A stretch of DNA of 64,000 nt. Origin: an uncultured Planctomycetota bacterium (lineage in GTDB: Bacteria; Planctomycetota; Planctomycetia; Isosphaerales; Isosphaeraceae). The notes under the pieces were generated by a model that had not been told where the DNA came from, ran no database searches, and saw only the letters and a list, made by a program, of their open reading frames with translations. The translations under genes were made by a program, and so were the position numbers. How positions within the stretch are numbered: the stretch's first letter is position 1; each line of letters begins with the position of its first letter. Location: positions 224,001 through 288,000 of the forward strand of contig CAWJTV010000001.1 in the NCBI GenBank assembly GCA_963845755.1. Direction: 5' to 3'. Shown piece by piece: positions 1 to 64,000 of the stretch.

Positions 1-910
1 CTGCATCGACTTGTGCACGTCGGACACGACCGTCAGGGTCGATCCCGTATCCTTCTTGATGATCGGCAGATACACCGACTTCTTGCCGTTGACCAGCGCG
101 TAACCATACGTAATGTCGGTATCGTCCATGATGGTCGCCACGTCGCGGAGGTAGACGTTCAGCCCTGTCTTGACCGGGATGGCCCCCATGTGCTGGATGT
201 TGACCACCGTGGCGTTGTTCGCGACCACCGGCATCGAATCCTTGATGTAGATGTTCCCCGCCGGAATGATGGTATTCCCCCGGGCCAGCGCGTCGATCAC
301 GTCCTGGGGATTCAGGTGGTAGTCGAGCAGCTTGTTGGGATCGACGCTGACCACGATCGACCGCATGTTCGGCCCGAACGGCGAGATCGCCACCGTGCCG
401 GGGACGTACTTCTGCACCAGCGGCCGGATGATGTTCTTGCGCCAGGTCGCCCATGGCCCCCAGCGACGTGATCTCGCTCTCGAACACCAGATAGCCGACC
501 GGGACGCTGCCGGCGTCCATCCGCATGATCATCGGCGGCAACGTCCCCTTGGGCATCCACGACATCGCCCGGTCCGACATCGCCACCACCTGGGCCATCG
601 CCTGGCCCATGTCGGTGCCCGGGAAGAACGCCAACTCGGTCAGGGCGACCTGCTGGATATTCCGCGTGTTGATATCTTGAATGCCGTCCACGTACTGGAA
701 ATACAGCTCGAGCTGATTGACGATGAAGCCTTCCATCTGGTCGGGGCTCATGCCGATATAATCGAGGAAGACGTAGATCTTCGGCACGTTCAGCGCGGGG
801 AAGATGTCCACCCGCATCCGGCTGTAGGACAGCGCGCCACCGCTGATCAGGGCCACGACCAACATCAGGACCGAGATCGGATGTCGCATCGCGAAGCTGG
901 TCGGATTCAT
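1..910 (-). CDS. RND efflux permease (CusA/CzcA/AcrB family), N-terminal part, runs off the window start; +1 frameshift near 438
   Basis: ATG at 910 reads MNPTSFAMRHPISVLMLVVALISGGALSYSRMRVDIFP...; very close paralog of 7122-10472; an extra base at GCGCAAGAAC breaks the frame exactly as in the paralog. Confidence 0.9.
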   Translation of the reverse strand, partial: MNPTSFAMRHPISVLMLVVALISGGALSYSRMRVDIFPALNVPKIYVFLDYIGMSPDQMEGFIVNQLELYFQYVDGIQDINTRNIQQVALTELAFFPGTDMGQAMAQVVAMSDRAMSWMPKGTLPPMIMRMDAGSVPVGYLVFESEITSLGAMGDLAQEHHPAAGAEVRPRHGGDLAVRAEHAVDRGQRRSQQAARLPPESPGRDRRAGPGEYHHSGGEHLHQGFDAGGREQRHGGQHPAHGGHPGQDRAERLPPRRGDHHGRYRHYVWLRAGQRQEVGVSADHQEGYGIDPDGRVRRAQVDA

Positions 911-1974
911 GATCTTCTCCCCCAGCCGTCTCAAGAGTTCCACGCACAACGGAAAGCCGAAAGGGTGGCGGACGGGGCCACCCGCTACGACCCGAAGTCG
1001 AGTCCCCCAATGCCGTACGCAAGGAAAAGCCGAGGGCGCGCCGGGCCAAGCCGGCTCCTCCGATCAGGCGACGCATCAGCCCTCTGGTAAGAAGCGGCCC
1101 TGCTCGCCGATTCACCCGTCTCGCTGATTTTTTCTTTGCATGGATCTATCGAGGTAGGACACCCTCTTACGATGCTGAGAGGGCGTCCCTTGGTATCGAA
1201 AAACCACATCTCTTAATGAATTAGAGATCCTTCGCCGACCCGAAAAACCGAGGAATGGATTTGACTGCTGATTAGACGCGATCCGATCGGTCCTTTGCAA
1301 GAGCGTTGTCAGAAAATAAATTCTCTATTCATTAACTACCCACACATCCCCAGATTGTTTGCGAGTTGACCCTGGTAGCCCTTTTTGCGACTTTCGCCGC
1401 TTTCCTTGGGCCCCGCGCCGTCACATTCGGACTTGCACCGAGAGAGAAAAAATGTCTGTTATTTTAACTTCCGATTATATTTATGAGGCCATTGGACCCG
1501 ATCTTTGCTGAACCTCAATACCCTTGAGTCCGTCGCAACTGATTGTTGCAGAAGAGGTTTCGATTTCGTCCCTGTCTCCCCGTGAAAGACAGGACAAGAA
1601 GGAACTCCTTTGGTGTGATTCAGGTAATTTGCATTCTCATTTCATCAGTTCAGGAGTCCCTGATGATCGCTACGTTCGATCAATTGGCCGATACCTTGTA
1701 AGCCCTCTCGACTACCGGCGTCGATCAGTCCGCTCAGGATTCCGGAAAGATCCGGCCCCTGCGGAAGATTATCGGCGCCGGACGTGGGGGCGTCGCCGCC
1801 GAATCGTCCGGGCCTGAGCGACCAGGGCTTCTTCGTTCTGGAGGGGCAGGCTGAGGATCAAGAGCCGTCGATCCACCTGGTCAGCCGTATTCCAGCGTTT
1901 GAGAAGATGCAAGCCGGCAAGCAGAATGCGATGATGTGACTGCTTGCCGGAACTGGAGGGCAGGAGCGATCGAG

Positions 1975-2140
1975 GGATCACACCGTCGCCGAAGGCGACG
2001 GCTTCTCGGGGCACGCTTGACCTGGTGGCCTACGTTGAGCCCCGCAAGCCCGATCCGGGCCTGGAGTCCGCGAGCCAGGATGTTCCTGGCCGCATTCTCG
2101 TCTCGGTGGAGGGAGATGCCGCAATGCGGACAGTCATGGA
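1975..2140 (-). mobile_element. tnpB: IS200/IS605 right-end remnant with TnpB C-terminal fragment
   Basis: HDCPHCGISLHRDENAARNIL (zinc ribbon plus RuvC-III RDxNAAxNI motif) followed by the hairpin CCGTCGCC-TTC-GGCGACGG typical of these right ends; the rest of tnpB is absent. Confidence 0.75.
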
Positions 2141-2271
2141 ATCGCCTCGTCTGCACCCATCGACGAGGCCATCCCCGCTGTGGAAGCCCATCAACCACTC
2201 GAGCGCTAAGGCGACCGGCGGATCAAAGTCCAACAAAGAATCGATCGGTTCCCGACCGAGACGATCCGCCC

Positions 2272-2495
2272 AGTCCCAACGGGACGGGATCGTAAAGCGC
2301 GGGGTCTCAACCCCGGGACCGCTCGCCACGCCCGGCTCGGCTCCCTCCCTTCCGGCGAGCCCCGACGGTGCGGCATCACTCCACGCCGCGCCGGCGGTGA
2401 TGTCGCCCCGTCGGGGCTCGTGGAACGCCAGAGGATGGGGCTGGCGTTCTCGGGGCTCACGCCCCGAGCTGTACGATCTCGCCCCATTCGGGACT
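2272..2495. repeat. REP/REPIN-like nested inverted repeat
   Basis: Imperfect outer arms 2272-2314/2451-2495 and inner arms 2356-2379/2397-2420 (GCCCCGTCGGGGC, GGGGCTCACGCCCC); same architecture as 37061-37251. Confidence 0.7.
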
Positions 2496-2604
2496 CAATC
2501 CGGCACCCCCGATTGCCCTTCGACAGGGGCCGACGACATCCAGACCCGGGGTCACTGAATTCCTGCCGACCGCCTAATGCGGCGTTCGGCCGCAACCCAA
2601 TCGG

Positions 2605-2683
2605 GATTCCCGATTCGAGATTCCCGATTCCCGAGGGGAATGATCCGGGAATCCGGAATCTCGAATCCGGAATTCGGAATCCC
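2605..2683. repeat. Inverted heptamer tandem repeats, (GATTCCC)n facing (GGAATCC)n
   Basis: GATTCCC GATTCGA GATTCCC GATTCCC followed by about 5 reverse-complement units. Confidence 0.8.
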
Positions 2684-2825
2684 CAGAGGCGCGCACGGCG
2701 CAGGGATCCTACCGAGGAAGACTCTACGTTTTTTCGGGACTGCGCCGGAACAAATGGCCCCTGCGGGGCAGTTGAATAAAAGTCAACCATCGACAACAAA
2801 TTATCGATGCGCGGCCCATCAGGGC

Positions 2826-4550
2826 CTAATGAGTGGTGTCGAGAGGACTGCTACCTGACACAACGCTCTTTGTGGTTTTGGCTTGCGACGACGAATCCGG
2901 CGCCTTGTGAACCTCCGTGGGTCCGGAGTTCGTCGGGCGATGCTCCGCGGATCCGCTCGCAACTTTCGGCTCGTTTTTGGCGGAAGCCAGCTCTACCGGG
3001 CCACCGTTGACCAGCAGCGTCAGGTCGCTCAGCAGGAGCACTTTCTCGGTGCCGTCGAAAGGCACCCAGCCCTCCTTGCCCTTAGCCGAGGGCGGGAGAA
3101 GGCGATTGGTAACCTCCATCCACTTGCCGTCACTGAGGCCCGTCTGGACCTCCACCCGCCGGGCGCGGCCGTCCTCGTAGAGCCAGCAAAAGGTCTTCTC
3201 GCCGACGTACATCAACGCCGAAATCCGAGCGTGATCGCGTTTACATCCTTGTATCTCACAAAACGTATTGTCGTCCAGGTGGATGGGCGCCGCCACCGGC
3301 AGCGCACGCACGCCCGGCCGCTCGATGATCACCTTGCCATAAGCGTACATCCCGGGCAGGAGCTGGATTCCGGTCTTGGACTTGTCGAAGGTCTCGATCT
3401 GGTGAGACCCGGTGTCTTTGTAGGGCTTGGGGACGTCGGAGTTGTACAGGTCGATCTCGGCACGGAGTGTCCGGGTCTTGTCATTCAAGGCCCAGGAGGT
3501 GCGGGTGACGGCGGCCGGGATCGGCTCGTCGCGAAACGCCTTGACCTGCACGCTGGCCTTGGTGCCGACCTGGACGTAGTCGGCATGCTGTTCCGGGACC
3601 TCGACGAAGATCCGGACGACATCGGTGCGGTCAACCACGTAGATCGGCGCGGCGGCGCCGCTGGGGGAGAGGAAGGGGGCATTCGGGTCGGCCGTGGGGT
3701 CGCCGGTCGTGGGCAGGACGAAGTCGAACGTGTTGGCATTGCGGGCCACGATCACCCCATCGAACGGGGCGGGAAGCGTGAGGTAGTCCACCCACGCCTG
3801 CAACCGTTTCTCCTCGCTTTTCGCCACTTCCAGATCGGCCTGGGCGACCCGGACGTCCACCTTGGCCTGGGAGAGCGCGGCCTGCCGGGAGAGCAGCTCG
3901 GCTTCCGCTTTCTTGACGGTCGCCTTCGCCGCGTCCCGCGACGCGAGGCTCGCCTTCCAGCGATTCTGGGCCTGGAGGAGGTCCTGGGGAGAGAGCACTC
4001 CGCGCTTGACCTCGTCTTCGAGCCGTTTGACCTCGGAATCCCAGCGGTTAACTTCCCGACGATAGCTGACGAGCTCAGCCTGAGCCTCCTCCAGGCGCGC
4101 CATGGCCGCCTCGACATCGGCCTGGGCCACCAACACCACCTTCTTGGCCAGTTCGACGCGTTCCTCGTCGAGTTTCACGGTGGCCTTCTTCGTGCCGTGT
4201 TCCTCGACCAGCTCGGGTACGAAGAGGTAGGCGAGCGGTTGGTCCTTCTTGACCGTGTCGCCGATGTCCACCTTCCACTGCTTGATGTAGGCGTTCATCT
4301 TCGGGTACACCGAGGAGCGCTCGTAAGCTTCGACGAAGCTCGGCTGCCCGACGATCCGAACGACCTTCCGGGGTTTCGCCTCGATCAACTGCACGATCGG
4401 GGGACTCGACACGCTCTTGTAGCGGCTCTCCTCCTCGTGGTGGCACCCCGGCGCCACCAGGGCGGCCAGGAGACCGAACCCCAACCAGGACGCCGGATGG
4501 CCGAGCTTCGCCGGACGATCCGGCGTGGTAGCTGAATCGAGACCACGCAT
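2826..4550 (-). CDS. RND periplasmic adaptor (membrane fusion protein), probable lipoprotein
   Basis: LVAPGC lipobox-like motif, lipoyl half-motifs (VDIGDTVKKDQPL, LPAPFDGVI), coiled coil, TRTLRAEID; GAGGG RBS before ATG 4550. Confidence 0.9.
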   Translation of the reverse strand: MRGLDSATTPDRPAKLGHPASWLGFGLLAALVAPGCHHEEESRYKSVSSPPIVQLIEAKPRKVVRIVGQPSFVEAYERSSVYPKMNAYIKQWKVDIGDTVKKDQPLAYLFVPELVEEHGTKKATVKLDEERVELAKKVVLVAQADVEAAMARLEEAQAELVSYRREVNRWDSEVKRLEDEVKRGVLSPQDLLQAQNRWKASLASRDAAKATVKKAEAELLSRQAALSQAKVDVRVAQADLEVAKSEEKRLQAWVDYLTLPAPFDGVIVARNANTFDFVLPTTGDPTADPNAPFLSPSGAAAPIYVVDRTDVVRIFVEVPEQHADYVQVGTKASVQVKAFRDEPIPAAVTRTSWALNDKTRTLRAEIDLYNSDVPKPYKDTGSHQIETFDKSKTGIQLLPGMYAYGKVIIERPGVRALPVAAPIHLDDNTFCEIQGCKRDHARISALMYVGEKTFCWLYEDGRARRVEVQTGLSDGKWMEVTNRLLPPSAKGKEGWVPFDGTEKVLLLSDLTLLVNGGPVELASAKNEPKVASGSAEHRPTNSGPTEVHKAPDSSSQAKTTKSVVSGSSPLDTTH

Positions 4551-4667
4551 GACAGCTCTTCCCTCAAGGTAGGCGCCGTGCCGGGCGCGGAATACGGAGA
4601 AGCCGGGAACCGCCCGACCACGTCGCGTGTTTGGCTGCATGTCGCCACCCTCCGGGGAGCGTCGATT

Positions 4668-5223
4668 CTATTCGGGAAGGTGCCACGACGATGCCGGCTC
4701 GAAGACCTCCACGTGATCGGACGCCTGGCGAGCGAGCAAGTTCCGGGCGCGATCGATGACCTCCGCGACGCCCCGAACCACGACGATGAACTTGCCGCCC
4801 TCGATCTGCGTCTCGTACTTGAGGGCGCGGTCCTTCGGGATGCCCCAGCCGACCAGCGCGCACCGCCAGGCTACCCAGTGCCGTCCCGGCGATCGCGCCT
4901 TCCATCCCCGCCAGCAGGGCCGCCGCCAGTGGGCCGGCGACGATCACCGGCCCCACTCCGGGTATGAGCATGACCCCCGCGCCAACCAGCAAGCCGAATA
5001 GGCCCCCGAACAACGCGCCGGTCGCCGCTCCGGCCTTGGCGTAGTCGGCGAGACTGACGAAGCCGACCGGCTCTTCTTTGACCTGAAAGTCACGGCCGAT
5101 GATCGAGAGATCGCCCTTGGCGAACCCCGCCTCGTGAAGCTGCTGGATCGCCTTCTCGGCCGCGGCGTGATCGGGATAGACCGCCACGATGCTCGAGCCG
5201 ACCGGAGCATCTATGTGACTCAT
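4668..5223 (-). CDS. General-stress/YflT-like glycine-zipper membrane protein (frameshift near 4858)
   Basis: IVAVYPDHAAAEKAIQQLHEAGF...GAATGALFGGLFG...GPLAAAL; the corrected frame continues GALVGWGIPKDRALKYETQIEGGKF to TAG at 4668. Confidence 0.75.
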
Positions 5224-5410
5224 GCTGCCTGCCTCCGGTGAGGATATCACGGTGACCTGGGACGCCCCTATTCCATCATTCATCAGGGATACCGGAAAGT
5301 CCAGCCAATCGTGCGACCGACCCCGACGCCACACTCCCGGCGCCGCCCTCGTGCCGAGCGGATCGGTGACACGGTGCGCCTTCGCCGGAGCACGACGGCC
5401 TGCCGGACCA

Positions 5411-6958
5411 TTACAGCTTGCTCTTGTCCCTGCCGATCGGCTGGTTCGACGCCTCCACGGGCCCGCCCCCGCCTTCGGTGTTCGCCGCCCGCGGCTTGGT
5501 GACGGCCGTCTCGCTCACCAGTCGCGTCCCCTCCAGGGCCGGGCCGACTGTCACGGAGGCGCCCTCGGCGAGGAGCGACAGGTCGCCCAGGATCACCTGC
5601 TCCTTGCCGTCGATCGGTACCCACGGCTCCGCCTCGCTTTCCGGCGATGGAAGCTGGCGACTGGTGACCTCGACCCACTCGCCATCGCTGGGCCCCGTCT
5701 GCAACTCTGTCCGAATCGCATGCCCGTTCTCGTGCGTCCAGCAATACGTCTTATCCTCGCTATAGGTTAGCGCGGACACCGGCAACGCGTGCACGTTCGG
5801 TCGCTCGATGATGACCTTGGCGTAGGCGTACATCCTGGGTAAGAGTTGGCTCCCGGGGTTCGGAATGTCGATCTCCGCACGCAGCGTGCGGCTCTTGGAG
5901 TTCAGCGCCCAGGATGTCCGGGTGACCTCCGCCGGGATCGGCTCGTCCCGGTATGCCTTGACCAGCACCGTCGCCTTGGTCCCGATGTGGACGTAGTTGG
6001 CGTCCTGCTCGGGAATGTCCACGAAGATCCGCACCACGTCGGTGCGATCGACGACGTAGATCGGCGCGGCGGCCCCACTGGGCGAGAGGTCGCGTGCACG
6101 GGGATCCTGGTGGTGGGCCGTGGGGTCGCCGTTACCGGGCAGGAGGAAGTCGAACGTATTGGCGTTGCGCACGGTGATCACGCCGTCGAATGGCGCCGTG
6201 AGCGTGAGATAGCCCACCCAGGCCTTCAGCCGACGCTCCTCGCTCTCGGCCACCTTCAGGTCGGCCTCGGCGACCTTGACGGCGACCTCGGCCTTGGCCA
6301 TCACGGCCTGCTTGGAGCGGAGTTCCGCGTCCGCCCGCTTGATCGTCGCCCTGGCCTTGTCCCGCGCCGCGATGCTCGACTCGAGCTGATTGGACGACTC
6401 GATCAGGACGTGGGAATGGACCACGTTGGTCTGCTGTTTGAGCCGCCTGACCTCCGAGTCCCAGCGGTCGACCTCGGCCTGGTACTTATTCAGGATTTCT
6501 TGGGCCTCCTTGAGGCGCGCCTCGGCCGCCGTGACATCCGCCGTGGCCACCCTGACCACCTCCTCGGCCAGGTCGATTCGCTCCTGGTCGAGCACGACGG
6601 ACGCCTTCTTCGTATCGTGGTCCTCTTCCAGCTCGGGCACGAAGAGATAAGCGAGGTGCTGGTCCTTCTTCACCTTGTCGCCGATGTCTACGAGCCACTT
6701 CTTGATGTAGGCGGTCGGCTTGGCATAGATCGAGGTCCGCTCATACGCTTCGATGAAACTCGGCTGGCCGACGACCCGGACGATCTTCCGGGTCTGCGGC
6801 CGGATCAAGTGCACGCTCGGAGGCTTCGTGTCGTTCGCGAATACGATCGGGGCCTCGTGGCCGCAGCCCGGCGCCATCAGGGCAGCCAGGAACCCGAACA
6901 CGAGCCAGCGACGGCCCGTGGAACGATCCATTAGCGAGGGCCGGGTAAGGCGGGGCAT
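5411..6958 (-). CDS. RND periplasmic adaptor (membrane fusion protein), paralog of 2826-4550
   Basis: LMAPGC; shares RVVGQPSFIEAYER, LTAPFDGVI and SRTLRAEID with the paralog; GGAG RBS. Confidence 0.9.
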   Translation of the reverse strand: MPRLTRPSLMDRSTGRRWLVFGFLAALMAPGCGHEAPIVFANDTKPPSVHLIRPQTRKIVRVVGQPSFIEAYERTSIYAKPTAYIKKWLVDIGDKVKKDQHLAYLFVPELEEDHDTKKASVVLDQERIDLAEEVVRVATADVTAAEARLKEAQEILNKYQAEVDRWDSEVRRLKQQTNVVHSHVLIESSNQLESSIAARDKARATIKRADAELRSKQAVMAKAEVAVKVAEADLKVAESEERRLKAWVGYLTLTAPFDGVITVRNANTFDFLLPGNGDPTAHHQDPRARDLSPSGAAAPIYVVDRTDVVRIFVDIPEQDANYVHIGTKATVLVKAYRDEPIPAEVTRTSWALNSKSRTLRAEIDIPNPGSQLLPRMYAYAKVIIERPNVHALPVSALTYSEDKTYCWTHENGHAIRTELQTGPSDGEWVEVTSRQLPSPESEAEPWVPIDGKEQVILGDLSLLAEGASVTVGPALEGTRLVSETAVTKPRAANTEGGGGPVEASNQPIGRDKSKL

Positions 6959-7121
6959 CAAGGATCTCCAGGTAAGGGGGCGAGGCCGACCGGCGACCGC
7001 CCCTGAGGTCTTTCCGAGTTCAAGGTCCAAGACGGATCTCCACACAAAGGGACGGTGCATAAGGAACTCCGCATGCATGAAGTACGGGTGCAGCGTCACG
7101 AAAGTTCGGCGGTTTTCCGGA

Positions 7122-10100
7122 TCAGGCCGACTCGCCGGGCATGGAGCCGGCATCCGCGTCGGGGCCGATCCCTTCGGCCTCCAGGCCGGGCACTCCGTGT
7201 GGAGGCACCTCGTGCGCGACGGCGTGGCCGGAATCGCCGTGGGTGGCGAAGACGTTCGGGTCGTAGTGTGCGCTCTCGGGGTCGTCCGGGTAGATCGACG
7301 GCGACCGGGCCACCTTCTTGCCGATCACCACCGCGAAGATCGACGGGACGACCAGCAGCGTGGCGAACGTGGACATCACCAGCCCGCCGATCACCGCCAG
7401 GCCCAGCGGGGCCTGCATCTGGCTCCCCCGCTCCAATGCCAGCGCCATCGGCACCATGCCCACCGTCATCGCACAGGCCGTCATCAAGATCGGCCGCAGC
7501 CGCTCGCTCGCCCCGATGATCGCCGCCTCGACCGACGGCACTCCTCGCTTCCAGTGCTCGTCGATGAACGTCACCAGCATGACCGAGTTCGACACCGAGA
7601 CGCCCAGGCACATGATCGAGCCCATGAACGACTCGATGTTGAGCGAGGTGCTGGTCGAGTAGAGGATCGCGGCGATGCCCGCCAGCACGCCCGGCACGGC
7701 GCCGACGGAGATCAGCGCCAGTCGAGGCGACTGGAAATAGGCGGTCAGGAGCACGAAGATCACGAACACGGCGACCGCCAGCCCGATCCCCAGCGACAGG
7801 AACATCTCGCGCATCGGCGGGAGCTGGCCCATGGTCTCCACGCGCACACCGCGGGGGGGCTCCCCGGCGGCCTCGATCGCCTTTGCGACCTGGCCGGAGG
7901 CCCGCCCCATGTCCTCTCCCTCAACGTTGGCCGTCAAGGTCAGATACGCGCTGCGACATATCGCGGTCGATCTCGCCGGGCCGCAGGCCCTTGCGAACCG
8001 TCGCCACGTCGCGGACCATCAGGTTGACCAGCGGGTTGACCGACTGGAGCGGCAGGATCTCCAGGTCTTCCGCCTTCTCCATCCGGAGCGGCGGGATCTG
8101 AATCTGCACCAGGTAATCGAATCCGGTCTTCACGTTGACCCAGTAGTTCAGGTTGAGGAAACGGGTCGACGAGGTCGCCATCACCAGCGGCATGCTTGAC
8201 GTTTTCGACCGTGGCATCGCTCAAACCCGCCTTCTCGCGATCGATGTTGACCTCGAGGGTGGGATAGTCGAGCGACTGTACGAAGGAGATGTCGCGAAGA
8301 TACTTGATGTTCCTCATCGCGGCCGCGATCTTCTCCGCATGCTGCCGGACCATCTTCAGGTCGGTGCCGACGATGCGGACCGCGATCGGCGTCGACGAGC
8401 CGAAGCTCATGACCGAGGTCACGATATCGCCCGGCTCGAACCCGAAGATCGACAGCTTGGCCTGCTCCTCCGCCTCGGACTTGGACAACCCTCCCTGCTC
8501 CAACCGCTGGGCCAGCCAGGGAATCACCCGCTCGCGGAAGACGCCCCGGAGCCGTTCGCGGAACTCGGCGAGCTTGATCCCGCTGCTTTCCTTCAGCGCA
8601 ACGCGCAACTGGCCGTCGTCGGGCCCGCGCATGAACAGCACCATGTTGTCGATGCCGAAGTTCGGGGCGACCTGCCCCACGTAGCCCATCGTGATCGCGA
8701 TGTTCTCGGTCTTGGCCTCGCGCTCGATCTCCTCGAGGCACTTGACTGCCAGTTGCCGCGTCAACTCGAAGTTGGCCCCCGGCGGCGGCCGGAACCGCAA
8801 GACGAACTGCCCGGAATCGATCTGGGGGAACAACTCGGTACCGACCTCCATCCCCAGGATTCCGAGGACGAGGCCGCACGCCCCGAGATAGATCGGCACG
8901 GTCAGCCAGCGCAGCCGGACGAACCAGTTCACCAGCTTGCCGTAAACCTTGAGCATCTTGCCGAACAGTCCCTTCTCCTCCTCCCCGCCATGCCCCCCGT
9001 GGTGCTTGAGCAGGGCCACGCACAGGATCGGCACCCAGGTGCTGGAGAGCAGGTACGACGCGATCATGGCGAACCCGACGCCCAGGGTCAGTGGCATGAA
9101 GAGCGACCGCAACGGATCGCCCATGATGAATGCCGGGATGAACACCGACAGGATGCAGACCAACGCCAGCAGTCGCGGCACCGCCGTGGCGTTGCTGGCG
9201 TGGAGCACCGCCGTGGCGACGTTCGACGTGTGCCCCATCTGCACGTGCACGTTCTCGATGGTCACCGTCGCCTCGTCCACCAGGATGCCAATGGCCAGCG
9301 CCATGCCGCCCAGCGACATGATGTTGATCGTGTTGCCGGTCATCCACAGCCCCACCAACGACCCCAGCAAGGCCAGCGGGATGTTGGATACCACCACGAT
9401 CACGCTCCTCAGGTCGCCCAGGAACAGCAAGATCATCAGACCGGTCAAGCCCGCACCGATCATCCCCTCGGTCGCCACGCTCTCGACCGCCGCCACCACT
9501 GTCGGCGACTCGTCGAACTCGAAGTTGATCGACACGTCCTTGGGGACCGCGTCCCGGAACATCTGCATCGACTTGTGCACGTCCGCCACCACGGTCAGGG
9601 TCGATCCCGTGTCTTTCTTGATGATCGGCAGATACACTGACTTCTTGCCGTTGACCAGTGCGTAGCCATACGTGATGTTGACGTCATCCAGGATGGTCGC
9701 CACGTCGCGGAGGTAGACGTTCATGCCCGTCTTGATCGGGATTTCCCCCATGTGCTGGATGTTGACGACCGTGGCGTTGTTCGCGACCACCGGCATCATG
9801 TCCTTGAGGTAGACGTTCCCCGCCGGAATGATCGTGTTCCCTTGCGCCAGCGCCTTGATGACGTCCTCGGGATCCAGGTGGTAGTCGACGAGCTTGTGCG
9901 GGTCGACGTTGATCACGATCGACCGCATGTTCGGCCCGAACGGCGAGATCGCCACCGTGCCGGGGACGTACTTCTGCACCAGCGGCCGGATGATGTTCTT
10001 GCGCCAGGTCGCCCATGGCCCCCAGCGACGTGATCTCGCTCTCGAACACCAGGTAGCCGACCGGGACGCTGCCGGTGTCCATCCGCATGATCATCGGCGG

Positions 10101-10472
10101 CAAGGTCCCCTTGGGCATCCACGACATCGCCCGGTCGGACATCGCCACCACCTGGGCCATCGCCTGGCCCATGTCGGTCCCCGGGAAGAACGACAGCTCG
10201 GTCAAGGCCACCTGCTGGATATTCCGCGTGTTGATATCTTGAATGCCGTCCACGTACTGGAAATACAGCTCGAGCTGATTGACGATGAACCCCTCCATCT
10301 GGTCGGGGCTCATGCCGATGTAATCGAGGAAGACGTAGATCTTCGGCACGTTCAGCGGCGGGAAGATGTCCACCCGCATCCGGGTGTAGGCCAGCGCGCC
10401 GCCGCTGATCAGGGCCACGACCAACATCAGGGTCGTGATCGGGCGCCGCATGGCGATGACGGTCGGATTCAT
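7122..10472 (-). CDS. RND efflux permease (CusA/CzcA/AcrB family), full length, split by three +1 frameshifts (~10000, ~8189, ~7948)
   Basis: Four consecutive ORF pieces join into one ~1115 aa RND protein with GILVDEATV (TM4), RLRPILMT and PLGLAVIGGL motifs. Confidence 0.9.
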
Positions 10473-10988
10473 GGATGGGACTCCCTACCGATGCGTGACA
10501 AGTCGGGCATCGAGACCTCGAGTGTAAGATCCGTTATCATCACAAGTGGTTCCGCATGTGACGAGTCTTTACGTTATCTCGGAATTCCATTGATAGGAAG
10601 TGTGGGGGTAAAATCGGTCATCGTGTGCGAGGTCTGTTCCGGCGACGTGCAGGTCTTTCCGGCTCGGGGTGGCCGATCGTGCCGTCGGCTATTGGGTGGA
10701 GAGAAGGAGAGCGTGGGACCCGTCGTTTTCGGACGAATCGATCGATCCATTCCTCGTCGCGAACCTCCTGGGCCCGCATCGGCCCGGCGAGAATCCTGCG
10801 AGAACGACCGCCGTTTGTGCCCGTAACAGCGACTCTCATCGCGGGGCATCCGAGCCCTTGCCCGTGGCAGCCGGGGTTCGTCCGTCGTGGCGACCGAGCC
10901 CTCGCTCGCGACATCAAGGCACGGCGACAGTTCGATCCGACACGCCATTCACACGGATCGCAATCCGCGCGCCACGGCGGAGGCCGAC

Positions 10989-11348
10989 TCAACAACGGAG
11001 CGGGTGGAACACCTGATCGAGGGTGGGGGTGGCAAGGATCCACGCCGGCCGGAAGGCGACGTCGGAGGGAGGGTCGAAATCGCACCAGCCGGGTCGGGTC
11101 GTCCCCTCCTGGTCCTCTTCGCCCTCGACGAGAAGGGCCTTGACCAGAATCGGTTGTGAAGCGGCCAGTGTCGCCGAGATGCCCGGCGAAGTCGTCCTGG
11201 GAATGGGATGGTTGTCGCGGTGGAACCCGAGGTAGGTCATGAGTCGAGCCGGCCTTGGCGGCCGGATTGGCGAGTTCATCACTCCCGCCAGCAGCGCCAG
11301 CACGGACGCGATCCGAATACCGTGGGTCAGGACGCTTCGGTTGGCCAT
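10989..11348 (-). CDS. Small protein with N-terminal hydrophobic helix, SPIR motif and C-terminal PLRC
   Basis: MANRS...SVLALLAGVMNSPIRP...VFHPLRC*; shares layout with 12536-12886 and 28410-28766. Confidence 0.6.
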   Translation of the reverse strand: MANRSVLTHGIRIASVLALLAGVMNSPIRPPRPARLMTYLGFHRDNHPIPRTTSPGISATLAASQPILVKALLVEGEEDQEGTTRPGWCDFDPPSDVAFRPAWILATPTLDQVFHPLRC

Positions 11349-11384
11349 CACCCTATGAATCCGTGCCTATGTTAAGAAACCAAA

Positions 11385-11969
11385 TTAATTAGTAGTTTGG
11401 AGGAGAATCGTTGTCAAGCCCTGCCGCCGAAGCTTCTCGAACGAGCTGGGCCGGTATCTCCTCATGGGGACCAGCAAATTCGCCTCGCGGAGGTAGCGGC
11501 GGACCTGGGACGCTGAGATCGAAGGAACGATCCCTCGTTTGACGACTTCGGCGGCCAGACCATGGGCCGACCAGAGAGTGGTCTTCACGCCGGAATCCTC
11601 CGCGGATTCGCGTGCCACGGCCAGGATTCCCGCGATCTGTTCGCGTGTAAACTTGGGGCGAGCACCGCTGCGCGGCTTGTCAGTCAGGATCCGCTCGATA
11701 CTCTGCCTCAGATTGGCCTTCGCCTCGCTGCACTCGATGCCAACGAGGCGGTCCCACCCCCTGGCCCAGCGGCGGCGCCATCGCCCCACGAAGCGTTGCC
11801 CCAGGCCAACCTTCACCGCGATCTCGGTGTTCCGCCACCCATCGAACGCCAGGAGGATGATCGTGGCCCGTTGTCGCAAATGGTGAGACCCGCTGGCGGC
11901 GTCCCGGATCGCGAGGAGGACCTCGCATTGACGTTCGGTGAGGGTCACCTTAGCCGCCTTACCCGGCAT
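11385..11969 (-). CDS. IS630-family transposase N-terminal HTH region only (no DDE domain)
   Basis: Aligns by eye with the N-terminal ~160 aa of the 44262-45516 transposase (MPGKxAKVT...LRQRAxIIL...WRRRW...PSISxxQVxRYLREA), then diverges and stops. Confidence 0.8.
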   Translation of the reverse strand: MPGKAAKVTLTERQCEVLLAIRDAASGSHHLRQRATIILLAFDGWRNTEIAVKVGLGQRFVGRWRRRWARGWDRLVGIECSEAKANLRQSIERILTDKPRSGARPKFTREQIAGILAVARESAEDSGVKTTLWSAHGLAAEVVKRGIVPSISASQVRRYLREANLLVPMRRYRPSSFEKLRRQGLTTILLQTTN

Positions 11970-12535
11970 GGAAAAAAGCCTCCTGATGATTGGGGAGGGA
12001 GTGGAAGATCGTCAAGTCGAGCACGCTTTTCCGCCCCATGAGCCGTCAATTACGGTTTTTCGAACTCACACATCAGTGCATCGTCCGCATCCTGTTGCAA
12101 GAGTCAAATTAAACACGAATAATTAATTTTTAATCATGTGAGGCGTCACCGACGATGACTGCCGCGCACGATCTCGGCGTCGATCCTCAGTTCCAATCGA
12201 CGCCGGACCAATCGCGATCGACGATCGTCGGGCCGGAATCGATCTCGGGGGAATACCGATGCCGGAGGGACAGACCTTCACCCTCGGGCGAAGCTCCAGC
12301 CCGGAGCCCTTCTCGCCTCCCTAGGATTCGGCACCAAGGACAATGCCGTGATGGCCGGTTCCGCGGTCATTCTCCACCGGGGTACTGAAGGGGCGTTTTC
12401 TACGCCGTCCCAGCCCGACGGGCGGAAAGACCTGGCTCGGCGTGACGCACCTCGAAGAGGTGTCGGCCACAGGGTTTCGAGCCGCTGCGAAGCCGTGGCA
12501 TATTGCGAGCAAGGCGGAGAGGTCGCGCGGATCTC

Positions 12536-12886
12536 TCAACAACGCAGGGGCAGGTGTCTCGGCGATTCCTCTTGAAAGTTCGGATTCGCCGGGCGAGGGA
12601 GTTCGCGTCGAGAAGAAAAAGCGGGCCCTTTCGATCGGGGACGACGCGTCTCACGCCGAGGATTCCCGGTCGCCAGACGGATCATCAACTGATGGCGGGC
12701 CATCAGATCGCATTGGGTAATGGCCCGGACCCGCGAGACGGGGCAGGTGGCGAAATTCCTGCGGAGATAATTCGGGTGCGAGGTTCCCGTGACGGGTGAT
12801 CGGATGGGAGAAGTGAGGACCGACACCCAGAGGACCAGGGCCAAGGCGACGCGAGACCACAAGTCGATCTTCACGCTCGATCGCAT
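12536..12886 (-). CDS. Small protein with N-terminal hydrophobic helix, SPIR motif and C-terminal PLRC
   Basis: MRSS...VALALVLWVSVLTSPIRS...RHLPLRC*. Confidence 0.6.
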   Translation of the reverse strand: MRSSVKIDLWSRVALALVLWVSVLTSPIRSPVTGTSHPNYLRRNFATCPVSRVRAITQCDLMARHQLMIRLATGNPRRETRRPRSKGPAFSSRRELPRPANPNFQEESPRHLPLRC

Positions 12887-13204
12887 CGATAACCCCGGAT
12901 TTCAAAACGCAAAACCCCATTACTCCTCGTCAGAATACAGGAATCCGTCCGGATTGTCAAATCCCTATCCATCTCGGGCGAATGGGGGAATGGGGGAGAG
13001 GATGCCTACCGGGTGAAGACGCATGCGGGCAGGGGATGTCCCCCCGACTCCCGAATTCCCGCCTCGCCGCGTTGGAGGTGGCGATGCTTGACCGCCTTCC
13101 GCAGACGGGCCTAAGATGATCGGACGTTGAGCGAGTCGGGCCCGAGTTTTGCGAAGATTATGGTCGGGGTTGAGAGTGGATCGCGAGTTTGACGGGGCAT
13201 CTTC

Positions 13205-14658
13205 ATGCGCGTCGTGGTCGATTACCAGGATGATAGCCTGGAGTTCGAACTCTCCGGTGAGCAATGCGTCGCCTCCTGGAACGGCCCGAGCGGCCTGGAT
13301 TCATGCGAGGACGTTGCGGCCCTTTGCGCGGCGCTGGAGGACCCTCGGGATTATCCGCCGTTGCGTCAGATTCTGGTGCCGGGCGATCGGATCGTCGTGG
13401 CCATCGATCCCACGATTCCGCGGCCGGCGATGATTCTTGATGCCCTCGGTCAGGTCTTCGATCGGGCAGGGGTCGGGCCGGAGAGCCTGACGGTGCTCGC
13501 CCCTGCGGACGCCGCGGCGATCCGGGAAAACGCGTCGGTCGGGAACCACCGGCTCCAGGTCCATGACCCGGACGACCGGGCTCAACTGGCTTACCTGGCC
13601 AGCACGAAGCAGGGGCGGCGGGTCTACCTGGACCGACTCCTGACCGATGCCGACGTGGTCGTGCCGGTCGGCCGACTCGGGTTCGACGGGGATCTGGAGT
13701 ATCGCGGGCCCTGGAGCGTCGTATTCCCGGGGCTGAGCGCTCGGGAGACCATCCGAGCGTTCCGCCAGGATCGGCCCGACCCGGCCGGGGACCCGCCGCG
13801 CGGGGCCGATCAGCCGGGATTGAATGAATCCCTCGAGGTGAGCTGGCTGCTGGGGACGCAGTTCCATATCGGGTTGCTGCCCGGCGCCGACGGTCTGCTC
13901 GAGGTCGTCGCCGGGCGGGACACGACGGTCCGCGACCGGGGGATCGAGGCGCTGGAACGCCACTGGACCTTCCGGCGCCGTCGCGGGCCGAGCTGGTCGT
14001 TGCCGGCGTCGGCCGCCCGGGGATCCCCGCCACGCTGGAGGACCTGGCCGGCGGAGTGACGACCGCGGCCCGACTGGTCCAGCATGGAGGTAAGATCATC
14101 CTCCTGTCCCGAGCCTCGGGACCGATCGGGCCCGCGCTCCGCAGGCTGATGGACGTCGACGACCCCAAGTCGGCCGTGGCGGCCCTCCGCGGGCAAGAAG
14201 CGGCCGAGGACTACCCGATCGCCCGCCAACTGGCTCGAGCGATGGCCTGGGCCGATCTTTTCGTCCATAGCGCCCTCGATCCTCAGATCGTCGAAGACCT
14301 CTCCATGGTCGCCCTGGAGCGTCCCGAGCAAGCCCGGCGACTGGTCGCCGGGAGCCGCTCCGCCTCCTTCGTGGGTCGTGCTGAACTGACACGCGCCGAG
14401 GTTGAACTCGGGACCGAATTACTGATCAATTGCGGGTGTAATCGCACGCCTGCAAAGTTGACGAAGATGCCTGATCGAGGCATAATAATTCAAGGATTTA
14501 TGCCCGCCATAACGATTGCAAGCTCAGGGGCCTCTTGCAACACGCAAGTGGACCATGATCTGCAATCGTGCATGCCTCGGAAAAGCGTCCCGTGCCGGAT
14601 TCTCCCTCGTGCCCGTCGGGACACGATCGTCCTGCGCGGATCGCCCCGATCCGGCTAG
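13205..14658 (+). CDS. Lactate-racemase (LarA/DUF2088)-like domain protein; frameshift near 13975; true 3' end uncertain (may be ~14430)
   Basis: PPLRQILVPGDRIVVAID, VHDPDD..LAYLASTKQGRRVYLDR..DADVVVPVG resemble the LarA N-domain; adding one G at 13975 joins the two ORFs (TFRAPSRAELVVAGVG). Confidence 0.65.
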
Positions 14659-14836
14659 GGCATGCTCCGGCGATCCGATCGGCCAAACTTGATACCCGAC
14701 ATCGAGCAGCGCGGGAGGAAAAGCATGATCGTCACAGCCAGGTACCACGTAGTGGAGCGATTCGTGGCGTTGGCCCTGGCCCTGGGCCTGCCGGCACAAC
14801 AGGCCGTCATGAGTCCTCACGAGGAGGCAGGGGTCG

Positions 14837-16174
14837 GTGCGGCCGGGACGATCGGGCGGGGCACGATCCCCGAAGAGCGGCCCGGCCGCTCTGATCTCCG
14901 TGCGGTCCTCCCCCGCATCGGTGACTTATGACCGCGCGGCGCAGGTTGTGGCGCCGCCGGTCAACGTCACCGTGGCCCCATCCCGACCCGTCGCCCCGGT
15001 CGCTCCTGACGATCGCCCTCAAGTCCGGGCCGTGGGAGTCATCGCGAACGAACCGGCACTCGTGCGGAACGATCCCTACCGGCGGTATCATCGGGGTTGG
15101 CTGCATGGCTACTGGAACGCCCATCGTTCCAGCCCCCTCGCGGGGCGCCCTGCCGGCGATGGATCGGGATTCGCGCCCCGAGGAGAAGTCGTCCCGCGCC
15201 TGGTGTCGCGCCCGGGGATGGGACGGGGCTGGGGACTGGCCGCCTGGCTCATTGGTCCGATGGTCTACGACTGGGGATACTTCGACTTCACCAATCCCTT
15301 CAATGACGTTGCGGCTCCGGTCGATCCTGGCAGGCGGGATCCCTTTGATTATTCCCACCCGGTGAATGTCGTGGCCGAACCACCGGGCGAGGCGCTGTTC
15401 CACCAGGCTCTCGAACGCTTCCACGAGGCGCGCACGGCGTTTCGGCGGGAGGACTTTATCCAGGCCCTGAAACTCACCGACGCGACCTTGCGAATGGTGC
15501 CGAACGATCCGGCGTTGCACGAGTTTCGAGCCTTGAACCTGCTGGCGCTCCATCGCTACCGCGAGGCGGCCTCGGTCCTCCATGCTGTGATCGCCGTCGT
15601 ACCCGGCTGGGACTGGACGACCTTGACTAATCTCTACGATCACCCGGAAACCTACACGCGACAACTCCGGATCCTCGAGACCTTCGCCGAGGAGAATCCC
15701 CGTTCGGCTGCCGCGCGGTTCCTGCTCGCCTGCCAGTATTTCACCACCGGATACGACGATGCCGCGATCAGCCAACTGACGATCGTCCATGCCCTCCAGC
15801 CCAACAACCAACTGGTCGCTCGCTTGATCCAGGAATTCCGCCCTTCGAGACCGAACAATCCCCTGTACGCGGTTGCCGTGGCCGGGACGACAGGAGTGCT
15901 CGACGGAACCTGGACCTCCCATCCCCGAAACGACACGACCATCACCCTCACCTTCCAACCCCGCGGACGCCTGGTCTGCGAAGTCAACCGGCGGGGCCAG
16001 ATCCGCAAGTATGAAGGGGATTGCGTCTCCGACGAGGGTACCTTGACGCTCAGTCGGGAGCAGGGTGAATCCATGGTGGGCGACATCATCTGGAGCGGCG
16101 ATCACCAGTTCACCTTCAAGATCCTGGAAGGCCAGCCGGCCGACCCGGGACTTTCGTTCGCGAAATCCTCGTGA
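14837..16174 (+). CDS. TPR-containing planctomycete-type protein (the N-terminus may start at ATG 14725 through a frameshift)
   Basis: ARTAFRREDFIQAL...PNDPALHEFRAL...YREAASVLHAV..PGWDW helical repeats; GWLHGYW motif. Confidence 0.7.
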   Translation: MRPGRSGGARSPKSGPAALISVRSSPASVTYDRAAQVVAPPVNVTVAPSRPVAPVAPDDRPQVRAVGVIANEPALVRNDPYRRYHRGWLHGYWNAHRSSPLAGRPAGDGSGFAPRGEVVPRLVSRPGMGRGWGLAAWLIGPMVYDWGYFDFTNPFNDVAAPVDPGRRDPFDYSHPVNVVAEPPGEALFHQALERFHEARTAFRREDFIQALKLTDATLRMVPNDPALHEFRALNLLALHRYREAASVLHAVIAVVPGWDWTTLTNLYDHPETYTRQLRILETFAEENPRSAAARFLLACQYFTTGYDDAAISQLTIVHALQPNNQLVARLIQEFRPSRPNNPLYAVAVAGTTGVLDGTWTSHPRNDTTITLTFQPRGRLVCEVNRRGQIRKYEGDCVSDEGTLTLSREQGESMVGDIIWSGDHQFTFKILEGQPADPGLSFAKSS

Positions 16175-16332
16175 ACAGATGGTTGAGACCACAATCTCCG
16201 GCTAAACTGGGATGACGTTTCATTGCCTGCGATGCAGGCTGTCACGCAGACCCCGCAAGAACGGGGATTGGCCCCGTCGAGACACCGAACCCTCCCTGTC
16301 ATCGGGAGGTTTTTATTATTTGAAGCGAAATT

Positions 16333-17340
16333 ATGTTCGATTTCGTCCATGAAGATGCGAATCCTGTCGCTATCAGCCTGACCGACCGCTCGGACCGTTG
16401 CCGGATCGAGGTAACGGGGCCGGACCGGGCCAAGTTCCTGCACAACCTGACCACGAATGACGTCAAGCGGCTGGCGGGGGGACGAGGCTGCGAGGCGTTC
16501 GTCACCAGTCCGCAGGGCAAGACCATTGGCTACGTGATCATCCTGGCCTCCGAAGACCGGATCATCGTGCGTTCCGACCCCGGTGGCATGGTGCTGGCTT
16601 TGCCCCATTTTCACAAGTACGGGCTCTTCGACGATGTCGCGATCGTCAACCGGACGAGTGAGACGTTCGAGCTCCTCCTCGTCGGCGCCGGGGCGGACCT
16701 GCTGGTCCGTCGCGCCGGCGGTCCAGTGCCCGAACTCACGGAATATGCGCATGTCCCGGCCGAAGTGGGTGGGTGCGCCGTTCGGGTGATTCGCGAATCG
16801 CCGGCCGGATTTCCGGGCCTGACGTTGATCGGCGATCGTCCGGACGGCGCCAGAGTCGTCGAGGCCCTCGGGGCCGTCGGTCAACCTGGAGAATTGACCG
16901 AACTCGACCCCTCGGCATTCGAGTCGCTGAGGATCAAGGCTGGAACTCCGGTCTTCGGCAAGGACATCACCGAGAAGAACCTCCCGCAGGAGATCGGCCG
17001 GGACGCGCGGGCGATCAGTTTCGTCAAGGGATGCTACCTGGGCCAGGAGACCGTCGCGCGGATCGATGCGCTGGGGCACGTCAATCAGGTCCTCAAGGGG
17101 CTCGCGTTCGAGCCGGGAGCGACCTGTCCGGTTCCCGGTTCCGCCCTGGAATCCGAGGGGAAGTGCGTGGGCGCGATCACCTCGGCCGCGCCTTCGCCGG
17201 GCCGAGGACACCCGGTGGCCCTGGGCCTGATCCGGACCAGCCATGCGCGGGCCGGGACTCCCCTGCGGGTCGAGATCGCCCCGGACCTCGAACCGGTCGT
17301 CGCGACTGTCAGCGATCTCCCCTTCCCGAGTCTCGATTGA
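16333..17340 (+). CDS. ygfZ: Folate-binding Fe-S repair protein YgfZ/GcvT family
   Basis: Signature KGCYLGQETVAR; GPDRAKFLHNLTTND. Confidence 0.9.
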   Translation: MFDFVHEDANPVAISLTDRSDRCRIEVTGPDRAKFLHNLTTNDVKRLAGGRGCEAFVTSPQGKTIGYVIILASEDRIIVRSDPGGMVLALPHFHKYGLFDDVAIVNRTSETFELLLVGAGADLLVRRAGGPVPELTEYAHVPAEVGGCAVRVIRESPAGFPGLTLIGDRPDGARVVEALGAVGQPGELTELDPSAFESLRIKAGTPVFGKDITEKNLPQEIGRDARAISFVKGCYLGQETVARIDALGHVNQVLKGLAFEPGATCPVPGSALESEGKCVGAITSAAPSPGRGHPVALGLIRTSHARAGTPLRVEIAPDLEPVVATVSDLPFPSLD

Positions 17341-17421
17341 TACGACGCCTGTTCCGGTTATCCCGGCCGGATCACCAATCTTTTGCCGCGGTCCGCGGTG
17401 CACCGAGGTATCATCCCAGGC

Positions 17422-19871
17422 ATGCGCCATCCCCGCTACGTCTGCATCCACGGTCACTTCTATCAGCCTCCGCGCGAGAATCCCTGGCTGAACGTGGTGG
17501 AGGTCGAGGACTCGGCCGCACCATTCCACGATTGGAATGAGCGGATCACGCGCGAATGTTACGCCCCGAATACCCGATCGCGGCTCCTCGACGGCCAGGG
17601 CCGGATCACCCATCTGTTGAACAACTACGCCTGGATCAGCTTCAATTTCGGCCCGACGCTCCTCCAGTGGATGGCCGAGGCGGCCCCAGAGGCTTATCAG
17701 GGGATCATCGAGGCCGACCGACTGAGCCGGGAACGGCGGAGTGGTCACGGCAATGCCCTGGCACAAAATTTCAATCATACGATCATGCCGTTGGCCAGCC
17801 GTCACGACAAGGAGACGCAGGTGGTCTGGGGGATCGCCGACTTCCGCCGGCGATTCGAGCGCAATCCCGAAGGGATGTGGCTGGCGGAGACGGCCGTGGA
17901 CGTCGAAACCCTCGAGGTACTGGCCGAGGCGGGGATCCGGTTCACGATCCTGGCACCTCGGCAGGCCAAGCGGTGGCGGAAGTTGGGCACGAAGACCTGG
18001 GAGGCGATCCCCGACGGGATCGACCCGTCGCGCGCCTATCTCTGCCGCCTCACCTCCGGGCGATCGATCGTGCTGTTCTTCTACGACGCCATTGTTTCGC
18101 GCTACGTCGCGTTCGAGCGGCTGCTGGACAGCGGCGAGCGGTTCCTCGATCGGCTGTTCCAGGGATTCGACGACGACCGCGAGCACGCCCAGTTGATGCA
18201 CATCGCGACCGATGGCGAATCGTACGGGCATCATCATCCGCATGGGGACATGGCCCTGGCTTACGCGCTGGATCGCCTGGCCCGGCACCCCGACGTTCGC
18301 CTGACCAACTACGGCGAATTCCTGGAGCTGCATCCCCCGGAGTGGGAGGTGGAGATCCACGAGAACAGCTCCTGGAGCTGCGCCATGGCGTCGAGCGCTG
18401 GCGTTCCGACTGCGGATGCCGGTTCCGCGGCGACTGGCGGCAGGCCTGGCGGGAGCCGCTCCGCCGCGCGCTCGACGGCCTCAAGACGCAGCTCGATCAC
18501 CTCTTCGGAACCCGCGGCCGCGAGTGTTTTCCCAACCCCTGGGTCGTGCGCAATGCCTACATCCAGGTCATCCTCGACTTCGACCGCGACCGCGACGCGA
18601 CGATCTCCGCATTCCTCTCGGAGCATGGCCATCCCGACCTGGACGCCGTCCAGGTTACCGACGCCTTGCGCCTGCTCGAGATGCAGCAGGACGCGATGCT
18701 GATGTTCACGTCGTGTGGCTGGTTCCACGACGAGCTCAGCGGGATCGAGACGGTCCAGTGCCTGCAATATGCCGCCAGGGCGATCCATCTGGCCAAGCGG
18801 TTCCACCGCGACTTCGAGCCCGAGTTCGTCGCGGCGCTCCAGGAGGCGCCGAGCAACGTGGCGAAGTATCGGGATGGGCGTGGAGTCTGGGAACAGCTCG
18901 TCCGGCCGAGCGTCGTCGATCTCGACCGCGTGCTGGCGCACCATGCCATCAGCCTCGTCTACGGACTTCACGGCGAGGAGCGGAGGCAGCGCGTGTATTC
19001 CTTCGACCTCGAGACGATCGAGCACGAGGTCCGCAGGCGCGGCCCGGGTCACCTGGCCATCGGCCGCCTGCGCGTCCGATCCCGACGGACCTGGAACCAG
19101 GCCGAAGCCCGGTTCGTGGTCCTCCACTTCGGCGGCCTGGATTTCCATGCCCTGCTCAGCCAGGGGACCGAGGCCGACGCCTCCGACGCCTTCGAGGCGT
19201 TCCAGGTGGAATTGCTCGAGACCTACCGGTCCGGCTCGATGGCCGACGTCACCACCCTGGTGAGCCGGCAATTCCCCGGCCGCGCACACCGCCTCGACGA
19301 CCTCTTTCGCGACGAGCAGCGCCGGATCATCGGCATCATCCTGGAAGATCGGTTTGCGGACTATCAACGGTCGTTCGAACGGCTCGCCAACCAGGACGAG
19401 GAGATGCTCAATCGGCTCGGGCAGTTGAGTTACCCGTTCCCCAAGCCCCTCCACGCCACGGCCTCGGCCCATCTCGACGCGTGTCTTCACGAGGAGATCG
19501 CCCGACTGGTCCGGGGCGAGGTCGTCTCTCTCGATGCCATCGAACGGCTCTGCGAGCGCGGGCGAGCCTGGGGATATCAGCCCGAACGCGAGCTCCTCGA
19601 GAAGACGCTGTCCGAGTCGCTGCTCCGGACCCTCGAGGAGCTTCACCCCAGCGCCGATCTCGCCGGCATCACCAGCCGCGCCGAACAGCTCCTCGGCGCC
19701 GCCGGCCTCCTGGGACTCGAGCCAGACTTCTGGCAAATCCAGAACCGGCTCCTCAATGCGTTCGCCCGACTCACGGAATCCCGGGTGATGGATGCGCCGC
19801 TCCAGGCAGCCTTCTCCAAGCTCGCCGACGGCCTGAAAGTCAACCAGGACCTCCTGGGCTGGCGGCCGTGA
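17422..19871 (+). CDS. Glycoside hydrolase family 57 / DUF3536 protein (frameshift near 18383)
   Basis: HGHFYQPPRENPW, GMWLAETAVD, ATDGESYGHH; the restored SWSCAHGVERW joins the two ORFs; MFTSCGWFHDE. Confidence 0.9.
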
Positions 19872-20004
19872 ATCGCAGGGGCCCGTGGTCATAACAGACC
19901 GAGACCAGCCCGCGCGATCTCGCGAAATGCCCGCTGACGGCTGCCTGCCATGAAGTTGACCGTGTTCCCCGGATGGGGTACGATCAGCCACGAGGGGGTA
20001 TCTG

Positions 20005-20268
20005 ATGACCAAGACCAAAATGATTCGAGCCCGGGTGGACGCCAAGCTCAAGAACGATGCCGAATCCGTGCTGGAGAAGCTCGGCCTTACGGCGAGCGAT
20101 GCCATCCGCTTGTTCTATCGGCAAATCGCGTTGAGGAAAGGCCTTCCGTTCGATGTCAAGCTCCCGAACGCAGAAACGCGACGGGCGATGAAGGAACTCG
20201 ACGAAGGCAAGGACGTAACCCGATACGATCATTTCGACGACTTCCGCGAGGCGATGATGGGAGGCTGA
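20005..20268 (+). CDS. dinJ: RelB/DinJ antitoxin
   Basis: IRARVDAKLK..AESVLEKLGLTASDAIRLF..GLPFDVKLPNAET; directly upstream of YafQ. Confidence 0.9.
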   Translation: MTKTKMIRARVDAKLKNDAESVLEKLGLTASDAIRLFYRQIALRKGLPFDVKLPNAETRRAMKELDEGKDVTRYDHFDDFREAMMGG

Positions 20269-20271
20269 CCC

Positions 20272-20565
20272 GTGGCCACGGGAGAAGGACCCCGCCATCG
20301 CGCCGTCGTCACTTCCAGTCAGTATGAGAAGGATGCCAGGCGAGTACGCTCGCAGGGCAAGGACATGGCCCGACTGGTGTCGATCGTCGATGCCTTGCGG
20401 AGCAACGTCCGTCTCAATCCTCGGCACCGCGACCATCCCCTCAAGGGGGATTGGGAAGAGTATCGAGAATGTCACATCAAGTCCGACTGGCTGCTGATCT
20501 ACCGGCTCGACGACCAGACGGTCTATCTCGCCAGGACAGGAACCCATTCCGACCTGTTTGGCTAG
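20272..20565 (+). CDS. yafQ: YafQ mRNA interferase toxin
   Basis: RDHPLKGDW..YRECHIKSDWLLIY..LARTGTHSDLF. Confidence 0.92.
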   Translation: MATGEGPRHRAVVTSSQYEKDARRVRSQGKDMARLVSIVDALRSNVRLNPRHRDHPLKGDWEEYRECHIKSDWLLIYRLDDQTVYLARTGTHSDLFG

Positions 20566-20596
20566 AACAGAAGGTATCACGGCCAGGAAGGCCCGA

Positions 20597-20848
20597 CTAC
20601 TCGACTCCCGAGAGCCCATCCTCGGGAATGCTGGCGATCTGGACGAATGAAGCGGGGCCTCGCGTCAGCCCCGGCTGTTCGAGGACGAGGACCCCATAGG
20701 GCGATTTGGGGTTGCGGCGCCCGGCCGTACCCCCGGCGACACGGCCCCGAACCACATAGGCACCCACGACGACCTGAACGAGCGGCTGATCGGTCCCTTG
20801 ACGGCGCCGGATCTCATCGATGATCGCTTGAAACTGGTCGTATGTCAT
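20597..20848 (-). CDS. Hypothetical protein
   Basis: MTYDQFQAIIDEIRRRQG..., GGAAGG upstream, fills the gap between yafQ and the next gene. Confidence 0.6.
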   Translation of the reverse strand: MTYDQFQAIIDEIRRRQGTDQPLVQVVVGAYVVRGRVAGGTAGRRNPKSPYGVLVLEQPGLTRGPASFVQIASIPEDGLSGVE

Positions 20849-21269
20849 CACAAACCCTTCCTGGGTTATGGATTGCATCATTCCTCGGCCGATCCTTCGG
20901 CCTTCGGGAAGCTCGGCGCAACGTCAATCCTCGTGACCGTTCAGTCCCTCGAGCCATCGCCCGCGACACCCATCCCATCCGGTCGACCAGGCGGATTCTC
21001 AGTCATTCTCGGCGCGGGAGCCTGAGGGTCAAGACCGACTGTGACGCCAAGGGATGATCGGCGTTGACCCCTCGCCGGATTTATGCCAAAACTCGCGAGC
21101 CGCCGCGGCCGATCTGAGGAATGAGCGTTGCCAGGTCGGGTCGGCCCCGCCCGGCGGGACGGTCACGGTGGTTTTCGCGAACGCGATCCCCGGCTCGTAC
21201 AACCGCGCGAGGCGCTCGCAAAGATGCACCGCGCGGCGTCAGAAGCTCTTGCGATACGAGGAGTCGGTC

Positions 21270-22844
21270 ATGGGCGAGGTGCGGCCTCAGTCGGAGACGA
21301 TGCGCGCCGGGCTGATTCCTCATCGGTGGACCCGGGTGGATGACCCGGACTCGATCGCGGTCGTCAACGCGTATGAGGATATCATCGGGGGTGGAGGGCC
21401 GGCCGGACTGACCGCCGCCTACGAGCTGAGCAAGCACGGCCGGGCCTGCATCGTCCTCGAGGCCGACCCGCGGATGGTCGGCGGCATCAGCCGGACCGAT
21501 CAGTACAAGGGCTACCGGTTCGACATCGGCGGCCACCGATTCTTCTCCAAGAGTGACGAGGTCAACCGGCTCTGGCAGGAGATCCTGGGCGAGGAGTTCC
21601 TGACACGCGACCGCCTGAGCCGCATCTACTACAACCGCAAGTTCTTCCACTATCCCCTCAAGCCCCTCGACGCGCTCTGGAAGCTGGGATTCCTGCGGTC
21701 GTGCCGCATCGTGGCGAGCTACGCCAAGGCGCGGCTGGCCCCGATCCGGCCCGAGCGCAGCGTCGAGGATTGGGTCGTCAATCGCTTCGGACGCGAACTC
21801 TTCGAGATCTTCTTCAAGTCGTACACCGAGAAAGTCTGGGGGATGCCCACCCACACGATCCGGGCGGACTGGGCCGCGCAGCGGATCAAGGACTTGAGCC
21901 TCGTCCGTGCCGTGACATCGGCCCTCTTCCGTCGCTGGTCATCGAGACGGGGCGAGGTGATCAAGACCCTGATCGATCGGTTCCAGTATCCCCGGCTCGG
22001 GCCGGGGCAGATGTGGGAAGTGGCCCGCGACCGGATCCGCGACCAGGGTGGTACGGTCCAGCTCGATCGCCGCGTGGTGCGAGTCGAACACAACGGGTCG
22101 TCGGTGACCGCATTCCTGACCCGTGACGCCGCCGGCCGCCTCACGCGCTACCTCGGCCGCCACTTCTTGTCGAGCCTTCCCATTCGCGAGCTGATCCGGG
22201 CCATGGACCCGCCGGCGCCGACCGAGGTGATCCAGGCCGCCGAGTCGCTCAAGTACCGAGACTTCCTCACGGTCGTCCTGATCGTCGACCGCGCCGAGAC
22301 CTTCCCGGACAACTGGATCTATATCCACGAGCCGGGGGTGAAGTTGGGACGGGTCCAGAACTTCAAGAACTGGTCACCCGACCTCGTTCCCGACCCCAGC
22401 AAGACCAGCCTGGGCCTGGAATACTTCTGCTTCGAAGGCGATGACGTGTGGACCATGCCCGACGCCGACCTCGTCGCCTTGGGCCGCCGGGAGATCGCAG
22501 AGATCGGCCTGGCCTCGGCTTCCGAAGTCATCGACGGCTGCGTGGTGCGCATGCCCAAGGCTTACCCCGTCTACGACGACCAGTACCAGGACCACCTGGC
22601 GGTCATCCGCGGCTGGCTCCGGTCGCTCTCCAACCTCGAGCTGGCCGGCCGCAACGGCATGCATAAATATAACAACCAGGATCACTCGATGATGACCGCA
22701 CTCCTGGCCGCCCGGAACATCCTGGGGTTCGGGAAGTTCGACACCTGGAACGTCAACACCGACGCCGAGTATCACGAAGGAGCCGTCGAGGACGAGACCG
22801 CGAAACGGGCGGGACGAGCCGTGCCGGAACGGATCCAGGCGTAG
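21270..22844 (+). CDS. FAD-dependent oxidoreductase (protoporphyrinogen oxidase / UDP-galactopyranose mutase-like)
   Basis: GGGPAGLTAA dinucleotide fold, FDIGGHRFFSK, GRNGMHKYNNQDHSM; GAGGAG RBS. Confidence 0.85.
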   Translation: MGEVRPQSETMRAGLIPHRWTRVDDPDSIAVVNAYEDIIGGGGPAGLTAAYELSKHGRACIVLEADPRMVGGISRTDQYKGYRFDIGGHRFFSKSDEVNRLWQEILGEEFLTRDRLSRIYYNRKFFHYPLKPLDALWKLGFLRSCRIVASYAKARLAPIRPERSVEDWVVNRFGRELFEIFFKSYTEKVWGMPTHTIRADWAAQRIKDLSLVRAVTSALFRRWSSRRGEVIKTLIDRFQYPRLGPGQMWEVARDRIRDQGGTVQLDRRVVRVEHNGSSVTAFLTRDAAGRLTRYLGRHFLSSLPIRELIRAMDPPAPTEVIQAAESLKYRDFLTVVLIVDRAETFPDNWIYIHEPGVKLGRVQNFKNWSPDLVPDPSKTSLGLEYFCFEGDDVWTMPDADLVALGRREIAEIGLASASEVIDGCVVRMPKAYPVYDDQYQDHLAVIRGWLRSLSNLELAGRNGMHKYNNQDHSMMTALLAARNILGFGKFDTWNVNTDAEYHEGAVEDETAKRAGRAVPERIQA

Positions 22845-22937
22845 CCCGAACTCTGCGGACCTTCCCAACGGCCCCCTCTCAGGCGCGGGCGTGCGGGACT
22901 GAACATCGTCGAGAGAGGATACCCGAAGACCGGCCGA

Positions 22938-25175
22938 TCAGAAGAAGACCTGGAATCGCAGCCAGTAGAGGTCGGCGGTCGAGGAAAACTTGCCGGGGGC
23001 CATCGAGACGGGATTGCCGAATTCGGAATGCTGCCAGTCGAGGTAGACTCGCAGATAGAAGTTGAGGTACCAGTTCAGGCCGACGTCGGTCGCCCAGACG
23101 TGGTTGGTCCAGAGGTTGGGGTCCGCGAACCCGGACGTGAAGATGTTGCGGCCGATGTTCAGGTTGCTGTAACGGGCATAGACCTCGACGGCTCCGGGGC
23201 TGAACGCGCCCTTCCCCGTCAAGAAATCGAAGTTGAAATCGCGGAGCGGCTTGACCATGTTGACCCGGCGCGTGACCTGCTCGCCCGTGAGAAAATACGA
23301 TGCCGTGAATTCGGTGCCGCTCATGTTGACCGGGGTCGACGTATTCCCATTCGCGATGCCGTATCCCGACCGAAGGCCTCCGTATTCGGCCATGAGGAAT
23401 AAGCTCTTGTAATACCAGACGAGGTGACCACCCCACTGCACGCGCTCGCCGAGTTCGATCACGTTGTTGTTCAGGTGGAGGAAGGTGGGAGAAAGGCTGG
23501 TGGCGTTGTTCGGGGTCTGGTCGTTGGCGGTCTCGAAGTAAACCGGCTGGGGAGGACTGTTGTTCTGGTAGCCCACATCCCACGACCCGCCGATGTTGAA
23601 ATAGTTGAGGGCCTTGAACCGCTCCGAATTCAGGAAGGGCCGAATCGTGACATTGCCGATGATGTCCTTCGCGCTGTTCAAATCCTGGAATGAGCGGCGC
23701 GGCCCATTATAAAGGCCCGTCGCATAACTGACCCGCGAGTCGAAGAGCTCTCCGAGAAACATGAACCCCATCTGACGATTGAGGGCGAGGTTTCCCGCGA
23801 ATAGCGATCGTTCGGGCGCGATCAAGTCACCCTCAGCGATTGAGAAATATTCATATAAATACGGTGTCTTCATGCGACCGACTCGGAGCCGGAGCTTGTC
23901 GCTGAACCGGAGGGTGATGAAGGCATCGAGCAGGTCGAGGGAGCCGTAACCCCGGTTGATGACCGTGTAGAATCCCACGTTCTTGGTCAGGTTGCCCACG
24001 AAGTACCAGCGTTGACGTGGGATGAAGAACTGATCGTTGAGGACGCCGAGGTCTCGGTTGTCGAAGCCTCGGAACTCGGCCTGGGTCAGGTTGTGGAACT
24101 GGAGCAGGAATTCCTTGTCGTCGGATTCGAACTCGAGACCCTCGCCGAAGGCAAAATGGCCCTTGTGTTTCACGGGGCCCTGATTCACCCGAGACTTCTC
24201 CTCGGCCTCGCCTTCCTTGCCCTCGGCGCCGGCGGTCGCCTCGCTGACGGCAGCCGGCTGTTGCCTCGGGGAAGTTCGCCCGCCGGTGCCCTCCGCACCA
24301 GCTCCGATCCGGTCCATGCGGGACATGGTCGAGCGGCTCTCTTCGGCGGGCTGGGTCCGCGGCATGGTCGGTGTGGGACCGGTACCGCGGCCGATTTCGC
24401 CCTCTGCGCCTGCCGGGGGGGTGGCCGGCTGTTGACGTGGGTTGGTGCGCCCGCCGGTCCCCTCCGCTCCCGCGGGGGGTTGGGCGAAACTGGGATCGGC
24501 GGGCGGCACGGCAACCGCCTCTGCGCCCCCGTTCATCTCCGCACCGAGCGGTTCAGGTAAGTCGGAGATGGGATCGGCCACGACTTGGTTGCCCCCGGGC
24601 GTGTTCGCGATGCTCCCGTTCGCCGTGGTGCGACTGACCCGTTGCGCCCGGTTTCGCGCGACCACTCCCCGGGCTCCTTGGGTCGTCGTCATCTTCCGCG
24701 ACAGATCGTCGTATTTGCGGAGGAGCGCCTTGTATTGGCCCTGGATCTCGCGATGATTCTCTTCCAATCTCAGAAAGGCCTCTTCCATCCGACGGAACCG
24801 GTCTTCGAGGTTCGCATCGGCCGGCACGACGGGTTTCGAGCCCGTTGTCGCCGGTTGCGACATCGCACCGCTCACCGGTGAAGGAATCCGTCGATCGCGC
24901 GGGGTGTCGCTAACTTTCGGAGCAGTCGCCGTCGCTTGAGGCTTGGTGCCCTTGGTGGTTCCAGGCGACCCTCCCGTTTTCGGACGAGCCGTTTCCTCGC
25001 GAGGTTTGGAAGCAGTTGCGGGTTCCTGGACTTTGGGGGGCGGAGAGTTAAAAGGCGAAGGATCAGTTGGCGGCGGACTTTGGGCATATACGACTGCGGT
25101 CCAGCCCAGGACGAGACCAGTCAGAAGACCAATGCTCTTCCCGCGAATAAGGGGACAACACCGCATCCAATTCAT
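22938..25175 (-). CDS. OprO/OprP phosphate-selective porin family protein with long low-complexity N-terminal extension
   Basis: Signal peptide ending VYA-Q; coiled coil; beta-barrel motifs (RVGRMKTP, SYFLTGE, GLNWYLN, C-terminal RFQVFF). Confidence 0.8.
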   Translation of the reverse strand: MNWMRCCPLIRGKSIGLLTGLVLGWTAVVYAQSPPPTDPSPFNSPPPKVQEPATASKPREETARPKTGGSPGTTKGTKPQATATAPKVSDTPRDRRIPSPVSGAMSQPATTGSKPVVPADANLEDRFRRMEEAFLRLEENHREIQGQYKALLRKYDDLSRKMTTTQGARGVVARNRAQRVSRTTANGSIANTPGGNQVVADPISDLPEPLGAEMNGGAEAVAVPPADPSFAQPPAGAEGTGGRTNPRQQPATPPAGAEGEIGRGTGPTPTMPRTQPAEESRSTMSRMDRIGAGAEGTGGRTSPRQQPAAVSEATAGAEGKEGEAEEKSRVNQGPVKHKGHFAFGEGLEFESDDKEFLLQFHNLTQAEFRGFDNRDLGVLNDQFFIPRQRWYFVGNLTKNVGFYTVINRGYGSLDLLDAFITLRFSDKLRLRVGRMKTPYLYEYFSIAEGDLIAPERSLFAGNLALNRQMGFMFLGELFDSRVSYATGLYNGPRRSFQDLNSAKDIIGNVTIRPFLNSERFKALNYFNIGGSWDVGYQNNSPPQPVYFETANDQTPNNATSLSPTFLHLNNNVIELGERVQWGGHLVWYYKSLFLMAEYGGLRSGYGIANGNTSTPVNMSGTEFTASYFLTGEQVTRRVNMVKPLRDFNFDFLTGKGAFSPGAVEVYARYSNLNIGRNIFTSGFADPNLWTNHVWATDVGLNWYLNFYLRVYLDWQHSEFGNPVSMAPGKFSSTADLYWLRFQVFF

Positions 25176-26162
25176 CCGCTCAGCCTTTCGCAAGGTTGAT
25201 GGGTCCCGAAGCCTAAAGGTGGGAAAAACCGTGGCTCTTCGTCCCAAATTGGTGAAGGACCTCGCGTGTGGGCTGGGTACAACCCACCATAACCCCAAGT
25301 CGGACTGTGGGTTGTACCCAGCCTACAAACCCGCTGGCGGGGGCCATTACCAACCTCGGCTCATGAGCCCAAATCGCTTGATATACATGCACGATATCAC
25401 TCGACGGAGAAATGAATCTGCTTTCCTCCCCCTTCGATCGGCATCGTCATCGAACCGACTTGATAGAATTTTCCGATTCCGTGGATTCTTCGGACTGGAC
25501 AATCCCTCGAGAAGCCCGGATTGCGGCCTGACCGTTCGGAGGAACCGTTGCCTTCGAGATATACCGCACGCGGTCAGAAATGAGACATTCCATACCAACC
25601 CGAAGTGTAAACGAGGCAACGGTTTGACGCCCTCGCTCACGCATCGGGTTAGTGTCCCCAGAGGCCACGTGCAGTATGATCCCCGATTCTGACAACGACA
25701 CCCCTTCATCCGGGACACAGGCTTGTCACTCGTACGCGGTCCGGACGAACCGAGAACGGTGTCCATGACGTATGATCTCCGCAGCAACGTTAGTGGTGAG
25801 CCGTCTCGTAGTGGGTCGGTTGGTGTGGGTCCGGGCGATCGGGATTGGTCTTCGATGGATTCCGGATCTTCTTCGGCGACGGGACCTTGGATTGTCCCTG
25901 TCCCTATCGACGGGAATCGAGCCATGGGTCTCACGCCAAGAATCGCGACGGTCGGGGGGTTTGCGACTGGAAGACGCATCGGCCCATTCCACGCCTCCTC
26001 AACTGCGAGAAACCCCATTGCGGTCTTCCCAAAGGTAGGGGAGTGTGGTTATAATTACCGGATTTGATGTCTCGTATTGCCTTCGGGACCAGTCTGGCTC
26101 GTTTGAGCTGAGTCAGGGATGGGGTTAGACGACGTCCCGTTGTGAAACAGGAGAATCAGGCG

Positions 26163-27557
26163 ATGCATCGGGTTGAGGAAAGACCGGCGCTCTCCGCGAC
26201 AGAGTCTTGCTCGATCGAGAACGCGGTCAACACAGGCAGCCAGAGTTGCCTATCGGTTCGACTGGCGGTTTTCCTCCTGCTGGTCTGTTTAAGGCTTATG
26301 ATTCCCAAAGCATTGGTGGCACAGCAAATACCGCCCAGGACTTGGGTCGGCCGACGAGTCGTCCAACGGTTCAATAACCTGACGCTCCGCATCGAAGACC
26401 GGGTTATCGACCGCAAACGGCTCATCCATTTCTACGTGGTCGAGCAGACCAACGGCCCCTGGCTGTGGATCCGGGCCGAAAACAATGGATTCGGCGGCTG
26501 GGCCAAGATCGATGACATGGTACCTGTCGAGGAAGGGATCGATTTCTTCTCCAGTCGGATCCGCGCCAATCCCAGCGACGTGTTCTCCTACATGATGCGA
26601 GGCACTCTCTGGCAGGACCGGCAAGATCATCAGAAGGCGCTCAGCGACTTTGGAGAAGCCATCCGTTTAAGTCCCAATGATGCTTGGGTTTACAATGACC
26701 GATCCATCTTGTGGTTCGAAACCGGCGATTATGACCGGGCCATCGCGGATTGCACCGAGGCCATCCGACTCGAGCCTCAAGTAGCCAGTTCGTACAACAA
26801 CCGGGGGACGATCTGGAGGAAGAAGAAAGTCTACGACTCGGCGATCGCCGACTTCAACGAGGCTGTCCGATTGAATCCCGAGTATGTTTATGCCTATTAT
26901 AACCGTGGTCTCGCCCATTTTGACAAGGGAGATTACGATGCGGCGATCGCCGACTTCGGCACGGTTGTGCGACTGGATACATCGGATGCGTTGGGCTATT
27001 ACAACCGTGGCCTCGCCTGGGCTTACAAGAATGAACACGCCGAGGCAATTGCGGATTTCGACAAGGCCATTGCGCTGAATCCGCGGTCGGCATTGGCCCA
27101 TTTCCATCGGGGCGTGTCCAAGGCGGCGAAGAAGGCTTATGAGGCTGCCATAGCGGATTACGATCAGGCGATCCGGCTCTCGCCGAAGGATGCGAAGGCG
27201 TATTACGAGCGGGGCCTTGCCCGAGTCGAGCGGAAGGACTATCCCCGGGCCGTCGCCGATTTCAATGAAGCGATCCGACTGGACCCGAATTACGACGAGG
27301 GCTATCTCGGCCGCGCATGGCTGCTGGCGACCTGTCCCGATACGAAGTATCGCGACCCGAAGAAAGCGGTCGAGTCGGCGACCCGAGCGTGCGAGTTAAC
27401 CAACTGGCACGCATCGCACGATCTGAGCGGTTTGGCCGCGGTGTATGCCGAGATCGGGAATGTTGCCGAAGCCGTGAAGTGGCAGTCTCGGGCCATCGAG
27501 CTGTTGGCCGACGAGGACTTGAAACGGATCGAGGCGCTGCGGTTGGGTCACCATTGA
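26163..27557 (+). CDS. Multi-TPR protein
   Basis: About 8 repeats of AYxNRG...YDxAIADFxEAIRLxP; ends with the AWLLATCPD..RD..KAVE.ATRACEL module. Confidence 0.9.
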   Translation: MHRVEERPALSATESCSIENAVNTGSQSCLSVRLAVFLLLVCLRLMIPKALVAQQIPPRTWVGRRVVQRFNNLTLRIEDRVIDRKRLIHFYVVEQTNGPWLWIRAENNGFGGWAKIDDMVPVEEGIDFFSSRIRANPSDVFSYMMRGTLWQDRQDHQKALSDFGEAIRLSPNDAWVYNDRSILWFETGDYDRAIADCTEAIRLEPQVASSYNNRGTIWRKKKVYDSAIADFNEAVRLNPEYVYAYYNRGLAHFDKGDYDAAIADFGTVVRLDTSDALGYYNRGLAWAYKNEHAEAIADFDKAIALNPRSALAHFHRGVSKAAKKAYEAAIADYDQAIRLSPKDAKAYYERGLARVERKDYPRAVADFNEAIRLDPNYDEGYLGRAWLLATCPDTKYRDPKKAVESATRACELTNWHASHDLSGLAAVYAEIGNVAEAVKWQSRAIELLADEDLKRIEALRLGHH

Positions 27558-27704
27558 GATCGGCGTCCGCGGGTCGTCGGCAAAGGCCCGAAGACCGGAC
27601 CGGACTCGACTCGGACTGGTCGGAAGTGGGGGTCGCCTTGCGAGCCATCGCTGGCCTTCGTCGCGAGGCGGCTCTCCGACAGAGCCGCTTCGCGAGTCCG
27701 CCCC

Positions 27705-28067
27705 TCAAAACTTCTTCAGGGCCGTGATTTCATCCGGGTGGATTTCAAAGATCTTGTCAAAATGGCTGACTTTGAACGCATCCATGATCACGGGACGAAG
27801 GCCGCAGAGCTTGATACGCCCCTTGGCGTCCTGGATCTTGCGATGGAGTTTCACCAGGTGCGCCAGCATCGCGCTGGAGATGAAGTGCGCATTGCCGAGA
27901 TTCAGGAGGACCTTCGGTTCCTTCCGCGACTCGACCAGGTCGACCAGCTCCATGCCGACGGCCTGAACCTTCTCCCCCTCGAACATCGCCATGGTTTCAC
28001 GGAAGTTCACGACGGCGACGCCGTCGACGTACTTCACCGTGATATATTGGTACTCGGAAAGGGCCAT
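27705..28067 (-). CDS. STAS-domain anti-sigma factor antagonist
   Basis: VLLNLGNAHFISSAML..LCGLRPVIMDAFKVSHFDKIFEI. Confidence 0.9.
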   Translation of the reverse strand: MALSEYQYITVKYVDGVAVVNFRETMAMFEGEKVQAVGMELVDLVESRKEPKVLLNLGNAHFISSAMLAHLVKLHRKIQDAKGRIKLCGLRPVIMDAFKVSHFDKIFEIHPDEITALKKF

Positions 28068-28409
28068 GGAAGCGGCTCCTGATGCCCGCCCTCGCTCGGG
28101 GTCCTTCGGGGATCAGCGTCGTCCCCTCGACGGCCGGCGCGGGCTTGGCCGGCACGGAGTCCCCAACTCGAATCGCGATTCCCGAGGTGGGTAACTTGAT
28201 CATATCGGAAGAGGGATCCCTTTCCCATCCCCATCTCCTCTTTCCCGCGGGATGCGAGATTGCGGCAACGACTGCGGGCCCGAAGCCCGCACCTCGGGTC
28301 GCGTGCGCCCCTTGCTCCGATCCGCGATTCCAGCGATTGACGAGTTGGGCGCCGCCCTCTAACATGGGTGAAACTCGATCGTCCTTGAGACAACTGATAG
28401 CCGATCTCA

Positions 28410-28766
28410 GTGGTGACGCGAATTCATGCCTATCTCTGGTATTTGCCCGGGATCATCTTGATCTCCCAGTGGGCCTTGCCGTCGGTCAGAAGCGCCCCGC
28501 GGGGCACCCTGGCTCCGATCAATGTTCGAGGTCCAGCCGGTCATCCGGGCTCACGACCGCCCCGGATGATCGCCACCCGATCCTCTCTGTCGGCTTGCGA
28601 TTGCCCTGAACAGGTTACGAACGACGCCGACGTAGACCCCCGAACCGGCCCGCGCGACGATGGGTCACGTTTGCTTTCCTCAAATGATGCACGCATGCGA
28701 CCGACGGTCCGTTCCGTGGCTTCATTCCGCGGCAAGCGAGGCCCAACCCATCCCTTGCGCTGTTGA
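28410..28766 (+). CDS. Small protein with N-terminal hydrophobic stretch and C-terminal PLRC
   Basis: ...LWYLPGIILISQWALPSVR...THPLRC*; ends 180 bp before an RND adaptor gene. Confidence 0.5.
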   Translation: MVTRIHAYLWYLPGIILISQWALPSVRSAPRGTLAPINVRGPAGHPGSRPPRMIATRSSLSACDCPEQVTNDADVDPRTGPRDDGSRLLSSNDARMRPTVRSVASFRGKRGPTHPLRC

Positions 28767-28946
28767 CGCACGCCCCGCATGCTTCAACGCTCGCATCGAG
28801 AGTCGCGTGACGATGAGTTTCTTCCGTCTCATCTTCCGATCCCGGCCCGGGATCGGCCGTGATTGCCGGAGAACAGGGCAAAGGGGAATGGGTCCATCGG
28901 GAACCGTCCGAATCCTCGGGTCGAATTCGAAATGAGGGGTGGTCGC

Positions 28947-30459
28947 ATGTTAGCAGATCAGGTCGCGGTCGCGGCGAAACCCGTTGGCGTGGAGCGATCG
29001 GACAAAGGTCCTCCACGACCTGCTCCGGAGCGTCCGCGATGGGGGTTGCGTTTGCTGTTCCTTTTGATCGTCGCCGGCGGAATCGGCGGTGTCTACGTGG
29101 CGACCTCCGGCAAGGCCCACCCGGGCGAATCGGGAGAGAAGGTGGACGTCGCCGGTATCGGGAAAGGCGAAGCGGGCAGTTCCGAGCCGAAGGTTCAGGC
29201 CGTCAAGCCGCGTCGGGGGGGATGGAGCGGATCACGAGCCAGCCGGGAACCATTAGCGCGTTCGAGTTCGCCAGACTGTATGCGAAGGTCTCCGGCTACC
29301 TAAAGACGTTGAAGGTAGACCGCGGCAGCCGCGTCGAGAAAGGGCAGCTCCTGGCGCAGCTCGACGTGCCCGAGCTGGAAGCCGCCGTCGAGCAAGCCGA
29401 GGCGGCGGTGATCCGGGCGAATGCGGCCGTCAAGCAGGCGATGGCACATGTGACCAGCGCCAGGAGATGATCAAGGCCAAGTTGGCATTCCAGGAAGAGT
29501 CCGTCGCCAATCAGGAGGCGGCCGTCGCCGATCGCCAATACCGGGACAAACAGTTCCACCGGATCGACGACCTGGTGAGGCGGCATGCCGTCGAGGAACG
29601 GCTCCGGGATGAGGAGTACGACCACTATCACGTTGCCTTGTCCAAGGAGCACGCGGCCGTGGCCGCAGTGGCCACCGCCAAGGCGCAGGTGGCCGAGGCA
29701 GAGGCCTTGCTCGCGCAGGCCCAGGCGGACGAGGAAGGGGCCAAGGCGGATGTGAAGGTCAGCGAGGCGAACCTGAAAAAGGAAAAGGCTCTCTACGAAT
29801 ACACGTATCTCCGCTCACCCTACAAGGGCGTCGTCATCGCCCGCGGCGAGGCCGTGCATCCCGGTTCGTTCGTCCAATCTCCGGACAAAGGCGGCGAAGA
29901 ACCCTTGCTCATCGTGGCCCGCGATGACGTCATGCGGACAATCATCCCAATCCCCGACCGAGATGTCCCCTATTGCGAGCCCGGCGATCCCGCGATCATT
30001 CGGATCGATGCCATGGGTAACCGAGAGTTCAAGGGCAAGGTTAGCCGGGTGGCGGAATCCGAGGACATCAAGGATCGAACGATGCGCATCGAGGTCAACC
30101 TCCCCAATCCCGAGCACATCCTCCGCGACGGCATGTTCGGCCGAGGCGAGATCGTCCTCGAGAAGGACACTCCGAACTTCACAGTCCCTTCGTCCTGCGT
30201 CCTGGAGCGGAATAGCCAGGGCGAAGGCGCCATCCAGGTCGTCAAGGATGGGAAGACGTACAAGCAGACCGTGCAGATCGGCCGCGATGACGGGGTCCGT
30301 GCCGAGATCCTCAGCGGCCTGAGTGCCGATGCCCTGGTGATCCTCCAGCCCGACGCGTCGGTCGCCGATGGTACGAAGGTTCAGGTTCTATCCGACACGA
30401 CCCCATCGCCGGCCCCGGCCTCGAAACCCGCCCAGGCCCCCAAGGAATCCCACGAGTAA
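28947..30459 (+). CDS. RND periplasmic adaptor (membrane fusion protein), two frameshifts (G-run 29215-29221; ~29460)
   Basis: N-terminal TM, LYAKVSGYLKTLKVDRGSRVEKGQLLA, LRSPYKGVV, RTMRIEVNLPN. Confidence 0.85.
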
Positions 30460-30599
30460 TCGCCCCTGACTCCGCGCAGACCGCGCCAGGCACCACGGAG
30501 CGAATGCAGTTCGGGGCGGGCTCCTGCCGAATACTAGGGTATATCGGCCAGGCGTCCGCCCCGGTCCGCTCGCTCGACTGTGTTCAGGGAGGGTCACTG

Positions 30600-31589
30600 A
30601 TGTCGCGAATCCCTCGGCGCCCGAACCGGCCGGACTTCGAGAGGCTCGAATCGCGGCTTCCCCTGAGCCTCGCCCCATCCACGAACACCTTCGGCCTGAC
30701 GCCACCGGCCAACGCCCTCGGCATCAGCCTGGGCGACATCTCGGGGCCACGTGCCACCGGTTCCACGACCGTCACGATCGCACCTCAGAATATCACACCC
30801 GGCAAGGCCTCGACCGAGTTCGCCGTGTTCGTCCAGCCATACTCGGGCAGCGGGGTGCACCCGCGGATCGCCGGCGTGGAGCAGAACGGGAAAATGCTGC
30901 CGGTCCAGTTCGGTCGCCCCTATACCTCGCGCAGTGCCGGGAAGCCCACGAACCGGGCCGTCGCATTCTTCCAGACCGGTCAGTCCGGTCCGGTAACCAT
31001 CCTCGTCGCCGGCCAGAAGAACACCACCGGTTCCTACACTGTCGAAACGACCTTGCCCGGCGACGTCAACGGTGACGGTCAAGTCAATGTGGCCGACCTC
31101 GCGCCGTTCGCGAAATCCTTCGGGACGAAGCCGGGCTGGACGGGTTACTTGCCCTCCGCCGACTTCAACCAGAATGGTATCATCAACTTGTACGACGCCA
31201 AGGCGGTGGAGCGCAACATGCCGCCCCTGACTCCGGATAGTCCCCTCAACGCCGACATCAACCTGGTGCCATCGGACCAGGCGCAGTACGCCGCCCCCAA
31301 GAACTCGGGCGGTTCCACCATGAAGCGAGACGTCCAGATCGATGGCTACACCATGCCCGCCAGCATCGTCCTCGAGATCCAGCTATCCAACCTCACGCCG
31401 CCCGACAAGGCCATCGCGACCAATGCCCGGGGGTTCTTCACCCTCAGCACGAAGAATTCCCAGGGGGTGAACACGACGAATTTCCTGATCCTCGATCCCT
31501 ATGGCCGCCAGCTCGTCCGCGCGTACCCGATCTTCTGGATTCCATTCGCCGCTCCCCACTCGAAGTATCAACCGAAGAGCACGAGTTGA
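30600..31589 (+). CDS. Secreted dockerin-like domain protein with planctomycete extracellular N-terminal motif
   Basis: RRPNRPDFERLESRLPLS; GDVNGDGQVNVADL...ADFNQNGIINLYD. Confidence 0.8.
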   Translation: MSRIPRRPNRPDFERLESRLPLSLAPSTNTFGLTPPANALGISLGDISGPRATGSTTVTIAPQNITPGKASTEFAVFVQPYSGSGVHPRIAGVEQNGKMLPVQFGRPYTSRSAGKPTNRAVAFFQTGQSGPVTILVAGQKNTTGSYTVETTLPGDVNGDGQVNVADLAPFAKSFGTKPGWTGYLPSADFNQNGIINLYDAKAVERNMPPLTPDSPLNADINLVPSDQAQYAAPKNSGGSTMKRDVQIDGYTMPASIVLEIQLSNLTPPDKAIATNARGFFTLSTKNSQGVNTTNFLILDPYGRQLVRAYPIFWIPFAAPHSKYQPKSTS

Positions 31590-31645
31590 TGATGTAGCCC
31601 GGACGGCGGTGGCCGGGACGAGAAATCGATCGGCGCGTGCGGCGG

Positions 31646-32548
31646 TCAATGCGACCCGTCGACGAGCGGCCGGCACCCCACCAGGTTGATCCCGTGCCCC
31701 TGACCTTCGTGGTACAGGACCTGGTCCCGACTCAGGTCCACCACGTGGATCAGTCCGGCGTCGGCGAACCAGCCCGCCACTTCGTCGGCGGTATGGCGGG
31801 TCAAATACTTCGGCGCGTACCAGTCGAGCGTGTCGCATACCCGAACCTCCGAGTCCGGATGCATCGAGACGCCGATCGTCGCCAGGTGGACGGCCACGCC
31901 CAGCCGTTGGATCAGCCACCGGCGGCTCGACATCAAGTAACGCTTCAGCGCACCGATCGGGGCGGAGATCCGGCACAGCGGCTCCAGCACGCCCAGCGGC
32001 AGCCGCGTCGAGACAGATCGCTGAGCATTCATGATCCATTCCACGATAGCACGCTCGCGTGGATAGACCCAGATGGCGATCTGGCCTCCAGGCTTCAAGA
32101 GACGAGCCAAGGCCAGAAAAGACGCCCGTGGATCGGGAGTGTGATCGATCACACCGAGAGAGTAGATCCGATCGAAGCTACCGGGCGCGAACGGGAGCTG
32201 AAGGAGATCGCCACGGATGATCTGGACCTGGGGAAGATCCCGAGTCATGTCTCGCGCGGCCAGCACCGCGGGACTCAGGTCGATCCCCACGATCCCTGCC
32301 GCCGCCGATTCGCCCGCGATCCGCAGGTAGCGGCCCATCCCGCAGCCGGCATCCAGTACGATCTTGCCGGCGAGGTCCTCGGGGTTGAACCCCGTCCGGC
32401 TGCCAAAAGTTGCGCGATCTTCCTCCTGCCGAACGATCCGGAACCGATTCCATTGCAGCCCATAGGCCGCCTGGGTTCGCGTCTGATCAGCGATTCGTCC
32501 TCGAGCCTTTGAGTTCTCAAGTCCTGGGTTGTGTCGAGCCAAGCCCAT
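31646..32548 (-). CDS. Class I SAM-dependent methyltransferase
   Basis: VLDAGCGMGR, GIDLS, SFDRIYSLGVIDHTPD, LLKPGG. Confidence 0.9.
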   Translation of the reverse strand: MGLARHNPGLENSKARGRIADQTRTQAAYGLQWNRFRIVRQEEDRATFGSRTGFNPEDLAGKIVLDAGCGMGRYLRIAGESAAAGIVGIDLSPAVLAARDMTRDLPQVQIIRGDLLQLPFAPGSFDRIYSLGVIDHTPDPRASFLALARLLKPGGQIAIWVYPRERAIVEWIMNAQRSVSTRLPLGVLEPLCRISAPIGALKRYLMSSRRWLIQRLGVAVHLATIGVSMHPDSEVRVCDTLDWYAPKYLTRHTADEVAGWFADAGLIHVVDLSRDQVLYHEGQGHGINLVGCRPLVDGSH

Positions 32549-32614
32549 GCTTCCTCTCTTCGCCGAGTATGAGTGTTCGCTTCCCCGGTCCGCCCGACCA
32601 AGACGACGAAAGCC

Positions 32615-33310
32615 CTAAGAGCTTAAGGACTTTAAAAACTGATCCTCGGCGGCGCTACGGCGGAGGTACCCCGGTTCGAGCATCCACGGATCCTCGTGGC
32701 GGCCACTGGCCCAGAGTTCACGCGCGAGTTCAGCCAGGCGATCTCCCTGGGGATTGTTCTGCGCCGGATCTGACGTGACGAGCCGATCCGGGATGGCGGC
32801 TCGGATGCGAGGCACGGCGAGGGCCGGCCCGAGGACCAGGACTCCGGGGTCCTGGCGGCCGAGCCAGGCGGGGAGCGATTCCACATGAGTTTCGCCCGAA
32901 GGCACCAGTGGAGAGCCTGGGGCCGGTCGGAACAGGTCGGCCACATAGACCTCGCCGCGCTGGGCGTCGGCGAGGACGGAAACGCGCGGGACTTCCGCCG
33001 ATGCGTTGCGTCCGACTGCATGGAGGCTATTGAAGGCGATCAATCGGGCACCCGATACGTAGGCCAGGGTCTTGGCGGCCGTCACGCCGACCCGAAGTCC
33101 CGTGTAGGATCCGGGCCCGAGTCCGACCGCGACCCCCTGGAGATCCCTCGCCGCAAGTCCGGCTTCCTTCAGTAAAGACGCGATCCTGGGGATCAGATCG
33201 CGTCCGTGCCGGCGCACCGTCTCCGTCGCCGAGACGTAGAGATCCCCCGAATCGGTGGTCAGGGCGATGACCGTACGCTCCGTCGAGGTATCCATCACCA
33301 GGATGGTCAT
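32615..33310 (-). CDS. tsaB: t6A biosynthesis protein TsaB
   Basis: ILVMDTST, AVGLGPGSYTGLRVG, DAQRGEVY, LEPGYLR. Confidence 0.95.
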   Translation of the reverse strand: MTILVMDTSTERTVIALTTDSGDLYVSATETVRRHGRDLIPRIASLLKEAGLAARDLQGVAVGLGPGSYTGLRVGVTAAKTLAYVSGARLIAFNSLHAVGRNASAEVPRVSVLADAQRGEVYVADLFRPAPGSPLVPSGETHVESLPAWLGRQDPGVLVLGPALAVPRIRAAIPDRLVTSDPAQNNPQGDRLAELARELWASGRHEDPWMLEPGYLRRSAAEDQFLKSLSS

Positions 33311-33456
33311 TGGTCATTGGTCATTGGTGAGATGGCGTCGTGTCTCGACATCGTAACCGCGAGAGGTTTCGAGGGCTCTAGACCTTCGGAGGTGGCTTCT
33401 CAGTCCGCTTGCGAACCAAGGACCAAGGATCAAGGACCGATGTCCAATGACCAAGT
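33307..33456. repeat. STRR-like heptamer tandem repeats: (TCATTGG)x3 and facing (ACCAAGG/CCAATGA)-like units
   Basis: TCATTGG x3 over the tsaB start at 33307-33327; ACCAAGG ACCAAGG ATCAAGG ACCGATG TCCAATG ACCAAG at ~33415-33456. Confidence 0.75.
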
Positions 33457-33489
33457 TGCAATTCTGACCGGAACCATGACCGCGTGGAC

Positions 33490-33519
33490 TTGACCCTCCC
33501 CGTCCATTCGCTCTATCCT
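33490..33519 (+). promoter_or_regulatory. Putative sigma70 promoter for the metallophosphoesterase-yidC-mnmE run
   Basis: TTGACC-18 nt-TATCCT in the divergent intergenic region. Confidence 0.4.
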
Positions 33520-33634
33520 TTATTGGACGTTGATACTAGACTAATCGTAGGAGCCTGGGACGGTCGAGATCCCAGCCCATTTCCCGGTCCGGTCCCCCCA
33601 CGTGGTCCGGCCCACGGTCGGAGGTTCCCCTTCG

Positions 33635-34441
33635 GTGCGTCGCGCTCTGATCAGTGATATTCACGGGAACCTGGAAGCCTTAGAGGTGGTACTGGACGAC
33701 ATCCGGTCGCACGGAATCACCGAAGTCTTCTGCCTGGGCGACATTATCGGTTATGGCCCGAATCCCCGCGAGTGTATCGATCGGGTGATGGAGACCTGTA
33801 AGATGACCCTCCTGGGCAACCACGACCAGGGGGCCATGTTCGATCCGGACGGGTTCAATATCGGCGCGGAACGCGCCATCTTCTGGACGCGGGAACAGCT
33901 CGAGTGCCCCAACGACCGCGATAATAACGAGCGCCGCTGGGAATTCCTCGGCGAGCTGCCTCGGTCTCACCGGATCGGTCCCTACCTGTTCGTCCACGGA
34001 TCGCCCCGGAATCCGTTGAGTGAATACATCTTCCCCGAGGATATCTACAACCATCGGAAGATGGAGCGGCTCTTCCAGCTCGTGGGTCAGTACTGTTTCC
34101 AGGGTCACACCCACGTGCCGGGAATCTTCACAGAGAACTTCCAGTTCTTCTCCCCCGAGGAGATCGACCAGGAATACACGCTCGGGGACGGGAAGGTCAT
34201 GATCAATGTCGGCTCGGTGGGCCAGCCGCGCGACGGCGACAACCGTGCCTGCTACGTCCTCTTCGAAGACGGCCTCGGGGACGATCAAGCGGAAGGCGAG
34301 GCCGGGACGGCTAACCTGGTCCAGACCCCCAAGATCGCGTTCCGTCGCCTCCCCTATGACTTCGAGACCACGATTCGCAAGATTTACTCCATCCCCGAGC
34401 TCGAGCCGTTCCTGGGCGACCGACTCCGACAAGGACGATAG
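33635..34441 (+). CDS. Calcineurin-like metallophosphoesterase
   Basis: [40 protein letters not shown]. Confidence 0.92.
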
Positions 34442-34709
34442 GCTCGTGAGTGCTTTCGGGACGACTTCGCGGCCGATCGATCGTGGTGCCCTCCTCCCGT
34501 TGCGGGTCACGGCGCCGACGTTACCTGCCTCCGTCGGCTTCGCAAGCGGGTCAGATCCAGCGATTCGATGTCGTCCTAATCACGTCTCCACGCTTCGGAT
34601 CGACGGACGGACAGGACGAGATTCCGGTAACCCGCTGTCCGGTTGCCAGCGGCCAGGCCGTGAGACCGGCTCTCTTCGCTTCGGTGCCAGGATTGCCTCA
34701 AAATGAGTA

Positions 34710-36955
34710 ATGAGTAACGAGAAACGCTTCGTCCTCTGCATGGTGATGATGGTCCTGTGGATGCTGGCATGGCCCTATCTGGCGCGACGGATGGGGTTGA
34801 TGTCGGAGCCCAAGAATCCCCCGGCCGATGCGGTCGTCGCCAAGGATGCGGAGAAGGCGGAAGAGCCGCCGACCAAGCCGGAGGCCGAGGCCAAGCCGGA
34901 GACCCCCAAGGCCCAGGAACCCGCCAAGGCACTGGCCCAGCCGACCGAGACGCCCCCGAAGAAGCCGGATGTCGAGATCGTCAACGAGCCCGACCTCGTG
35001 CTGGGCTCAGTGACCGATCATGACCCCGACGGGTATCGCCTCGAGGCCTGGCTTACCCAGAAAGGGGCCGGCATCGACGTCCTCTTATCCTCGCGGTTCG
35101 ATGCCGAGTACGAGAACGGGGTGGCCCTCAAGCGGCCACTGAAACTGATCCAGCGCGACACCACGTGGCCCGCGTCATTCTCCCTGATGCTCAATGCCGA
35201 AGGGGCAGCGGCCGTTCCGGTTCCGCCCGAAGGCGACACCACCGTCATCTCCGCCGCGCGCGAGGCCGAGGACTGGCTGGACCGGGTGACCTGGGAAGTC
35301 GTGAAGGATGAGCAAGGCCGGATCCGACGACCCGTTTCGATGGTGGACCCGGCGACGCAGGCGTCGGTCGAGGGCCAGGCCATCGTCTTTCGCACCAAGG
35401 CGCCGTCGGGATTGATCGTCACCAAGACCTTCCGGCTCGGCAAGAACATCGACGGCCTGGAAGTCGAGCTAAAGTTCGAGAGTCTGGATCGCGAGCGCAA
35501 GGTCGCGTATAACCTGATCGGGCCGCATGGCATCCCCATCGAGGGCGAATGGTATACTAGCACGTTCCGCGACCTGGTCTTCGGCCAGCTCAACGGCAAG
35601 ACGACGGAGATCCTCACCGTCTCGGCTTACGACATCGCCAAGGCGGGCGACAAGGAGACCGATAACACCGCGCTGCCGCTGCATTTTACCGGCGTGGAGA
35701 ATCAGTATTTCGCGACCCTGATCGAGCCCGATCCGCCCCCGACCGGACAGGACGACCGCTGGGATAGCCGGGCCGTTGCCATGGTTCACCGGAATGAGAA
35801 GGACCTGCAAAAGTCCGATATTTGCGTCCAGATCAAGTCGCGGCCCATCACGGTCGGCCCGGACCAGGCGGTCGTCCACACCTACCGGCTCTTCGCCGGT
35901 CCCAAAATCGCCTCGGCCCTTCGGCCCTACGAGGCGGATGGAATGGCGTCTTATCGGAAATACGGGGGGGGACTGTTCACACCCTTCACGGCGACCGCGA
36001 CCTATCTCGCCACGAACGTGATCACGCCAACGCTGGCCTTCACGTACGCGGTGACGGCCAGGGTCGCCCGGTTCTTCGGCGGAACTCGGGGGAACTACGG
36101 CATCGCGATCATCCTGCTCACGATCGCGGTCCGTGCCATGATGTTCCCGATCGGTCGCAAGCAGGCCCTCGCCGCCCAGAGGATGCAGGAGCTTCAGCCT
36201 CTGCTCAAGCAGATCCAGGAGAAGTACAAGGAAGACAAGGAGAAACAGACGAAGGAGACGTTCGCGCTCTACAAGAAGCACGGCGTCAACCCGGTCGCCG
36301 GCTGCCTCCCGGCCCTGATCCAGATCCCGATCTTCATGGGGCTCTGGCAGGCCCTCAACACCAGCGTGCCGCTCCGGCACGCGACGTTCCTCTGGATCCA
36401 CGACCTGGCGGCGCCCGACATGTTGTTCCGCTTTCCGTTCGAAGTCCCGTTCCTGGGCCCGTGGTTGAACCTGCTGCCGTTCGTGGTCGTGGCGCTGATG
36501 CTGATCCAGACGAAGCTCTTCTCGCCGCCGGCCACGACTCCCGAGGCCGAGGCGCAGCAGAAGATGATGAAATACATGATGGTCTTCATGGGGGTGATGT
36601 TCTACAAGGTCCCCTCGGGCCTGGGCCTCTACTTCATCACGAGCAGTCTCTGGGCGATCGGCGAGCGGCTGCTCCTGCCCAAGGTGACCCACGCTCGTGC
36701 GGTCGCGCCGGAGCTGGGCGACGGCGACGCGGGCGAGGAGAAGCCGACGGGACTTCGCGGCGGCAAGCCCGTGGCCCGACCGGGAATGGCGCACCGGCGA
36801 AGGCCAAGCCACCCGGACGGTTCGCCCTGTTCTTGGAACGTGTTCTCGAGGAGGCGCGTAAGGATCCGACCTACCGAAAGGTGGCCGAGGAACGTGAGGA
36901 CAAGGGACGGGAGCGCGACAAGGGCGATCCCAGGGCCAGACCGCGGAGGCGTTGA
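34710..36955 (+). CDS. yidC: Membrane protein insertase YidC (probable frameshift in the C-terminal tail ~36770)
   Basis: GNYGIAIILLT, MQELQP, LYKKHGVNPVAGCLP, WIHDLAAPD, PSGLGLY; adjacent to mnmE. Confidence 0.95.
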
Positions 36956-37060
36956 CGGCGTCGAGACTTCCGATGGATGAAATCGCGAAATAGACATGAA
37001 AGTCCGCGATGTCATCCCCTGGTTGCAAGACGACGAATGGATTTAGAGTCTGTCCCATAA

Positions 37061-37251
37061 GCCCCGGAGGGGCGTCAGGTCGTAGCCAGGGGCGTGAGCC
37101 CCTGGACTCTCGGCCAGAGCCGCCGGGGTCCTTCTCCGAGCCCCGGAGGGGCGACAGAAGTCCCCGGTGCCCCAGGGTTTCTGTCGCCCCTCCGGGGCTC
37201 CCGGGACGGACGACGTCGTCCAGGGGCTCACGCCCCTGGCTACGACCTGAC
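37061..37251. repeat. REP/REPIN-like nested inverted repeat
   Basis: Perfect ~34 bp arms 37074-37107/37218-37251 and perfect 22 bp inner arms 37138-37159/37179-37200. Confidence 0.9.
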
Positions 37252-37330
37252 ATCATGGACATCTCCCGCGAGGAGGCTGCGTTCGTTCTCGCCACCGAAC
37301 GACCCTTGATGTGGGGACGATGCTCGAGCG

Positions 37331-38689
37331 ATGTCGATCTCCCTCGACCCCAACGACACGATCGCGGCGGTGGCCAGCCCGCCCGGGCCGGCGGCGCGGG
37401 GGATCGTCCGGCTCTCGGGTCCCGCGGCCTGGTCGATCGTGCTGGCCACGTTCATCCCCGATCGCGAAGAACCACCGCCGCGACGTCCCGAGCTGCGCCC
37501 GGGCTCGCTTCGCGTTGACGGCTTGAGGCCGCTCCTGCCCGTGATGCTGGCCCTCTGGCCGGCTCCCAGGACCTACACGGGTCAGGACGTCGTCGAGATC
37601 CACCTCGTCGGCTCGCCGCCCTTGGTGAACCAGGTGCTGGCCCATTGCCTGGCCCGGGGTGCGCGTCATGCCGAGCCAGGCGAGTTCACACTGCGGGCGT
37701 TCCTCTCGGGCCGGATCGACCTGACCCGTGCGGAGGCGGTGCTGGGCGTTATCGACGCCGCGAATCCGGCTCAGCTCGACGCCGCGCTCCAGCAACTGGC
37801 CGGCGGCCTGTCGGGTCCGATCCTGGCCCTGCGCGACCATCTCCTGGATCTGGTCGCTCATCTCGAAGCGAACCTGGACTTCACCGAAGAGCCCGACGTC
37901 GATCCCCTGGGCCGTACGACGCTGGCCGAGGAACTCGACCGCTCGGCCGGCGAGCTCCAGGCGCTCGGCCGTCGGCTCAGCGAACGCGACCGGCCCGAGG
38001 GCTATCCGCGCGTGGTCCTGGTCGGTCCGCCCAACGCCGGCAAGAGTCGGCTCTTCAACGCCCTGCTGGGACGGGATCAGGCGATCGTCTCGTCGCAAGC
38101 CGGGACGACCCGCGACTACCTGACGGCCCTCTGCGACTGCGACGGTCTCATCGTCGAATTGGTGGACACGGCCGGAGTCGAAGCGCCGGACGATGCCGTC
38201 ACCGAGCAGGCCCAGGCCCATCGCGCCGATCAGGCCGACCGCGCCGATCTCTTGCTCGACTGTCGATCCTCCGAGGAAGATCGTCCGGCGCCGACGGCGT
38301 TCTCGACCGCTCGTCCTCTGATGGAGGTATGGACCAAGTGTGATCTCACGCCTTCCGTTTGCGAGACCGACAACCCCGAGCGCCTACGGACTAGCGCGAG
38401 AACCGGTGAGGGAGTCGCGGAGCTGCGGGCCGCAATCGCGCGGCGGATCCGGGGCCAGGACGGCGAGGGCAACCTGCCGGCGGGAACCGCCGCGCGGTGC
38501 CGGGGGAGCATCCTCCGCGCCGAAGAGGCCTTGCGCTCGGCCGCCGAGTCGCTCCTGGCCGGTGGCGGCGACGAGCTGATCGCGTTCGATCTCCGGCTGG
38601 CCGTCGAAGAACTCGGCAAGGTGGTCGGTACCGTGGTCACCGACGACATCCTCGACCGGATCTTCCGCCGGTTCTGCATCGGCAAGTGA
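37331..38689 (+). CDS. mnmE: tRNA modification GTPase MnmE
   Basis: [53 protein letters not shown]-terminal FCIGK. Confidence 0.97.
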
Positions 38690-38801
38690 TTCGCCGTGTG
38701 GGCCGCCGGAAGGCCGGGGATCAGGTGCGTCGGCTGGCTCATGGCGGTATTCTAAAGGAATCGGCAAGACACTCTTCCCGGAAAACGGCGATCACGAAAC
38801 C

Positions 38802-40205
38802 ATGACACCCCACATTCGAATCGAAACGGATACCATGGGCGGGATAGAAGTCCCCGCCGACCGGCTCTGGGGCGCGCAGACCCAGCGCTCGCTCGAGAAC
38901 TTCAAGATCGGCGAAGACCGGATGCCGATCGCGCTGATCCACGCCTTGGCGCAGGTCAAGCGGGCGGCGGCCCAGGTCAATCTCAACCTCGGCAAGTTCA
39001 AGGACCCCGCGATCGGCCGCGCGATCATCGACGCCGCCGACGAGATCGTCGCCGGCCGGCACAATGCCGAGTTCCCCCTGGTCGTCTGGCAGACCGGTAG
39101 CGGCACTCAGACGAACATGAACCTCAACGAGGTCATCGCCAACCGGGCCAGCGAACTCGTGGGAGGCGAACGGGGCATGGGCCGCAAGGTCCATCCCAAC
39201 GACCAGGTCAACATGGGCCAGTCGTCCAACGACGTCTTCCCCACGGCCATGCACGTGGCCGCCGTCGAGGCGCTCCGCAACCGCTTGATCCCTTCCGTGC
39301 GGAAGCTGCGCGACACCCTGGCCCGGAAGGCCGAGGTGTTCCAGGAGCTCGTCAAGATCGGCCGGACTCACCTGATGGACGCGACCCCTCTCACGCTCGG
39401 CCAGGAGATCTCCGGCTGGGTGCAGCTCCTCGATAACGGCACCAAACACGTCGAAGAAGCGATTCCCCACCTTTGCGAGCTGGCCCTCGGCGGGACAGCC
39501 GTCGGCACCGGGTTGAACGCGCATCCCGAGTTCGCCGTCCGAGTGGCGGACGAGCTGGCGAAGCTCACCGGACACCCGTTCGTCACGGCCCCCAACAAGT
39601 TCGAGGCCCTCTCGGGACACGATGCGCTCCTCTTCGCGCACGGCGCACTCAAGACGCTCGCCGCCTCACTGATGAAGATCGCCAACGACGTCCGCTGGAT
39701 GGCGTCCGGCCCGCGCAGTGGGCTGGGCGAAATCCTCATCCCCGAGAATGAGCCGGGTAGCTCGATCATGCCCGGAAAGGTCAACCCGACCCAGAGCGAG
39801 GCCATGACGATGGTCGCCTCCCAGGTCATGGGCAACGACGTCGCGATCAACATGGGCGGCGCGCTCGGCAACTTCGAGCTCAACGTCATGAAGCCGCTGA
39901 TCATCCACAACTTCCTGGGGAGCGTCCGGCTGCTGGCCGATGCCTGCGTCAGCTTCAACGACCATTGCGCCGCCGGCATCGAACCCAACCGAGAACGAAT
40001 CGACGACCTTCTCAACCGCTCGCTCATGCTCGTGACGGCGCTCAATCCGCACATCGGCTACGACAACGCCGCCAAGATCGCCAAGAACGCCCATGCCAAG
40101 GGGATCACCCTTCGCGAGTCGGCCGTCGAGTCGGGCCTGCTCACCGCCGAGCAGTTCGATCAGTGGGTGAAGGCAGAGGATATGGTGGGGCGGGCCGGGG
40201 GTTGA
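38802..40205 (+). CDS. fumC: Class II fumarate hydratase
   Basis: [35 protein letters not shown]. Confidence 0.98.
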
Positions 40206-40303
40206 CAATGGACTGACACGCGACCCATCGCCAGGTAGAGCGGTTCGATGCCGCCGAGATGCCATCACCTCGATCGTAGCCAGAAAACTCCTGCGATGCC
40301 CGT

Positions 40304-40813
40304 TCAGACCAGGAGCTTCATCTTGTAAACGATCATTCCCATACACCAGGAGAAAGCGTCGGTGACCGCATCCCGGGGGATGCGTTTCTTACTCAAGAAC
40401 GAGGCAAACTCCTTGTGGAACGTCAGATGATCGGCCAGAGCCTCCAGACAGGATCGATATGCCCATGGCATCGGCTTGTCGATGCAATGGCAGAAATCGA
40501 GCAAGAGGTTGATGCAATCGAGCAGCTGAGCGTTCTCGGCTTCGTCCTTGAGATTCAAGGTGTGGATCGCATCGGCGAAGTCGAACACCGCGTACAGTTG
40601 CGAAGGGGCCGGTCCGAAGGCCGCGGCCCCACAATCGCATTTCTGTAGCGCCGCTCTCGCCAGGTCCGGCCGCACGAACAGGATCGGCTTGCCGCCGCAC
40701 AGGATGGGACGATCGTCGTCGACGTAGATCGTGTAGAGTTGAGGCTCGGTGAGATCCGGCTCGATTCGGAATCCCAGGAGGTATAGCGTCGGTGGTTCCG
40801 CGTCGTTTGGCAT
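40304..40813 (-). CDS. Hypothetical protein
   Basis: 169 aa ORF with protein-like composition directly after mgsC on the same strand. Confidence 0.65.
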   Translation of the reverse strand: MPNDAEPPTLYLLGFRIEPDLTEPQLYTIYVDDDRPILCGGKPILFVRPDLARAALQKCDCGAAAFGPAPSQLYAVFDFADAIHTLNLKDEAENAQLLDCINLLLDFCHCIDKPMPWAYRSCLEALADHLTFHKEFASFLSKKRIPRDAVTDAFSWCMGMIVYKMKLLV

Positions 40814-40835
40814 CGCGCGATCCGGGCCGTTCCGG

Positions 40836-42219
40836 TCAATGGCCCGTTCCGGTCTCTTTCCAGCCCGGGCCGCCGCCGAAGACGCGGTTGGTCCCGGCCA
40901 GGGGAAGCCCGGTGATCATCGAGGCTTCGAGTGTCAAGGCGCGGAGGTCCTCGGGCTCGAGGTGGTGGACATCGCTCTTACCGCATGCGCGCGCCAGGAT
41001 CTGGATCTCGGAGGTCAGCGCGTGGAAGAAGTTGGCCACCCGCTCGGCGGCAGGGTCGATCTCCAGCCGGGCGTTCAGCTCGGGGTCCTGGGTCGTGATT
41101 CCGACCGGGCATCGGCCGGTGTGACAATGGTGACACGAATAGGGAGCCGAACCGATCTTGTGATAATCCTCGACATAGATCGGCTTGTTGCAATTCAGGG
41201 CGATCAGGAGCGCCGTGCCGAGGTAGCAGGCGTCGGCCCCGAGGGCCAGGGCCTTGGCACAGTCCGAACCATGCCTCAGGCCGCCGGCAATAATGAGCTG
41301 GACCTGCCCGTACAGGCCGATGTCTTCGAGGGCCGCGCGGGCCTCGCATACGGCGGCCAGTGTGGGGATGCCGGTATGCTCCTGGAGCAGCTCGGGTGAG
41401 GCGGCCGTCCCGCCTTCCATGCCGTCGACGACGATCACGTCGGCTCCCGCCTTGGCGGCCAGCCGGACGTCGTCGAAGACGCGTGACGCGCCCATCTTGA
41501 CGAAGATCGGCACCCGGTAATCGGTCGCCTCCCGAAGCTCCTCGATCTTGATGACGAGGTCGTCGGGGCCGAGGAAATCGGGATGCCGGCAGGGTGAGCG
41601 CTGGTCGACGCCGGGGGGCAGATCGCGGAGCCGGGCGATCTCATCGGAGACCTTGGAACCCAGCAACAAGCCGCCGGTACCCGGCTTGGCGCCCTGGCCG
41701 ATGGTCAGCTCGATGGCGTCGGCCTGCCGGAGGTGCCGCACGTCGATCCCGTACCGGCTCGGCAGCACTTCGTAGACCATGACGCGCGACTCGGTGCGCT
41801 CGACGTCGAGCATACCCCCGTCGCCGGTCGTGGTCGACGTGCCCGCCATGCGCGCCCCGCGCGACAGGGCCGTCTTGGCGTTGCGGGAGAGCGCTCCATA
41901 GCTCATCCCGGTCACCATCAGGGGAATCTCCAGCTCGATCGGCCGGGACGCGAATCGGGTCCCGAGCACGGTCCGGGTCGAGCATGCTTCGCGGTAACCC
42001 TCGAGCGGGATGCGGGTGAGCGTCGCCGGGATGAACGTAAGGTCGTCGAACGTGGCCCAGGTCCGCGGCCGCAACGACCCGAACCCTCGGATCCGATACC
42101 GAGCCAGCTCGGCCTTGATCTGGATGTCTTCGATGACCGCCGGTGTGAACGTCCCCGAGGCCTCCGCGGGCGAGGGGTCGCCGCCAATCCGCTGGGCTTG
42201 CTCGGCTGCCGTTGAACAT
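40836..42219 (-). CDS. mgsC: FMN-binding glutamate synthase-like subunit (N-methylglutamate synthase C / GlxD); start uncertain
   Basis: GMSYGALS, TTGDGG, GQGAKPGTGG, SPCRHPD, DGMEGGT, CHHCHTGRCPVGITTQ; context with mgsA/B and gmaS. Confidence 0.85.
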
Positions 42220-42240
42220 TGGTCCGTAATCCTTAATCCT

Positions 42241-43149
42241 TCATCCTTCCCTGGACCTGGGGTTGGGCAGGGCAGGGGACTCCAGCTCACCATTGGCGCC
42301 AGGCGCCGCGAGGGAAGGGCCCGATTCCGACTGAGGATCGAGCTGACGAAGATACTCTTTGGCAGGTTCGGAGAAGTCGGAATGATTCGTCAACTTGAGA
42401 ACCCGATGGAAGTCGACGGCGGCCTCCTGGACTTGCCCTTTCTTGAACAGGCAGATCCCGCGATTGAGGTACACCTCGGGATCGGTGGCGCGGAGGTTCA
42501 ACGCCTGACCGAAATCCTCGAGTGCTCCGTCGAGGTCGCCGGTCTCGATGCGGATCTTGGCGCGCTGGATGTAGGCCGCGACCAGCCGGGGATCGTGCTG
42601 GATCGCCCGGTCGAAATCGGCCACGGCGTTCCCGTGATCGCCGATCGCCTGATAGACGCTGCCACGCCCGAGGTAGGCTTCCGCCCGGTAGGGGGTGATC
42701 TGGATCGCCCGATTGAACTCCGCCAGGGCCGGCTCGTACTCCTTCTGAAAGAGGTGAGTGCGGCCAGCCTTGAGCAACTTCGGAATCCGCAGCCGGAGCC
42801 GGCGGCGCGACACGCCCCACACCGTCGCGGACACGAGTCCGATCGCCACGGGGATTCCGATCATGGAATTGCGGGCGATGGTCCGCAGGCGCTCGGGATA
42901 CTTCGAGCGGGTCACCACCACGCTCTCGCTTTCCCGAGTGGTGACTGTCTGGAGCTGGACGAAGGAGAGCACGCCGAGGATCGTCACGACCGCGATGGTG
43001 CCGAGGACCAGGGAGATCCACTTCCCTCTCCCGGCGGCGAGCAAGCCGCAGGCGATCAGGAGCAGCACGATCGCCACGGCGCCGGCGCCGGCCAGACCCA
43101 TCGGTCTGGGGCCGTTGATGATGCGCTGGAGTGTTTGGTCGGCTATCAT
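42241..43149 (-). CDS. Membrane protein with C-terminal TPRs
   Basis: Three hydrophobic segments, then AYLGRG..AVADFDRAI repeats. Confidence 0.85.
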   Translation of the reverse strand: MIADQTLQRIINGPRPMGLAGAGAVAIVLLLIACGLLAAGRGKWISLVLGTIAVVTILGVLSFVQLQTVTTRESESVVVTRSKYPERLRTIARNSMIGIPVAIGLVSATVWGVSRRRLRLRIPKLLKAGRTHLFQKEYEPALAEFNRAIQITPYRAEAYLGRGSVYQAIGDHGNAVADFDRAIQHDPRLVAAYIQRAKIRIETGDLDGALEDFGQALNLRATDPEVYLNRGICLFKKGQVQEAAVDFHRVLKLTNHSDFSEPAKEYLRQLDPQSESGPSLAAPGANGELESPALPNPRSREG

Positions 43150-43430
43150 GTCAGCGATCCCTCTCTCATCGGAGAACGTCGGTCGCCGGGGTGACTGTAC
43201 CGCGTTGTACTGTCGTCCTCACGTCTCCGATGCCCACAACTGCTCGATCGTCCGTTGCCCAGACCCGGTGCTCAGGAATTCAGATTGTAGGTCGTTATGA
43301 GCTCGGAGAGGGATCGGTCGACGAGGCGGGGAGGGCTCTTAGAGTCCGTCCAATCTACGCAGGGCCGGGGCCGCTGTCAATCAACCATCCTTCCCATTCT
43401 GCGATTTCCGCCTCATTTTCGGTCATATCC

Positions 43431-44174
43431 TCATAACGCCGATTTCCAGAGGTGTCGGTCGCTACCCTGGAAGTTCCAGAGCCGGCGCCCCGCGACCAGT
43501 TTTCGGAACCCCGGCGCCGGGGCGGCGACCTTCCAACGCTCCAGGGCCGAGCCGAGAAGCTCGCGATCCTCGTCGGTGACGTCCTGAAAAATCGCATCGG
43601 CTCCCAGCTCGCCGTGCCGGCCGCCCAGGAATACCGTGCCGGCGTACAAACTATCCGCGACGCCATCGCCCGCGTTGCCGCAGACGATCATCGACCCCTT
43701 CTGCATCATGAACCCTGCCATCGGACCCACATCCCCGGCCACCAGGAGCAGACCGCCTTTCATCGCAATCCCCGCTCGTGTCAACGCATTCCCCCGCACC
43801 ACCACCGTCCCTGACCGGATCGAAGCCGCCACTGCATTGCCCACATCGCCATCGACTATCACCACGCCATCACGCATGCTCTCGGCCGCTCCCCAGCCGG
43901 CTCCGCCGTGAACCCGCACCGTGGCGCCGTCGTTGAGGCCGGCGACATAGTAGCCCGCGCTCCCTTCGATGCTCAGCTCGATCCCTTCCGGCAGGGCCAC
44001 GCCGAGGTTGTGGCGAGCGGCCGGTCGGAGCAGGCGGATCCGGGTTGCTCCCGAGTCGATCGCCGCGCGGACCGACCGGTTGATCTGACGTGTCGGCAGG
44101 TCGCCGCAGTCCAGGACGACGGGGTCCTGCTCTGTCGAGGTCATCGTTGCAACGTTGGAATCGACGTTTGACAC
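43431..44174 (-). CDS. mgsB: GXGXG-domain subunit (N-methylglutamate synthase B / GlxC)
   Basis: GSAGYYVAG, GIAMKGG, GFMMQKG, ADSLYAG, RRLWNF; GAGGA RBS before GTG 44174. Confidence 0.85.
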   Translation of the reverse strand: MSNVDSNVATMTSTEQDPVVLDCGDLPTRQINRSVRAAIDSGATRIRLLRPAARHNLGVALPEGIELSIEGSAGYYVAGLNDGATVRVHGGAGWGAAESMRDGVVIVDGDVGNAVAASIRSGTVVVRGNALTRAGIAMKGGLLLVAGDVGPMAGFMMQKGSMIVCGNAGDGVADSLYAGTVFLGGRHGELGADAIFQDVTDEDRELLGSALERWKVAAPAPGFRKLVAGRRLWNFQGSDRHLWKSAL

Positions 44175-44191
44175 GATCTTGTCCTCGAGCC

Positions 44192-45613
44192 TAGACCGAC
44201 AATCCTCAATTGAGTGAGCATGAGCAAGGTGGCTTCTCCATCCTTGGTCGTTTGCCTCTTTTCACGCCACCTTCACCCGCAGCGGGCGACCGGTGTAGGT
44301 CCAGTGGAACGGCTTGGCAAACACCCGATTGAAATACGCGATGAAGTTCCACAGCTTGCTCTGCAGGTCGTCCACCGAACTGAACGAGCCGCGCCGAATC
44401 ACCTTCCTCATGATTACTCCGAAGACCGTCTCGATCTGGTTCAGCCACGAACTGTGCTTCGGCGTGTACACGAACCGGATCCGGTGGCCCTTCTCCGACA
44501 GGAACGCTTGCCGGCTGGCCACCGACTTGAGGATCCCGCGCCACGTTCTTCCTCCCCAACGGCTCCGCGATCCCGCACGCCTTGGCCACCAACCGCACCA
44601 GCATCTCCGAGCCATGGATGTTCAAATTATCCACCACGAAGATCCACCCCGCCTCCGGGTCGGTCGCCACCGTGTGCGCGATGTGTTCGACGAAATCCAA
44701 CTCCGTCCGCGTCGGGCCGATCGTGGGGGTGATCAACTCGCCGGTCGTCACGTCGAAGTTGCCGATCAGAGTCAGCGTCCCATGCCGCGTATATTCGGCC
44801 TCGATCCGCTCGGGCCTCCCGTAGGTCATCGGCTGATCGGGGGCACTCCGCTCCAGCGCTTGCAACCCGGTCATCTCATCGGTGCTGACGGTGTGCGTCC
44901 CCTGGTCCCTCGCCAGGGCCGGCGCCTCCTGGTAGGTGTCACAGACCGCCTGGACCCGCCCCGCAAAGACCACCGGATCTTTCTCGCGGGTGTTGAGCCA
45001 ATACCGCTTCTTGTGCGGCTGCAAGGCGGCCTCGCGGAGATAGCGACCCACTTGAGTGACCGAGATCGAGGGCACGATGCCGCGCTTGATGGCCTCGTCG
45101 GCCAACTCCTTGGCCGTCCAGTGAGTGATCGGCCGGCCGGACTTCTCCGGGGGCTCGCAGGCCAGTGCCAGGATCGCCACGACCTGCTCGGGAGTGAACT
45201 TGCCGGAGGAGCCGGCGCGGGGCTCATCGCGGAGGACCTGCTCGACGGCCCGGCGCAACGCGGCGTGGGTCTGGGTGCACTCGATGCGGATGAGCCGCTC
45301 CCAGGCATCGGCCCAACGTCGTCGCCAGGTGCTGACCTGCCGCCGCGACAGCCCGACTGCGGCGGCGATCTCCGCGTTGTCCCGCTTCTGGAAGGCCCAG
45401 AGGATGATGGCCGCACGCTGGCGGAGTTGAGACGAGGCGGTGGGGGCCTTGTGGATCGTCTCCAGGAGATCGTGTTGACGTTCGGTGATGGTGACCTTGG
45501 CCGTCTTGCCCGGCATGGCGAGAGCCTCCCTGGTGGTTGCGAAGCTAGCGAATCCGGGTAATTCTAGCCGGGTCATCAAGCTGTTGGTGTCTCAATTGAG
45601 GATTGTCGGTCTA
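44192..45613 (-). mobile_element. IS630-family insertion sequence with TA target duplication
   Basis: Perfect 21 bp terminal inverted repeats GACCGACAATCCTCAATTGAG (44194-44214 / 45591-45611); TA at 44192-93 and 45612-13; reconstructed target CTAG. Confidence 0.95.
44262..45516 (-). CDS. IS630 transposase (one +1 frameshift near 44541)
   Basis: HTH N-terminus, STDEMTG, EYTRHGT, VVDNLNIH, YTPKHSSWLNQIE (DDE triad). Confidence 0.93.
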
Positions 45614-46512
45614 GTGAGGATAGAACAACACGGCTCCCGGGGGGGCTCGGCGACGCGGTACTCGAGCGGGAACGCGCGGCGTATCGCGATCTCCTCGGTC
45701 GCCACGGCGACGAAATCCGGGGTCTCGGTCAACATCAGCGGTTTGAAGCCGAAACGATCGCGGACGATGCCCAATCCTTCCGGTGCGGCGACCAGGTAGC
45801 TATAGGCCCCATCGAGATCCGCGACCGAATCGGCCATCGCCTCGACGAGGCTGCGGCCGTGCTCCAGTCGCGAGCGGAGATAGACTCCGATCACTTCGGA
45901 GTCATTGTCCGTGTAGAAGGTCACGCCCTTCTCCTCGAAGCGGCGGCGGAGCTGATGATAGTTGGTCACGTGTCCGTTGTGAACCGTCGCCATGTCGGGC
46001 ACTCCGTGCACCCAGAAGGGTTGGGAGTGGCTCAGGTCGATCCGGCTCTCCGTCGACATCCGAGTATGGCCGATGGCCAGCGGGCCGCTCCACGTGGATA
46101 GCCCATACGCCGCTTCAAGTCCGGACGGCGCACCCACGCGCTTGATCAGGTCGAGCCTGCGTCCCAGGCTCAGCACCTCCAGACCACCCCGACGCGCGCC
46201 CATGGCTCGTTCCAGGTCGTCGACAGTCACTCCGGATGCCGGCCGGAAACCAAAGCGCATCGTACCCCCGCGTCGTTCCGACGACCCGACCACGTCGCCC
46301 AACCCGGTGAGCTGCGACAGCGGCCCCTCGGAATCGGCGGCGATCCGCACCGACCAGGAGCCGTCATCGGACGAACCGTTGGAGCGGATCACGGCCGCCC
46401 CGGCGCTGTCCGGCCCACGGCACGCCAGGGCCTCGAGCATCGTCATGACGGTCCGGCCCATCCCGTCCCCGCGAGAATCGCGCCTGGCCACAACTCCGAA
46501 AATGCCGCACAT
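45611..46512 (-). CDS. mgsA: Class II glutamine amidotransferase-like subunit (N-methylglutamate synthase A / GlxB)
   Basis: MCGIFG N-terminal nucleophile, RGPDSAG, GHTRMSTES, HNGHVTNY, DNDSEV, RDRFGFKP; a one-base correction in the G7 run at 45639-45645 gives the ending PPPGAVLFYPH*. Confidence 0.85.
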
Positions 46513-46778
46513 AACAGGTCCCTTGTCGATGGATCGCGAGCGGACTGAGAAGCCATCGTCCAGGGTCGAGGGCTCTCGAAATCTCGCGCGGATCAGAACT
46601 CGGGGCACCGCGCGATTCGACAAGGGACCAGGGACCCAGGACAAGAGAAGATTTTACTGGCTCAGACGGCACTTGTCCTCCACAATTATCCTTCAGGTCG
46701 AGGACAGAGTCACCATGAACGAAGAACCGACGACCAATGCGAAATGACGAATGACAAGACGGAGGAACCAGACGGCGC

Positions 46779-48149
46779 ATGAACACCGAGAATACGCGGC
46801 TCGTGGAGCTGGAGTCCCGATTTCGCGAGGATGGGATCTCCTACTTGCTGATCCAGTTCGTGGATATCCACGGTGCGCCCAAGGTCAAGCTCGTACCGGC
46901 GACGACGATTCGCTCGGTCTCGGAAGCCGGCGCGGGCTTCGCGGGAGGTGCCGTCTGGGGGATGGGGCAGGGGCCCCACTCGCACGACATGTTCGCCCGG
47001 CCGGACCCGGACAGCTACACCCCACTCCCTTACGAGCCCGGCGTTGCGCGATTCGCCGCGGACCTCTACGTCAACGGCCGGCCTCACCCCTGCTGCCCCC
47101 GCGTGAACCTCAAGGGCGTCCTGGCCCAGCTCGCGCAGCGCGGGTATCGCTTCAACGTCGGCATCGAGCCGGAATTCTTCCTGGTGGTGAAGGGGAATGA
47201 CGGCACCCTGCGCGGCTGGGACCCCCACGCCGTCGACGATCTGGTCAAGCCGTGCTACGACTTCAAGGGGATTTCGGGTGTCTTGGGGTTCCTGCGCGCC
47301 CTCAACGACGGCCTCAACCGGCTCGGCTGGGGCGTCTACCAGTCCGACCACGAGGACGCCAACTTCCAGTACGAGGTCAATTTCCAGTACGCCGAAGCGC
47401 TCGAGACGGCCGATCGCCTGATCGCCTTCCGGATGATCGCGACCCAGTTGGCCCAGCGGGCCGGCGCGATCGCCACGTTCATGGCCAAGCCGTTCTCGAC
47501 CCGCACGGGCTCCGGCGCCCACATGCATTATCACTTGGCCGATGCCGCCAGCGGTGCCAACGTGTTTCGCGACGACTCCGATCCTCGCGGCCTGGGCCTC
47601 TCCGCCCTGGCGTATCGCTTCCTGGGCGGCATCGTCGAGCATGCGCCGGCCCTCTGCGCGGTGACGTCGCCGACGGTCAACTGCTACAAGCGACTCCAGA
47701 TGGGGCCCGCCTTGACGGGCTCGCGCTCCGGCTACACCTGGACCCCGGCCTTCATCTCCTACGGCGACAACAACCGGACGCAGATGATTCGCATCCCCGA
47801 AGGCGGACACGTCGAGGATCGCTCGATCTCGAGCGCCTTCAATCCCTATCTCGGCATCGCCGCCTATCTCGCCGCGGGCCTCGACGGCATCGAGCGCCAG
47901 CTCGACCCCGGCGAGCCCAATCTCGGCAACCTCTACACCGCCGACCTCGAGACCATGGCCCGTCGCGGCATCCGCACGCTCCCCCAGAGCCTCCCTGAGG
48001 CCCTCGCTCACTTCGAGAAGGACACCGTCATCCGGGAGAGCCTCGGACCGATCGCCGACGAGTTCCTCCGGCTCAAGAGCGACGAGTGGCGCGAATACCA
48101 CGCGCAAGTGGAGTCGTGGGAGTTGAAACGCTACTTGACGGCGCTCTAA
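46779..48149 (+). CDS. gmaS: Glutamine synthetase-like gamma-glutamylmethylamide synthetase (GlnT/GmaS)
   Basis: QFVDIHGAPKVKLVP, GAGFAG, KPCYD, GVYQSDHEDANFQYE, FMAKPF, YGDNNRT; divergent from mgsABC. Confidence 0.85.
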   Translation: MNTENTRLVELESRFREDGISYLLIQFVDIHGAPKVKLVPATTIRSVSEAGAGFAGGAVWGMGQGPHSHDMFARPDPDSYTPLPYEPGVARFAADLYVNGRPHPCCPRVNLKGVLAQLAQRGYRFNVGIEPEFFLVVKGNDGTLRGWDPHAVDDLVKPCYDFKGISGVLGFLRALNDGLNRLGWGVYQSDHEDANFQYEVNFQYAEALETADRLIAFRMIATQLAQRAGAIATFMAKPFSTRTGSGAHMHYHLADAASGANVFRDDSDPRGLGLSALAYRFLGGIVEHAPALCAVTSPTVNCYKRLQMGPALTGSRSGYTWTPAFISYGDNNRTQMIRIPEGGHVEDRSISSAFNPYLGIAAYLAAGLDGIERQLDPGEPNLGNLYTADLETMARRGIRTLPQSLPEALAHFEKDTVIRESLGPIADEFLRLKSDEWREYHAQVESWELKRYLTAL

Positions 48150-48530
48150 GTAGACAGAAGAGGCTCACTCCCCTCCGCACAATGCGATTCTCCCAAGGAT
48201 GGAACCGACCTGCCTACCATCCCGGAAATCACCCTCTCGTGTACGCCGCGCGGACGTGCCGATCCCGCGACGTCTCCTAGTTCATTCGTAGACATGCAGA
48301 ATAATTTTGCCAAAAAGAGATCACCTTATTGCAATCTGTGGCAAGCAGTGGTACTAGGTGATGATTAATCTTTCGCTTCCAAATCCGCTGAAGGGATCCT
48401 CGAGCGGTTCGTGGAGGGACTCGTCGTCGCGATCCTATTCCCTTGAGACACGAGGAATAGAGACATGCCGCCACTCGATAGCATCGTCATGCATTCTCGG
48501 TATCACCAGGGCCGAGGCGGCCTTATCGGG

Positions 48531-48731
48531 ATGTTTTCTCTGACCGGTCAAAGAAGGATCGTCTGGTGCGGATTGCTTAGCTTGGCGCTGGCGATCGTCA
48601 GCACCATGACGGGCTGCGGCGGGGGCGGGGGATCCAGCGTCACCCCCGAGCAAACGCAGAAGCAAGAGGTCGTGCAGGACAAGATGAAGGACTTCATGAA
48701 GCAGTCCAAGTTGCCCAACAGGCCTCGGTAA
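48531..48731 (+). CDS. Small lipoprotein
   Basis: Hydrophobic signal then MTGC-GGGGG; adjacent to a DUF1559 gene, a usual planctomycete pairing. Confidence 0.65.
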   Translation: MFSLTGQRRIVWCGLLSLALAIVSTMTGCGGGGGSSVTPEQTQKQEVVQDKMKDFMKQSKLPNRPR

Positions 48732-48951
48732 GGTTGTGGGCGATCACCGGCGGCCCAATGTCAAGGACTCCGGCAAGAAGGCAAAGCGACCGCAGAGGAC
48801 CAGGGTTGAGGAGAATTGGGGCTAAGGCTGGCCCCGCGGATCTGGCCGGATGCCCTCATTGCCGAGAGATCGCGACAGCACGTACCAGTCGTCATCGATC
48901 AATCGTCTCAATGTTCGGATGGGGTTCTCAATCTCATTTCAGGAGTCGACG

Positions 48952-50037
48952 ATGAAGACCAAGACGCGAGGTGGATTCACCCTGATCGAGTTATTGGTGG
49001 TCATCGCAATCATCGCGGTGCTCATCGCGCTGTTGCTCCCTGCCGTCCAGGCAGCCCGCGAGGCCGCCCGGCGTGCTCAATGTTCGAACAACCTGAAGCA
49101 GATTGGCCTGGCGCTGCACAATTACCACACCGCGACCAACGTGTTCCCGTTGTCCAACACGATTGCCTATTACCAAACTCCCGCCTCTCCGGCCAATCAG
49201 ACCTCCTGGGGCACCTGGAGCGCTCAGGCCTTGTTGCTGGGGTACATCGAGGGCCAACCGCTCTACAATGCAATCAATTTCGATTGGACGAACTGGTACG
49301 GGACCGGCGCAAACATCAACGCGACCGTATTCAATACGGACCTCGCCGTCTTCATGTGCCCGTCCGATGGCATCGCGGGCGTGAGCCACAGCATCTCCAC
49401 GAACGCCAATGGCAACAATAACTACGTCGGCTGCTACGGCACGACGACCGACGAGTGGTGCGGTGGCACTCCCAATTGCGACGGCTCGAGCACTGGAGTC
49501 TTTGCCCACTTCCAATCCTACGGCGTCCAGAACGTCACCGATGGGACCTCGAACACTCTTGCATTCTCGGAGACCCTCGTCTCTGATAACACGCATTTCA
49601 CGGCTTATCGAGACGGCCTGGCGGCCTCGGCCGCCGGAGGCCCGGCCTCGAACATCAACAACGCCTTCTCGAACCCCCAGGCGATCATCGCCGATCTCCA
49701 GACCTGCTCAGCGTGGTTCCAGCAGCAGCAAAACCCGCCCTGGTCCGACGACAAGGGCTTTCGCTGGGGCACCGGTTCACCCGGGGTCACGCTGTTCAAT
49801 TCGATCGTGCCACCCAACTCTCAGTTGTATAAGTGGGCCGGCTGCCGCTTTAGCTGCGGAGGCTGCGGTTTCGAGTTCGGCAGCTACGAGAACGTTTCCA
49901 GCAATCACCCCGGCGGTTGCAACTGCATGATGACAGACGGTAGCGTGCGCTTCGTCAAGAGCTCGATTGACATGATGACCTGGTGGAGACTGGGGACCAA
50001 GGCCGGCGGCGAGATCGTCTCCTCCGATTCCTACTGA
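48952..50037 (+). CDS. DUF1559 prepilin-type N-terminal cleavage/methylation protein
   Basis: GFTLIELLVVIAIIAVLIALLLPAVQAAREAARRAQCSNNLKQ, DGTSNT, HPGGCNCMMTDGSVRF. Confidence 0.97.
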   Translation: MKTKTRGGFTLIELLVVIAIIAVLIALLLPAVQAAREAARRAQCSNNLKQIGLALHNYHTATNVFPLSNTIAYYQTPASPANQTSWGTWSAQALLLGYIEGQPLYNAINFDWTNWYGTGANINATVFNTDLAVFMCPSDGIAGVSHSISTNANGNNNYVGCYGTTTDEWCGGTPNCDGSSTGVFAHFQSYGVQNVTDGTSNTLAFSETLVSDNTHFTAYRDGLAASAAGGPASNINNAFSNPQAIIADLQTCSAWFQQQQNPPWSDDKGFRWGTGSPGVTLFNSIVPPNSQLYKWAGCRFSCGGCGFEFGSYENVSSNHPGGCNCMMTDGSVRFVKSSIDMMTWWRLGTKAGGEIVSSDSY

Positions 50038-50104
50038 GTAGGCTTCGCGGGCGGTCTGGCAGGGGGGGAGACCAACGCTCCAGCCCGGACCGCCCGACGG
50101 CTCC

Positions 50105-52078
50105 ATGACCACGACGACTCCCGCGGAACGGATGGCTTTCTTGCCGGGACCAGCCCGAGGTCCGGCGTGCGCCGCGCCGTCTCGGTCCGCTCGGAGTCTG
50201 GGCTTTGTCGGCCTGGTGCGGCCTGGCCGCGGGCTGGCTCGAAGTGGGAACACGGCTGCTATGCCGGAGCTTTGACTCCACGAACCGGCTCTACCTGATG
50301 AGCCGGCATTTTGTCTGGCTGGCCCCGCTGGCGAACCTGCTCCTCTTTGCGTTCGTGGGAGTCCTGCTGGCGGCGGCCACGAAGCTCTGCCCTAGGACAG
50401 GAGGCTGGATCAGCCTCCGACTCCTCTTGGCCGCCACCATTATGCCGGCGCTTCTCGTGGCGAGCCGTCAGATCTACACGGTCGCTTGGGTGCTCCTGGC
50501 GCTGGGGATCGCCGTACTAGTGGCTCCGCGATTCGAGCGACCGACGACCCGGTGGAAGCGCGGGCTGATCGGCAGTTTTCCGGCTTTGCTGGGATTGGTC
50601 GGGATCGTGGCGGGTGTCATCCTCGCGGGAGACCGCTTCGCCCATTGGCGCGAAGCCGGCCGGCCCCTGCCTCCGGCCGATGCGCCGAACGTGCTCGTGA
50701 TCGTGCTGGATACGGTGCGCGCGGATCACTTGAGTCTCTACGGCTATCCCCGCCCCACCAGCCCGACCCTGATGCGGCTCGCCGAACGCGGTATTCGCTT
50801 TGACGAGGCGCGCGCCACGGCACCCTGGACACTCCCGTCGCACGCCAGTATGTTCACCGGCCGGTGGCCCTATGAGCTGGGTGTCCAGTGGATGACACCG
50901 CTGCGCAATCACTTCCCGACTCTCGCCGAATACCTCGGGGCTCGGGGTTATGCCACTGCGGGCTTCGTCGCCAATACCATGTACTGTTCTTCCGAAACCG
51001 GGTTGGACCACGGCTTTACTCATTACGAAGACTATGTGCTGAATTGGGAGCGACTCCAGCCTCTGCGGACGGCGTTACTCGTGGACTGCGCTGGGCCGCG
51101 GCTGCCAGTTTCGGGCTGTCGGTGAGCCGGAATGTCAATGCAGGGCCCTTCCGCCCCTGGCTCGAATCAACGATGCGGTGGCTTCTGGATACGGGTCGCA
51201 AGAATGCCGACTCGATCAATCGCGCATTCCTGAACTGGCTATCCCACCGGCGAGAGCCGCGTCGTCCCTTCTTCGCCTTCCTCAATTACTTCGATGCCCA
51301 TTCCCCCTATCTCCCACCGGCGGGGACGGCGTTCCGATTCGGACTCGAGCCCCGGACCGACGCGGATTTCATCCTGCTCAACGAACTTTGGACCACCGTC
51401 GACAAGATCCGTTTGGCCCCACACTACCGGCTCCTCGCTCGAGACTCCTATGACAACTGTCTCGCCTATCTGGACGAGCGGTTGGGCGAGTTGTTCGATG
51501 CCTTGCAGCGCAGCGGGGTGCTCGATCGAACCCTGGTCGTCGTCGTCGCCGACCATGGCGAGGAACTGGGGGAGCACGCTCTATTCGATCATGGTGAGAG
51601 TCTTTATCGCCCGGAAATCCGCGTGCCGCTCCTGGTTGTCCTGCCGGCAGGGACCCAAGTGTCGGGGGTCGTGAAAGAATGCGTTAGTCTACGCGATCTG
51701 CCCGCGACCATCGTCGACCTACTCAGCCTGGCCGACAGCTCGCCGTTTCCAGGCCGGTCGCTGGCCAAACTCTGGCGTCCCCATGTCAGGGAAGATACTC
51801 CGGCAGACGGGGCGATCTCCGAGCTTTCAGGGCCAAACCCCTCCTTACCCAGCCAAGGGCGGTCGCCCGCTGCTCGCGGTCCGCTGACCTCGGTGGCCGA
51901 AGGGGAATTCGTTTACATCCGCAACGAAGGGGATGGCACCGAAGAGTTGTTTCACGAGCGCGACGACCCGCTCGAGCTGCGCAACCGGGCCCGGGACGAG
52001 ACGATGGAGCCCGTCCTGAAGCAACTGCGGCAACATCTCAACCGCGCGCGAGCCGGTTCTTCTCCAGCCGGCCGCTGA
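50105..52078 (+). CDS. Membrane-anchored sulfatase-like hydrolase/transferase (frameshifts ~50172 and ~51091)
   Basis: N-terminal TMs, PNVLVIVLDTVRADH, WTLPSHASMFTG, NYFDAHSPY, ADHGE. Confidence 0.85.
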
Positions 52079-52255
52079 ACCCGATTTCCGATTCTGGGCA
52101 CCTGATGGACAGCCAAGAGGCACGAGCCGCGCCAGGTCGCGTCTTCAGAGTCGAAATGCGGCAGGACGGCTCTTTGAGCGGATGAGAGGACGTTCGAACG
52201 AACCAGACTTTGGTATGCTGGATCGAACAACCCAAAAGCCCGAGGAGCACATGCC

Positions 52256-52858
52256 ATGGCTTATGCCGATTTCGACTTGAGGACGGTCATGGAGAAATTC
52301 GAGCTGACGAGAAACGAGGACGTCGCCCTCTTTGAAAAGATCGAGCCGCTCGAACCCAGCGATGTCCTGCGAGGTTGGCTCGACGAGTTCGCTCCCGTCG
52401 CGCTCGGGATCAACACGGAGCGGGCTCGTCGTGAGTACATCATCGCACCGATCATGGGCGAAGCAAAGCGACGCTCGCACAGGAAGATCAATGTCTTTCC
52501 CGGTGTGACCTTCAACGTTGATCAGGCGCGGGGACTGACCGGCGTTTGCGATTACTTGATCGCTCAGTCGCCGGAAGTCTTCTTCGTGGAGGCGCCCATC
52601 CTCGCGGTCGTCGAGGCCAAGAAGGAGGACATCCCGTCGGGACTCGGTCAATGTATCGCCGAGATGGTGGCGATCCAGATCTTCAACGAAAAGTACGGGA
52701 GGACCATACCAGTCGCTTACGGTTGCGTGACGAGCGGGAGCCACTGGCGATTCCTCAATTTGAAGGAAAAGGAACTTTTCATAGACCGCTGGGAGTATTA
52801 TCTAGATGACGTGGCCAAGATCTTAGGGATCCTGGTCACCATCGCGCGCGGTGATTGA
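52256..52858 (+). CDS. Hypothetical PD-(D/E)XK-like protein (resembles HsdR N-terminal-like domains)
   Basis: E..R..II.P, GVCDYLI, VVEAKK, GLGQC.AEM, GCVTSG..W.F pattern; GAGGAG RBS. Confidence 0.7.
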   Translation: MAYADFDLRTVMEKFELTRNEDVALFEKIEPLEPSDVLRGWLDEFAPVALGINTERARREYIIAPIMGEAKRRSHRKINVFPGVTFNVDQARGLTGVCDYLIAQSPEVFFVEAPILAVVEAKKEDIPSGLGQCIAEMVAIQIFNEKYGRTIPVAYGCVTSGSHWRFLNLKEKELFIDRWEYYLDDVAKILGILVTIARGD

Positions 52859-52915
52859 GAACAAGAACGAACCGGGTGATTCGGAACAGGACTCGAACCA
52901 TGGATCGAATTCGTC

Positions 52916-54127
52916 ATGGAAACGATTGAAGCCAAGAACGTGATCGTCGGCGCCGGCGCGATGGGTTCGGCGGCGGCGTACCATTTGGCGAAGCAGGGCG
53001 AGCCGGTCGTACTGATCGAGCAATTCGCCCTGGGTCACGACCGGGGCAGCTCGCACGGTGCGGCGCGAATCACTCGCCACTCGTACGCCGACGCGCGATA
53101 CGCCCGGCTCATGCCGGCGGCGTTCCGCGCCTGGAGGGAGCTCGAAGCCGACGCGGGCGAGGCCCTTTATATTCGCACCGGCGGCGTCTCGTTCTCCCCG
53201 TCCGGCGTGGACTACGCGGCCCGGGTCGCGATGAGTCTCCGGGAGCTCGACGTGCCCCACTGGCGGACCTCCGGCCGGGAATGGAACCGGCGACGGCCGG
53301 CGTTCGGCCTGCCCGACGATTACGATGTGGTCTTCGAGCCCGACGCGGGGATGGTCGCAGCATCGCGCGCCCTCGCGGTCCAGGTCGAGCTCGCCCGATC
53401 ACTCGGTGGCGAACGGACCCGGGTCATCGAGCGGACTCCCGTGCGGCGGATCGACCTCGATGGGCCCCAGCCGGTCGTGGTGACCGACCTGTCGCGGATC
53501 GTCGCCGAACGGCTGATCGTCTCGGCCGGCGCGTGGGTCAAGCGGCTACTGCCTGGCCTCCCGGTCCCGCTCACGTCCACTCGCCAGCAGGTCCTTTACT
53601 TCCGCCCCGGTGACCGAACACCCTTCCAGATCGGCCGCTTCCCGGTCTTCATCTTCATGCCGGCCGCTGATCAGGACGTGTACTACGGCATGCCCGAGTT
53701 TCTGGGCCTGGGCGTGAAGGTCGCGCGGCACGCCGGCCCCGAGATCGACCCCGATCTCGACGATCGGACCGTCGGCGAGGAGTACCGATCGATCGTCCGG
53801 CACTTCCTCCACGGCCACATCCCCCTCCTGGCTGACGCGCCGATCGACCTCACCGAGGTCTGCCTGTATACCGTGGCCCCCGAGGAGCAATTTCAGCTCG
53901 ACTTCCTGCCGGGCCGGTCGGATGTCATCGTGGCCAGCCCGTGCAGCGGGCATGGCTTCAAGTTCTCATGCCTGATCGGCCGCGTCCTGGCCGACCTGGC
54001 CATCACAGGGACGAGCGGGCTGGCGATGGAAACCTGGCGGATCCGCGAGGCGCCACCCCTCTCCCCCGCGCCCTGCCTTGAACGGCGAGGGCTCGGTACC
54101 GTAGAACGATGGACCCATGACCGATGA
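52916..54127 (+). CDS. solA: N-methyl-L-tryptophan oxidase / monomeric sarcosine oxidase
   Basis: GAGAMGSA, HDRGSSHGAARITR, CLYT, SPCSGHGFKF. Confidence 0.88.
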   Translation: METIEAKNVIVGAGAMGSAAAYHLAKQGEPVVLIEQFALGHDRGSSHGAARITRHSYADARYARLMPAAFRAWRELEADAGEALYIRTGGVSFSPSGVDYAARVAMSLRELDVPHWRTSGREWNRRRPAFGLPDDYDVVFEPDAGMVAASRALAVQVELARSLGGERTRVIERTPVRRIDLDGPQPVVVTDLSRIVAERLIVSAGAWVKRLLPGLPVPLTSTRQQVLYFRPGDRTPFQIGRFPVFIFMPAADQDVYYGMPEFLGLGVKVARHAGPEIDPDLDDRTVGEEYRSIVRHFLHGHIPLLADAPIDLTEVCLYTVAPEEQFQLDFLPGRSDVIVASPCSGHGFKFSCLIGRVLADLAITGTSGLAMETWRIREAPPLSPAPCLERRGLGTVERWTHDR

Positions 54128-54139
54128 CGAGGAGGCCGG

Positions 54140-55381
54140 ATGCCCTTACGCCTGTTGCGATTCGCGTTGAGCAAGACCTATCCCGAGCCGCGAATGTTCC
54201 GCCGGCCCGAGCGGCTCAAGGACCGTTACGACGCGGTGATCATCGGCGCTGGTGGGCACGGGCTGGCCGCGGCGTACCACCTGGCGGGCGACTACGGCAT
54301 GACCGACGTCGCGGTGCTCGATCGGGGTTACATCGGCGGGGGCAACACCGGCCGGAACACGGCGATCGTCCGTTCCAACTACCTCACCGTCGAGGGCGTG
54401 AAATTCTACGACGAGAGCGTGCGGCTCTTCTCCAGGCTCTCGCAGGAGCTCGACTACAACCTGTTCTACTCGGAGCGTGGCCATTTCACGCTGGCCCACA
54501 CGACGGCCACCCTGCGCACCATGCGGTGGCGGGCTGAAGTCAACAAGCACCTGGGCGTCAACAGCTCCGTGATCACGCCCGAGGAGATCCACCGGCTCTG
54601 TCCGACGATCGACCTGTCCTGCGGCGGCCACGCCCCGATCGTGGGCGCGTTGTACCACCCGCCGGGCGCGGTCGTGCGGCACGATGCCGTCGCCTGGTCC
54701 TATGCGCGGGCCGCCGATCGGCTCGGTGTCGAGATCCACCAGAAGACCGCCGTCACCGGCATCGACGTCCGGGATGGACAGGTCGTCGGCGTCCAGACCG
54801 ACCGGGGTCCCATCAAGACCAGCCGGGTGCTCTCGGCCGTGGCCGGATACACCCCGCGAATCACCCGCATGGTCGGCCTGCGCACGCCGCTGGTCATCCA
54901 TCCCCTCCAGGCCTGCGTCACCGAGCCGCTCAAGCCCTGGCTCGACCAGATCGTCGTCTCCGCGAACCTGCACATTTACGTGAGCCAATCCGCTCGGGGT
55001 GAGCTGGTCATGGGGGCCGCGCTGGACCCCTACGAGCTCCACTCCGAGCGCTCGACGCTCGACTTCGTCGAGGGCCTGGCCGATCACCTGCTCGACCTCT
55101 TCCCGTTCCTCTCGGATCTGAAGGTCAATCGCCAGTGGTCGGGCATGTCGGACATGACGCCCGACTTCTCGCCGATCCTGGGGACCACGCCGATCCGGGG
55201 CTTCTACCTCGACACCGGCTGGGGGACCTGGGGCTTCAAGGCCACCCCGGTCTGCGGCACCACCATGGCCTACACCCTGGCCAAGGACCAGGACCATGAG
55301 TTGATCCGCCCGTTCAACCTCGCGCGGTTCGGGAATTACGAGCTCGTCGGCGAGAAGGGCGCCGCCTCGGTGGGACACTGA
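54140..55381 (+). CDS. soxB: Heterotetrameric sarcosine oxidase beta-type subunit (SoxB / N-methylglutamate dehydrogenase A)
   Basis: GAGGHGLAAAY, GGGNTGRNTAIVRSNY, RHDAVAW, DMTPDFSPILG, GWGTWGFKATP, EKGAASVGH. Confidence 0.92.
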   Translation: MPLRLLRFALSKTYPEPRMFRRPERLKDRYDAVIIGAGGHGLAAAYHLAGDYGMTDVAVLDRGYIGGGNTGRNTAIVRSNYLTVEGVKFYDESVRLFSRLSQELDYNLFYSERGHFTLAHTTATLRTMRWRAEVNKHLGVNSSVITPEEIHRLCPTIDLSCGGHAPIVGALYHPPGAVVRHDAVAWSYARAADRLGVEIHQKTAVTGIDVRDGQVVGVQTDRGPIKTSRVLSAVAGYTPRITRMVGLRTPLVIHPLQACVTEPLKPWLDQIVVSANLHIYVSQSARGELVMGAALDPYELHSERSTLDFVEGLADHLLDLFPFLSDLKVNRQWSGMSDMTPDFSPILGTTPIRGFYLDTGWGTWGFKATPVCGTTMAYTLAKDQDHELIRPFNLARFGNYELVGEKGAASVGH

Positions 55382-55458
55382 ATCCGATAATCCTCACTCT
55401 TTCACCTCCAGAACCCCGGTGGTAAGATGCAACGGTATTCTTGAGAATGAGGTCTGGA

Positions 55459-55679
55459 ATGGTTACTAGGGGACAGGTCAAGAACGGCGTCGTCGTACTT
55501 GCCAACGGCGTGCGGCTGCCGGAAGGCCAAGAAGTGACCGTGTTGCGCCCGGTGTATGGCCAACCATCGCGCGGCCACATAGCATCCTGGACATCGCTCC
55601 GGTGAGCGTGGGCGCTGTTCTGCGCCCGTTGACAGCCGAGGACGACGTGCTCGGCGAAATGCTGGAAGGCCGGTCATGA
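55459..55679 (+). CDS. Putative antitoxin (DUF104-like), frameshift near 55545
   Basis: MVTRGQVKNGVVVL..LPEGQEVTV; restoring one G gives ...HSILDIAPVSVG..EMLEGRS* with ATGA overlap onto the PIN gene. Confidence 0.7.
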
Positions 55680-56127
55680 TTCATGGACTGGACACCGGCT
55701 TCCTGGTCGCGGCCGAGGTGAGAGAGCACGCCGAACACGCCGACGCCCGGGACACGCTGGCCCGGTTGCTATCGGCGGGCGACCTCATCGCAATGGCCCC
55801 ACAAGTCCTGGCCGAGTTCATCCATATCGTCACCGACCCCCGTCGTTTCGCACAGCCGCTCGACATGACGGCCGCCCGGCAGCTCGCCGAGCAATGGTGG
55901 ACGGCACGTGAGGTCGTGCGCGTGTTCCCCGACAACGCCGCGACCCGGCAGTTTCTCGCCTGGTTGCAACAATTCTCCCTGGGCGCAAGCGGCTGCTGGA
56001 CACGCTGCTGGCCGCGACCTACCGACAGGCTAGCATCCAATCCCTCCTCACCACCAATCCCTCCGACTTCACCGTGCTCGGTGCCTTTACCTGCATCACG
56101 CCGAAGACATCCGCCACGAATCCTTGA
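55676..56127 (+). CDS. vapC: PIN-domain (VapC-like) toxin, frameshift near 55983
   Basis: LDTGFLV, QVLAEF, restored GRKRLLDTLLAAT..LLTTNPSDF; stop TGA at 56125-56127. Confidence 0.8.
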
Positions 56128-56247
56128 TCCTATGCGCGGGCCGCCGATCGGCTCGGTGTCGAGATCCACCAGAAGACCGCCGTTACCGGCATCGACGTCC
56201 GGGATGGACAGGTCGTCGGCATCCAGACCGACCGGCGTCCCATCAAG
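56128..56247 (+). repeat. Duplicated internal fragment of soxB (copy of 54698-54817)
   Basis: 120 bp, 3 mismatches by direct comparison. Confidence 0.95.
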
Positions 56248-56477
56248 GAGAGTGACAGTCGTTCAGCAGCGAACCGGGTGCGGCAGCAGGAACGCCGATC
56301 CAGCCGCCATAGGGCCGGAGGTAACCCCCGAGGGGGCGTCCATGTCGTCGGACCGAAGTGCGCAATTGGATTGTACCCACGAGGCGGGAAGACTCGCGGG
56401 CCCCATGGCCCAGGTCGCAGGGCTCGGCTATGCTGGAGACTCCCGAAACCACCGCGAGATTCAGCGAGAGGAATGCC

Positions 56478-58835
56478 GTGCCATCCGCCAACCTGGACAA
56501 ACTCAATCGGGAGCTGGATCGAATCGATCGACCCGGTACGTTCTGCGCCGCCGACAGCGTGCCCGCCGTCCTGCCCGGCCTGGAAGTCGAGGGCCTGGGG
56601 CCGGTCGGGCTGCCGCTCACCCCGAGGACAGCGAAAGAGCTGATCAAGCACTGTCATCAGGCCCCCTACGGCAAGGGCGAGGAGACCCTCGTCAACACGA
56701 AGGTCCGCCGCGTCTGGCGGATGGAGCCGGACCGCTTCAGCCTCAAGAACCCCGACTGGGACCGGGTCGTCAAGGAGATCGTCGGCAAGGTCCAGGAAGA
56801 GCTCGGGCTGGAGAGCCAGAAGCTCGAGAGCCACCTGTACGACCTGTTGCTCTACGAGAAAGGGAGCTTCTTCCTGCCCCATCGCGACGGCGAGAAGCTC
56901 GACCGGATGGTCGCGACGCTCGTCGTGGTGTTGCCCTCGACGTTTGAGGGGGGCGAGTTGGTCGTCCGCCACGAGGGGCAGGAGCGGACGATCGACTTCG
57001 GCGGGCCAGCCGGCGACCCGTTCCACATCCACTACGCCGCCTTCTACGCCGACTGCGAACACGAGGTCCGGCCGCTCGAGAAGGGGTATCGCCTCTGCCT
57101 GGTCTACAACCTCACGCTGGCGAAGTCGAAGAAGTCCCTGAGGGCGCCGCGCGACTCGGAGCACATCGCGGCGATCGTCCCGCTCATCCGGAAATGGGCG
57201 TCCGACGAGGAGTCAACCGAGAAGCTGGGCATCGCCCTGGACCATCAATACACCAAGGACGGCCTGACCTGGGACGCGCTCAAGGGCACGGACCGGGTCA
57301 AGGCGCGCGTCCTCGCCGAGGCGGCCCGACAGGCGGAGTGCCGGGCCTACCTGGCGCTCTTGACCCTCCATGACTCGGGCTCGGCGGAGTACGCCCGCGG
57401 GTCCGGCCGAGGATACGGCTATGGCCGGCGACGGAGCTGGTACGGCGACTACGATGACGAGGGCGACGCCAGCGACTACGAGATGGGGGAGATCTACGAG
57501 ACCAGCCTCACCGCGGACCACTGGAGCGACGCCGAGGGCCACCGGCTGCCGATCGGCGAACTGGACATCGAGGAGGACGAGCTCCTCGATCCGGAGGCGC
57601 TCCGGGAGGGGGAGCCTTCCGAGGAGGATTTCGAAGGCTTCACCGGCAACGCCGGGATGACGCTGGACCGCTGGTATCGCCATGCCGCGGTCTTCCTCTG
57701 GCCCGCGAGCCGGCATTTCGAGGTCATCTGCGATCGCGACAGCCGCGCCGTCGTGCCGGAGCTGGTCCGGATGGTGGCGCGGTGGAAGAAGGGCCGCGGC
57801 GAGGAGGCGGCGGCCCTCGAGGCGCAGTGTCGCGAGCTCGCCGCCGCGATCGTCGCGAAATGGCCCGCCGGCGCCCAGGGCCGCATCAGGCCCGACGGCA
57901 AGGATGACTGGGCGGGCGAGCTGCTCGCCGCGCTCGCCGCGCTCGACGACCCCGGCCGCATCGGCGACTTCCTGGGAGGCGCCATGGCCAGGGACGCAAC
58001 GGCCCAGCCCGGCAAGTCGATCGCCGCGATCGGCCAGAAGTACGGCTGGACGACCTTCCGGCCGCAGCTCGCCTCGGTGATGAAGGCGACTACGCCCGGG
58101 ACGATGGAGCGGAACGTCCGGCTGCTGGAGTCGATCTGCACGGCCCGGCCGCGGAAGAAGGAGGGATGGAGCGAGCTGTGCGAGGCCCTCGCCTCGGAGC
58201 TCGTGTCGGCCATCGGGTCGATCGACCGGGCGCCCCCGTCCTCCGACGACTGGCGCTATCGGTCCGTCGATCGCGTGGAAGTCCTCGCGGGCCTGGCTCG
58301 CTCGCTGATCGCGACCGAGCAGGACAGGCTGCTGTCCCGATTCATCGACCATGCCCTCGCCTTGCCGCAGAAGTATCCGCTCACAGACGCCCACATCAAG
58401 GCGCTCGTGGGCCTCCGGACGTGGCTCTCGAAGAACGTCAAGAAGCCGTCGGCCGGCCTGGTGAAGTGGCTCGACGAGGTCCGGGACCAGCTCAGGTCGA
58501 TCACCGCCGAGGTGCCGCAAGAACCGACCGACTTCCGCCGCGCGGCCCCGATCAAGTGCACCTGCTCCGATTGCGCCGAGCTGAAGCGGTTCCTCGCAGA
58601 CCCGGGCGAACGGGTGCTTCGCCTCAAGATGGGCAAGGAGCGCCGCCGGCACCTCCATTCCCAGATCGACGTCAACAAGATCGACCTGACCCACGTCACC
58701 GAGCGGATCGGCTCGCCCCAGACCCTCGTCTGCACCAAGACGGCGGCGTCCTACCAGGCCAGCCTGAAGAAGTACCGCGAGGATCGGGAACACCTGGCGA
58801 CGATCGAGGCCATCCGGGCGAGCCTGCCCGGGTGA
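56478..58835 (+). CDS. Large 2OG-Fe(II) oxygenase-domain protein with C-terminal CxCxxC
   Basis: FFLPHRDGEK (HxD), GGELVV, HEVRP..GYRLCLVYNL; KCTCSDC near the C-terminus; GAGG RBS before GTG 56478. Confidence 0.85.
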   Translation: MPSANLDKLNRELDRIDRPGTFCAADSVPAVLPGLEVEGLGPVGLPLTPRTAKELIKHCHQAPYGKGEETLVNTKVRRVWRMEPDRFSLKNPDWDRVVKEIVGKVQEELGLESQKLESHLYDLLLYEKGSFFLPHRDGEKLDRMVATLVVVLPSTFEGGELVVRHEGQERTIDFGGPAGDPFHIHYAAFYADCEHEVRPLEKGYRLCLVYNLTLAKSKKSLRAPRDSEHIAAIVPLIRKWASDEESTEKLGIALDHQYTKDGLTWDALKGTDRVKARVLAEAARQAECRAYLALLTLHDSGSAEYARGSGRGYGYGRRRSWYGDYDDEGDASDYEMGEIYETSLTADHWSDAEGHRLPIGELDIEEDELLDPEALREGEPSEEDFEGFTGNAGMTLDRWYRHAAVFLWPASRHFEVICDRDSRAVVPELVRMVARWKKGRGEEAAALEAQCRELAAAIVAKWPAGAQGRIRPDGKDDWAGELLAALAALDDPGRIGDFLGGAMARDATAQPGKSIAAIGQKYGWTTFRPQLASVMKATTPGTMERNVRLLESICTARPRKKEGWSELCEALASELVSAIGSIDRAPPSSDDWRYRSVDRVEVLAGLARSLIATEQDRLLSRFIDHALALPQKYPLTDAHIKALVGLRTWLSKNVKKPSAGLVKWLDEVRDQLRSITAEVPQEPTDFRRAAPIKCTCSDCAELKRFLADPGERVLRLKMGKERRRHLHSQIDVNKIDLTHVTERIGSPQTLVCTKTAASYQASLKKYREDREHLATIEAIRASLPG

Positions 58836-59216
58836 GCTCGACCCCTACGAGCTCCACTCCGAGCGCCTCGACGCTCGACTTCGTCGAGGGCCTGGCCGAT
58901 CACCTGCTCGACCTCTTCCCGTTCCTCTCGGATCTGAAGGTCAATCGCCAGTGGTCGGGAATGTCGGACATGACGCCCGACTTCTCGCCGATCCTGGGGA
59001 CCACGCCGATCCGGGGCTTCTACCTCGACACCGGCTGGGGGACCTGGGGCTTCAAGGCCACCCCGGTCTGCGGCACCACCATGGCCTACACCCTGGCCAG
59101 GGACCAGGACCATGAGTTAATCCGCCCGTTCAACCTCCAGCGGTTCGCGAATTACGAGCTCGTCGGCGAGAAAGGCGCCGCCTCGGTGGGACACTGAATC
59201 CGCAAATCCTCACTCT
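58836..59216 (+). pseudogene. soxB: Duplicated 3' end of soxB plus ~20 nt downstream (copy of 55021-55400)
   Basis: ~380 bp direct repeat with scattered substitutions (GGC/GGA, AAG/AGG, TTG/TTA, GCG/CAG, GGG/GCG, AAG/AAA); no start codon. Confidence 0.93.
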
Positions 59217-59254
59217 GGAGAGGAGCGAGCCTGTGGCCGGTTTCTCAATCGGTA

Positions 59255-59284
59255 TATAATTATAGATGAATAATTACAATTGTA
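59255..59284. promoter_or_regulatory. Putative TA promoter/operator: two 10 bp palindromes over a TATAAT box
   Basis: TATAATTATA (59255-64) and TACAATTGTA (59275-84), 20 bp apart, in an AT-rich patch upstream of the TA pair. Confidence 0.55.
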
Positions 59285-59395
59285 TAGATTTACGTGTACA
59301 GGAGGCATCCTCTCGATCGCCGCGGCATCCCTTCCCGACCAACGACCTCCCAGGTAATATGGAGGAGTGGGACGGTGAGAAAGGAGAGAGGGGCC

Positions 59396-59701
59396 GTGGA
59401 AGTTTCTGTCATCATCGAGCCGATTACCGGCAGCGGGTATCGCGCGACCGGGGCCGGCGGGCTCTCGGTCGGCCTGACCGCTGACGGAGCGACGGCCGCA
59501 GAAGCCATCGACCGACTGGCCGACCAGGTCCGGCTCCGCGTGAACGCCGGGGCCAGATTGGCCGAGTTGAACGTCGCTGGCGGCATCGCACCCTGGAAGC
59601 AGGATGCCGGATACTTGCACGACGATCCCCTCTATGAACCCTGGCGCGCCGCGATGGAGGAATACCGTCATCAACTCGACGAAGACCCCGAGGCGCTATG
59701 A
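59396..59701 (+). CDS. Putative antitoxin (HicB-like N-terminus)
   Basis: VSVIIEP..GYRA..LTADGATAAEAI..; overlaps the PIN start (ATGA). Confidence 0.7.
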   Translation: MEVSVIIEPITGSGYRATGAGGLSVGLTADGATAAEAIDRLADQVRLRVNAGARLAELNVAGGIAPWKQDAGYLHDDPLYEPWRAAMEEYRHQLDEDPEAL

Positions 59702-60117
59702 GCCTCTTCGTCCTCGATACCGACCACCTGACTCTCTATTACCACGGCGACCCGATCGTCGTTCAGAGGGTCAACTCGAGGCTACACACGGAGTTGGCGA
59801 TCTCGGTCTTGACGGTCGATGAGCAACTCACGGGTTGGTACACGCTGATGCGGCAAGCCCGCCGTCCGGAAGAAGTCGCACGGGCCTACGTGCATCTCGG
59901 CGAAGCCGTCGTGCGTCTGGGCCGCTGGCGCATCCTGCCCTACACGGAAGCGGCCATCGCGCGGGTCGCTCAGCTCAAGGCCCTCCGGTTGAACGTTCGG
60001 CTCATGGACCTGCGGATCGCCGCCGTTGCGATGGAGAATCAAGCTGTGGTCGTCACCCGCAACCGACGCGACTTCGGCCGTGTTCCCGGCCTGAGCGTCG
60101 AGGATTGGTCGGTTTGA
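59698..60117 (+). CDS. vapC: PIN-domain VapC toxin
   Basis: FVLDTDHL, TVDEQL, MDLRIAAVA, VVTRNRRDF..VPGL.VEDW. Confidence 0.92.
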   Translation: MSLFVLDTDHLTLYYHGDPIVVQRVNSRLHTELAISVLTVDEQLTGWYTLMRQARRPEEVARAYVHLGEAVVRLGRWRILPYTEAAIARVAQLKALRLNVRLMDLRIAAVAMENQAVVVTRNRRDFGRVPGLSVEDWSV

Positions 60118-60359
60118 GCCCCCCGTCCGGGGATTCCGGCGGGGCCCGCCACGGGCCGCCGTCGCTTCAGGCGGAGTCCCAGCCCGCCGACGCAAACCAT
60201 CGCGGGCCAGGTCGGGTGTCGCTGCCGAATCTCTCGGAGAGGCCACGCCGAGGAACGGCCAGCCGGTCCGACGCCACCGAAGGCCATTGAGTCGCGGTGA
60301 ATTCGGTCGATCCGACCGAAGCTCGCAAGGCGACCGTCCGACGGTTCGGTCGATCCGAA

Positions 60360-60433
60360 TATGTGAGCCAATCCGCTCGGGGTGAGCTGGTCATGGGGGC
60401 CGCGCTGGACCCCTACGTGCTCCACTCCGAGCG
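60360..60433 (+). repeat. Duplicated internal fragment of soxB (copy of 54977-55050)
   Basis: 74 bp, 2 mismatches. Confidence 0.92.
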
Positions 60434-60571
60434 GGGCGTGAAAAGGGGACGGGGGCGTGAAAAGACAGCCATGTGGGAATTGGCGTGATGCCGATTTGGG
60501 ACCTATGTACGGACGATCCCTGTCCCCGCCGAACCGGCGGGTTTTACAGATGTCGTTTGATGGCCAATCCC

Positions 60572-60739
60572 GACCAGGGGCCACCTCGGTCTCGTCAGGG
60601 ATCACGTCTCGCCATACTGGTTTATCAGGGGAGTGACCCCACACAGCCTTATCCGACGTTGGTGATCCGAGACAGAGCGCCACGCTTTTCCACGGCTTTG
60701 CGCCTTGGGGACAGATTCGACGTTGTTCGGCCCCTGGTC
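60572..60739 (-). ncRNA. Predicted bridge/seek RNA of the IS110 element
   Basis: 11 bp perfect closing stem (60572-82/60729-39); two internal loops, each with a small hairpin flanked by segments matching the target (60707-15, 60685-90) or the donor junction (60643-48, 60617-21). Confidence 0.8.
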
Positions 60740-60746
60740 CGGATGG

Positions 60747-62321
60747 TCACTCTGTGGGATCAGCCTCCCCTGACTCCGGTGATCTTACCAGGTTCCCCTC
60801 CAGTTTGGCCAAGATGGCGGGGAGAATCGTGTCTAGCTGGCGCGGTCCCGTTCCCCGCGATTTCGGGACCCGAGCCAGCTCCTCCGCCACAGCGGCCGCT
60901 TCCTCACGATGCGCCGTGTGCGGGAGTTGGGCCACTGCGGCGTCGAGGTTTCGCGAGAGCTGATCAGGTGGAATGATATGCTCAAGAGAAAACCTGATCA
61001 GTTTATCGAGGATGGGATCCCGCTGCTGAGCGCAGGGGTGTTGGAAGGTCATCCGACCGGCTACCATCTGGTAGGCGATCCGGCAGAACCGACCGGCGAC
61101 CTGGACACGGACGCTACGGGCGTCCTTGCCCCTGAGCCGCCATCCCGCGGCCAGGACCGCGAAGTGATCATTGCATTTGATCAAGTTATCTGCAATCGTG
61201 AGGATGGCGGATCGCAGGTCGCGATTGGCGTGTCGGACCAGCGCGCCGTCGCGACGATCGACCTGGTCGCTCTGGTACCGCGAGGGGAACAACCCGGCGC
61301 GGCCCGTAATCGCTCGGGCCTTGGTGTAGCGCTCGATCGGCCCCATCTCGCCGGCGAACTCGGCGGCCGAGACCACGTTGATCCCGACGATGCCCAGCAG
61401 GAGCAGGTAGGGCGTCCCGGCCAAGAGCCCGGCCAGGTCACCCTCGACCGCCTGGATGGCTTGAGCCTTGGCGACCTGGTCGGCGTCGAGCTCCAGGAAG
61501 ATGCGGTGATGGAGCGACGCCGGTTCCTCGGCCGACGGTGCCGACCGGGCCCAAGCGACGATCTTTTCCAGGGTGGACCGATACACTCGGAGGCCGGCCT
61601 GTCGAACCTGTTGGCTCAAGCCGGCCAGGCCGATCTGGGCGATCGCCGCGGCCGAGCCGAGGTCCCTGGCCACCCAGAGGATGGCCGGAGAACCGAAGAG
61701 ATCGCCGACGCACTTCGAGTATCCTGGCATGAACGATTGAAGATGCTCGAGCATCTGCTGTTGGAGGACGACTCGCTTTTGCACCGAGGTGCGGCGGTGC
61801 CTGGCCAGCAGTTGGAGTCGGGCATAGACCGGGTCGGGTTCGGGCTCCAGCAGGCCGAAGCCGTTGACGGCGGCGCGGTGGATGGCGGAGAGGTCGGTGT
61901 CGTCGGTCTTGTTGCCGGGGTCGGCGGGGAGTCGATACTGCTTGGTGGTGTAAGGATGAACGATGCGGACCTCGAACCCCGCCTTGCGGAAGCTGCGCTG
62001 GACCGGGCCGTGATAGCGACCGGTGCGCTCGACGACCACGATCACCTCCCGGATGCCGTGCCGGGCCATGGCCGCGCGAACCGACGTCACGGCGGTCTCG
62101 AAGTCGGATCGGTTGTGTTCGACGGTGGTCGGCTCGAGCAGGACTCGGCCGTAGAAGTCGGCGAACATCATCCGGGAGCGTGCCTTGGCGCAATCGACGC
62201 ACACCAAGCCGAAGTGCTCCGGTCCGACCGCTTGGACGCGCGGGTGAATGACCCCCCGAGGCTTATGAAGGGCATGCGGCTGCGACGGGCGACGGTTCTT
62301 CGACGGGGACTTGGTAGCCAT
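60747..62321 (-). CDS. IS110-family DEDD recombinase/transposase, 524 aa
   Basis: VCVDCAK (D), VERTGRY (E), NKTDDTD (DD); Tnp20-type GIVGINVVSAAEFAGE..GRAGLFPSRYQS; GGAGG RBS. Confidence 0.93.
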   Translation of the reverse strand: MATKSPSKNRRPSQPHALHKPRGVIHPRVQAVGPEHFGLVCVDCAKARSRMMFADFYGRVLLEPTTVEHNRSDFETAVTSVRAAMARHGIREVIVVVERTGRYHGPVQRSFRKAGFEVRIVHPYTTKQYRLPADPGNKTDDTDLSAIHRAAVNGFGLLEPEPDPVYARLQLLARHRRTSVQKRVVLQQQMLEHLQSFMPGYSKCVGDLFGSPAILWVARDLGSAAAIAQIGLAGLSQQVRQAGLRVYRSTLEKIVAWARSAPSAEEPASLHHRIFLELDADQVAKAQAIQAVEGDLAGLLAGTPYLLLLGIVGINVVSAAEFAGEMGPIERYTKARAITGRAGLFPSRYQSDQVDRRDGALVRHANRDLRSAILTIADNLIKCNDHFAVLAAGWRLRGKDARSVRVQVAGRFCRIAYQMVAGRMTFQHPCAQQRDPILDKLIRFSLEHIIPPDQLSRNLDAAVAQLPHTAHREEAAAVAEELARVPKSRGTGPRQLDTILPAILAKLEGNLVRSPESGEADPTE

Positions 62322-62470
62322 GGAACAGGACCTCCGAATCGAGTTGAGAAGAGACCCAACTCCCATTCTGGAAGTCTGATCGGGCGTTCAGTAGAAAAGA
62401 TCCTTGACCCCCCCAGGCCCCCCTGTTGTTGCTGGTCAAGAATCTTTAGTACCTCACTTCGCCACATACC

Positions 62471-62514
62471 AGGGGACGGAACGAATTATTGACGTCCATT
62501 CCGTCCCCTTTTCA
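62471..62514. repeat. REP-like palindrome interrupted by the IS110 (left part at 60433-60464)
   Basis: Reconstructed TGAAAAGGGGACGGAA pairs perfectly with TTCCGTCCCCTTTTCA (62499-62514); an extra arm copy at 60436-60452. Confidence 0.8.
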
Positions 62515-62706
62515 TCTGCTCCGTTCTGTCAACTTTTCCTCTGCATCCCCTTATCCTTTGCCTTGGCTGAGAAGACCGACCAGAACCAGCACCAGGACGG
62601 CGCGGTCGATGGCCGCATCCGCAAGGACTGACTACTCACGGGACAGCCGCAAGAGTAGAATCATGTCGGGGTTGTACCTGCTCATCGAGGAGCGTCCGCC
62701 TGCAGC

Positions 62707-63180
62707 ATGGATATCGTCGGCAAGAGGGGAGAGGCGCTCTTCGGCGCGATCATCACCCGGTGGTGCGGGGGACAGCAGTGGTTCGATCGGCGCTTCCTGG
62801 GCGAGAAGGCCGAAGCGCTCGATTTCGAGGTGACGCTCCTCGGATCGTCCGTCTTTCAGTCGAATTTCTTCGTACAGGTGAAGGCGACGGCGAAGGCTAA
62901 GCGGTATGCGGGCACAGGAATGGGTCGTAAACTGCTCGTCCGGCTGACGGCCGCCGATGCCAAAAAGCTCGGCAGCATGAAAGTGCCGGCGTATGTCGTC
63001 GGAATCGACGTGCTCTCCGGGGTCGCATATATCCAGCACGTCCCGGCGGGAGCCAGGAAGGGGTTCGTGGGAATCTCTACCCGCCGCTCACTGAACTGCC
63101 GGGCCATCAGGAGGATTTGGAATGACGTCGAAGACTTCTGGAAGTCGCGGCCAGTAGGCATGACGAAGTCCAGCCTTTGA
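62707..63180 (+). CDS. DUF4365-like PD-(D/E)XK nuclease-fold protein
   Basis: GKRGEALF, LDFEVTL, FFVQVKAT pattern. Confidence 0.7.
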   Translation: MDIVGKRGEALFGAIITRWCGGQQWFDRRFLGEKAEALDFEVTLLGSSVFQSNFFVQVKATAKAKRYAGTGMGRKLLVRLTAADAKKLGSMKVPAYVVGIDVLSGVAYIQHVPAGARKGFVGISTRRSLNCRAIRRIWNDVEDFWKSRPVGMTKSSL

Positions 63181-63189
63181 GGAGGGCAC

Positions 63190-63714
63190 ATGTCTCCAGC
63201 AAACCAGATGGTGGGTCACCGCTCAGAACTCCTCGCCAGGGTTGCCCTGACGCGGCGATTGAACGTCAACGTGTTCAACATGGATATGGGCGGCGAGATG
63301 GGAATCGACTTGCTCTGCTCGATCCGCGACCCGACCCTCCCCGGATTCCTCCCGTTCGGCGTGCTCGTATGGGGCACGTCTAACCCCCTGGACACGTCGG
63401 AGGATTTGGCGAAGCACGTCCGCGGCCGCAGGAAGAAGCTCGACAAGCGGACACGATACTTCATCCCGGTCATCGTCTTGCTGTTTTCCATGCACAACGA
63501 CAGGGAGTTCTACGCCTGGCTCGTCGAGCCATCTGAAGACTCGACCCATCTTGTGGATGTGGCCGATCTGGATTTCAAGCCGTTTGATACCAGGCAACTA
63601 GACAGGGTCATTCGGCGCATCACGAATTGGTATAAGTTCCTTGCCGCAGACATCCGGCCTGAGACCACGGAAATCAATTCGTCTCGGTTTCCGAATGACG
63701 AGCGGGATGACTGA
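63190..63714 (+). CDS. DUF4365-like protein lacking the QxK motif
   Basis: GHRSELLA, GIDLLCSI, FGVLVWGT, IPVIVLLFSM..EFYAWL; 9 bp after the preceding gene with GGAGG RBS. Confidence 0.6.
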   Translation: MSPANQMVGHRSELLARVALTRRLNVNVFNMDMGGEMGIDLLCSIRDPTLPGFLPFGVLVWGTSNPLDTSEDLAKHVRGRRKKLDKRTRYFIPVIVLLFSMHNDREFYAWLVEPSEDSTHLVDVADLDFKPFDTRQLDRVIRRITNWYKFLAADIRPETTEINSSRFPNDERDD

Positions 63715-64000
63715 TACAGTCCCCATGTGATCGAGGTTCCCTGCCCCTTCACGCGCAAGGTCAGGTATTGCTTGCTTCGGTCCGACGACACCGAAGTCGA
63801 TCGACCTGAGGTGGCTTCGATCGATCCGGTCGAAGCCGGTTAAACCCGGCGACGGCATCACCTCCGAGGAATGCGGGTTTGGGGTCCGCGACGCGGCTCA
63901 GTTCGGCCCCGCCTTGGTCCCGGTCCTGGGTGAGGATTCTGGGCGAGGCAGAACCTCGGCTTGGCCGGACCACTCCTGCCTTCGGGCGGGACGTGACAGG

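Follow-up and report, generated by a model that had tools for sequence, protein, structure and literature searches.

The element, its target site and its recombinase

The window (the whole stretch of DNA analysed, 64,000 nt from an uncultured Planctomycetota bacterium) carries an IS110-family element of 2,010 bp on the minus strand (60463-62472), made up of a short left non-coding end, a recombinase gene and a longer 3' non-coding end. On the minus strand the left junction reads TTCCGTCCC, CT (62472-62471), GGTATGTGG and the right junction CATGGCTGT, CT (60464-60463), TTTCACG; since CT is the sole sequence common to both, the boundary ambiguity is exactly 2 nt. An intact IS110 element with a duplicated CT core had been predicted from the letters alone and was confirmed, and the target and donor junction proposed with it hold in the sequence at the junctions, in a neighbouring uninterrupted copy of the target and in an empty unit on contig C12. 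Features of the element and its flanks, all on the minus strand, were as follows.

62499..62513, minus strand: inverted target copy GAAAAGGGGACGGAA, forming a palindrome with 62473-62487; the insertion is at the palindrome's 3' foot
62473..62481, minus strand: left target flank (LT) TTCCGTCCC, from sequence (GTCCC or CTCCC in other copies)
62471..62472, minus strand: core CT, left junction (sole dinucleotide common to both junctions; one CT in empty sites)
62322..62470, minus strand: left non-coding end, 149 nt, with right-donor GGT (62468-62470), left subterminal repeat ATGTGGCGAAGTG (62455-62467) and a conserved palindrome (62396-62447) also present in loci L012, L017 and L072
60747..62321, minus strand: recombinase gene, 524 aa and stop (Pfam, profile alignment to IS621, fold match)
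62193-5, 62028-30, 61902-4, 61893-5 and 61269-71, minus strand: codons of recombinase residues D43, E98, D140, D143 and S351, invariant in 12 homologues
60465..60482, minus strand: right end, with subterminal repeat CAATTCCCACAT (60471-60482) and left-donor GGCTGT (60465-60470)
60463..60464, minus strand: core CT, right junction
60456..60462, minus strand: right target flank (RT) TTTCACG, from sequence
60433..60451, minus strand: neighbouring uninterrupted target copy CGTCCCCTTTTCACGCCCC, from sequence

The core is an IS110-type dinucleotide without longer duplication: CT stands at both junctions in 4/4 genome copies, and a single CT in empty sites. Related loci with both ends located also have CT at both junctions, where the search patterns themselves demanded CT at each end. 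The rejoined target is present uninterrupted as CGTCCCCTTTTCACGCCCC directly beside the element (60433-60451). The element inserts at short motifs that lie at the 3' foot of palindromic repeats present in low copy number. The target 11-mer has 12 occurrences in the 14.3 Mb genome, and the repeats are REP-like rather than a classical abundant REP family. The donor bases are flanked by CAT...ATG, invariant in loci with ends. The subterminal inverted repeat ATGTGG/CCACAT is perfect over 6 bp and reaches ~12 bp if a gap and a mismatch are allowed. In two lineages both halves change together (ATGTAG/CTACAT), and in others the repeat is imperfect.

Four full copies, 99-100% identical and in different flanks, were found in the 14.3 Mb genome. 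On contig C12 two filled repeat units are succeeded by an empty one, GGGATGTCCCCTTTTCCC. Three copies in unrelated flanks encode identical 524-aa proteins, and in one copy (C12b) the gene has indels close to its 5' end. Decayed relics lie at C29, C18, C34b and C47. Three of these hold the RNA without the recombinase: C29 and C18 are 5'-truncated relics of whole elements, and C34b has a divergent RNA and a degenerate right end without a recombinase gene upstream. They were considered as autonomous mini-elements and rejected as such, being truncated (C29, C18) or a diverged relic (C34b); because the left end was seen in none of the three, a separate RNA module is not evident. Many relatives in other genomes are multicopy at 99% or above (e.g., 7 copies in Singulisphaera sp. 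GP187).

The N-terminal RuvC-like domain of the recombinase matched PF01548 (DEDD_Tnp_IS110; E 6.9e-20, 71.8 bits, cut-off 29) and the C-terminal Tnp domain matched PF02371 (Transposase_20; E 1e-10). In a profile alignment to IS621 (8.8e-11), allowing for a 2-residue offset in chain numbering, E98, D140, D143 and S351 aligned to IS621 E60, D102, D105 and S241; D43 is the putative fourth DEDD residue, assigned by position and invariance only. The AF2 model (pLDDT 74.9) was searched with Foldseek, and ranks 1-10 were all IS621 or ISCro4 chains (E ~5e-10 to 6e-9; TM 0.63-0.66 on target), which supports the predicted placing of the protein among IS110 bridge recombinases. S351 is followed by D rather than the usual G, and because S351-D352 is unchanged in all 12 homologues compared, the most distant at 65% identity, the S-D catalytic loop is a family trait and not a lesion. 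The protein fell below the cut-off of NCBIfam NF033542 for IS110 transposases (118.9 bits, E 2.7e-34, vs 140), which marks it as a divergent subfamily. Among plasmid-borne proteins, its nearest relatives are 'IS110 family transposases' of actinobacteria (24-31% identity).

The RNA fold of the 3' non-coding end

The non-coding end is 282 nt at the 3' side and 149 nt at the 5' side of the gene, and the RNA-model match lies in the former. The fold spans 60572-60739 (168 nt) and is closed by GACCAGGGGCC/GGCCCCUGGUC in 11 perfect pairs, as predicted (~170 nt, perfect 11 bp stem). The four guide segments, namely the left and right target guides (LTG, RTG) and the left and right donor guides (LDG, RDG), run LTG-RTG-LDG-RDG from 5' to 3' on the minus strand; sequence and fold agree with the original prediction in their placing and order.

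60562..60746, minus strand: candidate bridge RNA gene, covariance-model match (model R1, 180 bits; fold; pair counts; metatranscriptome contigs)
60729-60739 with 60572-60582, minus strand: closing stem P1 (fold)
60707..60715, minus strand: LTG UCUGUCCCC, on the 5' side of the target internal loop; covaries with left flanks across families
60694..60704, minus strand: hairpin GGC-GCAAA-GCC, caps the target-binding loop (100% of cells paired in 42 sequences; both-side changes at 2/3 pairs)
60685..60691, minus strand: RTG GGAAAAG, reverse complement of CTTTTCC; covaries with right flanks
60641..60648, minus strand: LDG GGCUGUGU, same sense as the right end GGCTGT-CT, with GGCUGU at 60643-60648; bases 4-5 vary with the end
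60628..60640, minus strand: hairpin GGGG-UCACU-CCCC, caps the donor-binding loop (99.4% of cells paired)
60617..60622, minus strand: RDG AACCAG, reverse complement of CTGGTT, with ACCAG at 60617-60621; 5/6 to the left end CTGGTA
60525..60541, minus strand: G+C-rich conserved hairpin ~30 nt downstream of the fold; stems changed in aligned relatives

LTG matches TCCGTCCC plus the core C at 8/9 positions in the same sense as LT, the odd position being a U opposite a bottom-strand G. RTG matches its target over 6 nt in the window copy and over 7 nt in the three other copies. GGCTGT occurs at two places in the 3' end, LDG being a literal repeat of the right end. When the first 190 nt of the 3' end were shuffled by mononucleotide, 0/200,000 shuffles held the four guide words in order, a figure that overstates the case because the words were picked after the fact; covariation, rather than shuffle chance, is the real test of the guides.

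The minimum free energy of the fold was -81.5 kcal/mol against -67.5 +/- 4.7 for shuffles (z = -3.0). The nested structure tested across relatives was written by hand from the single-sequence fold. Over 42 model-aligned sequences, 87.1% of cells paired, against 41-49% with the partner slid, and 27/42 pairs had changes on both sides; the covariation score was 0.234 vs 0.102 in shuffles (0/500). In an unfitted MAFFT alignment 82.1% of cells paired, against 42-53%. Both arms of the fold have the same basal sequence, ACGYCK...UGRCG. An RNAalifold consensus on the MAFFT alignment was discarded as garbled, the two arms having been cross-paired because of this shared base. A scan of 59500-64000 against Rfam (E <= 1) returned 0 matches.

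Contigs from soil metatranscriptomes were identical to 60595-60759 (X1 and X2, probably one data set) and to 60623-60700 (X4). As RNA-library contigs may contain DNA and give neither strand nor ends, they are a weak hint of expression of the bridge RNA; element parts without contig cover in X1, X2 and X4 are not readable as absence of transcript. A further set, X3, consisted mostly of relatives at 88-95% likeness. Scans of 60380-62560 gave no sigma-70-like promoter and no intrinsic terminator on the RNA strand (the single terminator-like site is within the gene, on the opposite strand), and the hairpin at 60525..60541 was not scored as a terminator. Inspection of the circle junction by eye only revealed no convincing hybrid promoter.

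Variation of guides and DNA among relatives

Covariation of guides and targets among homologues, a check named beforehand, was carried out on 53 parsed related loci with 25 guide sets and was positive for all four guides: each segment changes along with the DNA it should read. In LDG, GGC-NN equals the right end in six variants (TG, AG, GG, GC, AC, CG), the exceptions being one mutated copy (L021) and the degenerate L072. RDG is UUUCAG where the left end is CTGAAA (L021-23); L019 also has UUUCAG, and its left end was not found. The target guides follow at least eight different targets, one of them wholly different (14 nt). Examples, with the core between hyphens, were the following.

Target TTCCT-CT-TCTCT: LTG UUCCUCU; RTG reverse complement CTTCTCT
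Target CACTG-CT-TGGCC: LTG CACUGCU; RTG reverse complement CTTAGCC, one U-G pair
Target GTCGC-CT-TTCGCT: LTG UGUCGCC; RTG reverse complement CTTTCGCT
Target GATGTCAC-CT-TTTCA: LTG GAUGUCACC; RTG reverse complement CTTTTCA
Target CTGACCC-CT-TTCC: LTG CUGACCCC; RTG reverse complement CTTTCC
Target GCGTGT-CT: LTG CGUGUCU
Target CT-TTGTCA: RTG reverse complement CTTTGTCA

Matches were counted at each readable site. LDG (6 nt) matched at 6/6 in 27 and 5/6 in 25 of 52 sites, and RDG (6 nt; 50 sites) at 6/6 in 31, 5/6 in 18 and 4/6 in 1. With wobble allowed, RTG (7 nt; 51 sites) matched at 7/7 in 15, 6/7 in 10, 5/7 in 21 and 4/7 in 5, and LTG (9 nt; 49 sites) at 7/9 or better in 34. DNA was then permuted among guide types for 20,000 rounds, ignoring the kinship of families. 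Read with that limit, observed matches exceeded the permuted value for LTG (6.49 vs 4.96, 0/20,000), RTG (5.88 vs 5.06, 0/20,000), LDG (6.52 vs 5.59, 0/20,000) and RDG (5.89 vs 5.53, 570/20,000), the RDG test being weak because only ~3 of its bases are programmable and they vary in one lineage. Four cross-controls, each guide against the wrong DNA, gave no such excess (1,403 to 19,330 of 20,000 reached the observed value).

LTG matched at 6/9 or fewer in 15/49 left flanks, of which about six are one-base slips in a C run; notable among the non-matching left flanks were those of L009, L010, L011, L014 and L068. In L033, which lies outside the 53 parsed loci and was read by eye, the left flank matched LTG at ~2/7. 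The L041 family has poor RTG matches beyond CTTT. The guides are short stretches, and several of their mismatches are U-G-compatible. In most families LTG pairs with just one of the two CT bases, and so does LDG. IS621-like handshake guides were looked for after RDG across families, and no consistent rule emerged: the base that follows RDG finds a pairing partner in the base to the left of the target core in L021/L019, L015, L065 and L056 (three of these cases would pair with the cognate donor too), whereas in the majority of loci it is a U opposite C and does not pair.

Interpretation and comparison with known systems

On the comparative evidence, the element is very probably a functional IS110-family insertion sequence that was active recently and is mobilised by recombination under the guidance of a bridge RNA. 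The 3' non-coding end would be transcribed, or cut from the recombinase mRNA, to give a Y-shaped RNA of ~170-185 nt. The internal loop of one arm would read the target, and the loop of the other the joined element ends, LDG pairing with GGCTGT and RDG with CT-GGT. By analogy with IS621, the recombinase (RuvC-like DEDD domain, coiled coil, Tnp domain with Ser351) would bind each arm as a dimer, synapse the donor circle with the target and exchange strands at the CT core via a phosphoserine intermediate; insertion would leave CT on both sides. The programmable RNA-guided recombinase of the original prediction is thus borne out as far as guides vary with DNA in nature, programmability being seen in natural variation only. 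The right-end, multibranched RNA fold is likewise present, and its implied novelty falls away because such RNAs are already published for IS1111-type elements in the passages cited of Durrant 2024 and Siddiquee 2024.

Two other accounts were weighed. The matches might be DNA-level features, such as protein-binding sites or alternative ends, kept by gene conversion, with the fold incidental; LDG does literally repeat the right end, GGCTGT stands twice in the 3' end, the arms share a base as repeated protein-binding sites might, and the transcript with its ends is a predicted one. Against this, RTG and RDG are reverse complements and LTG and LDG same-sense, exactly as in the IS621 scheme in the passages cited, a pattern not predicted by such a repeat model. 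The segments always lie in loops of a fold with compensatory changes at 27/42 pairs, mismatches are in several cases U-G-compatible, and the protein is akin in fold and sequence to solved bridge-RNA recombinases. This is the least probable of the readings, and a very unlikely one. The element might instead be a bridge-RNA insertion sequence by descent that is now immobile here, its RNA unmade or its recombinase inactive, with the copies reflecting past activity or duplication of flanking repeats. Only 4 full copies in 14.3 Mb, beside the relics C29, C18, C34b and C47, the gene indels in one copy and an S-D loop in place of the S-G conserved elsewhere (in the passages cited) would fit. Set against this are three copies with identical proteins in unrelated flanks, catalytic residues that are all intact, the invariance of S351-D352 in 12 homologues and the many multicopy relatives, such as that of Singulisphaera sp. 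GP187; immobility is considered very unlikely.

In the element, IS110-type guide order is combined with an RNA at the 3' end, a recombinase of unusual length and a catalytic loop that reads S-D. A wider reading, put forward tentatively and at a little under an even chance, is that these belong to a distinct planctomycete-wide architectural class of bridge recombinase. Its members may combine a recombinase of ~524 aa, in which the catalytic loop reads S-D and the C-terminus carries a helical extension, with a Y-shaped bridge RNA that is encoded on the 3' side, closed by a stem and arranged in IS110 guide order, and with two arms that have the same basal helix (ACGYCK/UGRCG) and change in parallel. 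The parallel arms suggest arm duplication and reading by equivalent recombinase dimers. If the class is real, the relatives already provide eight or more natural target loops, each programmed differently, and one of these has a fully different 14-nt target.

Bridge recombinases are in development as programmable DNA-insertion tools, for which well-annotated orthologues from nature, with their guides known, offer a useful starting point. In this family one can read RNA, target, donor and core directly, and the loops have been reprogrammed many times in nature; as comparative evidence this strongly confirms the bridge-RNA rule beyond Proteobacteria and Firmicutes. The combination of IS110 and IS1111 features, the length of the recombinase and the duplicated arm bases are relevant to how, in evolution, the RNA came to move from one element end to the other. 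For genome annotation, the element accounts for a family of repeats and for several orphan RNA relics of a large planctomycete genome. Planctomycetes went unmentioned among the listed matches in the IS110 transposase and bridge-RNA literature; the supplements of Durrant 2024 and Siddiquee 2024, which give predicted bridge RNAs and trees of insertion sequences, may include the family.

The element is a well-supported addition to the bridge-RNA mechanism already described in 2024 (passages cited of Durrant 2024 and Siddiquee 2024), and not a new mechanism. It shares with IS621 and ISCro4 (structures 8wt6-9, 9t56) a DEDD RuvC-like domain, a coiled coil and a Tnp domain with catalytic Ser, and with IS621 the CT core, the targeting of palindromic repeats, an RNA with two internal-loop arms (target loop, then donor loop) and, in each loop, a same-sense left guide followed on its 3' side by a right guide that is a reverse complement. 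As in the IS110 group, the donor bases are flanked by a short inverted triplet that does not vary, CAT...ATG here vs ATA...TAT in the cited passage of Durrant 2024. Unlike IS621, in which the RNA lies in the left end, it has the RNA in the 3' (right) end, with the arms enclosed by an 11-bp closing stem and extra helices; its recombinase is 524 aa vs 326 aa (16% identity in the fold alignment), has a modelled helical C-terminal extension of ~100 aa and carries S-D rather than S-G in the catalytic loop, and handshake guides were not recognised.

With IS1111-family elements (ISEc11, ISPa11, ISKpn4), as far as the cited passages of Siddiquee 2024 and Durrant 2024 describe them, it has in common a long non-coding region downstream of the gene (282 vs 149 nt), subterminal inverted repeats with short terminal extensions, a branched RNA and site-specific insertion without longer duplication. 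It departs from them in guide order: in the IS1111 seekRNA the top-strand-complementary segment is 5' of the bottom-strand one (Siddiquee 2024, passage cited), whereas here LTG, which pairs with the bottom strand, is 5' of RTG, which pairs with the top strand, the IS110-type order. Its recombinase of 524 aa compares with IS1111 transposases of 330-350 aa, and its repeat, only 6 perfect bp (~12 bp with the gap), with subterminal inverted repeats of 7-17 bp, again as given in the cited passages. IS110-type guide order with a 3' non-coding region matches the exception group within IS110 that has a downstream non-coding region (Siddiquee 2024, section 6). In the same source the long IS110 subgroup spans 395-455 aa and the whole IS110 range 315-455 aa; the planctomycete protein exceeds both and falls below the NCBIfam cut-off. 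ISPpu9 of P. putida with its RNA Ssr9 is, in the passages cited, similarly an IS110-family element in palindromic repeats with an RNA gene downstream of the transposase and extra RNA-only copies elsewhere in the genome. Ssr9 is reported there to be dispensable for transposition and to be mobile as a module in its own right, unlike the planctomycete RNA, for which the three RNA-only copies are relics.

Element boundaries, copies and recombinase

The element occupied 2,010 bp of the minus strand (60463-62472, CT at both junctions counted in). Its left junction read TTCCGTCCC-CT-GGTATGTGG and its right junction CATGGCTGT-CT-TTTCACG, with CT as the only sequence common to both. The recombinase gene lay between non-coding ends of 149 nt (5') and 282 nt (3'), which carried an imperfect subterminal inverted repeat (ATGTGG(C)GAAGTG vs the reverse complement of CAATTCCCACAT); donor bases were directly flanked by an invariant CAT...ATG. 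The assembly (14.27 Mb, 49 contigs) was searched for copies, and four full copies were found at 99-100% identity: the one in the window (contig C1), one on C34 and two on C12.

62321-60747, minus strand: recombinase gene, 524 aa
G000:C12:184453-188540: tandem-repeat insertions L003 and L004, two copies in successive units of the short repeat GGGATGTCCCCTTTTCCCTTTCAA

An identical 524-aa protein was encoded by three of the four copies, and the fourth (C12b, the second on C12) carried indels close to the gene's 5' end. The third C12 repeat unit, GGGATGTCCCCTTTTCCC, was empty, which settled where the element begins and ends and that an uninterrupted site has a single CT. Next to the element in the window lay an uninterrupted target copy (60433-60451). 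An inverted copy at 62499-62513 places the insertion at the 3' foot of a palindrome. Across the genome the 11-mer GTCCCCTTTTC occurred 12 times, vs about 6 expected, with a palindromic context common to several occurrences.

The protein matched the Pfam families DEDD_Tnp_IS110 (E 6.9e-20) and Transposase_20 (E 1e-10); its score against the NCBIfam IS110 model was 118.9 bits, below the cut-off of 140. The Pfam matches, the absence of any shared junction sequence beyond CT and the empty C12 unit bear out the original prediction of an intact IS110 element bounded by a duplicated CT core. A profile of 12 homologues was compared with solved structures and matched the bridge recombinases IS621 (E 8.8e-11) and ISCro4 (E 3.8e-07). 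E98, D140, D143 and S351 aligned to IS621 E60, D102, D105 and S241 (allowing for the chain's 2-residue offset), and D43 was assigned by position; all five were invariant across the 12 sequences. The residue after S351 was an invariant D (codons S351-D352, window 61266-61271; 12/12 aligned homologues); S-G (or T-G) is the conserved loop reported for IS110 and IS1111 transposases and Piv in the description by Siddiquee 2024. The AlphaFold model (pLDDT 74.9) returned IS621/ISCro4 structures at ranks 1-10 (E about 5e-10 to 6e-9, TM 0.63-0.66 on target), followed by Nop5-type proteins and one TIGR-Tas protein, and had some 100 helical residues beyond the Tnp domain.

Partial copies were also present. 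Three bridge-RNA copies stood without a recombinase gene (L086-L088: C29:192355-192540, C18:17127-17308 and C34:350344-350527). Those on C29 and C18 were elements truncated at the 5' side, the C29 copy with a differing left target guide (CUGACCCC); the C34 copy (C34b) belonged to another lineage, its cap hairpin being compensatory (GAGG/CCUC) and its right end degenerate. C47:225140-225445 (L005) was a left-end-only fragment ending at an inverted target-like repeat. The left-end 5' UTR of the window element (62396-62447, minus) held an imperfect palindrome of ~14 bp per arm, AAAGATTCTTGACC...GGTCAAGGATCTTT, found also in L012, L017 and L072; it may act as an operator, form an mRNA structure or belong to a promoter region. 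Just outside the element, plus strand 59294-60117 contained a PIN-domain gene (59698-60117; PF01850, E 4.2e-06) that shared 4 nt with the end of a 135-aa ORF upstream, for which Pfam gave no match; the two are probably a VapBC-like toxin-antitoxin pair.

Fold and possible transcription of the 3'-end RNA

The reverse complement of 60560-60746 folded at -81.5 kcal/mol (z = -3.0 vs shuffles) into two arms inside the perfect 11-bp closing stem that had been predicted. In arm 1 a basal helix led to an internal loop, whose 5' side held UCUGUCCCC and whose 3' side held GGAAAAG, and the arm was capped by the hairpin GGC-GCAAA-GCC. Arm 2, atop two further helices, had a similar basal helix, an internal loop (GGCUGUGU / AACCAG) and the hairpin GGGG-UCACU-CCCC. 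The four guide segments lay where the original prediction had placed them, two per internal loop. No Rfam family resembled this RNA. With a hand-written nested structure and a plain MAFFT alignment (26 sequences), 82.1% of cells were paired vs 42-53% with slid partners. A covariance model built from this alignment was run against 49 sources: downstream of the gene, 41 matches were full-length RNAs, and L049 gave a partial one. In the model-fitted alignment, which is biased towards the model where the MAFFT figure is the unbiased, weaker one, 87.1% of cells were paired (41-49% slid), both sides had changed at 27/42 pairs, and the covariation score was 0.234 vs 0.102 +/- 0.006 in shuffles (0/500).

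The basal helices of the arms (60714-60722 with 60675-60682; 60649-60658 with 60606-60614) had the same sequence, ACGYCK...UGRCG, owing to which RNAalifold consensus alone mis-paired the arms. They tended to vary in parallel across families (e.g., both to U-A in L013 and L048). This points to a duplication origin of the arms or to a common protein-binding module. About 30 nt past the fold, a conserved G+C-rich hairpin (60525-60541, minus), its stem sequence varying among relatives, may mark the RNA 3' end or a processing site.

Small shares of the stretch were present in five soil RNA runs, four of which were aligned to it. The metatranscriptome data sets X1 and X2, of equal size and probably one data set, each gave one 165-nt contig identical to 60595-60759; in X4 the contigs included one of 78 nt identical to 60623-60700, with more close by. 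These contigs hint at bridge-RNA transcription but do not prove it: RNA libraries may contain DNA, and the contigs show neither strand nor ends. A scan of the element found no promoter or terminator consensus.

Guide covariation among relatives

Protein relatives numbered in the thousands (of 8,000 candidates that were scored, 3,530 had E <= 0.001); the best 120 had 65-91% identity and mostly 520-527 aa, and the best plasmid-borne ones 24-31% identity. For comparison, 74 loci (L-numbers) were taken from species-representative genomes at 40-83% identity, mostly Planctomycetota (Isosphaeraceae, Gemmataceae, Singulisphaera); a few were MAGs under other labels. Many were multicopy, which made their boundaries independent of any guide model. 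Ends were near-constant (CT-GGTATGT...CATGGCNNT-CT) and targets varied. Upstream of the gene in L059 (about 900-1200) and L050, the left end was partly duplicated in tandem (threefold in L059), each unit beginning after an internal GGGATGAGCC-CT resembling the target, a pattern suggestive of insertion of the element into its own left end.

Left and right target guides (LTG, RTG) and donor guides (LDG, RDG), as defined in the account of Durrant 2024, were parsed at 53 loci, giving 25 distinct guide sets, and further ones were read from the model alignment. Bases 4-5 of LDG (GGC-NN) were TG, AG, GG, GC, AC or CG, each time equal to the element's own right end except in L021 (one copy with a mutated end; sister copies match) and the degenerate L072. 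RDG (U/A)ACCAG went with left end CTGGTA, and UUUCAG occurred in the lineage with left end CTGAAA. Target guides tracked at least eight targets, a positive outcome for the guide/target covariation check proposed beforehand.

Targets tracked by the target guides
Own element: GTCCC-CT-TTTCC
L008, L013, L077: CTGACCC-CT-TTCC
L021-23 (L019: right flank only): TTCCT-CT-TCTCT
L058: GCGTGT-CT
L048: GATGTCAC-CT-TTTCA
L072: GTCGC-CT-TTCGCT, uninterrupted repeat units alongside
L033, L060: CT-TTGTCA
L065, L070: CACTG-CT-TGGCC, wholly different, in another palindromic repeat

In the L065/L070 lineage the host palindromic repeat was GCACTGCTTGGCCGC ... GCGGCCAAGCAGTG, and both target guides were rewritten to fit.

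LDG matched the DNA at 6/6 in 27/52 sites and 5/6 in 25/52; RDG at 6/6 in 31/50, 5/6 in 18/50 and 4/6 in 1/50. With wobble allowed, RTG matched at 7/7 in 15/51 sites, 6/7 in 10, 5/7 in 21 and 4/7 in 5, and LTG at 7/9 or better in 34/49. The remaining 15/49 LTG sites had at most 6/9 on the left flank, about six being one-base slips in a C run; LTG was mismatched in L009, L010, L011, L014 and L068, as was L033 (outside the parsed set) by eye. The right-flank match in the L041 family was limited to CTTT, and in most families LTG and LDG each paired with one core base only. Permuting DNA among guide types equalled the observed agreement in 0/20,000 cases for LTG, RTG and LDG and 570/20,000 for RDG, counts that ignore kinship and so are not true probabilities; four mismatched controls (the permutation of guide vs wrong DNA) gave no comparable excess.

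Comparison with known systems

The observation behind the original prediction is confirmed, and the sequences support the published bridge-RNA/seekRNA mechanism as the one the element would use. RNA guidance of the recombinase is supported, in that guides covary with targets and ends, but the element's right-end multi-loop RNA had a published precedent: Durrant 2024 describes IS1111-group bridge RNAs as lying in a long right end and frequently forming multi-loop structures. According to the description in Siddiquee 2024, transposases have 330-350 aa in IS1111 and 315-455 aa in IS110, a non-coding region lies downstream in IS1111 and some IS110 members, and the two target-matching segments are in reversed order between the families. 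By these published descriptions, the element resembles the IS1111 type in having a downstream RNA and subterminal repeats and the IS110 type in its guide order, and its 524-aa recombinase exceeds both length ranges. The element is a new, well-documented member of a divergent subfamily that extends across the planctomycetes and has a mixed architecture.
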